NCBI GenBank assembly: GCA_045605805.1
Contig: JAZUQR010000027.1
Span: forward strand, 1 to 64,000
Source of the DNA: Alphaproteobacteria bacterium
GTDB lineage: Bacteria; Pseudomonadota; Alphaproteobacteria; CAAHEQ01; UBA3637
Length of the DNA: 64,000 bases
Direction of reading: 5' to 3'
The notes under the pieces were generated by a model. The model worked only from the letters and a program-made list of their open reading frames with translations. It searched no databases and was not told where the DNA came from. Of this stretch, positions 1 through 64,000 are shown one piece after another (within the stretch, counting starts at the first letter, position 1; each line of letters begins with the position of its first letter). A program made the translations under genes and the position numbers.

Positions 1-456
1 TTTTGTCGGACCACAATCGTGGTTCGGCAAAAGATCTTTGCGCACGCTGTACCCGTTGTATGCACGGATATGGCTAAAATCATTCCCTTCAAAAGATGTT
101 TCTGCGAGAATTTTACAAAATTCATCATCCAATTCATCCACATAGGTCACCACTGTATAGCGCGTATAAACATCATATTCTGGTGTAATTTTGTTGTGTT
201 TATCATGAATATGACATTTTTGAATGATATGATTTTCAGTATTTTCTAAAAGTTCACAAGGGTATGTATGAGATAATTCTCCTTTAAAAAAAACTTGTTC
301 TTGTGTTGGTGTTAATTGTGAATCAAAAGGTTGACTGAATGATCCAGTTTCTAATTTTTGATAAAAAATAGGATTTTTGAATTTTACTTCTTCTTTGGGC
401 TGAAAAAGTGAACAGGCAGTCAAACTTAATAATAAAATCATTACAAGTTTCTTCAT
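1..456 (-). CDS. Predicted lipoprotein, 3' end beyond the window edge; paralogous to the C-terminal domain of 520..1866
   Basis: Not in the ORF track because it is open to the window edge. Manual translation from ATG at 456: MKKLVMILLLSLTAC-SLFQPKEEVKFKNPIFYQKLE...SHTYPCELLENTENIIIQKC..., with lipobox LTAC and no stop down to base 1. Confidence 0.8.
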   Translation of the reverse strand, partial: MKKLVMILLLSLTACSLFQPKEEVKFKNPIFYQKLETGSFSQPFDSQLTPTQEQVFFKGELSHTYPCELLENTENHIIQKCHIHDKHNKITPEYDVYTRYTVVTYVDELDDEFCKILAETSFEGNDFSHIRAYNGYSVRKDLLPNHDCGPTK

Positions 457-463
457 GAAGAAC

Positions 464-514
464 AGTTTAATTGTTTTATAAAAAACTGTCAAGAATTGTT
501 GACTTAAAAATTTT
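464..514 (-). promoter_or_regulatory. Sigma70-type leaderless promoter, copy 1 of a 51-bp repeat
   Basis: Minus strand TTGACA-17nt-TAAACT-7nt-ATG(456), no SD; 48/51 identical to 1873..1923. Confidence 0.75.
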
Positions 515-519
515 AAAAA

Positions 520-1866
520 TCACCGATTGGGATTACTAAGTTTTATTTCTAAGTGCTCGGGAGCCCAATCCTCTCCCTCTTGTTTTTGATAATGGAAATG
601 TTTCATGGTTCGATAGGTCGGTGCATCCTGTGGTTCCAAAACATACTTATGAAAGACGCGTATATTTTGCCCACCGTCTTTTGTATCAATGGGATCCCAG
701 TTACAATTCAAGACGATACTGTCCTCAGTGTTTTCTACCATAAAACATGAAAAATAATGAGAAATGCCTGGTTTACTTTGCGTATACCCCGTAGGCGATA
801 GTCGTGTAACCCACCTATCTGGATAAGAAGTCATTGGCTCATAGAAGAGCGGATTGACAAACCGCTCTTTTGTTGGGTGAATCAACAACGGATCAGTAAT
901 AATTGTTTTAGAAGAATCATAATCTGCTGTATTTAGCACACACAAATCACCCAATAAATGACGTTCATTGGGGCAAAAACGTTGGCAAAAATCTGGATTC
1001 CATTGAACCCCTATATCAACAGGTGTATCACAACTATAACAAATACCCTCATCATCCATCATGGGTTTATCAGCTGGACAATTTAAGACACTTGGTACAT
1101 TACCACCAATGGACTTGATAATTGTCCTGTTTGGACAAATATCATCGCAATCACCTTCAATATTGCAATGTGTTTCCACCCGAATGGCTTTAGGATAATC
1201 ACATGGGAAACACTTTCCATCCCAGCGCTTAAAATGATTTTTTTGTGGACAAACACTTTCACATTTAGTCACACCCCATTCTTTATACTCTTTATAAACA
1301 CGATTAGAACATTGATTACATTCGTCTTTAGTCACATCCCAATCTTTGGCATCTATACAAGGTTTACAAAACACCAACCCAGAGCCCATTTCATACCCTT
1401 CTGGACATTCACCATTTTGAGGTCGTACCATACCAGCACCTTTCAGGGAGGGAAGACAGACTCTACGATCAATCAGGTGCCAATTGGGAAGGCATTTGCC
1501 GTCAATAGGATCCATTGTTGGTGTTTCTGGTAATGGTGACTGATCAAAAACAGATTTCTCCTCGACATATCCTAAATCATTCTCAGCTTCTTCTTGTGTC
1601 TTATAACAACTTCCATAACGGCTTTGAAAGGGTAAATCTGGTGGGCATTTTGAAAGAGCGCAATTCATTTGTGCAGCCCCTGAACCACTGCCTTCAAAAT
1701 TGACAACACGTCCTGGACACAAGAAAGAACAAGCATCTACACTTCCGACAAGAAAAGCTTTTGGATCATCACAGCTACGACAGGTATTGAGTTGTGTAAA
1801 ATCACACTCTCCCGCAAAGCAGGGTATAGATAACATCAAGGAAAGAAAGAAGACCCATTTTTTCAT
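520..1866 (-). CDS. Secreted cysteine-rich repeat protein with a C-terminal domain shared with 1..456
   Basis: Signal peptide MKKWVFFLSLMLSIPCFA; 31 Cys counted; recurring CP..KP...DG.C..CD and C...CPNR units. Confidence 0.85.
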   Translation of the reverse strand: MKKWVFFLSLMLSIPCFAGECDFTQLNTCRSCDDPKAFLVGSVDACSFLCPGRVVNFEGSGSGAAQMNCALSKCPPDLPFQSRYGSCYKTQEEAENDLGYVEEKSVFDQSPLPETPTMDPIDGKCLPNWHLIDRRVCLPSLKGAGMVRPQNGECPEGYEMGSGLVFCKPCIDAKDWDVTKDECNQCSNRVYKEYKEWGVTKCESVCPQKNHFKRWDGKCFPCDYPKAIRVETHCNIEGDCDDICPNRTIIKSIGGNVPSVLNCPADKPMMDDEGICYSCDTPVDIGVQWNPDFCQRFCPNERHLLGDLCVLNTADYDSSKTIITDPLLIHPTKERFVNPLFYEPMTSYPDRWVTRLSPTGYTQSKPGISHYFSCFMVENTEDSIVLNCNWDPIDTKDGGQNIRVFHKYVLEPQDAPTYRTMKHFHYQKQEGEDWAPEHLEIKLSNPNR

Positions 1867-1872
1867 ATCTGT

Positions 1873-1923
1873 AGTTTAATTGGTTTATAAAAAATTGTCA
1901 AGAATTGTTGGCTTAAAAATTTT
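1873..1923 (-). promoter_or_regulatory. Sigma70-type leaderless promoter, copy 2 of the 51-bp repeat
   Basis: Minus strand TTGACA-17nt-TAAACT-6nt-ATG(1866); 3 mismatches versus 464..514. Confidence 0.75.
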
Positions 1924-1961
1924 CTGGGATTGGTAAATGGGCGTGTACGAATTATGTGTGA

Positions 1962-1999
1962 TGCGATACAATAAAAACTGTGATACAAAGTGTGATACA
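1962..1999 (+). repeat. Three direct repeats TG(C/T)GATACA, putative integrase arm-type sites
   Basis: tgcgataca 1962-1970, tgtgataca 1979-1987, tgtgataca 1991-1999, about 60 bp from a tRNA 3' fragment. Confidence 0.55.
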
Positions 2000-2056
2000 T
2001 TAAAAGGAAAAAATATGAAAAATTCAATAAAATCAATCAGTTCACAAAATGTCGGC

Positions 2057-2075
2057 ACTCCCTCCGTACTCACCA
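2057..2075 (+). mobile_element. tRNA 3'-end fragment, putative att site bounding an integrated element that extends left of the window
   Basis: ACT-CCCTC-CGTACTC-A-CCA reads as T-loop end, T-stem 3' strand, acceptor 3' strand, discriminator and CCA. No 5' tRNA half precedes it, and a terminator follows directly. Confidence 0.6.
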
Positions 2076-2083
2076 TTTTGAAC

Positions 2084-2110
2084 AAGTCGTCTGAAAAGGC
2101 GACTTTTTCT
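2084..2110 (+). terminator. Rho-independent terminator after the tRNA fragment
   Basis: AAGTCGTCT-GAAA-AGGCGACTT hairpin followed by a T-run. Confidence 0.75.
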
Positions 2111-2323
2111 TTTATTTGCAATAGCTTTTACCAGTTCAATTGGTCTCAACACAAAAAGCCCCTATTTCCGCCAACAATCGAACTCATCATCACAAAAGTG
2201 CTTGATTTTATTATATTTCGCATTTTTGGCGCTTTTTGACAGCCTCCATGACATTCGAACTTTTTTCTTGCTTTTTTCAATGTAATAAAGTAGTCTAGAA
2301 ACATTCAACAAAAGGGCAAAAAA

Positions 2324-3085
2324 ATGGCTTTGTTTCTAAATGGTGGCGGTGCGGATGAACAAGTAAAAGAGGCTTATCTTTTTTTGAAAGAAAAAGTTGA
2401 CACGAATAAACCTTTACTTTACGTTCCTTTAGCTATGGAAAAGGAAAAATATCCGAGCTGTTTGGACTGGATTACAAAGGAAATGTCCGATTATCGTTTT
2501 TCAAAAATTGATATGGTAACCTCTGTGGAAGAATTGGCAACCAAAGAGTTTAATAAATACGGTGCCATTTTCATTGGTGGTGGTGATACTTACAAGTTAT
2601 TGGCAGATTTGAAATCTTGTTCAGCCTATGAAAAAATTCAAAATTTTTTAGCTACAGGTGGCACTGTATTTGGAGGTAGTGCCGGTGCTATTATATTTGG
2701 TAAAAATCTTGATTCCTGCAGTCATGAAGATAAAAATACAGTAGGATTACAAGATACTAGTGGATTTAATCAAGTTTTCGGGGCATATATTGGTGCACAC
2801 TATAAAAATGGTAATCCTGCAAGAGAAAAAAATGCGACAGAAGCTTTTATAAAATTATCTTTTGAAGGACCTATCGTTGCGTTACCAGAAGAAGATACTC
2901 TGGTGATTGACAAAAATGAAGTACGTGTTATTGGTTCAAGAAATTTTTATATATTTAAAAATGGTGTACAATACACATATAAACCTAAAATTTATTCTGT
3001 AAATGATTTCAAAAAAGAATTAGCCTCACCTATAAAAGCTAATTCATTACAAATGAAGAAATCTCATCACAAAGAGATTGATTAG
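2324..3085 (+). CDS. Peptidase E family (S51, class I glutamine amidotransferase-like) protein
   Basis: Motifs LYVPLA, IFIGGGDT, GGSAGA (nucleophile Ser), GAHY, ALPE. Confidence 0.85.
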   Translation: MALFLNGGGADEQVKEAYLFLKEKVDTNKPLLYVPLAMEKEKYPSCLDWITKEMSDYRFSKIDMVTSVEELATKEFNKYGAIFIGGGDTYKLLADLKSCSAYEKIQNFLATGGTVFGGSAGAIIFGKNLDSCSHEDKNTVGLQDTSGFNQVFGAYIGAHYKNGNPAREKNATEAFIKLSFEGPIVALPEEDTLVIDKNEVRVIGSRNFYIFKNGVQYTYKPKIYSVNDFKKELASPIKANSLQMKKSHHKEID

Positions 3086-3239
3086 CTTGCGTTCGGCAAG
3101 ATACCCCTCACCATTTTTCCCTTTTTGCGGAGATAAATACACCTTTTGGTTGTATTTTTAGGGGGTTGTTATTTTTTAGTTGTAATTTGTTCAAAATACA
3201 GCTATAAGTATGGGGAAAACTTTAACAAAGGATTGAAAA

Positions 3240-3479
3240 ATGTTGATATGCAAAAATGTAATTGTGAACGGCAGACGCACCAGCATGAGATTGGACAAAG
3301 AAACATGGCTCTCGCTGAGCGAAATCTGTGCCGCAGAAAAGACAAACCTACACGCTCTGTGTTCAAAAATTGAAAAAAGCAAAGGCGAATGTGGCCTGTC
3401 CGGTGCGGTCAGAAGTTTTGTCCTCACCTACCTGCGCACCCAACTGGCACAATATCGCCAACACAGCCCCCACATTTAA
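3240..3479 (+). CDS. Ribbon-helix-helix (RHH_4-type) DNA-binding protein
   Basis: KNVIVNGRRTSMRLD..W..L.EI...LSGAVR.FVL, typical of the alphaproteobacterial RHH_4 family; SD AAGGA upstream. Confidence 0.85.
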   Translation: MLICKNVIVNGRRTSMRLDKETWLSLSEICAAEKTNLHALCSKIEKSKGECGLSGAVRSFVLTYLRTQLAQYRQHSPHI

Positions 3480-3541
3480 CTAAGCCCTTACTCGGCAAAA
3501 GCCAGCCAGGATTTTTTTGGGGGAAATGTGTAAAAATAAAA

Positions 3542-3575
3542 AAAGGTGTTCAGGAAAACCCCTTGAAACACCTTT
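3542..3575. terminator. Hairpin terminator downstream of tRNA-Gly
   Basis: AAAGGTGTT..CAGG/CCTTG..AACACCTTT imperfect inverted repeat flanked by A and T runs. Confidence 0.55.
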
Positions 3576-3580
3576 ATTTT

Positions 3581-3655
3581 TGGAGCGGGCGAAGGGATTT
3601 GAACCCTCGACATCAACCTTGGCAAGGTTGCGCTCTACCCCTGAGCTACACCCGC
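3581..3655 (-). tRNA. tRNA-Gly(GCC)
   Basis: Reverse complement GCGGGTGTAGCTCAGGGGTAGAGCGCAACCTT-GCC-AAGGTTGATGTCGAGGGTTCAAATCCCTTCGCCCGCTCCA folds as a cloverleaf with encoded CCA. Confidence 0.97.
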
Positions 3656-3713
3656 TTTTTTTGCGTATGTGAACATTATATACAATTTTTTTTCAAATTG
3701 CAAGTACTTTTTT

Positions 3714-6700
3714 TTAATAATTCCATTTTATTCCAACCATCCCCCGATAATCAGGTTCTGCATCAGCCTGATGATCCGGATTCAAGCGTACACCAAATTC
3801 ACTTTGAAGGTGCACTTCTTTATTCACATCCCCATGATAATATAAGGACATATCAATTTCTCTGGCATCCGGTTTCATAGAAGCACGATAAGTATCATAA
3901 TAGAAAATATCTTCCGTAGGGTGACGACCAGTTGGCAAAGTGACATTCATTGAACCGGAGCGCACACGAAGTGGCGAAGAAACCTGCAAACCAAACACAG
4001 TATTATCATCCGGTTGATAGCTGGCCGTCACAGCAAAGCTGTCACTTGTCATACGAGACAGATTCATCAAGCCACCATCAGAAGAAGTATTGGTTATACC
4101 ATAATAATACATGGCTTCCAAGCGCACCTTGTCCATAGGAGTAAAAGCAACACCCGCCCCCACAAAGTGAGTTTTTGCCTCTTGAATATCAAAGGCTCCG
4201 CTGGATACCATCCCCAAAGAAGAACCTGTTTCTTTCATCACACCCGTAGCCACCTTGAAGGCCAGCTTTTCCACAGGTTTGTAAACCACAGAAGTGGTAA
4301 AGGCCTGCATCCTGTTTTCCGGTTCATCAAAGCGTTCATCTTCTTCAAAGAAGCCGTTGCGCCCCATCGTCCAACCTGTTTCCACCGACCATTTTTGATT
4401 CATCTCATAGCCAGCTTCCAGCCCATAGGCATCTTTCATCTGAATAAAGGGATTAGTCAAACGGCGTTTCCAATAGGCCTCTGTGCCTTGTTTTGTATCT
4501 TGTGCATAGAAAAGCCCATAGCGCATTTTATTGCGTTTCAAGTTCATTTGAATCAAGCCCATAGGGATATCAGCCTCACGCACCCGATTCGTTTCTTGAC
4601 GATAAAGCATAGAAAACGATTCGCTGGGTTGCACCAAAACAGCATCTCGCCCCCGCATAAACAGTTTGAAATCTTCAAACGACTTGGCCTGACGCCGTGT
4701 CTGGATATTAAATAATTCAGAAGTTTTCAGTTGGAACGGCCGATCATAAGCATCAAAAGCCGTAAAAGTGGCAGGTAAAGCCGAAGCCACGGCAGGCGTT
4801 AAAGAAGCCACAGCGGTCAATTTTGTGGCCGCAGCCGTCACAACAATATCGCCCGGACCAAGGGGGGAATCACCACTTCTATGCACCCATAAACCATTTT
4901 TTCCACCCACAGGTCTTGTGGCCGCCTCTAAGTTCACAATACCTCGGCCAAAAATAGAGTTATAAGAATGCATGCCTTGCTGCTCTTCCCTATAAGTAGG
5001 GCCATAGTTAGCTATTTGGGTTGGGGTTGGCGTGATATAAGTGGCCGTCTTAAACAAAATATCCACAACTTCCTCACTTGTTAAATGCGGATAAGCCCCC
5101 ATCAACAAAGCCACCGACCCAGCCACAGAAGCAGCAGCCATAGATGTTCCATAATCCGTGGTATAACCATAGCCAGTCAGACCAATTTCGTTAGATGTAG
5201 ACAAAATACCATTTGCAACCCCTCCTACCCCCCCTGGGGCCACCAAACAATAACTGGCGGCAATACCACACGGTTGTGAATAAGCCGACATTTCCCAAGT
5301 ATAATTCCCATACATGTCTCGCTTACCATCAACGGAACCAACCGTAATATAAGAATTATACAAAGGATTAGTTTCCCCCACAGACGGCAAGGTCTTAAAA
5401 CCACCGGCATCATTTTCGTCCCAGGCTGTATCTTGCATCAACAAAGGAACAGCTGATTCCAAAGAAGGTTGCTTCACATCATATGTTGCATTCTGAGAAT
5501 TACCATTTGGCACAACAACAACTTTATTTGCATAAGTATCTATCTTTGTATAAGCCGCCCAACGACTGGCCCCAAAAACATCAACGCCTTCTTTTGCTTT
5601 CCATGTCTCATCGTCTTTGGAGAACGCCCCCAAAGCATCATTTCTGCGATCACCCGACAAAATTGTTGTATCGGTTGCGTGATCCAACAAAATAACATCG
5701 GAGTTGCTAAGTAAAGTACCCATCGCTTCAGGGGTAATGCCCATAACAATATCTTTATTCACAGGCAAAACAGCCGCATTATACGCAACGCCATACATTT
5801 GTGTCATCGGATCATCCAATTTCATTGCCGCCACAATACCCGCCAGAAAAGTACCCGCACTTGCATTTTTTTCATAATGTGGTGTTGGATCATTTAGATT
5901 ATATTCATACCCGTCAAGATACTGCACGTCATTAAAAATCTTTGCCTGTAGTTGTTCCCACGCAAGATATTTAGAACTTGTCTCTACAGTCGGCTCCTCT
6001 GTAGTCGTCCCCGTCAACACCCCCAAATCATTTATCATTAAAAAATTCCTGTTGCCATTTCCATCAAAAAAAACGGCAAAATTCGTACCAGATAAGGGAT
6101 GACCTGGATTCTGAACAGAAGCAGGACCATAACAATTTGTCTTATTTGAATCTTCACCGCATGGCCCATAATCATAATTAAAACCAATTGGTGTGCCTTT
6201 AATACCGGTGGCTAAATTATTCTTCACAGACCCAACTGTGGCCACATTCATGCCAGATTTTTGAGTACCTGTTTCCCCTGTGGGGGTATATTCTTGATTC
6301 GCCCACTTTGTTGCCTCGGGTGATAAAGAATCATAAAACGCTTTATTCACAGTATCCCAATCCCACACTTGAACGGTTGCATTCCCCTTATCACCCGTTG
6401 TGATGGAAGTATCTTGTAAACTCCCCCCCGAACCAATAGCCATACCGGAAGACAAAATCCCCACCGTCACCTTTTTGTCCGAAAGTTTGGGTTCCTTACC
6501 ATATGGCACATCTCCATCCTGCAAACGCCCATAAGGCGAAGTCCGCTTCACAAAATACCCCGAATACCCACGAGCATGGGCAGCCGCCGCATTAATCAAC
6601 GGCAAAAAATGCCCATCCTGATATTTAGCAGTGGATTCAATCTGCTCCACAGCTTCTTGTAAAGCATCTCCTTCAATATCCACAGGAGGTGGGGCAACCG

Positions 6701-7487
6701 TCCAACATTCAGCCGTTGTTTCATCCCGATAATAAGGAACAGTATTCTGTTCACTTTTGGAAACACACACATTCCCTTTCCAACAAGTGGAACAAGTAGC
6801 ACAATTTTCACCATTCCACCGTTGATCAGGCGGGCAAGAAGGCGTGCCGTTTCCGCCACCGCTGCCCAACACACCAATCAAAGCACCGGTCATACCAATA
6901 CCCAAAGCCGTATAGCCAATGGTTGCCCAATCAATCTTCAACGGACGACATTGTAATTTTTCACGCACTTCCATGGGAATGCGCCGCATACAGGATTGTG
7001 ACTGTATAGAACCAGCTCGCAACAAGGTTTGAATGGCATCACAATCATAATTGTACACCGCCTCACACAAGGCAGAATCACCTGTTTTTGGATCCACCAC
7101 ATCAATGTTTAAGCCTTCTTTTTTCCATGCCACCAATTGGTCTAAATCTTCCGCATGGGCGGCCGCATAAATCCGACTTGCCGTCACATAAGGAATGCGT
7201 TTCAAACACTTTGGATTCGGCTTTGCCCCCGCTTTCAAAAGGGTGGATGTAGCCAAACGATTTTGTGACCAAACTGCCTGACAGTACGGTGTATTACCGT
7301 TTTCATCTTCCATTTCCAAAGAATAACCCATTTTTTCCAAGCGTTGAATTGCATTCAAATCCCCTTGGCTTGCCGCCATATACATTCTGTTGCGAACAGA
7401 TGGTTCAAAGCCCTGCGCCAAAACACAAGGCGAAACACACACCAGTGCAGCAAAAACAAAAAACGGTATTTTTCTTACAAAATTCAA
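3714..7487 (-). CDS. Ankyrin-repeat + S8 subtilase-like (probably inactive) + C-terminal beta-barrel protein
   Basis: Likely TTG start at 7487 after an AAGGGG SD (ORF open to 7571). Signal peptide and two ankyrin blocks (DENGNTPYCQAV, DPKTGDSALCEAV). GTSMAA retained, but the Asp motif reads GILSSG and the His motif reads SAGTFLAG. Ends in the beta-signal-like VGIKWNY. Confidence 0.85.
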   Translation of the reverse strand: MNFVRKIPFFVFAALVCVSPCVLAQGFEPSVRNRMYMAASQGDLNAIQRLEKMGYSLEMEDENGNTPYCQAVWSQNRLATSTLLKAGAKPNPKCLKRIPYVTASRIYAAAHAEDLDQLVAWKKEGLNIDVVDPKTGDSALCEAVYNYDCDAIQTLLRAGSIQSQSCMRRIPMEVREKLQCRPLKIDWATIGYTALGIGMTGALIGVLGSGGGNGTPSCPPDQRWNGENCATCSTCWKGNVCVSKSEQNTVPYYRDETTAECWTVAPPPVDIEGDALQEAVEQIESTAKYQDGHFLPLINAAAAHARGYSGYFVKRTSPYGRLQDGDVPYGKEPKLSDKKVTVGILSSGMAIGSGGSLQDTSITTGDKGNATVQVWDWDTVNKAFYDSLSPEATKWANQEYTPTGETGTQKSGMNVATVGSVKNNLATGIKGTPIGFNYDYGPCGEDSNKTNCYGPASVQNPGHPLSGTNFAVFFDGNGNRNFLMINDLGVLTGTTTEEPTVETSSKYLAWEQLQAKIFNDVQYLDGYEYNLNDPTPHYEKNASAGTFLAGIVAAMKLDDPMTQMYGVAYNAAVLPVNKDIVMGITPEAMGTLLSNSDVILLDHATDTTILSGDRRNDALGAFSKDDETWKAKEGVDVFGASRWAAYTKIDTYANKVVVVPNGNSQNATYDVKQPSLESAVPLLMQDTAWDENDAGGFKTLPSVGETNPLYNSYITVGSVDGKRDMYGNYTWEMSAYSQPCGIAASYCLVAPGGVGGVANGILSTSNEIGLTGYGYTTDYGTSMAAASVAGSVALLMGAYPHLTSEEVVDILFKTATYITPTPTQIANYGPTYREEQQGMHSYNSIFGRGIVNLEAATRPVGGKNGLWVHRSGDSPLGPGDIVVTAAATKLTAVASLTPAVASALPATFTAFDAYDRPFQLKTSELFNIQTRRQAKSFEDFKLFMRGRDAVLVQPSESFSMLYRQETNRVREADIPMGLIQMNLKRNKMRYGLFYAQDTKQGTEAYWKRRLTNPFIQMKDAYGLEAGYEMNQKWSVETGWTMGRNGFFEEDERFDEPENRMQAFTTSVVYKPVEKLAFKVATGVMKETGSSLGMVSSGAFDIQEAKTHFVGAGVAFTPMDKVRLEAMYYYGITNTSSDGGLMNLSRMTSDSFAVTASYQPDDNTVFGLQVSSPLRVRSGSMNVTLPTGRHPTEDIFYYDTYRASMKPDAREIDMSLYYHGDVNKEVHLQSEFGVRLNPDHQADAEPDYRGMVGIKWNY

Positions 7488-7578
7488 ATAATTACCCCTT
7501 TTCAACTGTAAAACTGGGAATAGACTAGCATATCTTTTCAAGAAATACAACCCCAAAAAAGCCAAAAACAAAGTTTTT

Positions 7579-10500
7579 TTATAACCCTAAACGCAAACCA
7601 ACCAAAGCACGCCAATCAGGCGCAGCCCCTGCCACATGATCCGGATTCAAACGCACCCCCAATTCGCTTTTGAAAAACACATTCTCCTGCACCGCATCGG
7701 TATAATAAAAACCAAGGTCATATTCCCGAGCATTGGGTTTCAAATCCGCCTGCACAACATCATGATATACCGCATCGGAAGCCACATCTCTGGCCACAGG
7801 CAAAGAAACCGTTGCCCTGCCTTGTGTAATCCGCAAAGGCGAAACAAATTGGAATCCCAGTTCACGATTTTGGTCCATCTGCCACAAAGCCGTCACAGCA
7901 AAGCTGTCACTTTTCAAATCAGCCATCTGCACCAACGAATTTTGTTTGGAAACCTGCGTCCTGCCGGTATAATACATTCCCTCCACAACAAACGAATCTG
8001 TCACACGAAAAGTCACACCACCGCCCACAAACGAGGTTTTACCGTTGCCAAACTTAAAAGCACCACGGCCCCACATTCCAAGCACAGAGCCTTGTTCATT
8101 GGCCACACCAGCTGTCAGCTTGACACCAAGTTTATCCCATCCGTTATATTGAAGAGTGCTTTGAAAGAGCGACGATTTATTGTGTTCCATATCGTTCAAA
8201 TCATCCACATCAACAAAACCGTTTTGTCCAACTTGTCCCAACACAGTGGCTTGCCAGTTTTTGGATATATCATAACTAACCGCACCACCCCACACTTCCT
8301 TCATCTGGGCATAAGGAGCCAACATCAAACGTTCAAAGTAAGTACCGCCACTTGTTGTTGTGTCTTCCGAATAAAAAGTTTTGAATTGCCATTTATCAAA
8401 CGGCCGAACAGAAAACAAAACAGAACCTTTTTTCACATCCGAAGCCCGATTGGAAAGGCGTTCGGAAAAGCGCATACGAACCGTATCCGTCTGTGCCACC
8501 ACCACATCTTTACCGTTCATAAACGACTTAAAACGACCATCCAACTTATTCTCCCGCTTGGCAACCCGCACAAAATCGGCCGTCTTGCGTTCAAAAGCAC
8601 GATTATATTTATCAAACACAACCATTTTGTTGGGCAACGCATTGGCCAAGCCTGACAAAGCAGCAGGCACAGAAGCCGAAGAAGCAGCCGCCAACACAAC
8701 CTCACTGTTGACATCATCTCCCAAAACGATTTTAGGCAAACCTACAGGATTGGTGGCTGCTTTCAAATTTACCAAACCATGTCCATAGATTTCATCCACA
8801 CCTTCATCGCCTAAATCCGTTGCCGTTTCAAATAAAATCTGAACCACCTCTTGATTCGTTAAATGCGGAAAAGCCCCTTTAAGCACAGCCAACGCCCCCG
8901 ATACAATTGGTGTCGCCATAGAAGTGCCTTGCATCCCCATATAAGTGGAATTTTTTGTACCATCATCGTTGGTGGAAAAGTTGGTGGAAAAAATGAATTG
9001 ATCCCCATCCCCCCCTGGGGCAGCAAGACAATAATTTTGTGTCACACCACATTTAGCCGAATAAGAAGCCAATTCATTATTGGAATTCAACGCAATCACA
9101 TTCACCAATAAATTGGTTAAATCACGCCCCTTACTCCCATCATACTCATCCGACAAAGGCGCATAAGACAGAACAGACGGCTGATAAGGCTTGTCTCCAT
9201 CCCAAGTATAATTCCCAGCAGCCACAACCATAATTTTATTGTTATCTGCCACCGCATCATAAAAGGCGTTTATTTTAGTCTCGCTTGCATACTCCTTAAA
9301 AAACGCCGCAGCATCATTCTCTGTTTGAATGTCAGAATTATCTTTAAGAGAAGCAATACTAAAATTCAAAATATCAGCCAAAGGCACAACAGAAGCAATT
9401 GTCGGCCATACAGGAAGATCTAAATCAATCCTCACCGGTAAAAGAGCTGCATTATAAGCCACCCCCATCATTCCCACATTATTTTTTGTGGCCCCAATCA
9501 AACCGGCCACATGTGTTCCGTGGTTATTATAGTTGGTCCGTTCTTTCACAAAAGCATTCGTTCCATACCAAAATTTCCCCTGACCATCATTCTCTAATGG
9601 ATATGCTTGGCCATCTCTCGGATTATATAAATAAGTCTGTCCGTCTTTTTCAAAAGACCTGAAAACCACTCCTTCCGCATTTACAAACTCTTTATAAACT
9701 AAAGGTGTGGTATCTGTTGAGTTATAGGTGTAATTTGTGTACTTTGAAGCCCAAGCATACCACGCATTTTCTGAAATTTTCCGTGTGTACGGAGTGCTGT
9801 CATTAACTTGAAAAGTTGCCACACTCTCCGCTGGATTATATGACCAACAATTTGTGCTTTCACCCGATGAACAAACACCATAGACAAAATTTGCCCCCGA
9901 AAGCATATTATTTTTTAAGTCTTCATGTTCAGCCCAAACACCATCATCAAAAACTGCCACACGCACCTTATTTTCGGAAATAGCCTCTTCACCAATACCA
10001 TCCAAAGTTCCGTCATCAAAACGCTTAACTTTATACCCTGTGTACCCTCTGGCATACGCATCAGCAGCATGAATGGCCCCCAAAAAATTATAACTCATTG
10101 GATTGTCATAAATCGGTGAAGCCTTTGCTTGATATTCCTCAGTTTCAAAATCTTTTGGATCCAATTTCAAAGGGGCTTGCCAAGATTCAATTTTATCTCC
10201 CGAACCACCAGAGCCACCACTGCCCCAAGCCGCTATCACACCAGCCGCCAAACCACCCACAACAAGCTCGCCAAAGCCAAGCATGGGAAAGGCAAACGCT
10301 TTGTCGGAACCACCCAACACATACACAGATTGTGCTGTGTCAAAACGGCCTTTATAAAAGGTATTTGCTTTTGGTTGATTGGCATAAAAAGAAGCCACTT
10401 GATTTTGGGGCAATTGACGCACACAGGCCACATATGGGCTGGCTCCTTGTGTCAACAGCATTTCATAACCTTCATAATCCCGTGTTAAAATCGTTTGACA

Positions 10501-10683
10501 TAAAGGGGTCATCCCATGTGCATCAGGTTGATTCAAATCAAAACCAGTTTGTCTTATTTTTTTCAACCCCTCTAAATCACGATTTTGCACAACCTCCAGC
10601 ACCTGTTGATAGTGCATAAAAGAGGTAGCCATTACCGAAGAGCTGGCCATTAAAAAAGAAAAAAATAAAACTTTGGCGTTCAT
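7579..10683 (-). CDS. Ankyrin-repeat + S8 serine peptidase + C-terminal beta-barrel protein
   Basis: Signal peptide; ankyrin-like DAHGMTPLCQTI; full triad VAVFDDG / HGTHVAG / GTSMATP; oxyanion AAGN; amphipathic C-terminal strands. Confidence 0.9.
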   Translation of the reverse strand: MNAKVLFFSFLMASSSVMATSFMHYQQVLEVVQNRDLEGLKKIRQTGFDLNQPDAHGMTPLCQTILTRDYEGYEMLLTQGASPYVACVRQLPQNQVASFYANQPKANTFYKGRFDTAQSVYVLGGSDKAFAFPMLGFGELVVGGLAAGVIAAWGSGGSGGSGDKIESWQAPLKLDPKDFETEEYQAKASPIYDNPMSYNFLGAIHAADAYARGYTGYKVKRFDDGTLDGIGEEAISENKVRVAVFDDGVWAEHEDLKNNMLSGANFVYGVCSSGESTNCWSYNPAESVATFQVNDSTPYTRKISENAWYAWASKYTNYTYNSTDTTPLVYKEFVNAEGVVFRSFEKDGQTYLYNPRDGQAYPLENDGQGKFWYGTNAFVKERTNYNNHGTHVAGLIGATKNNVGMMGVAYNAALLPVRIDLDLPVWPTIASVVPLADILNFSIASLKDNSDIQTENDAAAFFKEYASETKINAFYDAVADNNKIMVVAAGNYTWDGDKPYQPSVLSYAPLSDEYDGSKGRDLTNLLVNVIALNSNNELASYSAKCGVTQNYCLAAPGGDGDQFIFSTNFSTNDDGTKNSTYMGMQGTSMATPIVSGALAVLKGAFPHLTNQEVVQILFETATDLGDEGVDEIYGHGLVNLKAATNPVGLPKIVLGDDVNSEVVLAAASSASVPAALSGLANALPNKMVVFDKYNRAFERKTADFVRVAKRENKLDGRFKSFMNGKDVVVAQTDTVRMRFSERLSNRASDVKKGSVLFSVRPFDKWQFKTFYSEDTTTSGGTYFERLMLAPYAQMKEVWGGAVSYDISKNWQATVLGQVGQNGFVDVDDLNDMEHNKSSLFQSTLQYNGWDKLGVKLTAGVANEQGSVLGMWGRGAFKFGNGKTSFVGGGVTFRVTDSFVVEGMYYTGRTQVSKQNSLVQMADLKSDSFAVTALWQMDQNRELGFQFVSPLRITQGRATVSLPVARDVASDAVYHDVVQADLKPNAREYDLGFYYTDAVQENVFFKSELGVRLNPDHVAGAAPDWRALVGLRLGL

Positions 10684-10696
10684 AACTTTTCCCCCC

Positions 10697-11248
10697 TTAA
10701 ATCAAAACAAGCGGATACTGTTCCTCTATTAAATAGGTCTTACCATCTCCAAATGCTTTAGCATGGCTGGAAAATAAACAAAAAGAATCCACCAAAAACG
10801 AATCTGAATGGAATAAATTATTTTTGGAAATATAAGCCATCACATCCGGCAAAGTTGTTCCTTGTAATTTGGCCAAAGTCACATGTGGACAAAACTTAAA
10901 TCGGTCTTTTGTATCAAGGTCCAATTTGCGCAAAACCGCCTCAACTTTTTCCTGCAACTCTCTTAAAGCCTTATCCTCGGCTACACCGGCCCACAAATGA
11001 TGTGGCACATCCCCCACCTCAAAAAAGCCAATTTCTTTTAAGGATAAATGAAACGCAGGGAAACGAATAAAACGTAACTCCCGCACCAATTCTTCCGCCA
11101 CAGGTTCTTCCACATTTCCAACAAAAGCAAGGGTTAAATGCAACTTATCAGCACTTTTCCAATAAGCCCCCGACAATTCCTTATCCAACCCAATCAATTG
11201 TTCCTTGATATGTTCAGGAATGTCCAAACCAATAAACAAACGTATCAC
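10697..11248 (-). CDS. thpR: RNA 2',3'-cyclic phosphodiesterase (2H phosphoesterase)
   Basis: N-terminal RLFIGL and two HxT motifs (LHLTL, PHVTL). Confidence 0.92.
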   Translation of the reverse strand: MIRLFIGLDIPEHIKEQLIGLDKELSGAYWKSADKLHLTLAFVGNVEEPVAEELVRELRFIRFPAFHLSLKEIGFFEVGDVPHHLWAGVAEDKALRELQEKVEAVLRKLDLDTKDRFKFCPHVTLAKLQGTTLPDVMAYISKNNLFHSDSFLVDSFCLFSSHAKAFGDGKTYLIEEQYPLVLI

Positions 11249-11316
11249 TGCAAAAATCTCCTTTTCAAATTGTGATTTTTAGTGTATAATATATTTCCAC
11301 AAAAGGAAACAAAAAA

Positions 11317-11838
11317 ATGACAAAAATGAAAGTTTATGAAATTCCAGAACCTGTTTTGCGCCAACAAGCCCAAGAAGTGCCTGCTGTCACACAAGAAATT
11401 CAACAGATTTTATCGGATATGTTGGAAACCATGTACGCCACCAACGGCGTTGGTTTGGCTGGCAATCAGGTGGGTCTTTTGAAGCGTTTGGTGGTTATTG
11501 ATTGTGCCAACAAAGACGAAGTCCCAGAACCAATTAAAATGGTCAATCCAAAAATTATTGCCCACTCCGAAGAAAAAGTATTGCACAACGAAGGCTGTTT
11601 ATCTATTCCAAAAGAATATGCCGATGTGGAACGATGGGCCGAAGTGACAGTACAATACCTTGATGAAAATGGCCAATTGACAACAAAGCATGGCACAGAC
11701 TTATTGGCCATCGCCTTTCAGCATGAATTGGACCATCTGGATGGTGTTTTATTCATTGATCACATTTCAAAATTAAAACGGGATAAAATGATTAAACATT
11801 TGGAAAAGCGGCGTAAGCGAGAAAGTGAGGACGAATGA
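11317..11838 (+). CDS. def: Peptide deformylase
   Basis: GVGLAGNQ, EGCLS, HELDH motifs. Confidence 0.97.
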   Translation: MTKMKVYEIPEPVLRQQAQEVPAVTQEIQQILSDMLETMYATNGVGLAGNQVGLLKRLVVIDCANKDEVPEPIKMVNPKIIAHSEEKVLHNEGCLSIPKEYADVERWAEVTVQYLDENGQLTTKHGTDLLAIAFQHELDHLDGVLFIDHISKLKRDKMIKHLEKRRKRESEDE

Positions 11839-12779
11839 AAATCATCTTTATGGGAACACCTGATTTTGGCGTCCCCACATTAAAAGCATTGGCCGAAGCT
11901 GGCCACGAAATCGTTGCTGTTTATACCCAAGCGCCCAAACCCGCAGGGCATGGCATGCACGAACAATTGTCAGCTGTTCATAAAGCCGCCATAGAAATGG
12001 GCATTCCAGTCTTTACCCCAAAAAACTTCAAAAAAGAAGAAGATGTCCAACAATTTCAAAACTTTCATGCAGATTTGGCCATCGTGGCCGCCTATGGCAT
12101 CTTGTTGCCACAAATCATTTTGGACGCCCCCAAAATGGGATGTTGGAACATTCATGGATCTAATTTGCCCAGATGGCGTGGTGCTGCACCCATTCAACGA
12201 TCCATCCAAGCGGGCGATACAGCCACTTGTTTAACTTTGCAACAAATGAATGCTGGTCTGGATACAGGGGATATAATATCCAAAAGCCAAAAAGTTGACA
12301 TTACCAATACTTTAACAGCCGGACAATTGCATGATATATTCAGCCTGACCCAAGCGCCTCAGTTGGTTCTGGATGCTATTGCCCAACAGCCCACACCCGT
12401 TCCCCAACCGGAAGAAGGCGCAACCTATGCGCATAAAATCACAAAAGAAGAAACTTTAATTGACTTTAATATGCCCATACAACAAGCGTTACGTTTTATC
12501 CATGCGTTCAGTCCATTTCCGGGAGCCTATTGTATAATAAACAATCCGTTTCATCCCGAAGAACAAATACGCTTAAAAGTATTTGAATGCGAACTGGTTT
12601 CCACAAAAACAAACGCCCCTGTCGGCACAATTTTGGATAAAGACTTTACCGTTGCATTCAAAGATGGTGCATTGCGCTTCAAAACCGTTCAACAAGCAGG
12701 ACGCAAACGCCAACACGCCAACGATTTTTTGAACGGCATGCCAAAAGTGCTGAACCAAAAATTACAGGGAAAAGAATAA
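11835..12779 (+). CDS. fmt: Methionyl-tRNA formyltransferase
   Basis: FMGTPDF, NIHGSNLPRWRGAAPIQR, LDTGD; overlaps the def stop codon. Confidence 0.97.
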   Translation: MKIIFMGTPDFGVPTLKALAEAGHEIVAVYTQAPKPAGHGMHEQLSAVHKAAIEMGIPVFTPKNFKKEEDVQQFQNFHADLAIVAAYGILLPQIILDAPKMGCWNIHGSNLPRWRGAAPIQRSIQAGDTATCLTLQQMNAGLDTGDIISKSQKVDITNTLTAGQLHDIFSLTQAPQLVLDAIAQQPTPVPQPEEGATYAHKITKEETLIDFNMPIQQALRFIHAFSPFPGAYCIINNPFHPEEQIRLKVFECELVSTKTNAPVGTILDKDFTVAFKDGALRFKTVQQAGRKRQHANDFLNGMPKVLNQKLQGKE

Positions 12780-12784
12780 AAAAA

Positions 12785-13519
12785 ATGCGTTATAAATTAG
12801 TGATAGAGTATGATGGACACCCCTTTGTCGGTTGGCAAGAACAAGCCGAACAAACCTCTGTTCAAGGTGTCTTACAAAAAGCCCTTGAAACGGCCTTGCG
12901 TCATCCTGTCACCGTATGGGGATCAGGCCGCACAGACACAGGCGTTCACGCCATCGCACAAGTCGCCCACATTGAAACAAATGCGGCACTCAACACCTAT
13001 CGTTTGTTTGAATCATTAAACGCATTGGTCCGCCCCTACCCCATAAGCATAAAATCAATTGAAAAAGCATCTGATGATTTTCATGCCAGATTTTCGGCCA
13101 AAAAGCGTCACTATGTCTACAAAATCCAAAACACACCCTATCCGCCCTCCCTCAACAAAGGAAAAGTGTGGTGGATACGGCAAAAATTGGATACAGACAA
13201 AATGCAACAAGCCGCCAATTTACTACTTGGCAAGCACGATTTTTCAACTTTCCGAGCAAGCGAATGTCAAGCCAAAAGCCCCATCAAAACATTGGATGAA
13301 TGTACAATCATCCCCAACGGCGAATTCATTGAATGTCACCTCAGTGCAAAATCCTTTTTACACCATCAAGTAAGAAACATTGTTGGCTCATTGGTTTTGG
13401 TGGGACAAGGTAAATGGTCTGTGGATAAGTTCAAACACGCTTTTGAAGCCTGTGACAGAACCAAGGGTGGCCCCACAGCACCGGCCGAAGGGCTTTATTT
13501 TGAATCAGTAGAATATTAA
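12785..13519 (+). CDS. truA: tRNA pseudouridine(38-40) synthase
   Basis: YDG..F.GWQ, GRTDTGVHA, FHARFSA, FLHHQVR. Confidence 0.97.
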   Translation: MRYKLVIEYDGHPFVGWQEQAEQTSVQGVLQKALETALRHPVTVWGSGRTDTGVHAIAQVAHIETNAALNTYRLFESLNALVRPYPISIKSIEKASDDFHARFSAKKRHYVYKIQNTPYPPSLNKGKVWWIRQKLDTDKMQQAANLLLGKHDFSTFRASECQAKSPIKTLDECTIIPNGEFIECHLSAKSFLHHQVRNIVGSLVLVGQGKWSVDKFKHAFEACDRTKGGPTAPAEGLYFESVEY

Positions 13520-14502
13520 ACACCTTCTAATTGCTGCAATAAATCTTGCATATCTTGTGGCATCGGTACTTCAAAAACCATAGACTTCCCTGTTGTCGGA
13601 TGAACAAAACCCAACAACCCTGCATGCAAAGCCTGACGGGGAAAATCACGCAAGAACTGGGGCGCATTTTTCATACCATGCCCATAGGTATAATCGCCCA
13701 CAAGAGGATGACCAATAGAGCTCATATGCACACGAATCTGATGTGTTCGTCCTGTTTCCAACACACATTGCACATGGCTGACCAGCCCCCCCATAAACAC
13801 ATTCAAGCGTTCATAATGCGTCACAGCCGGCTTACCACCTGTTTTGACAACAGCCATCTTTTGGCGATTGGTTGAAGAACGACCAATATTCCCCTCAATC
13901 CGCCCTTTTTCCATAGGCACACACCCCCAAACAAAAGCCTGATAAACCCGTTCAATGGAATGAAGCTCAAATTGTTTGGCCAACGCTTGATGAGCCAAAT
14001 CGTTTTTGGCAACCACCAACAAACCACTTGTATCTTTGTCAATCCGATGCACAATACCAGGGCGTTCCACTCCACCAATGCCGGAAAGCGAACCTTTACA
14101 ATGAAATAACAAACCGTTCACAAGGGTATTATCCCAATTACCAGCCCCTGGATGAACCACCATTCCTGCCGGCTTGTTCACAACAACCACATCCGCATCT
14201 TCATACACAATATCCAAAGCCATTTCCTCAGGTAAAGCCTCAGGCAACCGAGGGGCAGGCAAAGCCACCTCAAATACCTGACCTTGTTCCACCTTCATAT
14301 CCGGCCGATTGGCAAAAATATCTTGATTTTTTAACAACACTTGATTTTCTTCAATCAAACGAATGAAGGTATTGCGAGACACTTTTGGAAAACAGCTGGC
14401 CAAAAACTTATCCAAACGCATTTTTCCCTGTTCTGCCGATACAGGGGGCGACACAAAAAGGTCTGTTTTCACTTCTTCAAAATCAATGTCATCCAAACTC
14501 AT
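13516..14502 (-). CDS. rluD: RluA/RluD-family 23S rRNA pseudouridine synthase
   Basis: S4-like RLDKFLA, NKPAGMVVHP, HRIDKDTSG, TGRTHQIRVH, RQALHA; start placed at ATG 14502. Confidence 0.92.
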   Translation of the reverse strand: MSLDDIDFEEVKTDLFVSPPVSAEQGKMRLDKFLASCFPKVSRNTFIRLIEENQVLLKNQDIFANRPDMKVEQGQVFEVALPAPRLPEALPEEMALDIVYEDADVVVVNKPAGMVVHPGAGNWDNTLVNGLLFHCKGSLSGIGGVERPGIVHRIDKDTSGLLVVAKNDLAHQALAKQFELHSIERVYQAFVWGCVPMEKGRIEGNIGRSSTNRQKMAVVKTGGKPAVTHYERLNVFMGGLVSHVQCVLETGRTHQIRVHMSSIGHPLVGDYTYGHGMKNAPQFLRDFPRQALHAGLLGFVHPTTGKSMVFEVPMPQDMQDLLQQLEGV

Positions 14503-14617
14503 ACAACAAAGTATATCAAAAAACAAACATTTTCGCAAACTTTTTATTGACACAACCCTTATTACAAAGTAATATCAGAATGAAAACCAGTGATGTTTAA
14601 CAAAAAAAGGGAGTCAC

Positions 14618-16333
14618 TTGACCAACCAAAGCAAAGCGTTAAAAGGCCTAACAATCCTATGTCTGACAGTGTGTTTCATGCTGACGGCAGGTTTGTTTTT
14701 TGCTTCTTATGAAACAAAACATCCCAAATGGATACCCCACATTCCAAGTGAAAACCAAATCTATCTCAACATCCAAAATCAATATGCAAAAAAAATAGAA
14801 CACACCATTTTCAAATTACTGGAACCATTGGTCGGTCCAAACAAAGTGCGCATTGCTGTTCAATTGGATATCAATTTGAAAAATGCAAAGCACAACACCA
14901 AAACATTATCACCACAATCAAGTGAAACCCTATCCAGCCAACAAACATTTGAAAAAGAAATCCATAACCTCATCAACCAAATGCACATCAGTGTGGTCAT
15001 AGACGGCAACACCCGCAAAGGGGATAAGGGCATCTATCAAGCACGTCCACCAAAAGAAATGGAGGCATATAAACGTTTAATCAAAAGTGCCGTTGGATTC
15101 AACCCACAACGAGGCGACACATTGGAAGTGCAAAATATGCCGTTTGAGTTCAAGCCCAAAGCACATCCGCCACACAACCATTCAAAGCACCTTGGCACAG
15201 CAATAGTTTTAATTGGTCTGATCTGCATTCTGTGGGTTTTAAGCAAAAGCTCTGCAACACCCCCCCAAACAACGCTGACACAACAAACATTAAACGAAAT
15301 CAATCAAAATCCGGCTAAAGCCATCACTGTTTTGAAAAATTGGTTCTATATGCCTCCTCAACCTAAAAATCACAATTGGACACCTATCCAAAAAATCGGC
15401 ATTATCCTGTTGGCATTGGAAGAAGAAAGCGTGCGTCAGATTTTAGTTGCTCTGGATGATAATGAAGTCAGAACAGTGGCCAAAACAATGACAACACTGG
15501 GTGTAATTCCACCAAAAGAATCTGCCCAAGTTTTAACCGAATTACACCATGCCATGTTTAACGGTTCGGCCGTTGTGGGTAATCCCACTCGTGTTCAACA
15601 GATTTTATCCGAAAGCACACGAAACGAAACCATAAAATTAAAAGAAAGCATCCAACCGACACACAGCCATCTGTGGCAAGAATTGGAAAAAATGAATAAT
15701 GATTTTGTGGCCGAAAAACTTCAAAATCTCGCCCCAGAAAAAGTGGCCTATATCTTATATCATATCAACAGTCAAAAGGCCTCACAGCTGGTTCAAACAA
15801 TGCCTGCTAAAAAAACAAGCCAGATTTTAATCCATTTAAGTCATATTGGTTCCATCACACAAGAAACAAATAAAAAAATGGAACAAGAAGCCGTGCAATG
15901 GCTGCAAAACACATTGAACACTTCACATCATATAAGCGGACAAGAAAAAACAACTCAAATTTTGGCTAACCTGACAAACCGCACTGTAAGCAACGCAGTC
16001 ATACAAGATTTAACACGCCAAGAACCGGATTTGGGCAAAAATCTGGCATTAAATTTGTTAAAATATCAAGACATCGGCCATTGGTCGGATGAAAACATTC
16101 AAATCTTGTTGCGTCACACGCCAAAAGCACAAGCCTTAACCGCTTTTGTAAACGCACCTATTTTAACCAAACAGGCCATCCAACGCAACATCCCCGAAAG
16201 CCTATGGCAAGAATTAAAAAAAGAAATCCAAAAAATGGAAAAACAACTCACACCGGAAGAAAGTTTCTCGGCCCAAAACGCCATGTTGGAAACAGCCAAA
16301 AAACTCATCCGTCAAGAAAAAATAAAATTGTAA
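14618..16333 (+). CDS. Fusion of a truncated FliF (C-terminal ring domain + TM) with a divergent FliG
   Basis: FliF-like LLEPLVGPNKVRIAVQLD, ISVVIDG, LIKSAVGFNPQRGDTLEVQNMPF, NPAKAITVLKNW, then FliG-N-like IQKIGIILLALEEE..LDDNEVR and FliG M/C-like helices in the same frame; TTG start with AAGGGAG SD. Confidence 0.8.
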   Translation: MTNQSKALKGLTILCLTVCFMLTAGLFFASYETKHPKWIPHIPSENQIYLNIQNQYAKKIEHTIFKLLEPLVGPNKVRIAVQLDINLKNAKHNTKTLSPQSSETLSSQQTFEKEIHNLINQMHISVVIDGNTRKGDKGIYQARPPKEMEAYKRLIKSAVGFNPQRGDTLEVQNMPFEFKPKAHPPHNHSKHLGTAIVLIGLICILWVLSKSSATPPQTTLTQQTLNEINQNPAKAITVLKNWFYMPPQPKNHNWTPIQKIGIILLALEEESVRQILVALDDNEVRTVAKTMTTLGVIPPKESAQVLTELHHAMFNGSAVVGNPTRVQQILSESTRNETIKLKESIQPTHSHLWQELEKMNNDFVAEKLQNLAPEKVAYILYHINSQKASQLVQTMPAKKTSQILIHLSHIGSITQETNKKMEQEAVQWLQNTLNTSHHISGQEKTTQILANLTNRTVSNAVIQDLTRQEPDLGKNLALNLLKYQDIGHWSDENIQILLRHTPKAQALTAFVNAPILTKQAIQRNIPESLWQELKKEIQKMEKQLTPEESFSAQNAMLETAKKLIRQEKIKL

Positions 16334-16343
16334 AGGAGAAACG

Positions 16344-16949
16344 ATGCCTTTTCTCCGCCCCATCCACATCACCACAAAAGAACCAAGCATCTATATTTTA
16401 CGAAGCATATCCAACCAAACAGCCTTAAATGCTTTAACCATCAAATTGGCCGAAAAGTTCAAAGAAAGCAACAAGAAAGTGTTGATTTTTGATGCCATGT
16501 TGGGGTTAAAGAATATGCCGTATTTCAACGAAAACCAACACAAAATCCCCGCTGTCTTTCAAGGTGATATTCCCTTAAACGAGTTGATACAAACACACAA
16601 TAAAATTGATATCATCACTGGCATATCTTCCACAAATTGGACAAGTTTATGCCAAACAATGCAATACAAATTAAAACAAGACTTAAAAATTTTAAGTTCT
16701 AATTATGATGTTGTTCTTATCAATCACTCTGGTTGCATCCGAAGCAAAATCCTGTGTGATTTGGGGCAAAACCTGTGGATAAGTTCAAACGAGAATAAAA
16801 CATTGATCAAAACTTTAACAAAAGCCGCCCAAAAGCCCCCCATTCAATTGATGATAAGTGACAAAGTCACCCCACAAGAAACCATTCAATTAAACCTATT
16901 GTTAAAAACAATCTGCCCAACAGCAGAAAGAATAGATTTTTTGAAATAA
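16344..16949 (+). CDS. Degenerate FlhG/MinD-like protein lacking the P-loop
   Basis: KKVLIFDAMLGLKN (cf. DxDLGLAN), IDIITG, YDVVLIN; no GKGGVGKT; SD AAGGAG. Confidence 0.7.
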   Translation: MPFLRPIHITTKEPSIYILRSISNQTALNALTIKLAEKFKESNKKVLIFDAMLGLKNMPYFNENQHKIPAVFQGDIPLNELIQTHNKIDIITGISSTNWTSLCQTMQYKLKQDLKILSSNYDVVLINHSGCIRSKILCDLGQNLWISSNENKTLIKTLTKAAQKPPIQLMISDKVTPQETIQLNLLLKTICPTAERIDFLK

Positions 16950-17031
16950 AATCCGCATAAAATCTTGACTTTTTCACAAAAAAATCTTATGTTTATCATA
17001 GTATGATTTTCAAAGAAAAAGGAACAACAAA

Positions 17032-19671
17032 ATGCGATTAAAAAACATATTTGGTTCAGCCAATGAACGCTACTTAAAAAAGTTTTCAAAACAAATTAAA
17101 CAAATCAATGCATTGGAAGAACAATATAAAACTCTAACGGACGATGAATTAAAAGCCAAAACAACCGAATTCAAAGCCCGATTGAAAAAAAACGAAACCT
17201 TGTGGAACATTTTGCCAGAAGCCTTTGCCACAGTACGAGAAGCCGCTTGGCGCACATTGGGATTGCGCCCCTTTGATGTACAATTATTGGGGGGTATGGT
17301 TTTATTTGACAACAAAATTGCCGAAATGAAAACAGGTGAAGGTAAAACATTAGTCGCCACATTGCCGGTTTATTTGAATGCGTTAACCGGAAAAGGTGTT
17401 CATGTCGTCACTGTCAATGATTATCTTGCCTCTCGTGACAGTGAATGGATGGGAAAAATCTATCGCTTTTTGGGGCTTACCGTTGGCTGTATCGTTGGCG
17501 GTATGGATCACGAACAACGCAAAGCCGCCTATGCCTGCGATATAACCTATGCCACAAACAATGAATTAGGATTTGACTATTTGCGTGACAATATGTGTGG
17601 CAATAAAGACCAAATGGTACAACGCCCGTTTAACTTTGCCATCGTGGATGAAGTGGACTCTATTTTAATTGACGAAGCCCGCACCCCGTTGATTATTTCC
17701 GGTCCGGCCGAAGATTCATCGGAACGCTATATCGCTGTGGATAAAATGATGCTCAACATCCGTCCGGAACACTACGAAAAAGACGAAAAACATAAAAATG
17801 TCACTTTAACCGATGAAGGGATGGAATTTGTAGAAGAGGCACTGCACAATGCCGAATTGATGACAGGTGGCTTGTACGATACAGAAAACATTGCTTTTGT
17901 TCACCATGTGGAACAGGCTTTACGGGCCCATACGCTTTTTCAAAAAGATGTAGACTATATTGTCAAAGACAACAAGGTCATGATTATTGACGAATTCACA
18001 GGCCGCATTATGGACGGCCGACGCTATTCCAACGGTCTGCATCAAGCACTGGAAGCCAAAGAAGGGGTTGAAATCCAGCCCGAAAACCAAACCTTGGCCT
18101 CCATCACATACCAAAACTATTTCCGTATGTATCCATCATTAGCCGGTATGACAGGTACCGCTATGACCGAAGCTGCCGAATTTGAAAGCATCTATAAATT
18201 ACAGGTTATTGATATTCCAACAAACAAACCTGTGGCACGCAAAGACGAACAAGATGCCATCTATCATACAGCCGAAGAAAAATATCAAGCCATTATTGAA
18301 GAAATAAAAAAAGTCCATGAACGGGGACAACCGATTCTGGTGGGAACAACAAGCATTGAAAAATCGGAAATACTAGCTCGTCTATTGAAAGAAAAAACAA
18401 ACATTCCGTTTAATGTATTAAACGCCCGTCACCACGAACAAGAGGCACATATCATTGCCCAAGCAGGTGTCCCAGGTGCCGTCACCATTGCTACAAATAT
18501 GGCCGGCCGAGGCACAGACATTAAATTGGGTGGCAACTTTGAAATGAAGTTTGCCGAAGAAAAAGCCCTTCACCCAGAAATGCCTGATGAAGAATTGACC
18601 AAAAAAATCCAAGAAGAAATCGCCAAAGGCAAAGAAAAAGCCTTATCCGCAGGCGGATTGTATGTATTGGGTTCTGAACGCCATGAAAGCCGCCGTATTG
18701 ATAACCAATTGCGTGGTCGTTCTGGCCGTCAAGGGGATCCAGGGCAATCTAAGTTCTATGTAAGCCTTCAAGATGATTTAATGCGCATTTTTGGTTCTGA
18801 ACGAATCGGACGCATCTTAAAAACAATGGGCTTAAAAGAAGGGGAAGCCATTGAACACCCTTGGATAAGCAAAGCCATAGCCAAAGCCCAGCAAAAAGTT
18901 GAAGAATATCATTTTGATGTTCGTAAAAACCTGTTAAAATTTGACGATGTCACAAATGATCAACGCAAAATTATTTACGAACAACGCAAAGAATTGATGG
19001 AAATGGACAATGTTTTACCGGTAATGCAAGATATGCAACAAGATGCCATTTCCGCTTTAATTTTTTCAATCGCTCCGGAACGATCGGCCCCAGAAGATTG
19101 GAATGAAGAAGAATTGCGTCAAGAAACAATTAAACTATTGGGGATAGATGCCCCCTTTGCCGCATGGAAAAATGAACCTGGCATTGAACCAGAAGTAATG
19201 ATTGAACGGCTGATAAAAATGGCCAATTCGGCTTGGGAAGAAAAAACAAAAATCTTGCCCCCAGACTTCAAAAAAGAGTTTGAACGCACACTTTTAATTC
19301 AAACCATTGACACCTTGTGGAAAGAGCATTTACAAAGTTTGGACTTTATGAAAACATCCATCGGATTGCGTGCCTATGGTCAACAAAACCCTATCAACGC
19401 CTTCAAACAAGAGGCCTTTCAACTTTTCCAAAGCATGATAGGACGAGCTCGGGAAAAAATAACCGAAACAATGGGGCGTTTGGAATTACAGCTGTCTGCA
19501 CCTGCCCCAACACAAACCCAACAAAACACCCCCGAATTAGCGGCAGAAGAAAATCCTTTACCCCCCATTGACAAAGAAAAACCCAACTTTGACAACACCT
19601 CACGCAACGCACCATGTCCTTGCGGTTCTGGCAAAAAATACAAGCATTGTTGTGGGCAATTAAAGGTATAA
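17032..19671 (+). CDS. secA: Preprotein translocase subunit SecA
   Basis: [40 protein letters not shown]-terminal SEC-C motif [13 protein letters not shown]. Confidence 0.99.
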
Positions 19672-20253
19672 ATTATCGCTAATAAAACGCCAATTGATGG
19701 CTTGTGTCACAATTTCAGTGACATAAGCCTTGCGGCGATTTTGATAATCAAGATAATAAGCGTGTTCCCACACATCTAAACACCATAAAGGGCGTATCCC
19801 TTTGACACCACAAGGTGTTTCAGCATTAGATGTTGTTTGAATTTTCAATTTTCCATCATCCGAAACAAGCCACATCCAGCCCGCCCCAAAAACACCAACA
19901 GCCGCATCAATCATAGTCTGTTTCAAAACTTCCAACGAACCAAAATCTCTTTCAATCAAAAACAACAAATCGGAAGAAATCAATTTATCCGCCATATCTA
20001 AACTTAACCCGGCAAAGAAGAACTCATGATTCCAAACCTGAGCCGCCTGATTAAATAAATCTCGTTTTTCTTTATCCCAAGCCAACCGCACAACCTCGTC
20101 CAAACTTTTGTTGTGCCATGCCTTGGGCAACAATTCATTGGCCCGAGTCACATAAGCCGTGTAATGTTTTTCGTGATGAAAAAATAAAGTATCCGGCCAA
20201 ATCACAGGCTTCAAAGCACTAAAATCATACGGCAACAATTGAATCTCTATCAT
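19660..20253 (-). CDS. sodB: Fe-type superoxide dismutase
   Basis: [25 protein letters not shown]. Confidence 0.93.
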
Positions 20254-20350
20254 AAAATATCCCCCTTGATATATTTTTTACATAGAAACATGCATTTACA
20301 AAATCAAGGGCTTGATTTTCTGTAAAAAGTTTGTTATAATGGACTTCACA

Positions 20351-20435
<85 letters not shown>

Positions 20436-20499
20436 CTTAAAAAAAAATGATGGACATCCTTTTTCATTTTCTGATATAATGCAAAATAAGGAGAGGAAT

Positions 20500-20994
20500 A
20501 TGTCTATTTTTGAATTATCCAACACATTAAAAACAAAATCAATTAAACCGGCTGGACGGGCTGAAACCCCAAAGAAACATGTCTCTATCGTCCCTCAACC
20601 ACAAACACCGGCTGATTTGGAAAAAATGGCAATGGAAGCTATGGCCGACCTGTCAGCAAAGTTTCCTGCATGGGCCAGCGGAGATGTTCAAAAAATCAAG
20701 CAATTATTGATTCAAGCCAATGAATTATATGACCAACAACGCACAGACCTCATTCGCCAAAAAGTTTATCCAAAAGCCCATGACTTAAAAGGGCAAGGCA
20801 CAACATTTGGCTATCCGCTGATTACCGACATCGGTTCACACATGTGTCAATTGATTACAACAAAATCAAACTATACCCCAAAAGATGTGCGCACCCTTCA
20901 ACAAGATGCCTTGATGATGGAAACAATCTTGTGGAAAAAACTTAAAGGTGACGGTGGCTTAAAAGGAGCCGAGATATTGGAGAAATTAAAATAA
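20500..20994 (+). CDS. Hpt (histidine phosphotransfer) domain protein
   Basis: AHDLKGQGTTFGYPLIT motif; start moved to ATG 20500 (GGAGAGG SD) because the longer ORF overlaps the tRNA. Confidence 0.8.
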   Translation: MSIFELSNTLKTKSIKPAGRAETPKKHVSIVPQPQTPADLEKMAMEAMADLSAKFPAWASGDVQKIKQLLIQANELYDQQRTDLIRQKVYPKAHDLKGQGTTFGYPLITDIGSHMCQLITTKSNYTPKDVRTLQQDALMMETILWKKLKGDGGLKGAEILEKLK

Positions 20995-21663
20995 ATGGAA
21001 AAAAATCATATTTTAATTGTGGATGATGATACCCGCCTGCGCCAATTGTTGAAAACCTATTTACAGCGCAATAATTTTATAACCTCAGAATGCGCCAACG
21101 CCAATGAAACAGAAGATTTTTTGGCACTAATACACCCCGATGCCATTGTCATGGATATGATGATGCCCGAAAAAAATGGGGATATTCTGATTAAAGAATT
21201 GCGCCAAAAAAGAATAAACATCCCAATTTTAATGCTAACAGCCAAAGGCGATCCATCCAGCCGCATCAACGGGTTGGAAGCGGGTGCTGACGACTATCTG
21301 TCCAAACCGTTTGAGCCAAAAGAGTTGCTGTTGCGACTCAATAATCTATTAAAAAGAACTAATCCAGCACACACAAAACAAATGGTGTTTGGGCCATTTT
21401 GCTATAACACCCAATTGGGGATTTTAACAAAAGAAAACACCCCCATTTCCTTGACAAGTGTAGAGCAAAAGCTGTTGGAGATTTTATTGAATCGCATCAA
21501 TCAAACCATTTCTCGGGAAGAACTGTCTACCTTGTTAGAGCTAGATAACGAACGCAGTGCTGATGTACAAATCACCCGTCTGCGCAAAAAATTGGAACAA
21601 GGCGAAACCACACAAATAATACAAACAATACGAGGAAAGGGGTATAGGTTGATAAGCGCATGA
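20995..21663 (+). CDS. OmpR-family response regulator
   Basis: IVDDD, MDMMMP, MLTA, GADDYLSKPF, winged helix DVQITRLRKK..TIRGKGY. Confidence 0.95.
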   Translation: MEKNHILIVDDDTRLRQLLKTYLQRNNFITSECANANETEDFLALIHPDAIVMDMMMPEKNGDILIKELRQKRINIPILMLTAKGDPSSRINGLEAGADDYLSKPFEPKELLLRLNNLLKRTNPAHTKQMVFGPFCYNTQLGILTKENTPISLTSVEQKLLEILLNRINQTISREELSTLLELDNERSADVQITRLRKKLEQGETTQIIQTIRGKGYRLISA

Positions 21664-23018
21664 TGAAAAATTGGATGAAAAACCTAAAAAAAACAATCAT
21701 TCCTAACGGCATTATCGGACGATTTTGTTTAATTTTCTTGCTGCCCCTAACAATTGCCCAATTTTCGTTGGGTCAGTTTTTCTATCACCGCCATTGGGAA
21801 ACCATCAGCCGTCGTTTGGCACAAGATATTTATGGCGAAATAGAATTAGTTGCCACCTATATCAATAACACCCCTCTTTCTGAAAATCAAACACACAGCT
21901 TTTTGAAAACAGTGGAAAGCAGTTTGTTTTTAGATTTTAATTGGCAACCCAATGCAACCTTAAAAATGAAAGAGAAAAAACGACTGTTTGATATGAATCA
22001 CGATTTAACAGCCGAATTAAAAAACCTGCCATTTCCCCACCTGATAACCACCACAACAAATAACCAACAACGCATTCATATCCAATTAAAAGAAGGGGTA
22101 TTAGAGGTTATGGTTGCTCGCAAGCGTTTTTTCAGCTCAACCGTCTGGGTCTTTTTTCTGTGGTTAGGCCTATCGTCAATTTTGTGGTTTGGAGTTGCTT
22201 TAATTTTTATGAAAAACCAATTACGAGCCATCATTCGTTTGGCCAACGCAGCCGAATTATTTGGAATCGGCAAAACTGTGGATAACTTCAAGCCCGAAGG
22301 AGCCACCGAAGTGCGTCATGCCGGCACAGCTTTTTTGTTGATGAAAAACCGCATTCAACGTTATCTAAGCGAACGCACAGCCATGTTGGCCGGTGTTTCA
22401 CATGATTTGCGCACACCACTCACTCGCCTAAAATTGCAACTGTCTCTGTTGCCACAAGACGAAACAACAAAAGAAATGGAACAAGATGTCAATGACATGG
22501 AAAACATGTTAAACGGGTATCTGACATTTGTCCGAGGCGATGGGCGGGAAGAATCCAAAGAAATTGCGCTTACGCCATTTATCGCAAATCTTGTGGATAA
22601 GTTCAAAAAAACGAACCATTCTATTGAATTGCACATTTCCAAAGACTTAAACATTATCGGCCGTCCCACAGATATTTCACGAGCCATAGGCAACCTTTTA
22701 TCCAATGCCGGCCGCTATGCCACAAAAACATGGGTCAAAGTTCAAAAGCACCAAGATGTTGTCCATATTTTAATTGATGACAACGGCAAAGGCATTCCCA
22801 AAGACAAACATAAAGAGGTGTTCAAACCATTTTATCGCATTGAACAATCCCGCAACACACACACAGGAGGCATAGGTCTAGGTCTGTCCATTGCCCGAGA
22901 CATCATTCTGTCACATGGTGGAGATATTGCGTTGGATAAAAGCCCACAAAAAGGCTTGCGAGTCATTGTCACCTTCCCCCTTTACAAACCATCAAAAAAA
23001 AATTGCATGAAAAAATAA
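21660..23018 (+). CDS. EnvZ-like sensor histidine kinase
   Basis: Two TM segments, HAMP domain, SHDLRTPLTR, NLLSNA, DDNGKGIP, GGIGLGL. Confidence 0.95.
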   Translation: MMKNWMKNLKKTIIPNGIIGRFCLIFLLPLTIAQFSLGQFFYHRHWETISRRLAQDIYGEIELVATYINNTPLSENQTHSFLKTVESSLFLDFNWQPNATLKMKEKKRLFDMNHDLTAELKNLPFPHLITTTTNNQQRIHIQLKEGVLEVMVARKRFFSSTVWVFFLWLGLSSILWFGVALIFMKNQLRAIIRLANAAELFGIGKTVDNFKPEGATEVRHAGTAFLLMKNRIQRYLSERTAMLAGVSHDLRTPLTRLKLQLSLLPQDETTKEMEQDVNDMENMLNGYLTFVRGDGREESKEIALTPFIANLVDKFKKTNHSIELHISKDLNIIGRPTDISRAIGNLLSNAGRYATKTWVKVQKHQDVVHILIDDNGKGIPKDKHKEVFKPFYRIEQSRNTHTGGIGLGLSIARDIILSHGGDIALDKSPQKGLRVIVTFPLYKPSKKNCMKK

Positions 23019-23051
23019 AATAGTATATCATAGAATAAAAAGGAGGAAATC

Positions 23052-24089
23052 ATGCGTTCAATTTTACCTGTTTTAATTATCTTTTATACGGTTGGAGCAT
23101 TTGCACAAGAAACGGCTCTGAATGCAGTGACAAATACTTTATCCGACACAGCAAACATAATAAACACCACAACCGGCACCTATTATGATGCCCAAAGTTT
23201 AACCTATAAACCCGAAACAATCGCACAACATATAGAAGAAGGCGACCTAAAAAAAACGGCACAAGATGTCAAAAAAACCGCAAACACATTGGAAAGTGCG
23301 GTTTCCGGCGTCAATGCCCTCACCGGATCGGCTCTTGATGTAGGCGGAACAGCTGATGCCTTAAAAGAAACCAGTAATTCAATATCCAGTGTCAGCAAAA
23401 CCATTTCCTCGGCAGAGCGGGCCGAAAAAAATGCCGAACGTTTGGAAGAAGCCATCAAAGAAGGGGACTTAGGCAAAACTGCCAACGCCCTGTCTAGTTT
23501 AAGAAACACCACAAAATCAGGATTAAACAACTTAAATAAAATTGCCGATACTTCCTTGGGCAACGAAACAATGGAAACCATACAAGATTCGTTAAAAGGA
23601 ACAAGCACAAAATTAAAGCAAGTAAATAAAGTGCATAAAGATGCAAATAAAATTACCAATTCCGCCGAAAAAATCAAAGATTCCATAGAAGAAGGAAATA
23701 TCGCTGGTGTTGCCTCAGGACTCAGCAGTTTGGCAAAAAATATCAAAACAGCCTCAAAAGATACAAAAAAAGCCTTAGGTACAGGAAGCAAATCCAAATC
23801 TGGCTCGGCTTCTGGCGGCAACAAGTCTGGCTCAGGTTCTGGTGGGGCTGCGGGCGACAACAAGTCCGGCTCGGGTTCTAGTGGGGCTTCAGGCGAAGAT
23901 AAGGCACAAGAACAAAAAAATACTGCCAACACCAACAAGCCAACAAAAACAAACACAAGAACAATCCAAACAGGGCCATTTAAGGCCAACACACAAAGTG
24001 AGGAACTCAATAAACTTTTGAAAGATGTATCCATTGTAGATACAACATCAGCCCCAAAAATCATGGAATTAAAGAAAAAAGGAAAATAA
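23052..24089 (+). CDS. Secreted helical-repeat protein with a Gly/Ser-rich linker
   Basis: Signal peptide (..GAFA-Q); three I(E/K)EG(D/N) repeats; KSGSGS-type low-complexity stretch; SD AGGAGG. Confidence 0.75.
   Translation: MRSILPVLIIFYTVGAFAQETALNAVTNTLSDTANIINTTTGTYYDAQSLTYKPETIAQHIEEGDLKKTAQDVKKTANTLESAVSGVNALTGSALDVGGTADALKETSNSISSVSKTISSAERAEKNAERLEEAIKEGDLGKTANALSSLRNTTKSGLNNLNKIADTSLGNETMETIQDSLKGTSTKLKQVNKVHKDANKITNSAEKIKDSIEEGNIAGVASGLSSLAKNIKTASKDTKKALGTGSKSKSGSASGGNKSGSGSGGAAGDNKSGSGSSGASGEDKAQEQKNTANTNKPTKTNTRTIQTGPFKANTQSEELNKLLKDVSIVDTTSAPKIMELKKKGK
23794..23900 (+). repeat. Imperfect coding tandem repeat (KSGS(A/G)S x3)
   Basis: aaatctggctcggcttct / aagtctggctcaggttct / aagtccggctcgggttct. 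Confidence 0.7.
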
Positions 24090-24090
24090 A

Positions 24091-24279
24091 ATGAAACAGA
24101 CGCTGTTTTTATTTATCTGGATATCAGCTTTTTGGGTGGCCTGCCCCACATGGGCACAAAATGCACTGGAAAATCAAGATAAAAGTTTTCAAAAAGCAAC
24201 CGAATTGACACAAGAACACAAAAAACAATTACAAACACTGCTTCCTAACTATACCCCCAAAAAAACAACCAGCCCATAA
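24091..24279 (+). CDS. Small secreted hypothetical protein
   Basis: Signal peptide ending TWA-Q; starts 1 nt after the previous stop; terminator follows. Confidence 0.55.
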   Translation: MKQTLFLFIWISAFWVACPTWAQNALENQDKSFQKATELTQEHKKQLQTLLPNYTPKKTTSP

Positions 24280-24280
24280 A

Positions 24281-24310
24281 AAAACTCCGCTTTTTTTTAA
24301 GCGGAGTTTT
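24281..24310. terminator. Bidirectional terminator
   Basis: AAAACTCCGCTT-N6-AAGCGGAGTTTT between convergent genes. Confidence 0.85.
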
Positions 24311-24323
24311 ATTTTGCTTGCTA

Positions 24324-24662
24324 TTATTGAAAATCATCAATAGCGTCTGTATAATCAATATCACCTCCATCAGAATCGCTACTGACAGCGTAGTTCACCA
24401 CTTGGGAAGCCACAGCCAAAATAGCCAAACCAACGGCCAAAATCGCCACCTTTTTCCATTCCAATCTACCAAAGATAGCTGCAACGGCAAAACCAACCAA
24501 AGCAAAACCACCTAAAATAAACACAATTTGACGCACGTTTTGGAACACATCCCCCAACTTTTGGGACGCTGTGGAGGCGATATCTTGTGCAAATGCAGCA
24601 CCTGCCACACACAAAGTGGCAACAATGGCCAATTGGCCCATAATTTTCAAAGTTTTATTCAT
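24324..24662 (-). CDS. VirB2/TrbC-like pilin
   Basis: Signal peptide ending AFA-Q, amphipathic helix, two hydrophobic helices separated by FGRLEWKK (VirB2-type G..W loop), acidic tail; SD AAGGAG. Confidence 0.7.
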   Translation of the reverse strand: MNKTLKIMGQLAIVATLCVAGAAFAQDIASTASQKLGDVFQNVRQIVFILGGFALVGFAVAAIFGRLEWKKVAILAVGLAILAVASQVVNYAVSSDSDGGDIDYTDAIDDFQ

Positions 24663-24851
24663 TTTTTCTCCTTTTGTTTATTAAATACAGATTGAAACAG
24701 CATCAATCTTAAAATCATCATACTCTTATTTTTTTAATTTTCAAACCTTTTTTCACTTTTTTAAGTAAAAGATGTGTTTTTTTTCCTTTTATTAATAAAA
24801 AATTAAGTTTTAACCTTTTATTATGAAGCAGATAAGTTGGAAGGTAAAAAA

Positions 24852-25613
24852 ATGCATTTTCAAAAAAAAATAACAAAAGTTTTGTTGTTGGTTTTACTTG
24901 GCATCCCTCAAATGGTGCATGCTCAAGATAATCAAGACCTTTTGTTGTTTGACAATTCTTCACAAGATTTTCTGCTTCCTTCTTATTTAGATACCAACCA
25001 ACCAACACCCGAAGTGCCAACGGATATTGATATTTTAACCGAAATTTTTGGCAATCAGGCCACCCAACAAGTTGCTCAACCCAAAACACAAACCACCCAA
25101 CTGTCACAACAAACCAAGCAACCAAAGGAATTGCTAACACCTTTGGATCCATTACCAACACTAACCGAAAAACCACTTCAACTGAATAAACCCAAAATTT
25201 ACACTTCGCAATACGCCGTCAAGCTGTTAAACAAGGAAGAAGGCAAAAACAAAATCAACATGACCATACCAACTGACCTGCGCTTGACATTCACACCAAA
25301 CAGCACACAATTGACGGAATCTGCCCTCAACTGGATATCAGCCTATGCCTTACATATTCAAAAAGACCCTCGGTTAGAGGCTATCATCCGAATCAGCAAC
25401 AAAAACTGGCCACTTCAACAGGCACGCCTGTCTTTAATTGTTAAAAAAATGATGGAAAAAGGCCTTTCAACACAACAAATTCGGATTTTACAATCCAACC
25501 GTGATGAAAATACTTTAATTATCGGCAAACAAACCAATAAAAACCAAACACCTATCATCACCCCACAAGAAACAAAAAAAATAATAAAAAAACAAAAAAC
25601 TTTATTGTGGTAA
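24852..25613 (+). CDS. Exported protein with a degenerate OmpA-like C-terminal domain; first gene of the pilus operon
   Basis: Signal peptide (VHA-Q); LTFTPNSTQLTESA...LQQARLSLIVKKMMEKGLSTQQI resembles the OmpA_C pattern. Confidence 0.55.
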   Translation: MHFQKKITKVLLLVLLGIPQMVHAQDNQDLLLFDNSSQDFLLPSYLDTNQPTPEVPTDIDILTEIFGNQATQQVAQPKTQTTQLSQQTKQPKELLTPLDPLPTLTEKPLQLNKPKIYTSQYAVKLLNKEEGKNKINMTIPTDLRLTFTPNSTQLTESALNWISAYALHIQKDPRLEAIIRISNKNWPLQQARLSLIVKKMMEKGLSTQQIRILQSNRDENTLIIGKQTNKNQTPIITPQETKKIIKKQKTLLW

Positions 25614-25663
25614 GTGTTGTATATTAAAAAAAAATGTGCTACGATAACAAAAAGGAGATTAAA

Positions 25664-26440
25664 ATGACAAAACAGATTCATTATTTATTGGTTGCTATCG
25701 CTTTAACCAGCACATTCAATACTGCCTCTGCAGAAGATGTGTATATAGATTGCACAAACCCAAATATCAACCAAGACAAATGCGCGGCATTATATCACCA
25801 ACAAGTAATCAACACACCAGCCCCCCTTCAACAAAAAAACTTAAAACCTGATGAAGCGGTTATCAATGCCACGCCTGAGATGAATGAACAAACCTTAGAA
25901 AACGCCCCTGTTCAGCAAATTATTATGCGTGATACAGCAGCTCCTATCGCCATTTCACAACCCATGAACGAATTGGAAGAAGTGGGGTCAGAATATGCTT
26001 TTTACAAAACACAAACTGGTGGTTTGGTTGTAGAACGAGATGTCACACAAGAAGTGGGGGAAGATGGTACAACCATCCAAACCACCCGCACAACCGAAAC
26101 AACAGTCACACCATCCTATGTTGAAATGCCATCCATTTCGGCCCATCGTCGGTCTGATAAAATTGCCTACGGCGAAACAGCCCAAGATTGGGAAGCCTTA
26201 AATGGTGACAGCTTGCGCAACCTGTTGATAGATTGGGGAAAGAAATCCGGATGGACAGTTGTTTGGAAACTGGACAGAGATTATATTTTAGAAGCTGGCG
26301 TTGTGTTCCGTGGCACATTCACCGAAGTGTCCAGCGCAATCATTCGCACCTTTGCACGGGCAAATCCGGCCCCAATCGGCACATTCTATAAAGGAAACAG
26401 GGTATTAGTAATCAATACACAGGAGGATGACAATGGTTAA
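25664..26440 (+). CDS. TcpQ/PilL-type type IVb pilus accessory protein
   Basis: Signal peptide; C-terminal WEALNGDSLRNLLIDWGKKSGWTVVW...F.G.F...FYKGNRVLVI matches the TcpQ domain pattern; SD AAGGAG. Confidence 0.8.
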   Translation: MTKQIHYLLVAIALTSTFNTASAEDVYIDCTNPNINQDKCAALYHQQVINTPAPLQQKNLKPDEAVINATPEMNEQTLENAPVQQIIMRDTAAPIAISQPMNELEEVGSEYAFYKTQTGGLVVERDVTQEVGEDGTTIQTTRTTETTVTPSYVEMPSISAHRRSDKIAYGETAQDWEALNGDSLRNLLIDWGKKSGWTVVWKLDRDYILEAGVVFRGTFTEVSSAIIRTFARANPAPIGTFYKGNRVLVINTQEDDNG

Positions 26441-28058
26441 AAAAACAGCCCTTTCACTGATTGCACTGATTGCAGGATGCACCATGTTGGCGTCCTGTAA
26501 TAAATATATTTCAGATACAAACAAGAAAATTGAAACAACATTGGAACGGGTGGAAGAATATAATATGCAGGCACAAATGCCTGATTTACCTGAACCAACG
26601 GATACTGTTCGCATTCAAAATGACATTTGGTTGGGAAATGAAAGCATAAAAATTATGGAAGGCGATGCGCTGCCCGACTGGCTGGAAGAAGAAGATGGCA
26701 TTACATTGGTCATTCAAGAAGGGGCCACTTTACCAGATGTTGCCCAACAAATTTCTGATTTAATCAACATTCCGGTGCGTTTGGATGACTTAAAAACAGA
26801 CGAAGCCGTCCCCGAAAACACTGTGGCTGTACGGTACAGCGGCAAACTCAGCGGTCTGTTAAACTATCTGGCTGACCGTTATGGAGTTTATTGGAAATAT
26901 GACGATAAAATGATTCAATTTTTTGCCAATGAAACACGGGTGTTCACAATTTATGCCTTGCCCACAGAAACCACATTACAAACAAGTTTAACTGGGGCCA
27001 CAATGGGTGAAAACTCGGGTGGTGGGAATGCAAGCTCTAATCTATCCACCTCTGCGAACCTTGCTTTATGGGATAACATTGAAGAAGGCGTAAAACAAAT
27101 CGTGGGCGAAAAAGGTAAATTATCGTTCAGCCGTGTCACCGGATCTATCACCGTAAGCGGAAACCCACACATTGTCCGAAAAGTCGGCAAATATGTGGCA
27201 AACTGGAATGAAAAATTGTCCCGCCAAGTGGCCATCACTGTACGCATTTTGCAAGTGACCACCAACAATGAAGACAACTATGGCCTAGACTTAAAAGCCG
27301 TTTTCAACAACTCTAATTTTGGTCTGACCCTTCTCAGTCCGGACAGACTAGCACCGGCCGTTGCGCCAACATCCGGCAGTTTAGCCATGTCATTGGTTAG
27401 ACCAAGCAGCAAGTTTTCAGGTTCAGATGCTTTAATCAAAGCCTTTTCCACACAAGGAAAAACCAGATTATTGACCAGCGCAAGTGTCACAACAATGAAC
27501 AATAAAGTGGCACCTGTCCAATTGACAACAAGCAAAAACTATGTAAAAGAAATCAATGTCACAACCACAGGGTCGGGTGAAGACCAAAATGTGGAAACAG
27601 ATATGGATACAGATACCCTCACCTATGGTTTTACAATGGATATTTTACCCCGTATTTTGGATCATGGTCGGTTGATTTTGATGTTCTCCCTTACAATGAC
27701 AGACTTGATTGATTTGGAAGAATACTCCTCTGCATCTGGGTCAACAAAAGAAGACACCGAAACAGATAATAACACAGATAACGACCAAGAAAAAGAAGAA
27801 ACACGGGTGCAATTGCCCACAATGACAATGCGTGGATTTATGCAAGAAATCGCCATGCGGTCGGGCTACACCTTGGTTTTAACTGGATTTGAAACAGTCA
27901 ATGATTCAACCGAATCAAGTGGCATTGGCAAAGCCAAGATGGGGTTGCTGGGTGGTAAAGCCTACAATAACAATGAACATCAAGTTCTGGTCATCTTAAT
28001 CACACCAGAGGTTTTACAATCTCCTCTGTCACAAGAATCCTTGATGCGTGATTACTAA
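26427..28058 (+). CDS. pilN: Type IVb pilus lipoprotein secretin (PilN/BfpB family)
   Basis: Lipobox LASC; YSGKLSGLLNYLA..GVYW, TRVFTI.ALP, RQVAITVRIL, secretin core ending VLVILITP. Confidence 0.88.
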   Translation: MTMVKKTALSLIALIAGCTMLASCNKYISDTNKKIETTLERVEEYNMQAQMPDLPEPTDTVRIQNDIWLGNESIKIMEGDALPDWLEEEDGITLVIQEGATLPDVAQQISDLINIPVRLDDLKTDEAVPENTVAVRYSGKLSGLLNYLADRYGVYWKYDDKMIQFFANETRVFTIYALPTETTLQTSLTGATMGENSGGGNASSNLSTSANLALWDNIEEGVKQIVGEKGKLSFSRVTGSITVSGNPHIVRKVGKYVANWNEKLSRQVAITVRILQVTTNNEDNYGLDLKAVFNNSNFGLTLLSPDRLAPAVAPTSGSLAMSLVRPSSKFSGSDALIKAFSTQGKTRLLTSASVTTMNNKVAPVQLTTSKNYVKEINVTTTGSGEDQNVETDMDTDTLTYGFTMDILPRILDHGRLILMFSLTMTDLIDLEEYSSASGSTKEDTETDNNTDNDQEKEETRVQLPTMTMRGFMQEIAMRSGYTLVLTGFETVNDSTESSGIGKAKMGLLGGKAYNNNEHQVLVILITPEVLQSPLSQESLMRDY

Positions 28059-28070
28059 GAAGGAGCCATC

Positions 28071-29390
28071 ATGGACGAACAACAAAACATTCAAGCAACG
28101 GAGTCGCAACCTTTCCCTCGTACTTCTTCGGGGGTAGTATCCGTTGACGGTCAAAAATATGCCGTCAGCTTGATGTGGCAACCCATTCAAAACATTGACG
28201 ATCCGCAACCGGAAATTCGTGAAACAATGGAAAGCGAACTGGATGCCAACCTATATTGTTTGCGTCAAACACCGGTGGCACAATATGGTATCGGGCGCAC
28301 CACATTAGGACACCGAGATGGTATGCCATCATTGGCGGCTGCCGTTGCTTCTGCTTTAAATGAATACGAATCTTTTTGTGCCGTTTTTCAAGTCCATGAA
28401 GGATGGTGGTTTGTTTCGGTTAGAAACAATTTAATTTTGGCCGAAGAAGATATCCTTTTTACCACCGAAGAAGAAGCCAAACGGGCCTATACATCCATGA
28501 TGGCGGTCCCTGGGTGGGATGCCTGTATTGTACCAGCCGAATGGGGCATAGAAAACACATTACAATATCATTTGGATGATTTGGTTCAAAAAGGGCGAAA
28601 AGTTCGCTTACAAGAAATCAATGCAGCCAAAAAAACCTATTTTTTACTTTTCATCGCCATCCTTATCATCATTGCAATAAGTGGTTTGATTTATATGTTC
28701 ATCAACCTGTGGCGTAGTGTGTTCCCCAACCAAACGATTCAACCCATTCAAAAACCACAGGTGATTCAACCGGTTGCACCGGCTCCGGAAAAACCAAAAC
28801 CGTGGGAAAAAATAACTGATGCACAAGCACTTGTTCAAGAATGTTGGAACAATATCTATCAAATCAAATCCATTTCCTTCCCAGGATGGAAACAAGACTT
28901 AATTTCCTGCACAAAAACAGGTATCACAACAACATGGACAAAAAATGCATCCGAAGGGTTGCTGTCATGGATAAAGTTTGGCATCAATGAATATCAATTT
29001 ACTGATTTAGTTGTAGATATAGCCCCAGGTGGCACAACAGCCACAGGAAATGTGATATTCCCGAATTTGAACGCAATCGCCTCACTGCCCACTTTAACAA
29101 CCTTGCAATTAAGAGAGGATTTAACTGAAATTCAACAATCCACCGGATTGCAAATTCAATTTTCTGAACAAACTTTGCTGGATCCCCCCAATCGTCCGGA
29201 TGGGTCTCGTCCACCAAACCAAAAGTCTTATTCTTACTTTTCATTCTCTACCACATCTGATTTCACACCATGGGAATGGTTAAAGTTTTTCAATAAATTT
29301 TCTGGATTAGAACTCATAAAAATAGAGTATAATCCATCAAACGACACAACAACAAAATGGAAATACGAGGGGAGGATTTATGCCAAATAA
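28071..29390 (+). CDS. pilO: Type IVb pilus protein, PilO2/BfpC family
   Basis: YAVSLMWQ, SLAAAVA, WWFVSVRNN.IL..D, single TM, PWE...C...GW...C. Confidence 0.8.
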   Translation: MDEQQNIQATESQPFPRTSSGVVSVDGQKYAVSLMWQPIQNIDDPQPEIRETMESELDANLYCLRQTPVAQYGIGRTTLGHRDGMPSLAAAVASALNEYESFCAVFQVHEGWWFVSVRNNLILAEEDILFTTEEEAKRAYTSMMAVPGWDACIVPAEWGIENTLQYHLDDLVQKGRKVRLQEINAAKKTYFLLFIAILIIIAISGLIYMFINLWRSVFPNQTIQPIQKPQVIQPVAPAPEKPKPWEKITDAQALVQECWNNIYQIKSISFPGWKQDLISCTKTGITTTWTKNASEGLLSWIKFGINEYQFTDLVVDIAPGGTTATGNVIFPNLNAIASLPTLTTLQLREDLTEIQQSTGLQIQFSEQTLLDPPNRPDGSRPPNQKSYSYFSFSTTSDFTPWEWLKFFNKFSGLELIKIEYNPSNDTTTKWKYEGRIYAK

Positions 29391-30276
29391 ACTTTTACAT
29401 CAACTCTTATGTGTTGGTTTTATCACACTGACAACATCAATGGCTTATGGGCAAGAAGCAGACGCATTCTTAATGCCCACCGAACCTGCTGCACAAACAG
29501 CACAAACCACAACACAAAAGCCAGCAACACCTGCTGCTGAGATAAGAAATCAAACACCCCCACAAGCAACAGCACCTGTGGTATCCAATAAAGAACCGAT
29601 TGATTTTCCAGCAAGAACTTCGTTGGACACATTGGAATTAGCCCCTCTCCCCGGTTTATTTGATACAAACATTTCGGGGCCTGTCCCAATGGCACCATCT
29701 GTGTCTGATAAAGATATGCCAAGTGAACGCCTGTTAGGCCGTTTAACACCGGAAGTTTTCCAAGAGATGGCTGAACTGGAACGAGATAATACTTTCTTAA
29801 AGCTGCAAATGCAAAAAGAAAGCATGAAGAATGATTTGGAAAAGCTGCGTGCAAACTATCGCCAAGCTCGTTTGGATGAAATAGCCAAACGGGAAGATTT
29901 GGTGCGTACTCGCATCCAATGGTGGCAAGAACAAGAAAAAATCCGTCAAGACTTGGAAAACCAACGGATGATGGTTGAAAACAGAAAGGCTACCCAACAA
30001 GAACAGACAGAAACTCAAAACGGTGAAGAAGATATTCCCCAAGAAATTGAAGAAGCCGTTCAAAAAAATGGCATTCAAAACAAATATACTATCGTTGGTA
30101 TTCGTGGCACACGCAACGCTTTGCAGGCACAAATTCGCAACACACAAACAGACAAAGTTATCACTCTGTCCGAAGGGGAAAGTCTTGCCGATAATACGGT
30201 TATTGAACAAATTACCCCATCAAAAGTGGTTTTAATCCATAAAGGCAGTGAAGTCACATTAAACTTTGATGAATAA
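29380..30276 (+). CDS. Type IVb pilus protein, PilP-like
   Basis: Signal peptide, coiled coil, C-terminal IVGIRG..LQAQI..L.EG..L..VIEQITPSKV; lies between pilO and the ATPase. Confidence 0.7.
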   Translation: MPNKLLHQLLCVGFITLTTSMAYGQEADAFLMPTEPAAQTAQTTTQKPATPAAEIRNQTPPQATAPVVSNKEPIDFPARTSLDTLELAPLPGLFDTNISGPVPMAPSVSDKDMPSERLLGRLTPEVFQEMAELERDNTFLKLQMQKESMKNDLEKLRANYRQARLDEIAKREDLVRTRIQWWQEQEKIRQDLENQRMMVENRKATQQEQTETQNGEEDIPQEIEEAVQKNGIQNKYTIVGIRGTRNALQAQIRNTQTDKVITLSEGESLADNTVIEQITPSKVVLIHKGSEVTLNFDE

Positions 30277-30293
30277 CAAGAAAAAAGGGAAAA

Positions 30294-32171
30294 ATGGATA
30301 TTCAACAAAAAACGGATATTTTTTCTGAACAACCTACCCCCCAATCATCAACAACACCCGAAAGCGGTATGATTGGGGACAATGTTGAATCCACCCAAGA
30401 AAACATCACAAATAATCAACCCCCATCTCAACAGGCACCTCTGTCTGAAATGTTGACAAGTTTGCAAGATTATCCCACAGGGCAAACACAACCTTCTGAA
30501 AATCAAACCTCAGGAAATCCAGAGTCTGAACCGATTGAGGTGGAAGAACCCAATCCAAACAATCAAATTTCGGCCGAAGCACCGGATTATTCATCCACCG
30601 CCTTCTTAAAAGAATTATACTCCAACGGGAACGAATGCATCACATTGGCCTCGGGAGCTTTTCCAGTCAGCGAAGAAACACGCAACCTGCTTGCTTTATT
30701 TTCTAACGGACGCTTTTTTGTTGCCGAACAGTACAAATACGATGGTCGGGTGTTGGGATTTGAATATCTTGCCAAAAAAAGACGGCTTCAAATTGGAAAA
30801 GCCGAATATATTACACAAACAGTTTTAAAAGATATATATGAATACGCTGTCCAAATGCGGGTTGCACCGCAAATTATTACGGACGAAGAAAATAAAGAAC
30901 ATACCCGTATGCAACGTGACTTTGTCACGGTAATTTCTCGGGCGGCTATGAATCAGGTATCAGATATTCACATCATCGTGGCCGATCATACCACAGTAAT
31001 GTTTCGTGTCAATGGTTTAATGCAAACAGAAATGGAATACAATAAAGAATGGGGCGAAAGTTTTGTGCGTGCTGCCTTTGCCTCATCCGATATTTCTGAT
31101 GCAAACTATGCTCAAAACGAATATCAAGCCGCCCAAAAGTTGGGGCGCACGCCACTGCGTGGATCAGGCGGGCGTTTAATTTTGCCCAAAAATATCTTAG
31201 GTATCCGCTTGCAATTTAACCCAATTGCCTTTGGAACAAGATATGTGGTGATGCGTTTGCTGTACGCTGACGAATCCACAGCCTCTCCTGAAACAGCCTT
31301 ATTGGACTTGGGATTTTCCAAACAAGATACAGATATATTTTATCAACTGCGGGCCCAACCCACCGGCATAGTGATTGTATCGGGCCCAACGGGTTCTGGG
31401 AAATCCACCACATTACAACGCAATATGATTGCCATGTTGCAAGAAAGAAATTATGAAACAAACTTGATTACAGTGGAAGATCCCCCTGAATATCCCATCC
31501 CTGGGGCGTGTCAAATGCCTGTGACAAATGCCGGCATTGAAGAAGCCAAAGACCGAGAGTTCACAAAAGCCCTGTCTGCGGCACTGCGTTCTGACCCCGA
31601 TTCGTTGATGATTGGGGAAGTGCGTACCTTATCAGCAGCCGATTTGGCGTTTCGTGGGGCCTTGTCTGGACACAATGTGTGGACAACCTTGCACGCCAAT
31701 ACCGCAATGGCCATCTTATTACGGTTAAAAGATATGGGTGTGGAAGATTTTAAGTTGCAAGACCCAACCATTATGAGGGGTATGTTGGCCCAGCGTCTGT
31801 TCCGAAAACTGTGTCCAAACTGTCGTGTACCGGTAAAAAAACATCTGGATCATCCGGCTGTTCAACGCTTACGCAACGCCTTTGGGGATATCGCACTGGA
31901 ACACACATACTTGCGTGGACAAGGGTGCGCATCGTGTAATTTTCGGGGCGTTATTGGCCGAACCGTTGTGGCCGAGTTTATCTTGCCGGATTCCACCTTC
32001 TTAAACCTTACCTTAAAAGGCGAGATTCAAAAAGCCCAAAACTATTGGATAAATGATTTAAACGGAAAAACCTTACGAGAAAATGCCCTGTCCCGTATGT
32101 TTCAAGGTTTAATTGATATTGAAGAAGTGGAAAGATGGACAGGATTTTTGGACCAACTCAATCTGACATAA
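30294..32171 (+). CDS. pilQ: Type IVb pilus assembly ATPase (PilQ/BfpD, GspE family)
   Basis: SDIHI, Walker A GPTGSGKST, TVEDPPE, LRSDPD..IGEVR, GH..TTLHAN, CPNC/CASC zinc motif. Confidence 0.9.
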   Translation: MDIQQKTDIFSEQPTPQSSTTPESGMIGDNVESTQENITNNQPPSQQAPLSEMLTSLQDYPTGQTQPSENQTSGNPESEPIEVEEPNPNNQISAEAPDYSSTAFLKELYSNGNECITLASGAFPVSEETRNLLALFSNGRFFVAEQYKYDGRVLGFEYLAKKRRLQIGKAEYITQTVLKDIYEYAVQMRVAPQIITDEENKEHTRMQRDFVTVISRAAMNQVSDIHIIVADHTTVMFRVNGLMQTEMEYNKEWGESFVRAAFASSDISDANYAQNEYQAAQKLGRTPLRGSGGRLILPKNILGIRLQFNPIAFGTRYVVMRLLYADESTASPETALLDLGFSKQDTDIFYQLRAQPTGIVIVSGPTGSGKSTTLQRNMIAMLQERNYETNLITVEDPPEYPIPGACQMPVTNAGIEEAKDREFTKALSAALRSDPDSLMIGEVRTLSAADLAFRGALSGHNVWTTLHANTAMAILLRLKDMGVEDFKLQDPTIMRGMLAQRLFRKLCPNCRVPVKKHLDHPAVQRLRNAFGDIALEHTYLRGQGCASCNFRGVIGRTVVAEFILPDSTFLNLTLKGEIQKAQNYWINDLNGKTLRENALSRMFQGLIDIEEVERWTGFLDQLNLT

Positions 32172-32184
32172 AAGGAGAAAACAA

Positions 32185-33309
32185 ATGGTTGTACATGTAA
32201 AAGACTCCATGGATAAATCGCTGTCTACCAATGTACTGAACTTATGGTATGCCCGCTATTCTGTACGCATGCATTCCGAAGACCGTTTGGAAGTTTATCG
32301 CAAGTTGATGGCGTTGTTAAAAAACCGCTTTTCTTTAATGGATGCACTGGAACGAATATACTCTATTGCCTCCAAAGATGGCAAAAATCCCGATGACAGT
32401 ATGGCCATTGCAACGGCACACTGGATGCAACGGGTGCGCAACGGTAGCACCTTTTCAGAATCCTTAAAAGGATGGGTTCCCTCTACTGAAATCCTTACCC
32501 TTTCTGTGGGCGATGTAGCCGCATTAGACTTGGCCTTACAACACACAATTCGGGTGGTAGAAGGCATGAACAAAATGCGTTCATTGGTGTGGGGTGCAGT
32601 GGCCTATCCATTATTTTTGATGATGATGGTTGTCATAATGATTTGGGCCGTTGCTAAATATATGGTTCCGCCCATGATAGATGCAGTACCAAACCTACAA
32701 TGGCGAGGCATTGCCAAATCATTGGTAGATTTATCTAACTTTGTGGATAATCATCCGATTTTGCTGTTTTCTGTTTTACCAATTATCGTTGTGATATGCC
32801 TCATTTCATTCCCCTATTGGTCTGGAAAATCACGGGCAAAAGTGGATAACATCCCACCATGGTCCATCTATCGGATTTTTATCGGGGTCAGTTGGCTGCT
32901 CGCCTTATCAGCTCTGGTTCGTGCAGGGATGCCTGTGTCAAAGGCTATGCGATCATTGGGAGGCAATGATGCCACACCCTACTTGCGTTTTCGTGTGGAA
33001 CGAGCCTTGATGTATGTCAACAACGGTGATAACTTGGGTGAAGCACTGTACCACGCACAATTAAAGTTCCCTGATGATGAAATTATCGGTGACTTGCGTA
33101 TTTATTCGGAATTGGATACCTTCCCCGAAGCCTTGGAAAATCTGGCCAATAACTGGTTGGAAAGCTCAATCCGACAAATTGATAAAACAACAGCCATCTT
33201 AAACGGTGTGGCTATTTTATCCATCTCAGCCGTCATTGGATGGGTTGTATGGGGTACCTTCGCCATGCAAGAACAAATGGTGTCTGGCATGGGGTTGGGA
33301 GGTGGCTAA
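32185..33309 (+). CDS. pilR: Type IVb pilus inner-membrane platform protein (PilR/BfpE, GspF family)
   Basis: G.TFSESL.GW.P..E, AVAYP, PPWSIYR, three TM segments. Confidence 0.88.
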   Translation: MVVHVKDSMDKSLSTNVLNLWYARYSVRMHSEDRLEVYRKLMALLKNRFSLMDALERIYSIASKDGKNPDDSMAIATAHWMQRVRNGSTFSESLKGWVPSTEILTLSVGDVAALDLALQHTIRVVEGMNKMRSLVWGAVAYPLFLMMMVVIMIWAVAKYMVPPMIDAVPNLQWRGIAKSLVDLSNFVDNHPILLFSVLPIIVVICLISFPYWSGKSRAKVDNIPPWSIYRIFIGVSWLLALSALVRAGMPVSKAMRSLGGNDATPYLRFRVERALMYVNNGDNLGEALYHAQLKFPDDEIIGDLRIYSELDTFPEALENLANNWLESSIRQIDKTTAILNGVAILSISAVIGWVVWGTFAMQEQMVSGMGLGGG

Positions 33310-33337
33310 AACAAAACCACATCAAACTGATAAAAAG

Positions 33338-33368
33338 AAAACCCCCGAACAACCGTTCAGGGGTTTTT
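33338..33368. terminator. Bidirectional terminator between pilR and eno
   Basis: AAAACCCCCGAAC-AACC-GTTCAGGGGTTTTT. Confidence 0.75.
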
Positions 33369-33383
33369 AAGGTGAAATCTCAC

Positions 33384-35240
<1,857 letters not shown>

Positions 35241-35241
<1 letters not shown>

Positions 35242-36107
35242 TATTTACACTCCTTTTTCAATTCCTGGGTCAATTCATTTATTGGCAAACTTTTAGTCAA
35301 AGTATCTAATGCCTGTAAATTTTTCAGCATTGTTTCCATCTGATCCAAAGGAATCATATTCGGGCCGTCACTTGGGGCAGAATTGGGGTGTTCATGTGTT
35401 TCCAAAAAGATGCCTGCAATACCGGCGGTAATTGCCGCATTTGCCAATGTTGGGGCAAATTCGCGTTGCCCACCGCTAGATCCCCCTAAACCACCTGGTT
35501 GTTGCACCGAATGAGTGGCATCAAAAATAACAGGATAACCGGTTTCCTTCATTTGAGGCAAGCCACGCATATCCACCACTAAGGTATTATACCCAAAACT
35601 TGTTCCCCGTTCTGTCAATAAGATATTTTCGTTCCCAGTGCTGGCAATTTTATTGGCCACATTCTTCATATCCCACGGTGCCAAGAATTGCCCCTTTTTG
35701 ACATTGATTGTCTTACCCGTTCTGCCGGCCGCTAATAACAAATCCGTTTGACGACACAAAAAAGCAGGAATCTGTAAAATATCCACAACTTCGGCCGCAA
35801 CAGCACATTGATACGGTTCGTGAATATCCGTCAAACACAAAACATTTAATTTAGATTTGATATCAGAAAAAGCCTGCATACCAGCTTCCAATCCCATGCC
35901 ACGCACACCGTTCACACTGGTTCTGTTAGCTTTGTCAAACGAGGCCTTAAAAACAAAAGGAATACCCAACTTTGTGGTAATTTCTTTCAAAGCAGAGGCC
36001 ATCTCCATCCCATGCGAGGCACTTTCCATCTGGCACGGACCGGCAATCAAAACAAATGGGCTGTCATTATTAAAAACAACACTTCCAATTTGAACGGTTT
36101 TATTCAT
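35241..36107 (-). CDS. kdsA: KDO 8-phosphate synthase
   Basis: IAGPC, KASFDKANRTS, QIPAFLCRQTDLL, KKGQF, DATHSVQ.PG, SDGP. Confidence 0.98.
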
Positions 36108-36108
36108 C

Positions 36109-36384
36109 CTATTCTCCTTGTTCTGTGGTTGGCAACAAAGAGGCTTGCGCAGGCTGATTATCCTTTTTAGCCATAACCATCAAAGCCAAAGTCACCACAC
36201 AAAAAGCCACAAAGAAATATTTGGTCAATCTGGATAAGGCATCACCGGCTTGACGAGCGGTTAAAAAGCTGTTGGCACTTTGTCCGCTTAAACCACCCAT
36301 ACCGCCTTCACTGCGTTGTAAAAGAACCAAAATGGTCAATCCCAGTGCTAACAAAATCTGAATCATTAAAACAAACAAATACAT
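36109..36384 (-). CDS. secG: Preprotein translocase subunit SecG
   Basis: VLLQRSEGGMGG..ARQAGDALSRLT, two TM segments, downstream of tpiA. Confidence 0.92.
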   Translation of the reverse strand: MYLFVLMIQILLALGLTILVLLQRSEGGMGGLSGQSANSFLTARQAGDALSRLTKYFFVAFCVVTLALMVMAKKDNQPAQASLLPTTEQGE

Positions 36385-36401
36385 TGGGGATACCCTTTCA
36401 A

Positions 36402-37160
36402 TTATAATTGTGTTTCGGCAATCGCCCAAAAGCTGTCTACTTTCAAAGCAGCCCCACCAATTAAAGCCCCATCTACATTTTCAACAGACAGCAACTCTTT
36501 GGCATTTTCTGGTTTCACAGAGCCACCATATAAAATGCGCAGTCCATCGGCCACTTCTTGCCCAAGATTTTTGGCCACTTCGGCACGAATAGCCGCATGC
36601 ATTTCGGCCACATCTTCCACCGTTGGCACCTTACCCGTACCAATAGCCCAAACAGGTTCATAAGCCAACACACAGTTTTCGGCCGTAGCGATAGCCGGCG
36701 TTGATTCACGCACTTGACGTGTCACCACATCCAAGGCTTGACCCGATTCTCTTTCTTCCAAAGTTTCCCCAACACAAATCACAACAGTTAAATTGTTATT
36801 GATGGCATTTTCGGCCTTTTGACGCACAACAGCATCAGTTTCGTGATGATAAGTTCTGCGTTCGGAATGTCCAACCAAAGTCCAAGTCGCCCCCAAATCG
36901 GCCACCATGGCGGCAGATACATCGCCGGTGAACGCACCATTTGGTTTGGCTGTTTCGGCCACATCTTGCGCCCCAACAAAAACAGTTTTATGGGTTTCAT
37001 CGGCCACATACCCTAACACATTCATGGGTGGACACACCAACACATCAAACGGACGATTTTCAACACCGTCAAATTTTTCAAACACCGCCTTTGCCAAAGC
37101 AACAGCATCGGCTTTTAAGCCATTCATTTTCCAGTTTCCGGCAATCAATTTTTTACGCAT
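36402..37160 (-). CDS. tpiA: Triosephosphate isomerase
   Basis: AGNWKMN, GHSERR, AYEPVWAIGTG, YGGSVKP. Confidence 0.99.
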   Translation of the reverse strand: MRKKLIAGNWKMNGLKADAVALAKAVFEKFDGVENRPFDVLVCPPMNVLGYVADETHKTVFVGAQDVAETAKPNGAFTGDVSAAMVADLGATWTLVGHSERRTYHHETDAVVRQKAENAINNNLTVVICVGETLEERESGQALDVVTRQVRESTPAIATAENCVLAYEPVWAIGTGKVPTVEDVAEMHAAIRAEVAKNLGQEVADGLRILYGGSVKPENAKELLSVENVDGALIGGAALKVDSFWAIAETQL

Positions 37161-37224
37161 ACAAACTCCTTTGTTAAATATACTTGTTTTTTACCATATT
37201 TTTCATATTTTTGCAAGAAGAAAA

Positions 37225-37473
37225 TCATTTTTTTACAGAACAATCACCGATTTCATAAAAATCAACCGCTTCATTGTCTAAATCAAAAAAAACGGTTTCA
37301 GTACATCCCCCATCACGATAGACCCACATCTCATGTCCCTTTTCACGCATAAAGGAATCAGGCTCCCCTTTTTTTTGACGCACAAAATCCATATTTTCGC
37401 CTTTAATATCCCGAAAATGAGGATGGACACATCCTGCCAACAGCAAACACATTAAAAAATATATTTTCTTCAT
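37225..37473 (-). CDS. Small lipoprotein
   Basis: MKKIYFLMCLLLAGC lipobox; GEPD...WVY pattern; AAGGAGG SD. Confidence 0.75.
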   Translation of the reverse strand: MKKIYFLMCLLLAGCVHPHFRDIKGENMDFVRQKKGEPDSFMREKGHEMWVYRDGGCTETVFFDLDNEAVDFYEIGDCSVKK

Positions 37474-39377
37474 AAATCCTCCTTTTGATAAAAAATCTCT
37501 TGCATCCAAGGGCGTTTTTGCTCATTAGCCCCAACCTCTTGAATCAAAATATCCGGAGACAAATAAACATCATAAACTTTTTGCGATTGAGGAATAAATT
37601 GAACCGCATTGACACATAACTTTGATTTTTTCCAAAGAATCGCTAAATCAGCCTTTTGACATAAATCGGGATGAAAGGCAACCATCTTTTGCCCAATCTG
37701 CACAAAATCATCTGAAACAATCCGAGCCTTATCCTGACCATTTTTTCTTAAACGAATTTTGGCCATCCAGTTTTGATTATTCCCTAGAATCTGAAACGAA
37801 CCGTCCTCTTGACGCACAAGAACAGTCCTTCCTTTATCCATAACAACCAAATCTGGCACACGAACAAGACTATAACCAATAATAAAACCGGCCAAAATAA
37901 CAGCACATCCCCAAAATCGCCGTTTGCTTTTAACAAGACAAAGCCAAACAATGCCAAAGGCAACAAAGCCCAAACCCCACATTGAAAAAGAAAGGACAAA
38001 CACCTCGGCATAGGGCAACCGACTTATCCATTCGGCCACAGCCGTAATTTTATCTAACAAAAAGCCAACAATTTTCAAAAGAAAACCTTCCCAACCCAAA
38101 GGCATCAACAAAGTAGAGACAAACAATAACGGCATCACACAAAATGAAAACACCACAGAAGTCACTAAATTACCCATTACAGCATAAGGATTAAATTGAT
38201 TAAAATGGTAAATCACAAAAGGAGCCAACGCAACCGAAACAATCACATTTGCCAAAAGAGCCGTCAATAAAATAACCCCAAAAGAACGAGAAGAAAAAGA
38301 AGCCGATAAATCCTCATATAAGCCAACCAAAATCAACACAGAGATAAACGAAAATTGAAAGCTGATGGAAGTAATCCATTCCGGCCGAATACACAACAAA
38401 ACCACCGCTACCAAAAGCACACTGTACAACGAAACCGTCTTGCGTTCGGTTAAAACGCCCAAAAACACCAACGCAATCATCAAAAAAGAACGAATGGCAG
38501 GCACTTGAAAGCCGGAAATCATCAAATAAAAACCAGTCACTATCAAAGATAAAACAGCAGCCACTTTCTTGGCCGAAAAACGCAAACTGACCACAGGCAT
38601 CAAGGCCAATAATGATTGAACCAAAAAGAAAACAAATGTTGCCAACAACGCCATATGAAATCCAGATACCGAAAGCACATGAGCAATGCCCGCCCGCCGA
38701 TAAATATCGTAAATCTGTGGCGATACAATCTGTTGTTCACCAACAACCAACGGAATGGCAATTTCGGCTTGCTTATCGGATAAAGACGCCCGCAGTTTTG
38801 CCATAATATCCAACCGCAACGCATCCATTTTTGCAACAGAAGCCTGTTGATGGGAAATCACTTTTTTGATTTTACCGCCCGCCCCTATACCTTGATAAAA
38901 AAAACGCCGTGCTTGATGTGCTTGCACAGCAAACAAATGACCTTCAAAACAAACTTTATCCCCTTTATGGAACACAGGTTCTTGCTCATCAAAAGAAACC
39001 CTGGCCTGCCTTGGCACAAAGCCTTTTTGCTTTAAGGAAATGTTTTCTAAAAACAAGGTCTGTCCGCTGTATTTAGAATACGAATCCACCACATCGGCAC
39101 ATATTTCTTGATGCCACAAAGACCGCCATAAAAAAGGTGTATCCACAAATGATGTTCTGAATGAAGCAACAAAAAGGCCTAACAAAACAAAAAAGCTATA
39201 TCTAATCCACACAAAACGAATAAAAAAAGTAAGCCCCAAACAAAACAAAGATAAACTTAAAATAATCGGCCAATATGGCTCAAAAGAAAGGCCAAAATAC
39301 AAAGCGATTCCAAAAACAAATGAAACAAAATACCATAAGATAAAAAATCGATATTCTGACCACAATTTGAATTTCAT
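37470..39377 (-). CDS. comEC: ComEC/Rec2 competence membrane protein
   Basis: AGIAHVLSVSGFHM, PAIRSFLM, SFQFSF, multiple TM segments. Confidence 0.92.
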   Translation of the reverse strand: MKFKLWSEYRFFILWYFVSFVFGIALYFGLSFEPYWPIILSLSLFCLGLTFFIRFVWIRYSFFVLLGLFVASFRTSFVDTPFLWRSLWHQEICADVVDSYSKYSGQTLFLENISLKQKGFVPRQARVSFDEQEPVFHKGDKVCFEGHLFAVQAHQARRFFYQGIGAGGKIKKVISHQQASVAKMDALRLDIMAKLRASLSDKQAEIAIPLVVGEQQIVSPQIYDIYRRAGIAHVLSVSGFHMALLATFVFFLVQSLLALMPVVSLRFSAKKVAAVLSLIVTGFYLMISGFQVPAIRSFLMIALVFLGVLTERKTVSLYSVLLVAVVLLCIRPEWITSISFQFSFISVLILVGLYEDLSASFSSRSFGVILLTALLANVIVSVALAPFVIYHFNQFNPYAVMGNLVTSVVFSFCVMPLLFVSTLLMPLGWEGFLLKIVGFLLDKITAVAEWISRLPYAEVFVLSFSMWGLGFVAFGIVWLCLVKSKRRFWGCAVILAGFIIGYSLVRVPDLVVMDKGRTVLVRQEDGSFQILGNNQNWMAKIRLRKNGQDKARIVSDDFVQIGQKMVAFHPDLCQKADLAILWKKSKLCVNAVQFIPQSQKVYDVYLSPDILIQEVGANEQKRPWMQEIFYQKEDL

Positions 39378-39429
39378 TTGCCTTTTTCCTTCACACTTGA
39401 TATGATACAAATAAAGGAAGAAATTGTCA

Positions 39430-39903
39430 ATGCAAAAACCATTAAATCCAAAAAGATTGGAAAATATCACACTTTATTATCTGGAACGCTTTGATGCGTG
39501 CAGTGGAAAGGTACGCCAAATGCTGAACAAGCGGGTTCAAAAGCAAAAAATGCTGGGCGTGGAAGTGGATAAAAATATCCACAATTGGATTGAACAAACC
39601 ATCCATAAAATGCAACAACTTGGCTATCTGAATGATGAACGCTATACACAAAACAGCATCCACCGCCTGTCCGAACAAGGCAAATCAGGCCGCTATATTC
39701 GGCAAAAATTGGCCACAGAAGGCATCAGTCAAACACTGATATCAACCTATCTGTCCCCCGATGACGAATTAGACAGAGCCATCAAAATGGTTCACAAAAA
39801 GCATTTACAACACACGGAAAAAGATTTGGCAAAATTGGCCCGAGCCGGTTTCACATACGAAACGGCCAAAAAGGCCCTAACACAAGGAGAAGAAAATGTT
39901 TGA
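39430..39903 (+). CDS. recX: Regulatory protein RecX
   Basis: LYYLERF, GYLNDERY, GKS..IRQKL..GI, LARAGF. Confidence 0.9.
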   Translation: MQKPLNPKRLENITLYYLERFDACSGKVRQMLNKRVQKQKMLGVEVDKNIHNWIEQTIHKMQQLGYLNDERYTQNSIHRLSEQGKSGRYIRQKLATEGISQTLISTYLSPDDELDRAIKMVHKKHLQHTEKDLAKLARAGFTYETAKKALTQGEENV

Positions 39904-40474
39904 AGAATTGGAAGAAATCCGCACACAATGTACCACCTGTCAAAAATGCGCCTTAGGCAAAACGCGCACAAAGTCGGTTTTTTCGGCAGGCGTTCCTAAC
40001 AATAAAATCGTTTTAATTGGCGAAGCCCCTGGTTTTAACGAAGACCAAACAGGCGAACCCTTTGTCGGCCGAGCGGGTCAGCTTTTAGATAAGATATTGG
40101 AATCCGTTGGTTTTTCTCGCAAAGAAAACATCTATATCTGCAACACAATCAAATGTCGCCCGCCTGAAAATCGGGATCCTCTGCCCGAAGAAAAAAAAGC
40201 CTGCCGAGCCTATCTGGACAAGCAACTGGAAATCTTACAACCCAAAATCATTTTGCTGTGTGGTAAAGTTGCTCTCACCTCTTTTTTAGAAACAAAAGAA
40301 GGCATTACAAAGTTGCGTGGGCGTTGGTTTGATGGGCCAAACGGGGCAAAAATGATGCCCATCTTCCATCCGTCATATCTGTTAAGGAATCAATCTCATG
40401 CCGTAGGCTCCCCCAAGTGGATGATGTGGCAGGATATGAAAAAAATCAAACAAGCCTATGATGAACTAACTTAA
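39896..40474 (+). CDS. Family-4 uracil-DNA glycosylase (Fe-S)
   Basis: C..C.L, GEAPG..ED..G.PFVG.AG, KCRPP.NR.P, HPSYLLR. Confidence 0.93.
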   Translation: MFEELEEIRTQCTTCQKCALGKTRTKSVFSAGVPNNKIVLIGEAPGFNEDQTGEPFVGRAGQLLDKILESVGFSRKENIYICNTIKCRPPENRDPLPEEKKACRAYLDKQLEILQPKIILLCGKVALTSFLETKEGITKLRGRWFDGPNGAKMMPIFHPSYLLRNQSHAVGSPKWMMWQDMKKIKQAYDELT

Positions 40475-40480
40475 AAAAAA

Positions 40481-40502
40481 TCCCCCGATTGGGTGTCGGG
40501 GA
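40481..40502. terminator. Terminator hairpin
   Basis: TCCCCCGAT-N5-GTCGGGGA flanked by A-runs. Confidence 0.55.
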
Positions 40503-40529
40503 AAAGAAAGTTGATAGGAAACAGCAATT

Positions 40530-41573
40530 TTATCTGCCATCGCAAGATTTAGGCAACCGCACTTTTGTTTGTTTTGTCATCGCACACAATTGCGCCCAAA
40601 AACCTGTCCGTGCCTTTGATGTACCATTGGAATCTTTAATCACAAAAGTTTGCAACTTACCATTGGCATCATATTTGCCATAAGTACCTTTTTGTTTATC
40701 ATGCAACATAGTAAAAGCAACCTGATTCCGCTCATATTTTTTAACAACGATATTGCCATCTTTATCCATCATTTTTTCGCAAGTTTTCACCCCATTGTCA
40801 TTATAAAACTCTTTTTTTAAAGTTTTATCCGCAAACAAAGTAAGTTTTTCTCGCAACAATCCATTAGGAAAACACCATTTTTCTTGACGTGTTCCATTTG
40901 CTAAAACCCACAACGAATGAGAAATAGCACCATCCTGATGGTATGTCAAACCTTTATAGGCTCCATTTGAAAAACCTGTACTTTCAGATTCCAAAGAACC
41001 GTCCGGATAATAAGACACCGAAATATCTGTACCATCTCTCAAAACAACACTTTCCGATTTAACTGAACCATTCTGATAATAAAAAGTTGTCTTTCTTTTA
41101 CCATCGGAAAACAAGGTCTCATCACTCAATTTAGACCCATCAGTATAATAAGTCGTTTTTTGTTGTTCTCCCCCAAAAACAGTTGTTTGTTCAGAACGAA
41201 CACCACCATTATGATAATAACACACTTCCTTTACTGTAGCATCAGGATATGTCATAGTTTCATTCAATTGAAAGCCCGTTGAATCATACCTTAAACATTT
41301 TTTGATACCATCTGTAAAAACAAATTGAAGTTCCTTTGAACCATCTTGATGGTAAACCATACATTTACTTGTACCATCAGATAACAGTGTCATCTCACAG
41401 CGTTTAGAGCCATCATCATCATAAACCACACTTTTCTTGGACCCATCAGGAAAAAAAGTGGTATCATACTCCACAGAACCGTCCTGACGATAACTCACCT
41501 CTTTCTTTGTACTATCTTCTAAAATCTCACTTTTAACCATCCGACAAGAGGATTTTGTGTCTGAAAAAAACAT
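40530..41573 (-). CDS. MORN-variant/YwqK-like beta-hairpin repeat protein
   Basis: About a dozen ~22-aa units Y(Y/H)xDGS..xE....DG(T/K); no signal peptide; basic C-terminal tail. Confidence 0.8.
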   Translation of the reverse strand: MFFSDTKSSCRMVKSEILEDSTKKEVSYRQDGSVEYDTTFFPDGSKKSVVYDDDGSKRCEMTLLSDGTSKCMVYHQDGSKELQFVFTDGIKKCLRYDSTGFQLNETMTYPDATVKEVCYYHNGGVRSEQTTVFGGEQQKTTYYTDGSKLSDETLFSDGKRKTTFYYQNGSVKSESVVLRDGTDISVSYYPDGSLESESTGFSNGAYKGLTYHQDGAISHSLWVLANGTRQEKWCFPNGLLREKLTLFADKTLKKEFYNDNGVKTCEKMMDKDGNIVVKKYERNQVAFTMLHDKQKGTYGKYDANGKLQTFVIKDSNGTSKARTGFWAQLCAMTKQTKVRLPKSCDGR

Positions 41574-41655
41574 CTTTTCTATTTACTCCTTCATTTTGAT
41601 AAAAAAACAACCGCTATATGATTCATCGGCATCATTACACACAGAACAGGTGTTG

Positions 41656-41757
41656 TCAAATGTTATAAAAAACAAGACCACACACTTCTGATTGAAAAAC
41701 TGATTTTTGATTATTTAAGGACACATAAGGTTTTGAACCCCAAAAAACACAAGACAT
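41656..41757 (-). CDS. Possible 33-aa small ORF or gene remnant
   Basis: MSCVFWGSKPYVSLNNQKSVFQSEVCGLVFYNI*, preceded by an AAGGAG SD and a consensus promoter. Confidence 0.35.
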   Translation of the reverse strand: MSCVFWGSKPYVSLNNQKSVFQSEVCGLVFYNI

Positions 41758-41778
41758 TTATTCTCCTTTAGGACTTAT

Positions 41779-41807
41779 ATTATACACAATATCAAAAAAA
41801 ATGTCAA
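41779..41807 (-). promoter_or_regulatory. Consensus sigma70 promoter
   Basis: Minus strand TTGACA(41807-41802)-17nt-TATAAT(41784-41779). Confidence 0.8.
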
Positions 41808-41814
41808 CAAAAAA

Positions 41815-41838
41815 TCCCCCAAGTACACACTTGGGGGA
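41815..41838 (-). terminator. ileS terminator
   Basis: TCCCCCAAGT-N4-ACTTGGGGGA perfect hairpin with a T-run on the minus strand. Confidence 0.85.
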
Positions 41839-41853
41839 AAAAGCCCTGCGCTT

Positions 41854-44800
41854 TTATACTGCTTTTTGAAGGGCAAAGGCAACTTTGGCATCACCCAATT
41901 CTTCGGTTTTATCGGGCGTTTCAACCCCTTGAATAAAGGAAACAGCCAACACCTGATCCGCAATATACGCCGCATGTTCCTTAAAGGCTTCTTGCACCAA
42001 ATCCGATTCACAAGACCAAGTCAAAACAATGCGATCAGACACATCCAATCCCTTGTCTTTTCGCAACTGTTGCACCATACGCACAAAGTCACGTGCCACA
42101 CCTTCCCGTTCCAATTCAGGCAACACAGTCACATCTAATTGAACAACAGCACGATTATCTGGCAACGCCTGACCTTTGAAGCCTTCTTTCATATTCAACC
42201 GCAGTTCAAATTCATCGGCTGTTAAAGTTTGGCCGGCAATCGCCAAAGTCCCATTGTCATTCACCGACCATTGATTTTGCTTACTGGCAGCCATAATAGC
42301 CCCCATCGCTGCCCCCAAACGCTTACCGATAAGAGGTGTTTTCAAATACAGGAACTTATCAGCCACAGCCGTCACATCTGTGTTAAACACAACTTCTTTC
42401 ACATTGACTTCATCTTTCAACAACTCAACAAAATCGGCTAAGCCTTCTGTGTGTTCGCCAGCCACAGTCATCTTGGCCAAAGGCAAACGATTGCGCAACC
42501 GATTTTCTTCACGAATTGCCTTGGCAGTGGAAGAAATAGACCGCACCATATCCATATATTCAATCAAAGCCTTTTCATCCGCCAAAGCCGATACATCTGG
42601 CCACAAAGTCAAATGCACAGATTCCTCACCGGTCAATCCCCGATAAACCATATCTGTCAAGAAAGGCATCAACGGAGCCATCACCTTGGACAAAGTCACC
42701 AAAACGGTGTACAGTGTATCAAAAGCCTTTGCATCCGTTCCATCCCAGAACCGTTCCCGAGAACGACGAATATACCAGTTATTCAAAATATCCAAAAACT
42801 CGGCAAAGTTTTCGGCTGCCGCCGGCATATCATACGCCACCATCTCGGCCTTTGTGTTTTCTACTAAGTTCTTCAACTTGCCCAAAATATACCGATCAAG
42901 CACATCTGTGGCAGAAGTGGCCATATTGGCCTTCACACCTTCCGCATTGGCATACAAACAGAAGAAATAATAGGCATTCCAAAAAGGCAACACAGCTTTG
43001 CGCATCGCTTTGGCCACATCTTTGCCTTCATAATCCATGCACACATTCCCCCCATGAACCATGGAAGAAGAAAGTAAGAACCATCTAAGCGCATCGGCCC
43101 CAGAAGTATTCAAAATCACATATGGATCAGGATAGTTGCCCAATTTTTTGGACATTTTCACGCCCCCTTCGGCCATCACCAACCCCGTCACCATACAATG
43201 CTTAAAGGCTGGTCTGTGATGCAAGGCCGTTCCTAAAACATGTAAAGAATAAAACCAACCACGAGTTTGGTCTACCCCTTCTGCAATAAAATCGGCCGGA
43301 AAATGATTTTCAAACCATTCTTTGCGTTCAAACGGATAATGCACTTGCCCCACAGGCATAGATCCCGATTCAAACCAACAATCAAACACATCCGGCACCC
43401 GCCGCATCATTGATTTTCCGGTTGGGTCATCTGGATTCGGATAAACCACCTCATCAATGACAGGACGATGTAAATCTTTCACATCAAAACCCGTTTTTTC
43501 TTTAATTTCTGCCACCGAACCAAACACATCTGTGCGTGGATATTGTGGATTATCCGATTGCCACACAGGAATTGGAGCCCCCCAAAACCGTGTTCTGGAA
43601 ATAGACCATTCTCTTGCGCCTTCTAACCATTTACCAAAACGCCCTTCTTTAATATGTTCGGGTGTCCAAGTAATGGATTGATTCAAAGCACATAATTCAT
43701 CACGAAACTTTGGCACATCCACAAACCAACCGGACATAGCCTTATAAATCAAAGGAGTATCCGTTCTCCAACAATATGGATAAGTATGGGTAATCTGTTC
43801 TTTTTTCACCAAAATGTGTTTTTCTTTCAAATAATTCAACACATATTCATTGGCATCAAACACCTGTCTGCCTTGCACCTCTGGCACTTCCGCAGTAAAG
43901 CAACCGGCTTCATCCACAGGGCAAACAATCGGGAAACGGGCATCTTGTTTGCGACAAACTTCAAAGTCATCTGCACCAAAACCTGGGGCAATATGCACCA
44001 AACCAGTCCCATCTTCCGTTGAAACAAACTCACCAGCCAACACCTTAAAACAGCCTTTGTCTTTCAAATGGGCAAAATAAGGGAACATGGGTTCATAGGA
44101 CAAATCAACCAAATCGGCCCCTTTCAATGTGGCAACTTGTGTGGCATTTTCCAATTGTTTGGCATAGCGCCCTTTTAAGGCCTCAGCCAACACATATTTT
44201 TCACCGTTTTCTTCCATAACGGCATAATCAATATCCGCCCCAACAGCAATCATTTGGTTGGAAAACAAAGTCCAAGGCGTTGTTGTCCACACCAACAGAT
44301 TCATCCCATTTTCCAATTTGAACATCACTGTAATGGCTGTATCTACTTTATCCCGATAACACCCCGGTTGATTCACTTCAAAGTTGGACAAAACAGTTTG
44401 CGCTGCCCAAGAATAAGGCTGAACCCGATAATCTTGATAGATTAAACCTTTATCATATAAAGCCTTAAAATTACAAATCACCGACTCCATAAAAGGCAAA
44501 TCCATCGTGCGATATTCCAAATCTGGATCAAGCCAACGCCCCATCCTGTGGAATAAATCCACGAAATCGCTGGAATACTTCAAAACAGCCTCTTGACAAT
44601 ACTTGTTAAACTTATCCACACCATATTCTTCAATGGCTTTATGACCCGAAATTCCCAAAGCCTTTTCAGCATTCATTTCAGCCGGCAATCCATGACAATC
44701 CCAACCAAAAGGGCGTTCCACTTTTTTACCCAACATTGTTTGAAACCGAGCCACAGCATCTTTCACATAAGACACAAAAATATGTCCATAATGGGGTTGA

Positions 44801-44973
44801 CCATTGGCAAATGGAGGGCCATCATAAAACACAAACTCATCCCCCGCCTGACGGGCATCTTTTACTTTTTCAAAAATATGATTCTCATCCCAAATCTTCA
44901 ATACGGATTCTTCCATTTTGGGAAATTCGCATTTTGCATTCAATTCGGGATAGTATTTTTGTTTATCAGTCAT
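41854..44973 (-). CDS. ileS: Isoleucyl-tRNA synthetase, type 2 (IleRS2)
   Basis: DGPPFANGQPHYGH, GWDCHGLP, WTTTPWTL, KMSKK; C-terminal EGVARDFVRMVQQLRK..L.V.DRI and no C-terminal zinc finger. Confidence 0.96.
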   Translation of the reverse strand: MTDKQKYYPELNAKCEFPKMEESVLKIWDENHIFEKVKDARQAGDEFVFYDGPPFANGQPHYGHIFVSYVKDAVARFQTMLGKKVERPFGWDCHGLPAEMNAEKALGISGHKAIEEYGVDKFNKYCQEAVLKYSSDFVDLFHRMGRWLDPDLEYRTMDLPFMESVICNFKALYDKGLIYQDYRVQPYSWAAQTVLSNFEVNQPGCYRDKVDTAITVMFKLENGMNLLVWTTTPWTLFSNQMIAVGADIDYAVMEENGEKYVLAEALKGRYAKQLENATQVATLKGADLVDLSYEPMFPYFAHLKDKGCFKVLAGEFVSTEDGTGLVHIAPGFGADDFEVCRKQDARFPIVCPVDEAGCFTAEVPEVQGRQVFDANEYVLNYLKEKHILVKKEQITHTYPYCWRTDTPLIYKAMSGWFVDVPKFRDELCALNQSITWTPEHIKEGRFGKWLEGAREWSISRTRFWGAPIPVWQSDNPQYPRTDVFGSVAEIKEKTGFDVKDLHRPVIDEVVYPNPDDPTGKSMMRRVPDVFDCWFESGSMPVGQVHYPFERKEWFENHFPADFIAEGVDQTRGWFYSLHVLGTALHHRPAFKHCMVTGLVMAEGGVKMSKKLGNYPDPYVILNTSGADALRWFLLSSSMVHGGNVCMDYEGKDVAKAMRKAVLPFWNAYYFFCLYANAEGVKANMATSATDVLDRYILGKLKNLVENTKAEMVAYDMPAAAENFAEFLDILNNWYIRRSRERFWDGTDAKAFDTLYTVLVTLSKVMAPLMPFLTDMVYRGLTGEESVHLTLWPDVSALADEKALIEYMDMVRSISSTAKAIREENRLRNRLPLAKMTVAGEHTEGLADFVELLKDEVNVKEVVFNTDVTAVADKFLYLKTPLIGKRLGAAMGAIMAASKQNQWSVNDNGTLAIAGQTLTADEFELRLNMKEGFKGQALPDNRAVVQLDVTVLPELEREGVARDFVRMVQQLRKDKGLDVSDRIVLTWSCESDLVQEAFKEHAAYIADQVLAVSFIQGVETPDKTEELGDAKVAFALQKAV

Positions 44974-45050
44974 CTGTAAATCCTTCAAAAAAAATAAAGT
45001 TAAAATCTAAGGTAGATTGTACCAAAAAATAAGAAAAAAATCAAGAAGTT

Positions 45051-45587
45051 TTAAGTTAAAGAAAGAATCAATGTATTTTCGCCCGCATTCAGGCGAATAA
45101 TCAACCCTTCCTCTTGCGCCAAATGAACCAGCCACACAGCCATTACATTTTTAACATCACAAGGGATTTGAGTGCCCATTAAACATTGAATAAAAAGATC
45201 ATCACAATGAAAAGAATCACCATAAATATGAAGGGTTTTGTCCTTCAAAACCAACTTACCGTCTGTGCCAAGCAATTCCAATCCAACCGCCAATAAAGCC
45301 AACTGCAAGCGACAAACACAGTCCCCTTCAAAATCCACATGATAAGCCAAAGTTTGGATATAATTCAAAAATAAATCATTTGTAATAGTTTTGGTATCTG
45401 CCCCAAACAAAGCCCTAAAAAAGTTAAGCCGAGCCACTAACTGGTGCGAACTGGTTTCCAATAAATCCACTGATTCCGGAATAAAGGAAGCATCCATTTT
45501 CATCAAATCCACCGTGTTGGCAAAAGCCCCAACAGCCCCTGCCAAATCATGGCTCATACGCACAACAATTGCTTCATTCAGTGTCAT
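45051..45587 (-). CDS. chpT: Histidine phosphotransferase ChpT-like
   Basis: RMSHDLAGAVGA..N..DL and ARLNFFRALFG match the ChpT pattern. Confidence 0.85.
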   Translation of the reverse strand: MTLNEAIVVRMSHDLAGAVGAFANTVDLMKMDASFIPESVDLLETSSHQLVARLNFFRALFGADTKTITNDLFLNYIQTLAYHVDFEGDCVCRLQLALLAVGLELLGTDGKLVLKDKTLHIYGDSFHCDDLFIQCLMGTQIPCDVKNVMAVWLVHLAQEEGLIIRLNAGENTLILSLT

Positions 45588-46459
45588 TTTGACTTGCCTT
45601 TCCCCACCATTTTACCCAAATTATCCACCGAGTCAACCCAAAAAGCACCAGCCTCTGTCAAAACTTGTTTTTTCAAATCAATAATATCGGCAAACCGAAC
45701 TGTTTTCATCCCCAGCAACGGATGCTTATCGGATTTTTCCAACGATCGTCCTGGGATATAAACCCACAAGGGCTTTTTGTTTTTTTGTTTTTTATAAAAA
45801 GCCGCCAACTCATATTCCAATTCACCATGCACTTGACCAATAAGAACAATTTTTTTTGTTTTTTCATCTTTTAACAAAGCCTTCATCGGCTCAACAAACG
45901 AAGTACCAATTAGGTGATCTGCCCCCAAAGAAATAAAAGCAGACAAACCCAATCTTTTATCTTTAAGTTGCGTTGCAGTCTCTAACATAAGCGAGGCTGA
46001 TCGCCCCAACAAAGCCACAGAACCATTCAAAAACAAATGCAACGGCACAGAACCAACAACCGTTTCACCAGCCACACCAATTCCCATTGAGGAAGGGCCC
46101 AACAAACATACTTTTGCACTTTTTGCCAGAGCTTTCATCTTTAACGCATCGTGCATCGGCACCGATTCTGTAATACAAACAATCATTTTGATACCAGCTC
46201 GCACCGCCTCAGTAACATCAGCTAACGCATGCGCAGGTGTTGAAAAAATCACACTGATTTGCGGCTTTTTTTCTCGCACCGCTTCGGCCACCGTCTTAAA
46301 AACAGGCACCCCTAAAAAGTGGCGGATATTTTTGTCTGCACTGATACCGGCAACGATATTTGCCCCATAAGCCAAAGCCAATTCTGTATGCACAGCCCCA
46401 ACTTGGCTGGTAATCCCTTGACATAAAATAGGCGTTTCTTTCTTTGGTAAAAAAAACAT
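45584..46459 (-). CDS. sucD: Succinyl-CoA synthetase alpha-subunit homologue with degenerate motifs
   Basis: CQGIT, YGANIVAG, GVPVF.TV.EA, IVCITE.VP.HD are recognisable; GHAGA phospho-His loop not conserved. Confidence 0.8.
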   Translation of the reverse strand: MFFLPKKETPILCQGITSQVGAVHTELALAYGANIVAGISADKNIRHFLGVPVFKTVAEAVREKKPQISVIFSTPAHALADVTEAVRAGIKMIVCITESVPMHDALKMKALAKSAKVCLLGPSSMGIGVAGETVVGSVPLHLFLNGSVALLGRSASLMLETATQLKDKRLGLSAFISLGADHLIGTSFVEPMKALLKDEKTKKIVLIGQVHGELEYELAAFYKKQKNKKPLWVYIPGRSLEKSDKHPLLGMKTVRFADIIDLKKQVLTEAGAFWVDSVDNLGKMVGKGKSK

Positions 46460-46461
46460 TT

Positions 46462-47616
46462 TTATCTCCCTTTCACCGCTTGAATAATCGCCCGCACAGC
46501 ATCATCTGTTTTTGTTTTGATAATAAACGGCAAACGAGATTCAAATAAAACCCGTTGACCGATTTCAGCATTCATTCCGTCAATACGCACAACAATCGGC
46601 AACCCAACAGCCATCTCCGGCGAAGCAGCAATAAGGCCTTCTGCCAACAAATCACAACGAGTTGTTCCCCCAAAGATATTGATAAGCACACCATCCACAT
46701 TGGGTTCAGATAAAACCAACTTTAATGCCTTTGTCACCGTTTCTTTTGTGGGCTTTGTTCCCACATCCAACAAAGCAGCCGCCCAACCACCTTTGCGTTG
46801 AATCAAATCTAAGGTTGCCCAGCCTAAACCAATACCATTTACAACACAAGCGATATTGCCTTTAAGTCCCATATATCGGAAATGATTCTGTCTGGCCAAC
46901 TTTTCTCGTTCCTTACCAACCCGAGATTCAATTAAAGAAACCAGCTCTGGAAACTTACCCACAGTATTGGGATCAAAAACCAAACGCCCATCCAAAACTT
47001 TCAAAGAACCATCTTTTAATACAACAATCGGTGATAATTCAACAGCCACCGCCCCATAGTGTTTGAACAACCGATATGTTTTTTTCACAACACCGGAAAA
47101 AGGACAAGACTTTGGCGCCTCTTTACCATAAATAAAGGCCAACGCTTTGTCCATCACAACAGCATTCAATCCATCTGTTAAAACAAAAGATTTGGATTGT
47201 CCCCTGTTGTTTTCAAGTGTAAACATCTCACATTGTTTTTCAAAGTTCACCCGAAAAATCAACCGACATAAAATATCTGCCTGATCAAAACCGGCTTCAA
47301 TATAAATCTTTTGCACTTCAAACAAAGGATGCATACCTGCAATCCAATCGGGCTTTGCAAACAACTTGGCCGCCACCGCAGCCACCTGTTTTTTATCCGT
47401 CACACAAGCATATCCATCCACACAGGTATCTGCCTCTAAAACCCGACCGTATGAACGATGCATATCCATTACTTGGGCCCGCAAAAAGTAAGGTCCTCTG
47501 CCCAATTTAGAAACAAGACAGTCCGCCTCCTCTGGGCTGTAAGCCACTGCCCCTTTTAACACAGGCAAACCAGCCTGCTTAAAAATGCGTTTGACATGAT
47601 ATTCTTGTAATTCCAT
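46462..47616 (-). CDS. sucC: Succinyl-CoA synthetase beta-subunit homologue with degenerate motifs
   Basis: MELQEY, GNIACVVNG.GL..AT.D, LINIFGG..RCD..AEG, PIVVR..G.N; ATP-grasp GGRGK motif absent. Confidence 0.82.
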   Translation of the reverse strand: MELQEYHVKRIFKQAGLPVLKGAVAYSPEEADCLVSKLGRGPYFLRAQVMDMHRSYGRVLEADTCVDGYACVTDKKQVAAVAAKLFAKPDWIAGMHPLFEVQKIYIEAGFDQADILCRLIFRVNFEKQCEMFTLENNRGQSKSFVLTDGLNAVVMDKALAFIYGKEAPKSCPFSGVVKKTYRLFKHYGAVAVELSPIVVLKDGSLKVLDGRLVFDPNTVGKFPELVSLIESRVGKEREKLARQNHFRYMGLKGNIACVVNGIGLGWATLDLIQRKGGWAAALLDVGTKPTKETVTKALKLVLSEPNVDGVLINIFGGTTRCDLLAEGLIAASPEMAVGLPIVVRIDGMNAEIGQRVLFESRLPFIIKTKTDDAVRAIIQAVKGR

Positions 47617-47677
47617 AGAAAAACCCCTTTTATATAAAAAGAGTTTGGCATAAAAAACAAATAAAATCAAGGAAAAA

Positions 47678-50600
47678 TTATACTTGCTTCATTTCCAAAA
47701 TACCACTAATCTGTGACAATTTGGATAAAGTGTCCGGATGCAGCATATACCGCTTTGGCAAAGCCATTTCCACCTCATTTTCACCCGAGGTTAAAATCAT
47801 AAACACACGACTTTTGCCTTCTTTGTCTGCATCTAAAACTTCACTGATTTGGGCAATACATTGGGGATATTTTGCATCAATTTTCAAAATCAAAGTCGTG
47901 GCAGTCTTGCTCATCATATCAGCCAACAATTCCACCGATAAAATACGCAAACTGATTTGTTCTTCCCCTTCTCGTTTCTCTGCCTGAACCGTAAACAGCA
48001 AAGGCTGACCCGAATTCAAATATTCCCGTCCCGCTTCCAAAGTATCCGCAAAACAAATGGCATCAAACGCCCCTGATTTATCACTGGCCGAAACAAACGC
48101 AAAGCGATTGCCTTTTTGACTTATCCGTTCCCGAACATTGGAAACAATGCCGGCAATTTGCCCCCGAAACACACCAGCCGTTTGAACCAAACCAGCAACA
48201 TCCGCATAATCCACCACACGCATTCTTTCCAACACAGATTGAAACGAATCCAATGGATGAGCCGACAAATAAAAGCCTAAGGCTTCCTTTTCATACTCCA
48301 ATTTTTCCATAGAGGGCCATTCGGCAAAAGAAGCCAATTTTAACCGATTTGCATTGGTATCTTGACCAAACAATCCCATTTGAGAACTGTTTTTCGTGGC
48401 TGTCTGATCGGCCGCATAAGCAATCATTTTTTCCACATTGTTAAACAAACAGGAACGATTCGGCTCTAAACATTCAAACGCCCCAGCCTTGGCAAGATTT
48501 TCCACATAGCGTTTATTCAAAGCAGAAACATCTACCCGTCTTAAAAAATCTTCCACAGACTTAAACGGGCCGTTTTTCTCTCTTTCTTCCACAACGGTTT
48601 TCATGCCGGCCTCACCCACATTTTTAACGGCCGACAAAGCATAACGCACAGCCCCATTTTCCACCGTAAAATCCACGCCAGATTGGTTGATATCAGGGGG
48701 CAAAACCTTAAAACCGTTCATATGTAAATCGTTTTTGAAAAATGCCAATTTATCAGTATTGATTTTATCCAAAGTCATAGTTGCAGCCATAAACTCCACA
48801 GGAAAATGAGCTTTCAAATAAGCTGTTTGATAAGCAATAAAAGCATACGCAGCCGCATGCGCTTTGTTAAAACCATATTCGGCAAACTTGGCCATCTTAT
48901 CAAACACTTTTTCGGCCACTTTTTCATCCACACCTTTTTCTTTTGCCCCTGCCATAAACTTCACTTTTTCGGCCGGCAACAGCTCGGCTTTTTTCTTTCC
49001 CATAATCCGGCGCAACAAGTCGGCTCCGCCCAAAGTAAAGCCCGCCATTTCCCGTGAGATTTGCATCACCTGTTCTTGATAAATCATAATACCATAGGTT
49101 TCCTTCAAAATCGGCTCTAACATCGGGTGCATATAATCCGGTTTTTCTTCGCCTTTTTTAACCTTAATATAATCAGGAATAGAATCCATTGGCCCAGGGC
49201 GATAAAGTGATACCAACGCCACAATATCTTCAATCTTGTCCGGTTGCATATCATGCAAAATCTTTTTCATCCCTGTGGATTCTAATTGGAAGACACCGGT
49301 TGTGTCTGCCCGCTTTAACAAGTCAAATGTTTTAACATCATCCAAAGGAATATGATCAATATCCACATCAATACCTTTAAGTTTAATCAAATCCAAAGTC
49401 TTTTTAATGGTTGTTAAAGTTTTAAGGCCCAAAAAGTCAAACTTGATTAAACTGGCTTCTTCCACATATTTCATATCATATTGCGTCACCGGCATATCCG
49501 AAGAAGGATCTTTGTAAATCGGCACAATTTCATCCAAAGGTTTGTTGCCAATCACAACACCAGCCGCATGCGTAGAAGTATTCCGATAAAGCCCCTCTAA
49601 CTTTACAGCAATTTCAAAAAGATATTTAATGGCTTCATCTTTTTCAATTTCTTCTTTAATTTTTGGTTCTTCATCAAAGGCTTTGGATAAAGTCATTTTT
49701 GGATCGGCAGGAATCAGCTTAGACAAACGGTCCACCACAGGATAAGGGATTTGCAACACACGCCCTACATCCCGAATCACAGCCTTTGCCTGCAACTTAC
49801 CAAAAGTAATGATTTGAGCCACATGATCAAAACCATAATGATTTTGTACATATTCAATTGTTTTTTCTCTGCGTTCCTGACAAAAGTCCACATCAATATC
49901 GGGCATATTCACCCGTTCCGGATTCAAAAAGCGTTCAAACACCAAATCAAAGCGCAACGGATCAATATCGGTAATCATCAAACACCAGGCCACAACCGAA
50001 CCGGCACCAGAGCCACGCCCCGGCCCCACAGGCACACCGTTTCGTTTGGACCATTGAATAAAATCAGCCACAATCAAAAAATAGCCTGGGAATCCCATTT
50101 GCTTGATAACACCCAGTTCAAACTCCATCTGTTGATGATATTTTTCAACATCTTCTTCACTTCGGCCTTCCATGCGTTTTTTGAAACCTTCTTCGGCCAT
50201 ATCCCGCAAGGCCTCATCCTCGGTTCTGCCTTGGCAATCAAAGTTCGGAAACGCAGGCTTTTTAACTTCCGCCATAAAAGCACACCGTTTGGCAATTTGT
50301 ACCGTATTTTGTATGGCCTCGGGAATATCCGCAAACAATTGGCACATTTCCTCTTCGGTTTTCAAATAATGTTCTGGCGTCACCCGTCTGCGATTTTGCT
50401 CAGATACATAAGTTTTTTCGGCAATACACAACAAGGCATCATGGGCTTCATACATATCTGGCGTTAAAAAATAAGCATCATTCGTGGCCACAAGCGGAAT
50501 ATCATATTGATAAGCCAAATCAATAAACCCCTGTTCCGTCATCTGTTCAGGCTCAGTCCCATGCCGTTGCAATTCAATATAAAGCCGATTCGGATAGGCT

Positions 50601-51103
50601 TTTTTCAACGCTTCGGTCAATTCCTGAGCAAACTCTTTTTGGCCGTTTAACAAAGGACGCCCTAAAATCCCTTCTACCCCACCGGTCAACAACAATAAAC
50701 CTTCGGTATGCTGTAAAATCTCATCAAAAGTTAAATAAGTTTCTCCGTGTTTATCTTGGCCCATATAATACTTGGAAAAGTATTTTAACAGATTTTGATA
50801 TCCTTGTTCATTTTGAACCAAAAACACAACCTTATCAAAAGTATCCGCCTCATCCGAAAATTGATTTTTGTCTTTCTTGGGTGATTTAACCAATAACTGC
50901 GTTCCCAAAATAGGTTGAATCCCCTTCGGGGGCATCTCATGCATCATCGCCATCGCCCCGCAAATATTGCCCGAATCGGTGGCCGCAATAGCCGGCATAT
51001 TGTGTTCCACAGCCCAATCTGCCAACTTAGGCATTTTAATAGCCCCTTCCAATAAAGAATAGGCAGTATGCACATGCAGGTGTATGTATTTAGGCTCTGA
51101 CAT
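47678..51103 (-). CDS. dnaE: DNA polymerase III alpha subunit
   Basis: HLHVHTAYSLLEGA, GPGRGSGAGS, FERFLNPER..MPDIDVDF, KFDFLGL, YGFNKAH. Confidence 0.99.
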   Translation of the reverse strand: MSEPKYIHLHVHTAYSLLEGAIKMPKLADWAVEHNMPAIAATDSGNICGAMAMMHEMPPKGIQPILGTQLLVKSPKKDKNQFSDEADTFDKVVFLVQNEQGYQNLLKYFSKYYMGQDKHGETYLTFDEILQHTEGLLLLTGGVEGILGRPLLNGQKEFAQELTEALKKAYPNRLYIELQRHGTEPEQMTEQGFIDLAYQYDIPLVATNDAYFLTPDMYEAHDALLCIAEKTYVSEQNRRRVTPEHYLKTEEEMCQLFADIPEAIQNTVQIAKRCAFMAEVKKPAFPNFDCQGRTEDEALRDMAEEGFKKRMEGRSEEDVEKYHQQMEFELGVIKQMGFPGYFLIVADFIQWSKRNGVPVGPGRGSGAGSVVAWCLMITDIDPLRFDLVFERFLNPERVNMPDIDVDFCQERREKTIEYVQNHYGFDHVAQIITFGKLQAKAVIRDVGRVLQIPYPVVDRLSKLIPADPKMTLSKAFDEEPKIKEEIEKDEAIKYLFEIAVKLEGLYRNTSTHAAGVVIGNKPLDEIVPIYKDPSSDMPVTQYDMKYVEEASLIKFDFLGLKTLTTIKKTLDLIKLKGIDVDIDHIPLDDVKTFDLLKRADTTGVFQLESTGMKKILHDMQPDKIEDIVALVSLYRPGPMDSIPDYIKVKKGEEKPDYMHPMLEPILKETYGIMIYQEQVMQISREMAGFTLGGADLLRRIMGKKKAELLPAEKVKFMAGAKEKGVDEKVAEKVFDKMAKFAEYGFNKAHAAAYAFIAYQTAYLKAHFPVEFMAATMTLDKINTDKLAFFKNDLHMNGFKVLPPDINQSGVDFTVENGAVRYALSAVKNVGEAGMKTVVEEREKNGPFKSVEDFLRRVDVSALNKRYVENLAKAGAFECLEPNRSCLFNNVEKMIAYAADQTATKNSSQMGLFGQDTNANRLKLASFAEWPSMEKLEYEKEALGFYLSAHPLDSFQSVLERMRVVDYADVAGLVQTAGVFRGQIAGIVSNVRERISQKGNRFAFVSASDKSGAFDAICFADTLEAGREYLNSGQPLLFTVQAEKREGEEQISLRILSVELLADMMSKTATTLILKIDAKYPQCIAQISEVLDADKEGKSRVFMILTSGENEVEMALPKRYMLHPDTLSKLSQISGILEMKQV

Positions 51104-51186
51104 TCGGTATCCTTTGCTAACAAAAGTATATCAGATTTTCCCAAAAAAATCAAGGGAAAACAACCGTCAATTTAAGACAAAAAAAG

Positions 51187-51867
51187 TCATTCCAGTTCTT
51201 GGATTTTACCATCAACCACACAAATACGACGATCCATTTTGGCCGCTAACTCTGGATTATGTGTGGCAAGCAAAGCGGACAAGCCGGTTTCTCGCACAAT
51301 GTTTAAGAAAATATCAAACACTTCATCCGCTGTTTTCGGATCAAGATTACCTGTTGGTTCATCCGCCAATAATAAAGCCGGCCTGTTGGCCAAAGCTCTG
51401 GCAATGGCCACCCGTTGTTGTTCACCACCGGATAATTGTCCTGCCCTGTGGGTTAAACGATGGGAAAGGCCCACAATCTGCAACAACTCTTTGGCCCGTA
51501 CCTTAGCCTGTTTTTTGTCAACACCAGCAATCAGTTGGGGCATCATCACATTTTCCAAGGCATTAAAATCCGGCAACAACAAATGAGATTGATAAACAAA
51601 ACCAACGGTTTTTTGACGCAACTTTGTCCGCCCCTCATCCGTCATTTTTGTGGCATTTTCACCCATCATTTCTATACACCCACCTGTGGGGGCATCTAAC
51701 AATCCAGCAATATGCAATAAAGTTGATTTACCTGAACCACTTGGCCCAACCAAAGCCACAATTTCCCCCGATTTGATTTCTAAATTGATGTCTTTCAAAA
51801 TCTCCAATTTCACCGAGCCTTTTCCAAAACAGCGGCTGATATGTGTCAATTTCAATACACTACTCAT
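51187..51867 (-). CDS. lolD: Lipoprotein-releasing ABC transporter ATP-binding protein
   Basis: GPSGSGKST, LSGGEQQRVAIARAL, ADEPTGNLD; downstream of lolC/E. Confidence 0.93.
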   Translation of the reverse strand: MSSVLKLTHISRCFGKGSVKLEILKDINLEIKSGEIVALVGPSGSGKSTLLHIAGLLDAPTGGCIEMMGENATKMTDEGRTKLRQKTVGFVYQSHLLLPDFNALENVMMPQLIAGVDKKQAKVRAKELLQIVGLSHRLTHRAGQLSGGEQQRVAIARALANRPALLLADEPTGNLDPKTADEVFDIFLNIVRETGLSALLATHNPELAAKMDRRICVVDGKIQELE

Positions 51868-53107
51868 ATCTTAATGCCTCCACAGGATCTGTCTTACTGG
51901 CCTTCCAACTGGGATATAAAGTGGCCACCAACGCCAAAATCAAACTCATCACAGCCACCCAAGTCACCTCCACCAATTCCACTTTGGCAGGCAAATGGGA
52001 AAGAAAATAGATTTCGGCTGAAAACAACTCTTTGCCCGATAAACCTTCCAACCAATTTTTAATGGCATCAATGTTATAGCTGAACGACAATCCCAACAAA
52101 ACACCGGCCAAAGTTCCCACAAAACCAACCGTTAAACCGGCCAATAAAAACACCCGCTGAACGCTGCTTTTACTCATCCCCATCGTGCGTAAAACAGCAA
52201 TATCTTTACCTTTGTCTTGAACCAACATAATCAAACCGGAAATCATATTAAAAGCCGCCACAATAATAATCAAAGTAAGAATTAAAAACATCACATTTCG
52301 TTCCACTTCCACCGCATTAAAAAAGGCCTTATTCGTATGCCGCCAATCATAAACACTGGCCTGATTCCCAACTGCGTCAAAAGTTTCATCTAATGCTTTT
52401 TCGGCATCAGCCAAGTCTGTGGCAAAAACCTCTAAATGAGAAACAGCCTCTTTCATCGCAAAAAACTTTTGGGCATCCGCCAAAGTCATAAACACATAGT
52501 TGCCGTCATATTCGCTCATCCCTGTGTCAAACACACCAATCACCGTATAACTTTTCATTTTGGGCATAGAACCAAAGGCCGTTAAATTGGCTTTTGGAGA
52601 AATAAAAGTAATTTTATCCCCAACACGCACACCTAAACGAGCCGCCAAACGCCATCCCAAAATCACCGTTCCTTTGTCAAAATGAATCAGATTTTCACCT
52701 TGATATTTATCTTTTAATAAAGCTCTGTTTTCAAAATCTTCTTTGGCCATTCCTCGCACCATCACACCAGCTTGGCCGTTTTCTGTGGAAAGCATCGCCT
52801 GCCCATCCACAACAGGAATCACTGCCGAAACATGGTTTAAGGCAACCACTTTTTGCTTCAAAGCATCATAATCTGTCAACATCACATTTTCATAGGCAGG
52901 ATAAACACCCAAATGGCCATTCAAACCCAAAATCCGGCCCATCAGCTCGGCCTTAAAGCCGTTCATCACACTCATCACAATAATCAAAGTGGCAACACCC
53001 AGCATAATGCCCAAAAAAGAAAAACCGGCAATAACGGAAACAAACCCCGTTCGTTTTCTGGAACGCAGATAGCGAAAAGCAATCATTCTCTCGGTTTTAT
53101 TAAACAT
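51860..53107 (-). CDS. lolC: Lipoprotein-releasing ABC transporter permease LolC/E
   Basis: IAFRYLR, LGVATLIIVMSVMNGF, IAVLRTMG, ATLYPSWKAS..DPVEALRYE. Confidence 0.93.
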   Translation of the reverse strand: MFNKTERMIAFRYLRSRKRTGFVSVIAGFSFLGIMLGVATLIIVMSVMNGFKAELMGRILGLNGHLGVYPAYENVMLTDYDALKQKVVALNHVSAVIPVVDGQAMLSTENGQAGVMVRGMAKEDFENRALLKDKYQGENLIHFDKGTVILGWRLAARLGVRVGDKITFISPKANLTAFGSMPKMKSYTVIGVFDTGMSEYDGNYVFMTLADAQKFFAMKEAVSHLEVFATDLADAEKALDETFDAVGNQASVYDWRHTNKAFFNAVEVERNVMFLILTLIIIVAAFNMISGLIMLVQDKGKDIAVLRTMGMSKSSVQRVFLLAGLTVGFVGTLAGVLLGLSFSYNIDAIKNWLEGLSGKELFSAEIYFLSHLPAKVELVEVTWVAVMSLILALVATLYPSWKASKTDPVEALRYE

Positions 53108-53256
53108 AGTTGATACTGTACACAGTTTTCTGAAAAAATGCAACGGAATTTTGAAAAACAAAATAAAGATTGACAAAACAATCAAAAACCGTTAAAATAC
53201 TTATCCCTACAAAAAAGGAATAAAAAACCAGTCAAACCAGAGCACAAGCAACAAAA

Positions 53257-54183
53257 ATGACAAAACTGAACACAAAACAACAACAATTAAAAGCAGAACG
53301 GGAAAAAAAAGAAATAACCCTTAAAACTGCATGGGATAAACTCAGCCCGAAACAAAGAAAAATATGTAAACAAAACAAGCAAGAACTCACCCAACAGTTT
53401 TTGCAACACTCTATGGGCAATCCTCTGATATATCAAGAAGGATGGATACAATCACAAGCCATTCGCCGTCTGGAACAAATGACACCGGAAGAAATTATAA
53501 ACTTAAAACAAGATAAAAGTGACCTGACAATCATCATACGTCAATTGGCACAAGAACAAAACGAATGGGATAAACAACACGAACAAGAACAACAAAAAAA
53601 ATATCTGTCACTCCCCACAAATAAGGAAGCATTCCAAAAAGGAATCCAACAAGTCAAACAAAACCTGTTCGACACAAACGATACAAGGGAATATATCAAA
53701 GCCTATCATACGGTTCATAACCAAATCAACAAACTCAATGCGCCTCCCTATCAAAGTTATACCTTTAATACAGAAACAAAAGAACGGATGCAACAAGGTT
53801 TAGATTCCATTGAACCAACCAAATTGATAGAAACAACAGCCTCATATACGCCCACAGAAATGGCTATTACATGCGATATTATCAATTTACAAAAACAAAA
53901 GGAACTAGCCAATAAAAACATTTCAAATCAAAGCCTGCAAACATTGATATTGGGCAGTGCAACAATTGGTTCAGCAAAATATGCCTCCACAAAACAAGGG
54001 AACCCATTTTTAGCATGGGGGATAACAGGCCTGATTGGACTTTTGGCATTCATTAAATTATACCAAACATTCAAAGCAAGTCAACACAGCAAAAACGCCC
54101 AACAAAAAATCAATCGGTACAAACACACCGCAACAATAAAGGCCTTGCTCAATACATTACAAAACAATCAAACAACACATTAA
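53257..54183 (+). CDS. Hypothetical coiled-coil protein with C-terminal hydrophobic segments
   Basis: 308-aa ORF, Q/K-rich helices, hydrophobic segment FLAWGITGLIGLLAFI. Confidence 0.7.
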   Translation: MTKLNTKQQQLKAEREKKEITLKTAWDKLSPKQRKICKQNKQELTQQFLQHSMGNPLIYQEGWIQSQAIRRLEQMTPEEIINLKQDKSDLTIIIRQLAQEQNEWDKQHEQEQQKKYLSLPTNKEAFQKGIQQVKQNLFDTNDTREYIKAYHTVHNQINKLNAPPYQSYTFNTETKERMQQGLDSIEPTKLIETTASYTPTEMAITCDIINLQKQKELANKNISNQSLQTLILGSATIGSAKYASTKQGNPFLAWGITGLIGLLAFIKLYQTFKASQHSKNAQQKINRYKHTATIKALLNTLQNNQTTH

Positions 54184-54202
54184 ACGAAAAAAGGAGAATA
54201 AA

Positions 54203-54649
54203 ATGAATCAACAATTTTCACCGGAAGAATTAGATTTACAAAACAAAAAAACACAAATCTATCTGGCCTTGATAGAATATAATGCCCAACAATTAGAACG
54301 CTTAAAAGAAAAAACAAGAACAGCCAGTTCTGATGAACTGTTGGCTCTGGCACTGGGCCGATATGATGAAGCCCAAAAACACATCAATCATTCCTATCAG
54401 GTCATCTCACAACTGTCAAAAGAAGAAATAAATCTGTTGGCAACACAAGTAAAAATACCGGAAATCCTATTTTTGACATGTCTCAACTTGTTTGAATCCA
54501 AAAAAGAACAAGCCAAAAAAACACAAGCAACTCAAAAGGCAAAGAAAAGCATTCAAAGTCTCAGACCGTTGTGTATTTTGGCACACTTAAAACCAAAAGC
54601 AACAAAAAAACAGCTTCCAAAAACAAGGCCTCAAAACAATCGGGATTAA
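54203..54649 (+). CDS. Hypothetical protein with a basic C-terminal tail
   Basis: AAGGAG SD; ends KKQLPKTRPQNNRD. Confidence 0.7.
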   Translation: MNQQFSPEELDLQNKKTQIYLALIEYNAQQLERLKEKTRTASSDELLALALGRYDEAQKHINHSYQVISQLSKEEINLLATQVKIPEILFLTCLNLFESKKEQAKKTQATQKAKKSIQSLRPLCILAHLKPKATKKQLPKTRPQNNRD

Positions 54650-56808
54650 ATCAGCTCTAAGAACCGAGCCAACACTTTTTTGATACCGCCTTGTTCAAAA
54701 ACAACCGTCAACATATCGCCGGATTCGTTTAACACAACCCCTTTGCCGAAAGTTTCGTGCATCACTTGACGACCTTTTCGGCTGCGGCCGACAAAAGAAG
54801 AAGGGGCAGAAGATTGGGTTTGTTTTTCTCTTGCCCAGGGCATCCGCACATCCGAAAAAGAAGCCCCATATCCCATGCGATTATTGCCCCGTCTGTCAAT
54901 ATGTTCTTCGGGCAATTCATCTACAAAGCGACTGGGCAAAGCATTCTGCCATTGACCATAAACACGACGATTGCTGGCATACGAAATAAAAGCCTGTCTT
55001 CTGGCCCGAGTCAACCCCACATAGGCCAAACGTCTTTCTTCTTCCAAACCATCTTCACCAGCCTCATCTATGGCTCGTTGGTGCGGAAACAGCCCTTCTT
55101 CCCAACCGGTTAAAAACACCGTATCAAACTCCAATCCCTTACTGGCATGTAAAGTCATGACAACCAATTGATCACCTTCAACAGCTTCATCATTTTCTGT
55201 AAGCAAACTGGCATATTCCAAAAATTGTTCAACCGATTCAAACTCTCCATTGGCCAAAACATTAAACAGCTCGTGAATATTTTCCACACGACCTTCTGCC
55301 TCTGGAGATTTATCCAACCGCCACATCATCAAATAACCGGATTGATCCATAATCTCTTTACATAAATCCTCGGGCGAAAGCGAATGGCTGTGTTCTTGCC
55401 ACATCAACACCTGTTGCACAAAAGAAGTTAAAGATTTTTTGGGTACCGTCTTCAAATCGGCCTTTGCCACTGCCTCAAACAAACTGCAACCATGCTGCAT
55501 AGCTGTTTCCCGCAAAGTCCGCATCACAACATCACCCACACCTCTGCGAGGCTTATTCACAATACGCATAAAAGCCAAATCATCGTGTGGATTCAACACA
55601 AGGCGTAAATAAGCCACTGCATCACGAATTTCTTCCCGTTCATAGAACTTAAAGCCGCCAATAATTTTATAAGGAATCCCCGATCGCACCAAAACATCTT
55701 CAAACTCCCGTGTTTGGAAACCGGCCCGCACCAAGATCGCCATATCCGACAAAGTAATTCCCTTGCGTTGAGCATCCTCCACCTGTTCCACAACTTTTTC
55801 GGCTTCCTGTTGGCCATTCCAATAACCTTGAACAACCACCAAAGAACCGGCATTTTTTTCTTCATCCGCCACCCGCAAAGTTTTGCCCATACGCCCAGTA
55901 TTGTTGGCAATCAAAGCAGAAGCAGCACCCAAAATATGGGCCGTAGAACGATAGTTGCGTTCCAAACGCACCACCTTTGCGTCCGAAAAAATCTGGCCAA
56001 ACTTCAAAATATTATCCACATCTGCCCCACGCCACGAATAAATAGATTGATCATCATCGCCCACACAACAAATGTTATTGTGTCCTTTGGCTAAAAGGCG
56101 CAAAAGCATATACTGAGCCACATTTGTATCTTGATATTCATCCACCAAAATATATTTGAATTGATTTTGATATTCGGCCAACACAGCCGCATTATTTCTG
56201 AACAATTCCAACGGCAACAAAAGCAAATCACCAAAATCAACAGCATTCATTTCACGCAGCTTATTTTGATACAACTTATAAAAATCCAAAGCCCTGCCTT
56301 CACAAAACTCACTGTATTCGGCGGGTGTCACTGCCTCTGGTGACAAACCCCGATCTTTCCAACGCTGAATCACCTCTAACATCGTTTTAGGGGCATATTT
56401 TTTAACATCCACACCATATTGTTGCATCATATTTTTCAACAATCTTTCTTGGTCATCACTGTCCAAAACAGCAAAGTTTTGATTCAACCCCACAAAGCCA
56501 CCATATTTACGCAAAATCCGCACTCCAATACGATGGAAAGTGCCAAGCCATACCCCCAAGGCCGCTTCACCCACCATTTTTTCCAATCGCTCCGACATTT
56601 CTCTGGCTGCCTTATTGGTAAAAGTCACCGCCAAAATCTGCCAAGATAAAGCTAATTGTTGAAACAAAATATAGGCAATCCGAGTTGTCAAAACCCGAGT
56701 TTTACCCGTACCAGCTCCTGACAAAACAAGCAAAGGACCTTCGGTTGTCATAACGGCTTCTTGCTGTTCGGGGTTTAAGCCTTCCAAAAAAAACGGGTCT
56801 TCATTCAT
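54646..56808 (-). CDS. uvrD: UvrD/PcrA-family DNA helicase
   Basis: GAGTGKT, TFTNKAA, VDEYQD, VGDDDQSIYSWRGA, NYRS, TLHASKGLEF, EERRLAYV. Confidence 0.97.
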   Translation of the reverse strand: MNEDPFFLEGLNPEQQEAVMTTEGPLLVLSGAGTGKTRVLTTRIAYILFQQLALSWQILAVTFTNKAAREMSERLEKMVGEAALGVWLGTFHRIGVRILRKYGGFVGLNQNFAVLDSDDQERLLKNMMQQYGVDVKKYAPKTMLEVIQRWKDRGLSPEAVTPAEYSEFCEGRALDFYKLYQNKLREMNAVDFGDLLLLPLELFRNNAAVLAEYQNQFKYILVDEYQDTNVAQYMLLRLLAKGHNNICCVGDDDQSIYSWRGADVDNILKFGQIFSDAKVVRLERNYRSTAHILGAASALIANNTGRMGKTLRVADEEKNAGSLVVVQGYWNGQQEAEKVVEQVEDAQRKGITLSDMAILVRAGFQTREFEDVLVRSGIPYKIIGGFKFYEREEIRDAVAYLRLVLNPHDDLAFMRIVNKPRRGVGDVVMRTLRETAMQHGCSLFEAVAKADLKTVPKKSLTSFVQQVLMWQEHSHSLSPEDLCKEIMDQSGYLMMWRLDKSPEAEGRVENIHELFNVLANGEFESVEQFLEYASLLTENDEAVEGDQLVVMTLHASKGLEFDTVFLTGWEEGLFPHQRAIDEAGEDGLEEERRLAYVGLTRARRQAFISYASNRRVYGQWQNALPSRFVDELPEEHIDRRGNNRMGYGASFSDVRMPWAREKQTQSSAPSSFVGRSRKGRQVMHETFGKGVVLNESGDMLTVVFEQGGIKKVLARFLELI

Positions 56809-57547
56809 CTTTTGAATCCTTTTTTAAGAAATAATCTAACGCAACTTGGGCGCACATTAAACCAAAAATCCCTGTAATTGTGGGCAATGAGCCCATTTCA
56901 TGACGCACTCTGCCATTTTCTGGTTGCGCATCTGCCGGCAATTGCAACCGAGTTGAATCTTGGGACAATTCGGGCGAAAATACCACTGGAAAATCCATAG
57001 CAACGCCTCTTTTGCGCAATCGTTTACGCACAAAAAAAGCCAACGGACAGTTCAATGTCTTTTTCAGCTTCACCACTTTAATCTGGCTCACATCTGTTTT
57101 CAAAGCCGCCCCCATAGACGAAACAAAAGGCACATTTTTTTGAACCAGCAATTCAATCAATGAACACTTGGGATTCAACGAATCAATGGCATCAATCACA
57201 AAATCGGGCTGCACAGCCAAAAGTTGGGGCAAAGACTCTTGGTTCACCATCAAATCCAAACAATCCACTTGAATATCCGCAGAAATATCCTTCACACGAT
57301 TTTTGGCCACCAAAACCTTTTTTTGTCCCACCGTAGAAGTAAGAGCAAATAATTGACGATTGATATTACTGATTGAAACCGTGTCAAAATCAACTAAAGT
57401 TAAATGGCCCACACCAGCACGAGCCAAGGCCTCAATCGCATAACTGCCCACAGCACCACACCCCACAATCATCACATGGGCGTTTTTTAATGTTTCAATT
57501 CCTGTTTCACCCACCATCAGGCGCATTCTTGAAAGTCTATCTTGCAT
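56801..57547 (-). CDS. tcdA: tRNA threonylcarbamoyladenosine dehydratase (ThiF family)
   Basis: GCGAVGS..EALARAGVG, SNINRQ, DAIDS, SSMGAA, CPLA..RKRLR. Confidence 0.88.
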   Translation of the reverse strand: MQDRLSRMRLMVGETGIETLKNAHVMIVGCGAVGSYAIEALARAGVGHLTLVDFDTVSISNINRQLFALTSTVGQKKVLVAKNRVKDISADIQVDCLDLMVNQESLPQLLAVQPDFVIDAIDSLNPKCSLIELLVQKNVPFVSSMGAALKTDVSQIKVVKLKKTLNCPLAFFVRKRLRKRGVAMDFPVVFSPELSQDSTRLQLPADAQPENGRVRHEMGSLPTITGIFGLMCAQVALDYFLKKDSKDE

Positions 57548-57645
57548 AAAAACAGTGTAACAAATTTGTTCTGGTTTTTCAAGTAAAATAAGTTGACATT
57601 TGTCACAAGGCCTTCTAAAATGAAAAAGAATCAAAGGATAAAAAA

Positions 57646-59076
57646 ATGCACTTCAAACGAATTTTAGCCATCAATGCATTGATGTTGATATATTGTGGTA
57701 TCTTTATGATGATACCTGCCATAACGGATATGGTAACACAAAAAATGATTTTCAATTCCTTTACAATTTCGGCCTGCATCACAATTTCTATTGGTCTTTT
57801 TTTGCATTTACTATATCCCAAAGATACAGAACCACTGCGTCCAAAAGAAATGTTTTTAACCACCACATTGATGTGGCTTTTATACGCCAGCGTTGCAGCC
57901 ATTCCATTTTATCTTCCGCCACACAACATTTCACTATCTGATGCATTTTTTGAAGCCATGTCAGGCTTAACCGGCACAGGCTCTACTATCTTTACGAATT
58001 TAGAAAATGAAACAGCAGGCACATTGCTGTGGCGGTCTTTAAGTCAATGGCTGGGTGGTATCGGTATTATTGTGGTTGCCATTATTGTGTTGCCCACATT
58101 GAAAATCGGAGGGATGCAACTGTTTGCCACAGAATCAACCTCGCTGACCGAAAGAATCAACCCCACCATGCGACAAAGCATTCGGGATATATTGATTTAC
58201 TTTTGTCTGCTTTCTGTGGTGTGCATGTTATTACTGTGGTGGTCAGGCATGAGTTTTTTTGATGCCGTCAATCACAGTATGACCGCCTTATCTACCGGAG
58301 GATTTTCCACGCATGATAAGGGCATCATGTATTTCAAAAACCCTGCTACAATTTGGATTCTCATTTTTGCCATGGTTTTAGGCGCATTGCCCCTTGTTTT
58401 AGGACCGTATCTTTTCAAACGACGCTGGGAAATCATCCAACAAAATGTTCAAATAAAAACTTTTTTCAAAACATTGATTTTGGGATGTATTCTTTTAATT
58501 CCAGTAGTAGGATTACAAAACTTACAACAAATTATCTTTCAAGTCACCTCTATTTTAACCACCACCGGTTTTGTAATAGCCCCTTACAGCAGTTGGGGTG
58601 TTTATGCAACAACTGTTTTGCTGTTTTTAACAGCCTGCGGTTCTTGCACAGGATCAACCTCAGGGGGCATCAAATCATTTCGCTTTACAATTATCGGCCA
58701 AGTCTTAATTACAAAGATGAAAAGCCTGATCAAACCATTTGGTGTATTTGTTCCCAGCTACGGTACAAAAGTAATTGATGAAGAAATTGTCTCGGGCGTT
58801 TTATTCTTTTTAAGCCTGTTTATTTTAACTTTTGTCTTATCCACATTGGCTCTGACAGCATTGGGGCTTGATCTTTTAACAGCCCTGTCTTCCTCGCTAA
58901 GCTGTGTGGCAAATGTAGGGCCAGCACTGGGGGAAATTGTCGGTCCTGAACAAACCTATGCCAACCTGCCAAATGCCGCCAAATGGATTTTGTCATTTGT
59001 CATGTTAGCCGGCCGCTTAGAGTTCACCAGCCTTATGGTTTTGTTTTTACCATTTTTATGGAGGAAGAATACATGA
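57646..59076 (+). CDS. trkH: TrkH-family potassium uptake protein
   Basis: FFEAMSGLTGTG, WLGGIG, STGGFS, TTTGF, GSTSGGIK, NVGP, GRLE. Confidence 0.95.
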   Translation: MHFKRILAINALMLIYCGIFMMIPAITDMVTQKMIFNSFTISACITISIGLFLHLLYPKDTEPLRPKEMFLTTTLMWLLYASVAAIPFYLPPHNISLSDAFFEAMSGLTGTGSTIFTNLENETAGTLLWRSLSQWLGGIGIIVVAIIVLPTLKIGGMQLFATESTSLTERINPTMRQSIRDILIYFCLLSVVCMLLLWWSGMSFFDAVNHSMTALSTGGFSTHDKGIMYFKNPATIWILIFAMVLGALPLVLGPYLFKRRWEIIQQNVQIKTFFKTLILGCILLIPVVGLQNLQQIIFQVTSILTTTGFVIAPYSSWGVYATTVLLFLTACGSCTGSTSGGIKSFRFTIIGQVLITKMKSLIKPFGVFVPSYGTKVIDEEIVSGVLFFLSLFILTFVLSTLALTALGLDLLTALSSSLSCVANVGPALGEIVGPEQTYANLPNAAKWILSFVMLAGRLEFTSLMVLFLPFLWRKNT

Positions 59077-59318
59077 GTTTTTTAGAGGACGCACAAAACT
59101 TTATCAAGCAAAAACAAACCAATATCAGCCCCCAGCAAAACGATTTTTTAACCACCCCACAATCACGCAGTGCTTTTGAAAAAGAGTTGCGAGAACTGTA
59201 CGAAAACGCCACTTGGAATGAAATCAATAAAGCCATAGATTGGGGCATGGAAACAATGGAAAAACCATATAATAAAGACCTGTTTTTGAAAAAAATCAGA
59301 ATAAAGCTGGAAGATTAA
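59073..59318 (+). CDS. Small hypothetical protein
   Basis: ATG overlaps the trkH stop (ATGA) with a GGAGG SD; 81 aa. Confidence 0.6.
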   Translation: MSFLEDAQNFIKQKQTNISPQQNDFLTTPQSRSAFEKELRELYENATWNEINKAIDWGMETMEKPYNKDLFLKKIRIKLED

Positions 59319-59375
59319 AAAAAAACACTTGCCTTCTTCCCCGTTTTTATTAAAATAAAACAAAGGGGAAAAGAA

Positions 59376-62300
59376 ATGAAAAAAATTATTCTATGGACTT
59401 CAATCATATTTCTGGTTTTGGCAACATTATTTGTTTTTGTCGCCTATAAATCTTTTAATACAGAAGCCTTCAAAAATAGCATCATCAAAAACATCCAGCA
59501 AATCACTGGTCGTGAGTTTCAGGTCAATGGAAATTATTCGTTGGTCTGGCAACCCATCCCCACAATGACATTGGAAAATGTCACCCTTTCAAACATTGAA
59601 AAAGCAACCAATGAACAAATGTTAACGGCCGATAAAATACAAATACACATTGAATGGAGTTCTTTACTTTCAAGCCAAACTAAAATCAAAAATATCATTT
59701 TAACAAACCCTTCATTATCCATAGAACGCATCAGCCGATCCATCACAAATATGGACTTTCCAATTTTGTTCAAATCACAAAACAAATTGAATATGGAAGA
59801 CGATTTTTTGTTGAATCAAAATACACCAAATACCAAAGTTGAAAACATCAAGATTGAAAATGGCACAATTCAATACATCAACCATATGACAAAAGAAAAA
59901 TATCAATTACACAACATCAACGGAGATTTGGCCATGGGGGCATTGGATGGCCCGTTTAAGTTTGAAGGCAAAGCTGTTTATCAAACACTTCCGTTAAATA
60001 TCAATACTTCTTTGTCAAAAATAGAGGTCTCTCTCCCAACAATCTTTTCAACAGAAGTCACACACGAAGAATCCGGCAGTAATCTGAAAATCCAAGGAGA
60101 AACACGTTTAACTGAAAGTCAACCCCAAACAAAAACAACCATTGACATAGCATCCCAAAACCCAAACGATATTCTGGGCAAACTACAATGGCCAACGCTG
60201 GCACAAAATCAAACACCCTTGTTTGGCTATATCAACATTAGCCCAAAAGAAAAAAATACAGAAACAGAGCTTGTGTTCAAAACAGGCCCCGAAGACAAAG
60301 CCACAACATTTGATATCAAGGCCACAACACAAGGGAAAAGTCGTCAAATCAAAGCAGAAATAAACGAACTCAACTGGGAAGAATGGCAACCGATTTTCAC
60401 CAACATACCCCTGTCATCCCCCATTTTTCAAAAACAAAATGATTTTACCATAACAGTTAAAAAAGTGATATTAAATGGGCAACAAGCAAACACATTATAT
60501 CTTGTTGGCACACAATTGAATAAACAAATAAACATTTCCGAAGGCTCACTGTTCTTGGCCGGCAATACCACCACACAATTTCACGGCATTCTAAACACAA
60601 AAGGCACAAGCGGCGCAGCCGAAATAGATGTACAAACACAAAACATAAACGAACTTTTACCTGTATTAAAAGGGTCGGACAAATGGCAAATGCTGGTGTC
60701 TCCTTTCCAAAAAGCCGAAGCAAAAATAACAACAAAATGGGATGAAAAGGCAACAACAATCGCCATTCCAGCCTTAATGTTAGACGAGACAACCGGACAA
60801 TTTGAAATTAAAAAAGCCCACAATAAACCAACGGAAATTACATTAGAATTAAATAATTTGAATGTAAATAAATACCTAAACAACACAACAGATGACTCTA
60901 TTTCCTGGGAAGAAATGGAAACAAAAATAAAAAACAAATTGACAACCATTCAATTGCCACAATATCCCCTTGCCACAAACATCACAGTGAACAACCTGAC
61001 ATATAAGGACCAATTGTTTAATGCCTTAACGGCTGTCACAACAAGCGCACAAAACAATTTAGAAACCGAATTTAACTTACAAACAGCAACCGAAGAAACA
61101 TTGGTGGCCAACATAAAACTTCAAGACATTGGATCGCCAAATTGGATGTTGAATAAAGCCTTGTTTGAAATAGCAACAAACAATCCAGAAAAACTGTTCA
61201 AAAACCTGCATATTCTGCCCCCTGAAAACTTTATCAAAAACGCCACAAGTTTGCAAATGGTTGGGTCTATTACCGGACAACCAGAAAATTGGAATGGTCT
61301 TATCAACATCAAAACAAACAAACTGGCATTAAACGCCAAGGGCAAACTCATCAAGAATAGGCCACAAAATATGCACTTTGAGTTAAAGCACAACAGCTCT
61401 CCACACTTGATAGCAGCAATTTTTGAAAAAACACCTTTTCCACAAATCACAGATGCATTTGAAATCAAAACCACCCTCAACACAGACAATAATCAAATCG
61501 TATTGTCCGATTTACAATTGACGATGGATAGCCAAGAATTGTTTGGTTCAGCCATCTATAATTTAGAAACAAAAGAAACAACCTTAAACTTGAAAGCAAA
61601 TAATCTGGATATAACAAACTTCTTACCCAACTTCAACAACTTCTATAATGACGGCACAGGATTTGATAAAACAGCGTTTAATTTTGATTTTCTAAAACAA
61701 TTGAACACAAACTTCACACTGCATGCCAACACTTTAACATATCAATCAAGTTCCTTTGAAGACGCAATAATCCAAGCCACTGTTAAAAACAAAGAAATTA
61801 TGTTAAACGAATTTGCATTATTCTACCCCTCAGGAAAGGCTTCCATTCAAGCCAAAGGCACCCTTCAATTTCAAAAAACCCCAACACTAAATATGTCAAT
61901 CGTCACCCAACAAGTGCCTCTGTCCAATCAATTTACAATGTTCAAAGGTAAAGGATTAAGTGAAGGTTTTCTGTCCAGCGAATGGCATATTCAAGCTGTT
62001 GGAGACAGCTTGTTCCAAATGTCAAATGTCTTAAACGGAAGAGGAAAAATAGCCTTGTTTGAAACAACCTTGATAGGGGCAGACCTAACCAATCTGCAAA
62101 GTCTTATCCAAAAAGCCTTAAACCAAAATCAAACGCAAGAAGTGATAGAACCGCAATTAAAACAAAGCCTGATGACAGGGCGCACAATCGTTGATCAAAT
62201 AACCGGCACTTTCACAATCACAAACGGCAAGTGGCAAATGAATGATGCTGTTTTGAAAACACCAGAAAGCACCACAAAAAACATGAATATACAATGGACA

Positions 62301-63098
62301 ATTCCAACAGGAAACTTGTCCGCAAAAGGGGCGTTTATGATGAATAATTTTCCAAGCCTGCCGGCTATTGAATTTGAATTTACAAAAACGCCTCAAGAAA
62401 GCAATCTAAAAACACAAAGTGATGCCTTTGCCGAATCCATATATGCCGAATTAAAATATCATCAGCAAAAAGCATTGGAAGAAGAAAGACGCAAAAAACA
62501 AGAACAACTTGAACAAGAAAGATTAAACGCACAAAATATGGCCCAACAACAAACAAACAAGTTATCTGAACAAATTCAAAAATTGATACAAAATATCAAT
62601 GAAACACCCAATGTTCAAGCCCAAAAAAACCTGATGCAAATTCAAATGATGGAACAAAACATTCAAGTGCTTTGGCAAGATGCAACCACAACCATTCAAT
62701 ACCAATATATCACTGAACAAACACAGCAAGGACTTGATGAAATCAACAAAACCAATCAAATCCTTGTAAAACAAAGAATCAATAACATCAAAAAGCATTC
62801 GGAACAAATCCAAAACCAAGCAAATGATTATATTTTGAAGCTGAATGAAATCCATCAAAAACGCTCAACAGTTCCCTTGTTAAATGACTTGTTGCAAAAC
62901 GCCATCAATCAACAAGAAATCATTCAACGAGCCATCCAACAATTTGAAAAGCCGCTAACATTGGATCAAGTCGAAAAAGTATTTGATATCATTCAAACCG
63001 CAATTCATAAGATTCAAAAAGCAACCAACATGGCCGAAGAAATCTATACAGGCCGTCAAACAACAACCTCAAATAACATTATTCAAAAGGTTATATAA
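59376..63098 (+). CDS. AsmA-family protein with a coiled-coil C-terminal extension
   Basis: N-terminal anchor, ITGR...G...P.P...NVTL.N pattern, long beta-rich body, G.F.I.NG C-terminal AsmA segment. Confidence 0.85.
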   Translation: MKKIILWTSIIFLVLATLFVFVAYKSFNTEAFKNSIIKNIQQITGREFQVNGNYSLVWQPIPTMTLENVTLSNIEKATNEQMLTADKIQIHIEWSSLLSSQTKIKNIILTNPSLSIERISRSITNMDFPILFKSQNKLNMEDDFLLNQNTPNTKVENIKIENGTIQYINHMTKEKYQLHNINGDLAMGALDGPFKFEGKAVYQTLPLNINTSLSKIEVSLPTIFSTEVTHEESGSNLKIQGETRLTESQPQTKTTIDIASQNPNDILGKLQWPTLAQNQTPLFGYINISPKEKNTETELVFKTGPEDKATTFDIKATTQGKSRQIKAEINELNWEEWQPIFTNIPLSSPIFQKQNDFTITVKKVILNGQQANTLYLVGTQLNKQINISEGSLFLAGNTTTQFHGILNTKGTSGAAEIDVQTQNINELLPVLKGSDKWQMLVSPFQKAEAKITTKWDEKATTIAIPALMLDETTGQFEIKKAHNKPTEITLELNNLNVNKYLNNTTDDSISWEEMETKIKNKLTTIQLPQYPLATNITVNNLTYKDQLFNALTAVTTSAQNNLETEFNLQTATEETLVANIKLQDIGSPNWMLNKALFEIATNNPEKLFKNLHILPPENFIKNATSLQMVGSITGQPENWNGLINIKTNKLALNAKGKLIKNRPQNMHFELKHNSSPHLIAAIFEKTPFPQITDAFEIKTTLNTDNNQIVLSDLQLTMDSQELFGSAIYNLETKETTLNLKANNLDITNFLPNFNNFYNDGTGFDKTAFNFDFLKQLNTNFTLHANTLTYQSSSFEDAIIQATVKNKEIMLNEFALFYPSGKASIQAKGTLQFQKTPTLNMSIVTQQVPLSNQFTMFKGKGLSEGFLSSEWHIQAVGDSLFQMSNVLNGRGKIALFETTLIGADLTNLQSLIQKALNQNQTQEVIEPQLKQSLMTGRTIVDQITGTFTITNGKWQMNDAVLKTPESTTKNMNIQWTIPTGNLSAKGAFMMNNFPSLPAIEFEFTKTPQESNLKTQSDAFAESIYAELKYHQQKALEEERRKKQEQLEQERLNAQNMAQQQTNKLSEQIQKLIQNINETPNVQAQKNLMQIQMMEQNIQVLWQDATTTIQYQYITEQTQQGLDEINKTNQILVKQRINNIKKHSEQIQNQANDYILKLNEIHQKRSTVPLLNDLLQNAINQQEIIQRAIQQFEKPLTLDQVEKVFDIIQTAIHKIQKATNMAEEIYTGRQTTTSNNIIQKVI

Positions 63099-64000
63099 TG
63101 AAAAAAGATATGTTATTATGTGGCGATTCTTTGAAAATAATGGCCACCTTGCCCAGCGAAAGTGTGGATATGATTTTTGCCGACCCGCCTTATTTTATGC
63201 AACTGCATAAAGAATTGGTCCGCCCTGATGCCACCGCCGTAGCAGCCGTCAACGATGAATGGGATAAGTTTCAAGATTTCAAAGCATATGATTCATTCAC
63301 ACAAGAATGGCTGGCCCAAGCCTTCCGAGTGTTAAAAAAAACAGGCACTTTGTGGGTCATCGGCTCTTATCACAACATCTTTCGTGTGGGCTATCATTTG
63401 CAAAATCAAGGTTTTTGGATTTTGAATGACATCATCTGGCGCAAAACAAACCCCATGCCCAACTTCAAAGGAACACGCTTTACAAACGCCCACGAAACAT
63501 TGATTTGGTGTACCAAAGCTCCCCAAACAAAATATACCTTTAACTATGAAAGTATGAAAGCTTTTAATGATGAACTACAAATGCGATCCGATTGGCTGAT
63601 TCCCGTTTGTCACAGCCCCGAACGCCTTAAAAACAGCAAGGGGAAAACCCTTCATTCCACCCAAAAACCGGAAGAGTTGCTCTATCGCATTATTTTATCC
63701 TGTACCCAAAAAAACGATTTAGTTTTAGACCCCTTTGTCGGATCTGGAACAACCGCAGCCGTTGCCAAAAAATTGGGGCGTCACTATATCGGCATTGAAC
63801 AAGATAAAACTTACATCAACTATGCCCAAAAACGCTTAGATTCTGTGGATAAAATTAAATCTGCTTATTTGCCCCAACTGACCAAAGAAAAGCCCGCACA
63901 AATTGCTTTTGGAGATTTGGTGGCAGCTAACATCATACCGGCCGGTACAAGTTTATATGACAAAAACGGTAAAAACAAAGTTTCGGTGTGTTCAGACGGC
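63098..64000 (+). CDS. ccrM: Cell-cycle-regulated adenine DNA methyltransferase CcrM (3' end beyond the window edge)
   Basis: Manual translation: FADPPY, VNDEWDKF, WVIGSYHNIFRVG, NPMPNFKGTRFTNAHETLIW, HSTQKPE, LDPFVGSGTT; TAATG overlap with asmA. Confidence 0.92.
   Translation, partial: MKKDMLLCGDSLKIMATLPSESVDMIFADPPYFMQLHKELVRPDATAVAAVNDEWDKFQDFKAYDSFTQEWLAQAFRVLKKTGTLWVIGSYHNIFRVGYHLQNQGFWILNDIIWRKTNPMPNFKGTRFTNAHETLIWCTKAPQTKYTFNYESMKAFNDELQMRSDWLIPVCHSPERLKNSKGKTLHSTQKPEELLYRIILSCTQKNDLVLDPFVGSGTTAAVAKKLGRHYIGIEQDKTYINYAQKRLDSVDKIKSAYLPQLTKEKPAQIAFGDLVAANIIPAGTSLYDKNGKNKVSVCSDG

Follow-up and report, generated by a model that had tools for sequence, protein, structure and literature searches.

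In the window analysed here, a 64,000-nucleotide stretch of alphaproteobacterial DNA, two consecutive genes derive from the core of a flagellum: a fusion of a shortened FliF to FliG, and an FlhG-derived partner. We read this two-gene operon, with a probability of about one in two, as encoding a non-swimming membrane ring and an inactive FlhG adaptor that together act as a positional scaffold. Flagellar assembly begins with the MS ring and FliG, which are also the seat of torque; FlhG (FleN), a MinD-like ATPase, controls how many flagella form and where. An inactivated flagellar-placement ATPase beside a motor-less fusion suggests that a flagellar core has been reused beyond swimming. The locus comprises the following features.

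13516..14553, minus strand: RluD-type pseudouridine synthase, the divergent upstream neighbour (Pfam; flank conserved in all nine loci)
14547..14575, plus strand: promoter-like site TTGACA-17 nt-TAATAT (10/12) upstream of the fusion, a consensus match only
14618..16333, plus strand: fusion gene FliF(RBM3-only)-FliG, 571 aa, TTG start
14636..14710, plus strand: TM1, about aa 7-31 (hydropathy; AF2 helix 2-30)
14750..15145, plus strand: RBM3-equivalent periplasmic ring-building motif, aa 45-176 (profile match, AF2, Foldseek, alignment)
15179..15253, plus strand: TM2, about aa 188-212 (hydropathy; AF2 helix 188-212)
15299..15355, plus strand: FliF C-terminal tail, aa 228-246, with NPAKAITVLKNW (profile match, alignment)
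15377..15652, plus strand: FliG N-terminal domain, aa 254-345 (Pfam FliG_N, 5.6e-17)
15653..15925, plus strand: FliG middle domain, aa 346-436 (Pfam, profile match)
15926..16330, plus strand: FliG C-terminal domain, aa 437-571 (Pfam)
16344..16949, plus strand: partner gene, 201 aa, ATG start, FlhG/FleN/MinD-fold (sequence profile, AF2, Foldseek)
17032..19671, plus strand: secA, downstream neighbour after the partner (Pfam; conserved in L001-L007)

The fusion is preceded by a Shine-Dalgarno-like GGGAG just 5' of its start codon, and its product runs from TM1 through a single RBM3, TM2 and the FliF C-tail into a full FliG with N, M and C domains. This order, with RBM1/2 and most of the collar missing, had been proposed in a sequence-only reading of the window, and it is borne out by Pfam, hydropathy and alignment. 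The HMM search for FliF and FliG domains that the same reading called for places YscJ_FliF_C (69 bits, cut-off 23.8), FliG_N (62.7), FliG_M (33.5) and FliG_C (49.5) all above their curated cut-offs. While the FliF of the canonical control locus L015 scores 205.9 bits against YscJ_FliF (PF01514, the RBM1/2 region), the fusion gives no match to this Pfam family. Alignment with five canonical FliF sequences shows the absence of the whole RBM1/RBM2 block and of the beta-collar insert of about 60 residues inside RBM3, as well as the retention of the FliF C-tail (aa 231-242), which is joined to FliG_N by a linker of some 7 residues. The AF2 model (mean pLDDT 76) presents a TM helix, an alpha-beta-beta-alpha-beta domain, a second TM helix and an all-helical remainder; RBM3 itself is built as alpha-beta / loop / beta-alpha-beta, and a 25-aa loop of low pLDDT (aa 87-111) occupies the position of the beta-collar. 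The pTM is only 0.31, so the relative arrangement of the domains is not given by the model; with this value and the missing collar, ring formation is something that we infer.

Comparison with the PDB agrees with this architecture. The best sequence match of the family profile is the laboratory Vibrio FliF-FliG fusion 8z4d (9.5e-36), and the profile also matches full-length Aquifex FliG 3hjl (1.9e-30, query 253-572 to chain 7-327) and residues 233-509 of Salmonella FliF. Foldseek with the fusion model retrieves FliG 3hjl (5.8e-10) and RBM3 rings such as 8ftf (5.9e-5). In the flagellar motor the FliF C-tail and FliG_N co-fold. As in canonical FliF and FliG, two TMs surround a periplasmic RBM3, the C-tail leads into FliG_N, and the three FliG domains are recognisable. 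Unlike them, the protein is one polypeptide and not two, its FliF part lacks RBM1, RBM2 and the beta-collar and has a shorter cytoplasmic linker, and the EHPQR surface and four of five stator-contact charges of its FliG part are replaced. The engineered Salmonella and Vibrio fusions (PDB 8z4d/8z4g), which form rings, share the order and the junction, FliF tail then FliG_N, but carry full-length FliF (945 aa in total for 8z4d) and intact motor motifs. Ring formation is reported for a laboratory FliF-FliG fusion (PMC6079021) and for RBM3 on its own (PMC8786727). The product of the first gene would sit in the inner membrane with the topology of FliF (N-in, periplasmic loop, C-in), with an RBM3-type motif devoid of beta-collar as its sole periplasmic domain and, at its cytoplasmic end, the FliF C-tail joined in cis to a full FliG. 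Such a protein would most likely self-assemble into a membrane ring whose periplasmic part is a thin layer of RBM3 and whose cytoplasmic part is formed by FliG. Missing both the RBM2 ring that seats the export gate and the collar that holds the rod, this ring would not support export.

The motor motifs of FliG were counted in 23 members of the fusion family, with five canonical FliG sequences as controls. In EHPQR, the FliM-binding surface of FliG_M, EHPQ reads LAPE in the window fusion (aa 371-374). All 23 members have E in place of the Q, and L, Y, V or I in place of the E; the R (R160-equivalent) is H in every member and lies within an invariant HLSHIG (406-411). MFxF, the hinge motif of FliG, reads LLKY at aa 480-483 of the window protein. 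Across the family its first position is L (23/23), its second I, M, V or L and its fourth F (22/23), with hydrophobic character retained. In the torque region MSxRA becomes IPESL (within 524-530), the former torque helix opening with NIPESLW (524-530), and GPVR becomes roughly EKQL/KQLT (541-545). Of the charged torque-helix residues that meet the stator (E. coli K264, R281, D288, D289 and R297), the equivalent of K264 is V, I, A or T in all 23 members, that of R281 is never R (one member has K), and that of R297 is R in a single member. The position equivalent to D289 stays acidic in most members (18/23 have E or D). The other four stator-contact charges are replaced, while the five controls retain all five. 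The readings LAPE, LLKY, IPESL and EKQL, made from the window alone, were correct; extended to the family, the change in MFxF is partial, and the alteration of the torque-region contacts holds for four charges and not for the largely acidic D289 position.

The same helix has acquired conserved positions of its own, NxPxxxW, with N524 in 22, P526 in 23 and W530 in 22 of the 23 members, and its charged positions differ from member to member. Because the motifs that replace the canonical ones are conserved throughout the family, the loss of the FliM and stator contacts is not decay. A ring lacking the EHPQR surface for FliM and the charges for the stator would probably not rotate, and the new surfaces, HLSHIG in the FliG middle domain and NxPxxxW on what was the torque helix, would point to new partners.

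The gene as a whole is real and under selection. Among 35 database matches to the fusion, 29 are full-length (544-608 aa, 36-98% identity), and the ORF is intact in nine of nine genome loci (L001-L009), each time beside rluD. An assembly artefact is thereby ruled out, in agreement with the earlier proposal of a natural and intact fusion. The 23 fusion sequences share 68 invariant columns, located mostly in RBM3b, the FliF tail and FliG_N (RBM3, 19; FliF C-tail, 6 of 19; FliG_N, 20) and including the new family-specific motifs. The comparison of dN and dS in relatives, also called for earlier, gives dN far below dS (0.16 and 1.74 for the closest pair, L002/L003), with dN/dS of about 0.09-0.34 in the pairs with computable dS, a rough range since dS is saturated (>1) in every pair. 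A functionless remnant of a flagellum since lost, its reading frame open by chance, would accord with the lost motor motifs and with a nonsynonymous change about four times faster than that of secA (dN 0.435 against 0.104, window against L001). We consider this extremely improbable in view of the intact loci, the homologues preserved down to 36% identity, the invariant columns, the low dN/dS and the conservation of the partner gene as well.

This partner, which the sequence-only reading overlooked, is the most informative neighbour of the fusion. It starts 10 nt past the fusion stop with its own Shine-Dalgarno-like AGGAG, and in all seven close loci (L001-L007) the two genes are co-linear. At the more distant L008 the fusion stands without a partner, so the wider fusion family does not strictly require one. 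In the PDB the sequence of the partner matches FlhG 4rz3 (5.2e-9) and FleN best; searched with its AF2 model (pLDDT 86), Foldseek places FlhG or FleN structures in each of the first nine ranks, at query-normalised TM scores of about 0.6-0.73. Aligned with five FlhG-like proteins, the seven partner-family sequences have all replaced the Walker A motif SGKGGVGKT, including both lysines. The second D of DxD is absent from the partner, and the partner proteins stop some 85 aligned residues short of the FlhG-like ones, while the hxhFD..LGL.N stretch is conserved in both. In FlhG, the missing C-terminal part includes the amphipathic membrane-targeting helix.

The partner thus resembles FlhG/FleN (4rz2/4rz3, 5j1j, 8p53) in sequence, in fold and in its linkage to MS-ring and C-ring genes, and differs from them in size (some 200 aa, compared with about 260-295 aa) and in the loss of the Walker A lysines, the second switch aspartate and the C-terminal part. 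It would not bind ATP in the manner of MinD and, shortened by its last ~85 residues, would serve as a fixed adaptor at the ring or close to it and not as a cycling switch. FlhG is reported to contact C-ring proteins (PMC12826062). Complex prediction for residues 222-571 of the fusion, its cytoplasmic part, with the partner returned a score of 0.00, which is no answer and speaks neither for nor against binding.

FlhG is otherwise known as a flagellum-linked regulator, and an FlhG relic could indicate a flagellar context. The gene might encode one part of a divergent flagellum or a flagellum-derived export apparatus, perhaps as a paralogous or accessory ring, with the remaining genes elsewhere in the genome. 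Both genes do descend from flagellar ones, and the sequence seen at the source amounts to 64 kb of the genome. The gene setting points the other way. The fusion lies among the housekeeping genes rluD, truA, fmt, def and secA in conserved order; rluD does flank it as the sequence-only reading stated, but secA is not its direct neighbour, as the 201-aa partner gene intervenes. That reading saw no other flagellar gene in the window, and indeed flagellar Pfam families match none of the other 52 window ORFs (53 non-overlapping ORFs of at least 70 aa). In the flanks of the nine loci (10 kb or less to either side), blastp to window genes or Pfam finds none either. Relatives provide evidence for the flagellar alternative. 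Short fusions of group B retain an EYPQT motif and the R of the FliM-binding surface, and to judge from these residues some of them may still bind a FliM-like protein. Three short fusions (P0057, P0071 and P0075) have fully canonical FliG motifs, so that an RBM3-only FliF joined to FliG is by itself no proof of a non-motor role. Against the flagellar alternative stand the absence of RBM1/2 and collar, the replacement of the FliM- and stator-contact residues in all or nearly all of the 23 members, and the NCBIfam equivalog scores, which fall far below their cut-offs for both fliF (TIGR00206; 37.1 against 129.75) and fliG (TIGR00207; 67.5 against 226.7). On this balance we judge a divergent flagellum unlikely, and a non-motility role for the fusion, with the flagellar-gene check covering the 64-kb window and the flanks of nine loci, to be the better inference.

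A quick tree of the FliG parts (SH-aLRT support, midpoint root, fusion rows from database representatives) places 30 short-fusion rows with an altered C-terminal helix on one side of a single branch (SH-aLRT 99), and 25 canonical FliG rows together with 10 canonical-motif fusion rows on the opposite side. Tentatively, RBM3-only FliF-FliG rings (groups A and B) may be a deep, coherent and unnamed family that branched off all sampled canonical rotor FliG, and not a recent local relic. Equipped with lineage-specific adaptors such as a dead FlhG, they would form a distinct non-flagellar envelope machine that assembles itself and organises position, or possibly one whose ring a non-flagellar motor grips. 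The more specific idea that a 5:2 ion-driven motor of the Tol/Exb/Agl/Gld type drives or grips a rotor-like ring, with the remodelled C-terminal helix as the new contact of a non-flagellar rotary or force-transducing machine, draws on the same branch, on the retention of the whole FliG_C fold and on the fixing of NxPxxxW exactly on the former torque helix. It is wholly speculative and in our view quite improbable, as the helix charges vary within the family, unlike those of a conserved electrostatic stator interface, and the Pfam scans show no stator-like gene nearby.

The positional scaffold that we favour has partial precedents. A natural FliF-FliG fusion is already known from the Chlamydiaceae, where, according to Bergeron 2016 (PMC4768692), a shortened FliF is fused to a FliG-like sequence in an organism presumed to lack flagella and the product is proposed to be reused with other machinery. 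That protein is described there as about 330 aa long, with RBM2 and one RBM-like region and with a FliG-M-like part only. Both fusions combine a shortened FliF and FliG in one chain, here with no flagellar genes in the 64 kb or in the flanks of the loci. As far as that description goes, the present protein is set apart by its 571 aa, its RBM3 as the only ring-building motif, its FliF C-tail and its complete FliG N/M/C, and also by its occurrence in Alphaproteobacteria and its pairing with an FlhG-derived gene. The earlier label of an undescribed system therefore fails for the natural fusion as such, which is in print in PMC4768692; literature searches on natural or relic FliF-FliG fusions brought up neither the RBM3-only architecture nor its FlhG-derived partner. 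A second precedent is positional. In Campylobacter jejuni, FlhG, the MS ring and switch proteins block polar division (PMC3228812). The same parts (FliF, switch complex and FlhG) there serve a non-motility function, but in a species with a working flagellum and an FlhG with active ATPase, and the resemblance is one of functional analogy only. By this analogy the ring with its adaptor might be an envelope landmark or positional scaffold that recruits or excludes other machinery, for example in division-site or pole-linked functions. The sequence-only reading had the fusion as a possible polar landmark or a scaffold for secretion or a pilus.

The fusion is a natural experiment in which the self-assembling parts (RBM3, the FliF-tail/FliG_N joint and the FliG scaffold) are retained and every known motor contact is swapped for a new invariant surface. 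It would show how much of the rotor is enough to build a ring and to what other ends that ring can be put, and with the inactivated FlhG it offers a small two-gene system on the docking of a placement protein without ATP cycling. The locus bears on non-motility roles of flagellar cores outside Chlamydia. The fusion protein is compact, and tests by expression and cryo-EM should be direct.

Several minor observations accompany these results. A type IVb-pilus-like cluster at 24.3-33.3 kb was rejected as a conserved partner; homologues of its early genes follow L001, L002 and L005, not L006 and L007. Among nine promoter-like sites the one upstream of the fusion scores highest, and with a mean of 6.4 in shuffles there is no enrichment in site count. 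Literature on the lifestyle of gut Alphaproteobacteria and on CT719 yielded nothing useful; the source organism is an uncultured, gut-type alphaproteobacterium. Candidate loci L010-L013, L015 and L016 proved to have ordinary separate fliF and fliG, and L014 an ordinary flagellar cluster, and they serve as canonical controls only. Look-alikes from an atlas in Bdellovibrionota, Bacteroidota, Balneolota, Elusimicrobiota and Thermodesulfobacteriota all score below 0.9 and are leads, not evidence of range. Four representatives of fragment length (P0041, P0043, P0054 and P0064; 150-265 aa) could be contig-end truncations or split genes.

A single open reading frame joins the C-terminal part of FliF to a complete FliG. 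The fusion lies exactly where the sequence-only reading had placed it, a GGGAG run stands a few bases 5' of its TTG, and alignment indicates that the start position is common to its homologues.

Features of the fusion locus (window coordinates)
14547-14575, upstream of the fusion: TTGACA-17-TAATAT, the region's best promoter-like site
14618..16333, plus strand: fusion gene, 571 aa, TTG start
16344-16949, plus strand: partner, a 200-aa gene starting 10 nt past the fusion stop, behind an AGGAG run

Pfam recognizes four domains in the fusion, YscJ_FliF_C (7.7e-19), FliG_N (5.6e-17), FliG_M (5e-8) and FliG_C (5.7e-13), all above the curated cut-offs, and gives no match to YscJ_FliF, the family of the RBM1/RBM2 region (RBM, ring-building motif of FliF). 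Scores against the NCBIfam equivalogs fliF (37.1, cut-off 129.75) and fliG (67.5, cut-off 226.7) fall far below threshold. When a profile of 23 family members was matched to known structures, the best match was the engineered Vibrio FliF-FliG fusion (PDB code 8z4d, 9.5e-36); query positions 253-572 fall on residues 7-327 of full-length Aquifex FliG (3hjl, 1.9e-30) and positions 46-238 on residues 233-509 of Salmonella FliF. The AlphaFold2 model (mean pLDDT 76, pTM 0.31), credible in its domains and not in their mutual arrangement, presents a transmembrane (TM) helix, a periplasmic alpha-beta/loop/beta-alpha-beta domain (aa 45-173, its loop at aa 91-110 being of low confidence), a second TM helix, a FliF tail of two short helices and an all-helical FliG part. 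Two hydrophobic segments are present, at ~aa 7-31 and 188-212. Foldseek against the PDB returns FliG chains first (3hjl, 5.8e-10) and FliF RBM3 rings next (8ftf, 5.9e-5). Alignment with five canonical FliF proteins from the fetched loci reveals that the RBM1/RBM2 block is missing, as is a ~60-residue insert inside RBM3 that we take to be the beta-collar of the Salmonella MS-ring structures. The linker from TM2 to the C-tail, the FliG-binding end of FliF, is shorter, and the C-tail itself (aa 231-242) aligns well. The protein is a minimal, RBM3-only FliF that continues into a complete FliG by way of the native tail/FliG_N joint.

The fusion is a real gene, not an artefact nor, very probably, a relic. 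Searching a clustered protein collection gave 35 matches, 29 of them full-length fusion proteins (544-608 aa, 36-98% identity) and the other six ordinary FliF (five) or FliG (one). Precomputed annotation assigns all four Pfam domains to 26 of the 29, and the other three miss only the FliG_M call. A locus scan, with one genome taken per species, yielded 16 loci; the fusion frame is intact in all nine that carry it (L001-L009), at 36-50% identity and full-length in L001-L007, and at 24-26% in L008 and L009 (622 aa, same four domains). Synonymous change is saturated (dS > 1) in every fusion pair, and dN is nonetheless far below dS (closest pair, L002/L003: dN 0.16, dS 1.74). The non-synonymous rate is about four times that of secA (window versus L001, dN 0.435 against 0.104). 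Across 23 fusion sequences 68 columns are invariant; they cluster in the second half of RBM3 (15/65), the FliF tail (6/19) and FliG_N (20/92), with none in the TM helices and linkers. The fusion first recognized from sequence is confirmed. Weighing the faster change relative to secA together with the intact frames and low dN, we regard a pure relic as very improbable.

Fusions were aligned to five canonical FliG proteins, and residues were counted over the 23 family members.

Canonical FliG features in the fusion family (numbering of equivalents after E. coli and T. maritima)
EHPQ position 1 (E): window L (LAPE, 371-374); L/Y/V/I in 23/23
EHPQ position 3 (P): window P; P in 20/23
EHPQ position 4 (Q): window E; E in 23/23
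R of EHPQR: window H406, inside HLSHIG; H in 23/23
MFxF: window LLKY (480-483); L in 23/23, position 2 I/M/V/L, position 4 F in 22/23
K264 equivalent: window V511; V/I/A/T in 23/23
R281 equivalent: window S528; R in 0/23 (K in one member)
D288 equivalent: window K535; E in 6/23, D in none
D289 equivalent: window E536; E or D in 18/23
R297 equivalent: window T545; R in 1/23

Residues known to contact FliM and the stator have given way to new invariant ones, and a new motif has become fixed where the former torque helix begins (N524 in 22/23, P526 in 23/23, W530 in 22/23). LAPE, LLKY and the torque-helix changes had been read correctly from the sequence, and they are substitutions conserved across the family, not scatter. 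We give little weight to a non-flagellar motor partner.

Gene order in L001-L007 is that of the window: a divergent rluD-type synthase, the fusion, a ~200-aa gene and secA (the L003 contig stops within rluD and within secA). Of the flanks named in the sequence-only reading, rluD holds; secA does not directly adjoin, since the partner, which that reading missed, stands between. We found no terminator-like site between fusion and partner. As the L009 contig ends just past the fusion, the partner is countable only in L001-L008; in L008 the fusion adjoins rluD without a partner and is followed by a minus-strand ORF without assignment, then MoxR and DUF58. Fusion and partner constitute a conserved two-gene unit.

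Against Pfam the partner alone reaches AAA_31 at E 0.004, below the cut-off. A profile of eight orthologues finds Geobacillus FlhG first (4rz3, 5.2e-9), with Wzc-type kinases, FleN and MinD after it, and the NCBIfam MinD model is matched by six of the eight. Its close relatives in the collection search are only nine (200-208 aa, unnamed or 'hypothetical'), followed by eight MinD-type proteins (258-296 aa), a pair of them labelled FlhG by one source. The nine best PDB fold matches of its AlphaFold2 model (pLDDT 86, pTM 0.82) are all FlhG or FleN. Alignment with five FlhG-like proteins indicates that the partner family has lost both Walker A lysines and, in the DxD stretch, the second aspartate, keeps the hxhFD..LGL.N stretch, and stops ~85 aligned residues early; the absent region is presumably the site of FlhG's membrane-targeting helix. 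The neighbor has the FlhG fold and lacks both its nucleotide-binding lysines and its C-terminal part. The partner is thus FlhG-derived and should not bind or hydrolyze ATP in the manner of MinD.

The fusion profile was also run against 1.84 billion cluster representatives, giving 10,859 matches at E <=1e-3 and 129 at E <=1e-30; the best 150 of the 10,859 include ordinary FliG of ~330 aa and many proteins of 507-650 aa. Among 33 of these 150 scanned with Pfam, 20 are short fusions (YscJ_FliF_C and FliG domains without YscJ_FliF), seven are natural full-length FliF-FliG fusions that include YscJ_FliF (666-895 aa), and one joins FliM to FliG (996 aa, containing DUF4116 repeats). The full-length FliF-FliG or FliM-FliG representatives are P0080, P0087, P0093, P0121, P0124, P0130, P0140 and P0085.

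Fusion groups sorted by motif (43-row motif table)
Group A: window family with P0039, P0044-P0052 and P0061; EHPQR replaced, HL[ST]H present, W-type C-terminal helix
Group B: 12 short fusions; W-type helix in all, most retaining EYPQT and R
Group C: three short fusions; fully canonical motifs
Group D: full-length fusions; canonical motifs in most

In a quick maximum-likelihood tree built on the FliG parts (65 rows, two of them long-branched, midpoint-rooted for drawing only), a single branch (SH-aLRT 99) sets all 30 A and B rows apart from the 35 others (canonical, C and D), and group A is nested within A+B in a 19-row set (support 98). On our reading of these sequences, FliF became joined to FliG several times, and the window protein comes from a branch of short fusions that is old and diversified; it is no product of recent decay at this locus. 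Searching onward from 21 distant short fusions added 24 full-length proteins (598-664 aa), named at source only 'hypothetical protein' or 'FliG C-terminal domain-containing protein', from uncultured Alphaproteobacteria. In other phyla, Atlas look-alikes that combine these domains score <0.9 throughout and are leads only. The short fusions P0057, P0071 and P0075 (507-648 aa, without RBM1/2) carry canonical EHPQ and MSxRA, with GPVR in two of the three; each is an RBM3-only FliF joined to an apparently working rotor protein, which raises the question of how such a motor would seat an export gate. P0041, P0043, P0054 and P0064 (150-265 aa, very strong partial matches, E 1e-95 to 1e-45) may derive from split genes or from truncation at contig ends.

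A natural FliF-FliG fusion outside a motor context is already known in Chlamydiaceae. Bergeron 2016 (PMC4768692) describes a chlamydial FliF of ~330 aa, with RBM2, one more RBM-like region and a FliG-M-like part alone, from an organism not thought to be flagellated, and suggests that it cooperates with the injectisome or else reflects some ancestral complex. The window fusion differs in the domain set retained, in phylum and in its FlhG-derived partner, and these three are what is new here. The literature surveyed on natural or relic FliF-FliG fusions, which leaves most subscription journals outside, holds no description of a natural RBM3-only, full-FliG fusion or of an FlhG-like partner.

We infer that the fusion protein forms a membrane ring, because RBM3 alone forms rings (PMC8786727) and so do engineered full-length FliF-FliG fusions (PMC6079021; PDB 8z4d). 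This ring would neither export nor turn, since it is without the RBM2 ring (export gate), the collar (rod) and the stator charges. The dead FlhG may dock on it as a fixed adaptor, and the two genes together would act as a positional scaffold, a reading to which we give a probability of about one half. FlhG is reported to contact C-ring proteins (PMC12826062) and, in C. jejuni, to join with the MS ring and switch proteins in blocking division at the pole (PMC3228812). The earlier proposal of a repurposed ring is supported in part, as regards an intact, conserved fusion with its motor-contact residues replaced; the non-motility role stays a proposal.

An alternative that we judge unlikely is a role inside a divergent flagellum, or an apparatus derived from one, with its genes elsewhere. 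Among the 53 non-overlapping ORFs of >=70 aa in the window, Pfam finds flagellar families only in the fusion, as the sequence-only reading had it, and none occurs in the flanks of L001-L009, where each called ORF either matches a non-flagellar window gene by blastp or was Pfam-scanned. The scope of this negative is the 64 kb of the window and, in nine genomes, flanks of at most 10 kb to either side rather than entire genomes.

Further features of the window and of one related locus
3714-10683, minus strand: a tandem pair of giant S8 subtilases (1285 aa, 1034 aa)
20351-20435: tRNA-Leu
20383-20994: ORF starting inside the tRNA-Leu
24324-33309: type IVb-pilus-like cluster (TcpQ-domain protein, secretin, PilO (PAP_PilO), T2SSE ATPase, T2SSF platform protein)
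24324-24659, minus strand: TrbC/VirB2-like pilin ORF of that cluster
L007 1744-4314: Elm1-like gene (Mito_fiss_Elm1) and MipZ ATPase, a few kb upstream of the fusion locus

The first subtilase has a weak ankyrin-repeat match below the cut-off; subtilase homologues hold the equivalent position in L001, L002 and L004, and the second also in L006. In L001, L002 and L005, but not in L006 or L007, the fusion locus is followed by homologues of the first two pilus-cluster ORFs. ORF 20383-20994 matches no Pfam family, and since it begins inside the tRNA-Leu its true start is probably later. Its homologues in the loci have 163-168 aa, and a response regulator and a histidine kinase lie 3' of it. The MipZ ATPase near the fusion in L007 indicates that this lineage has a MipZ-type division-site system.
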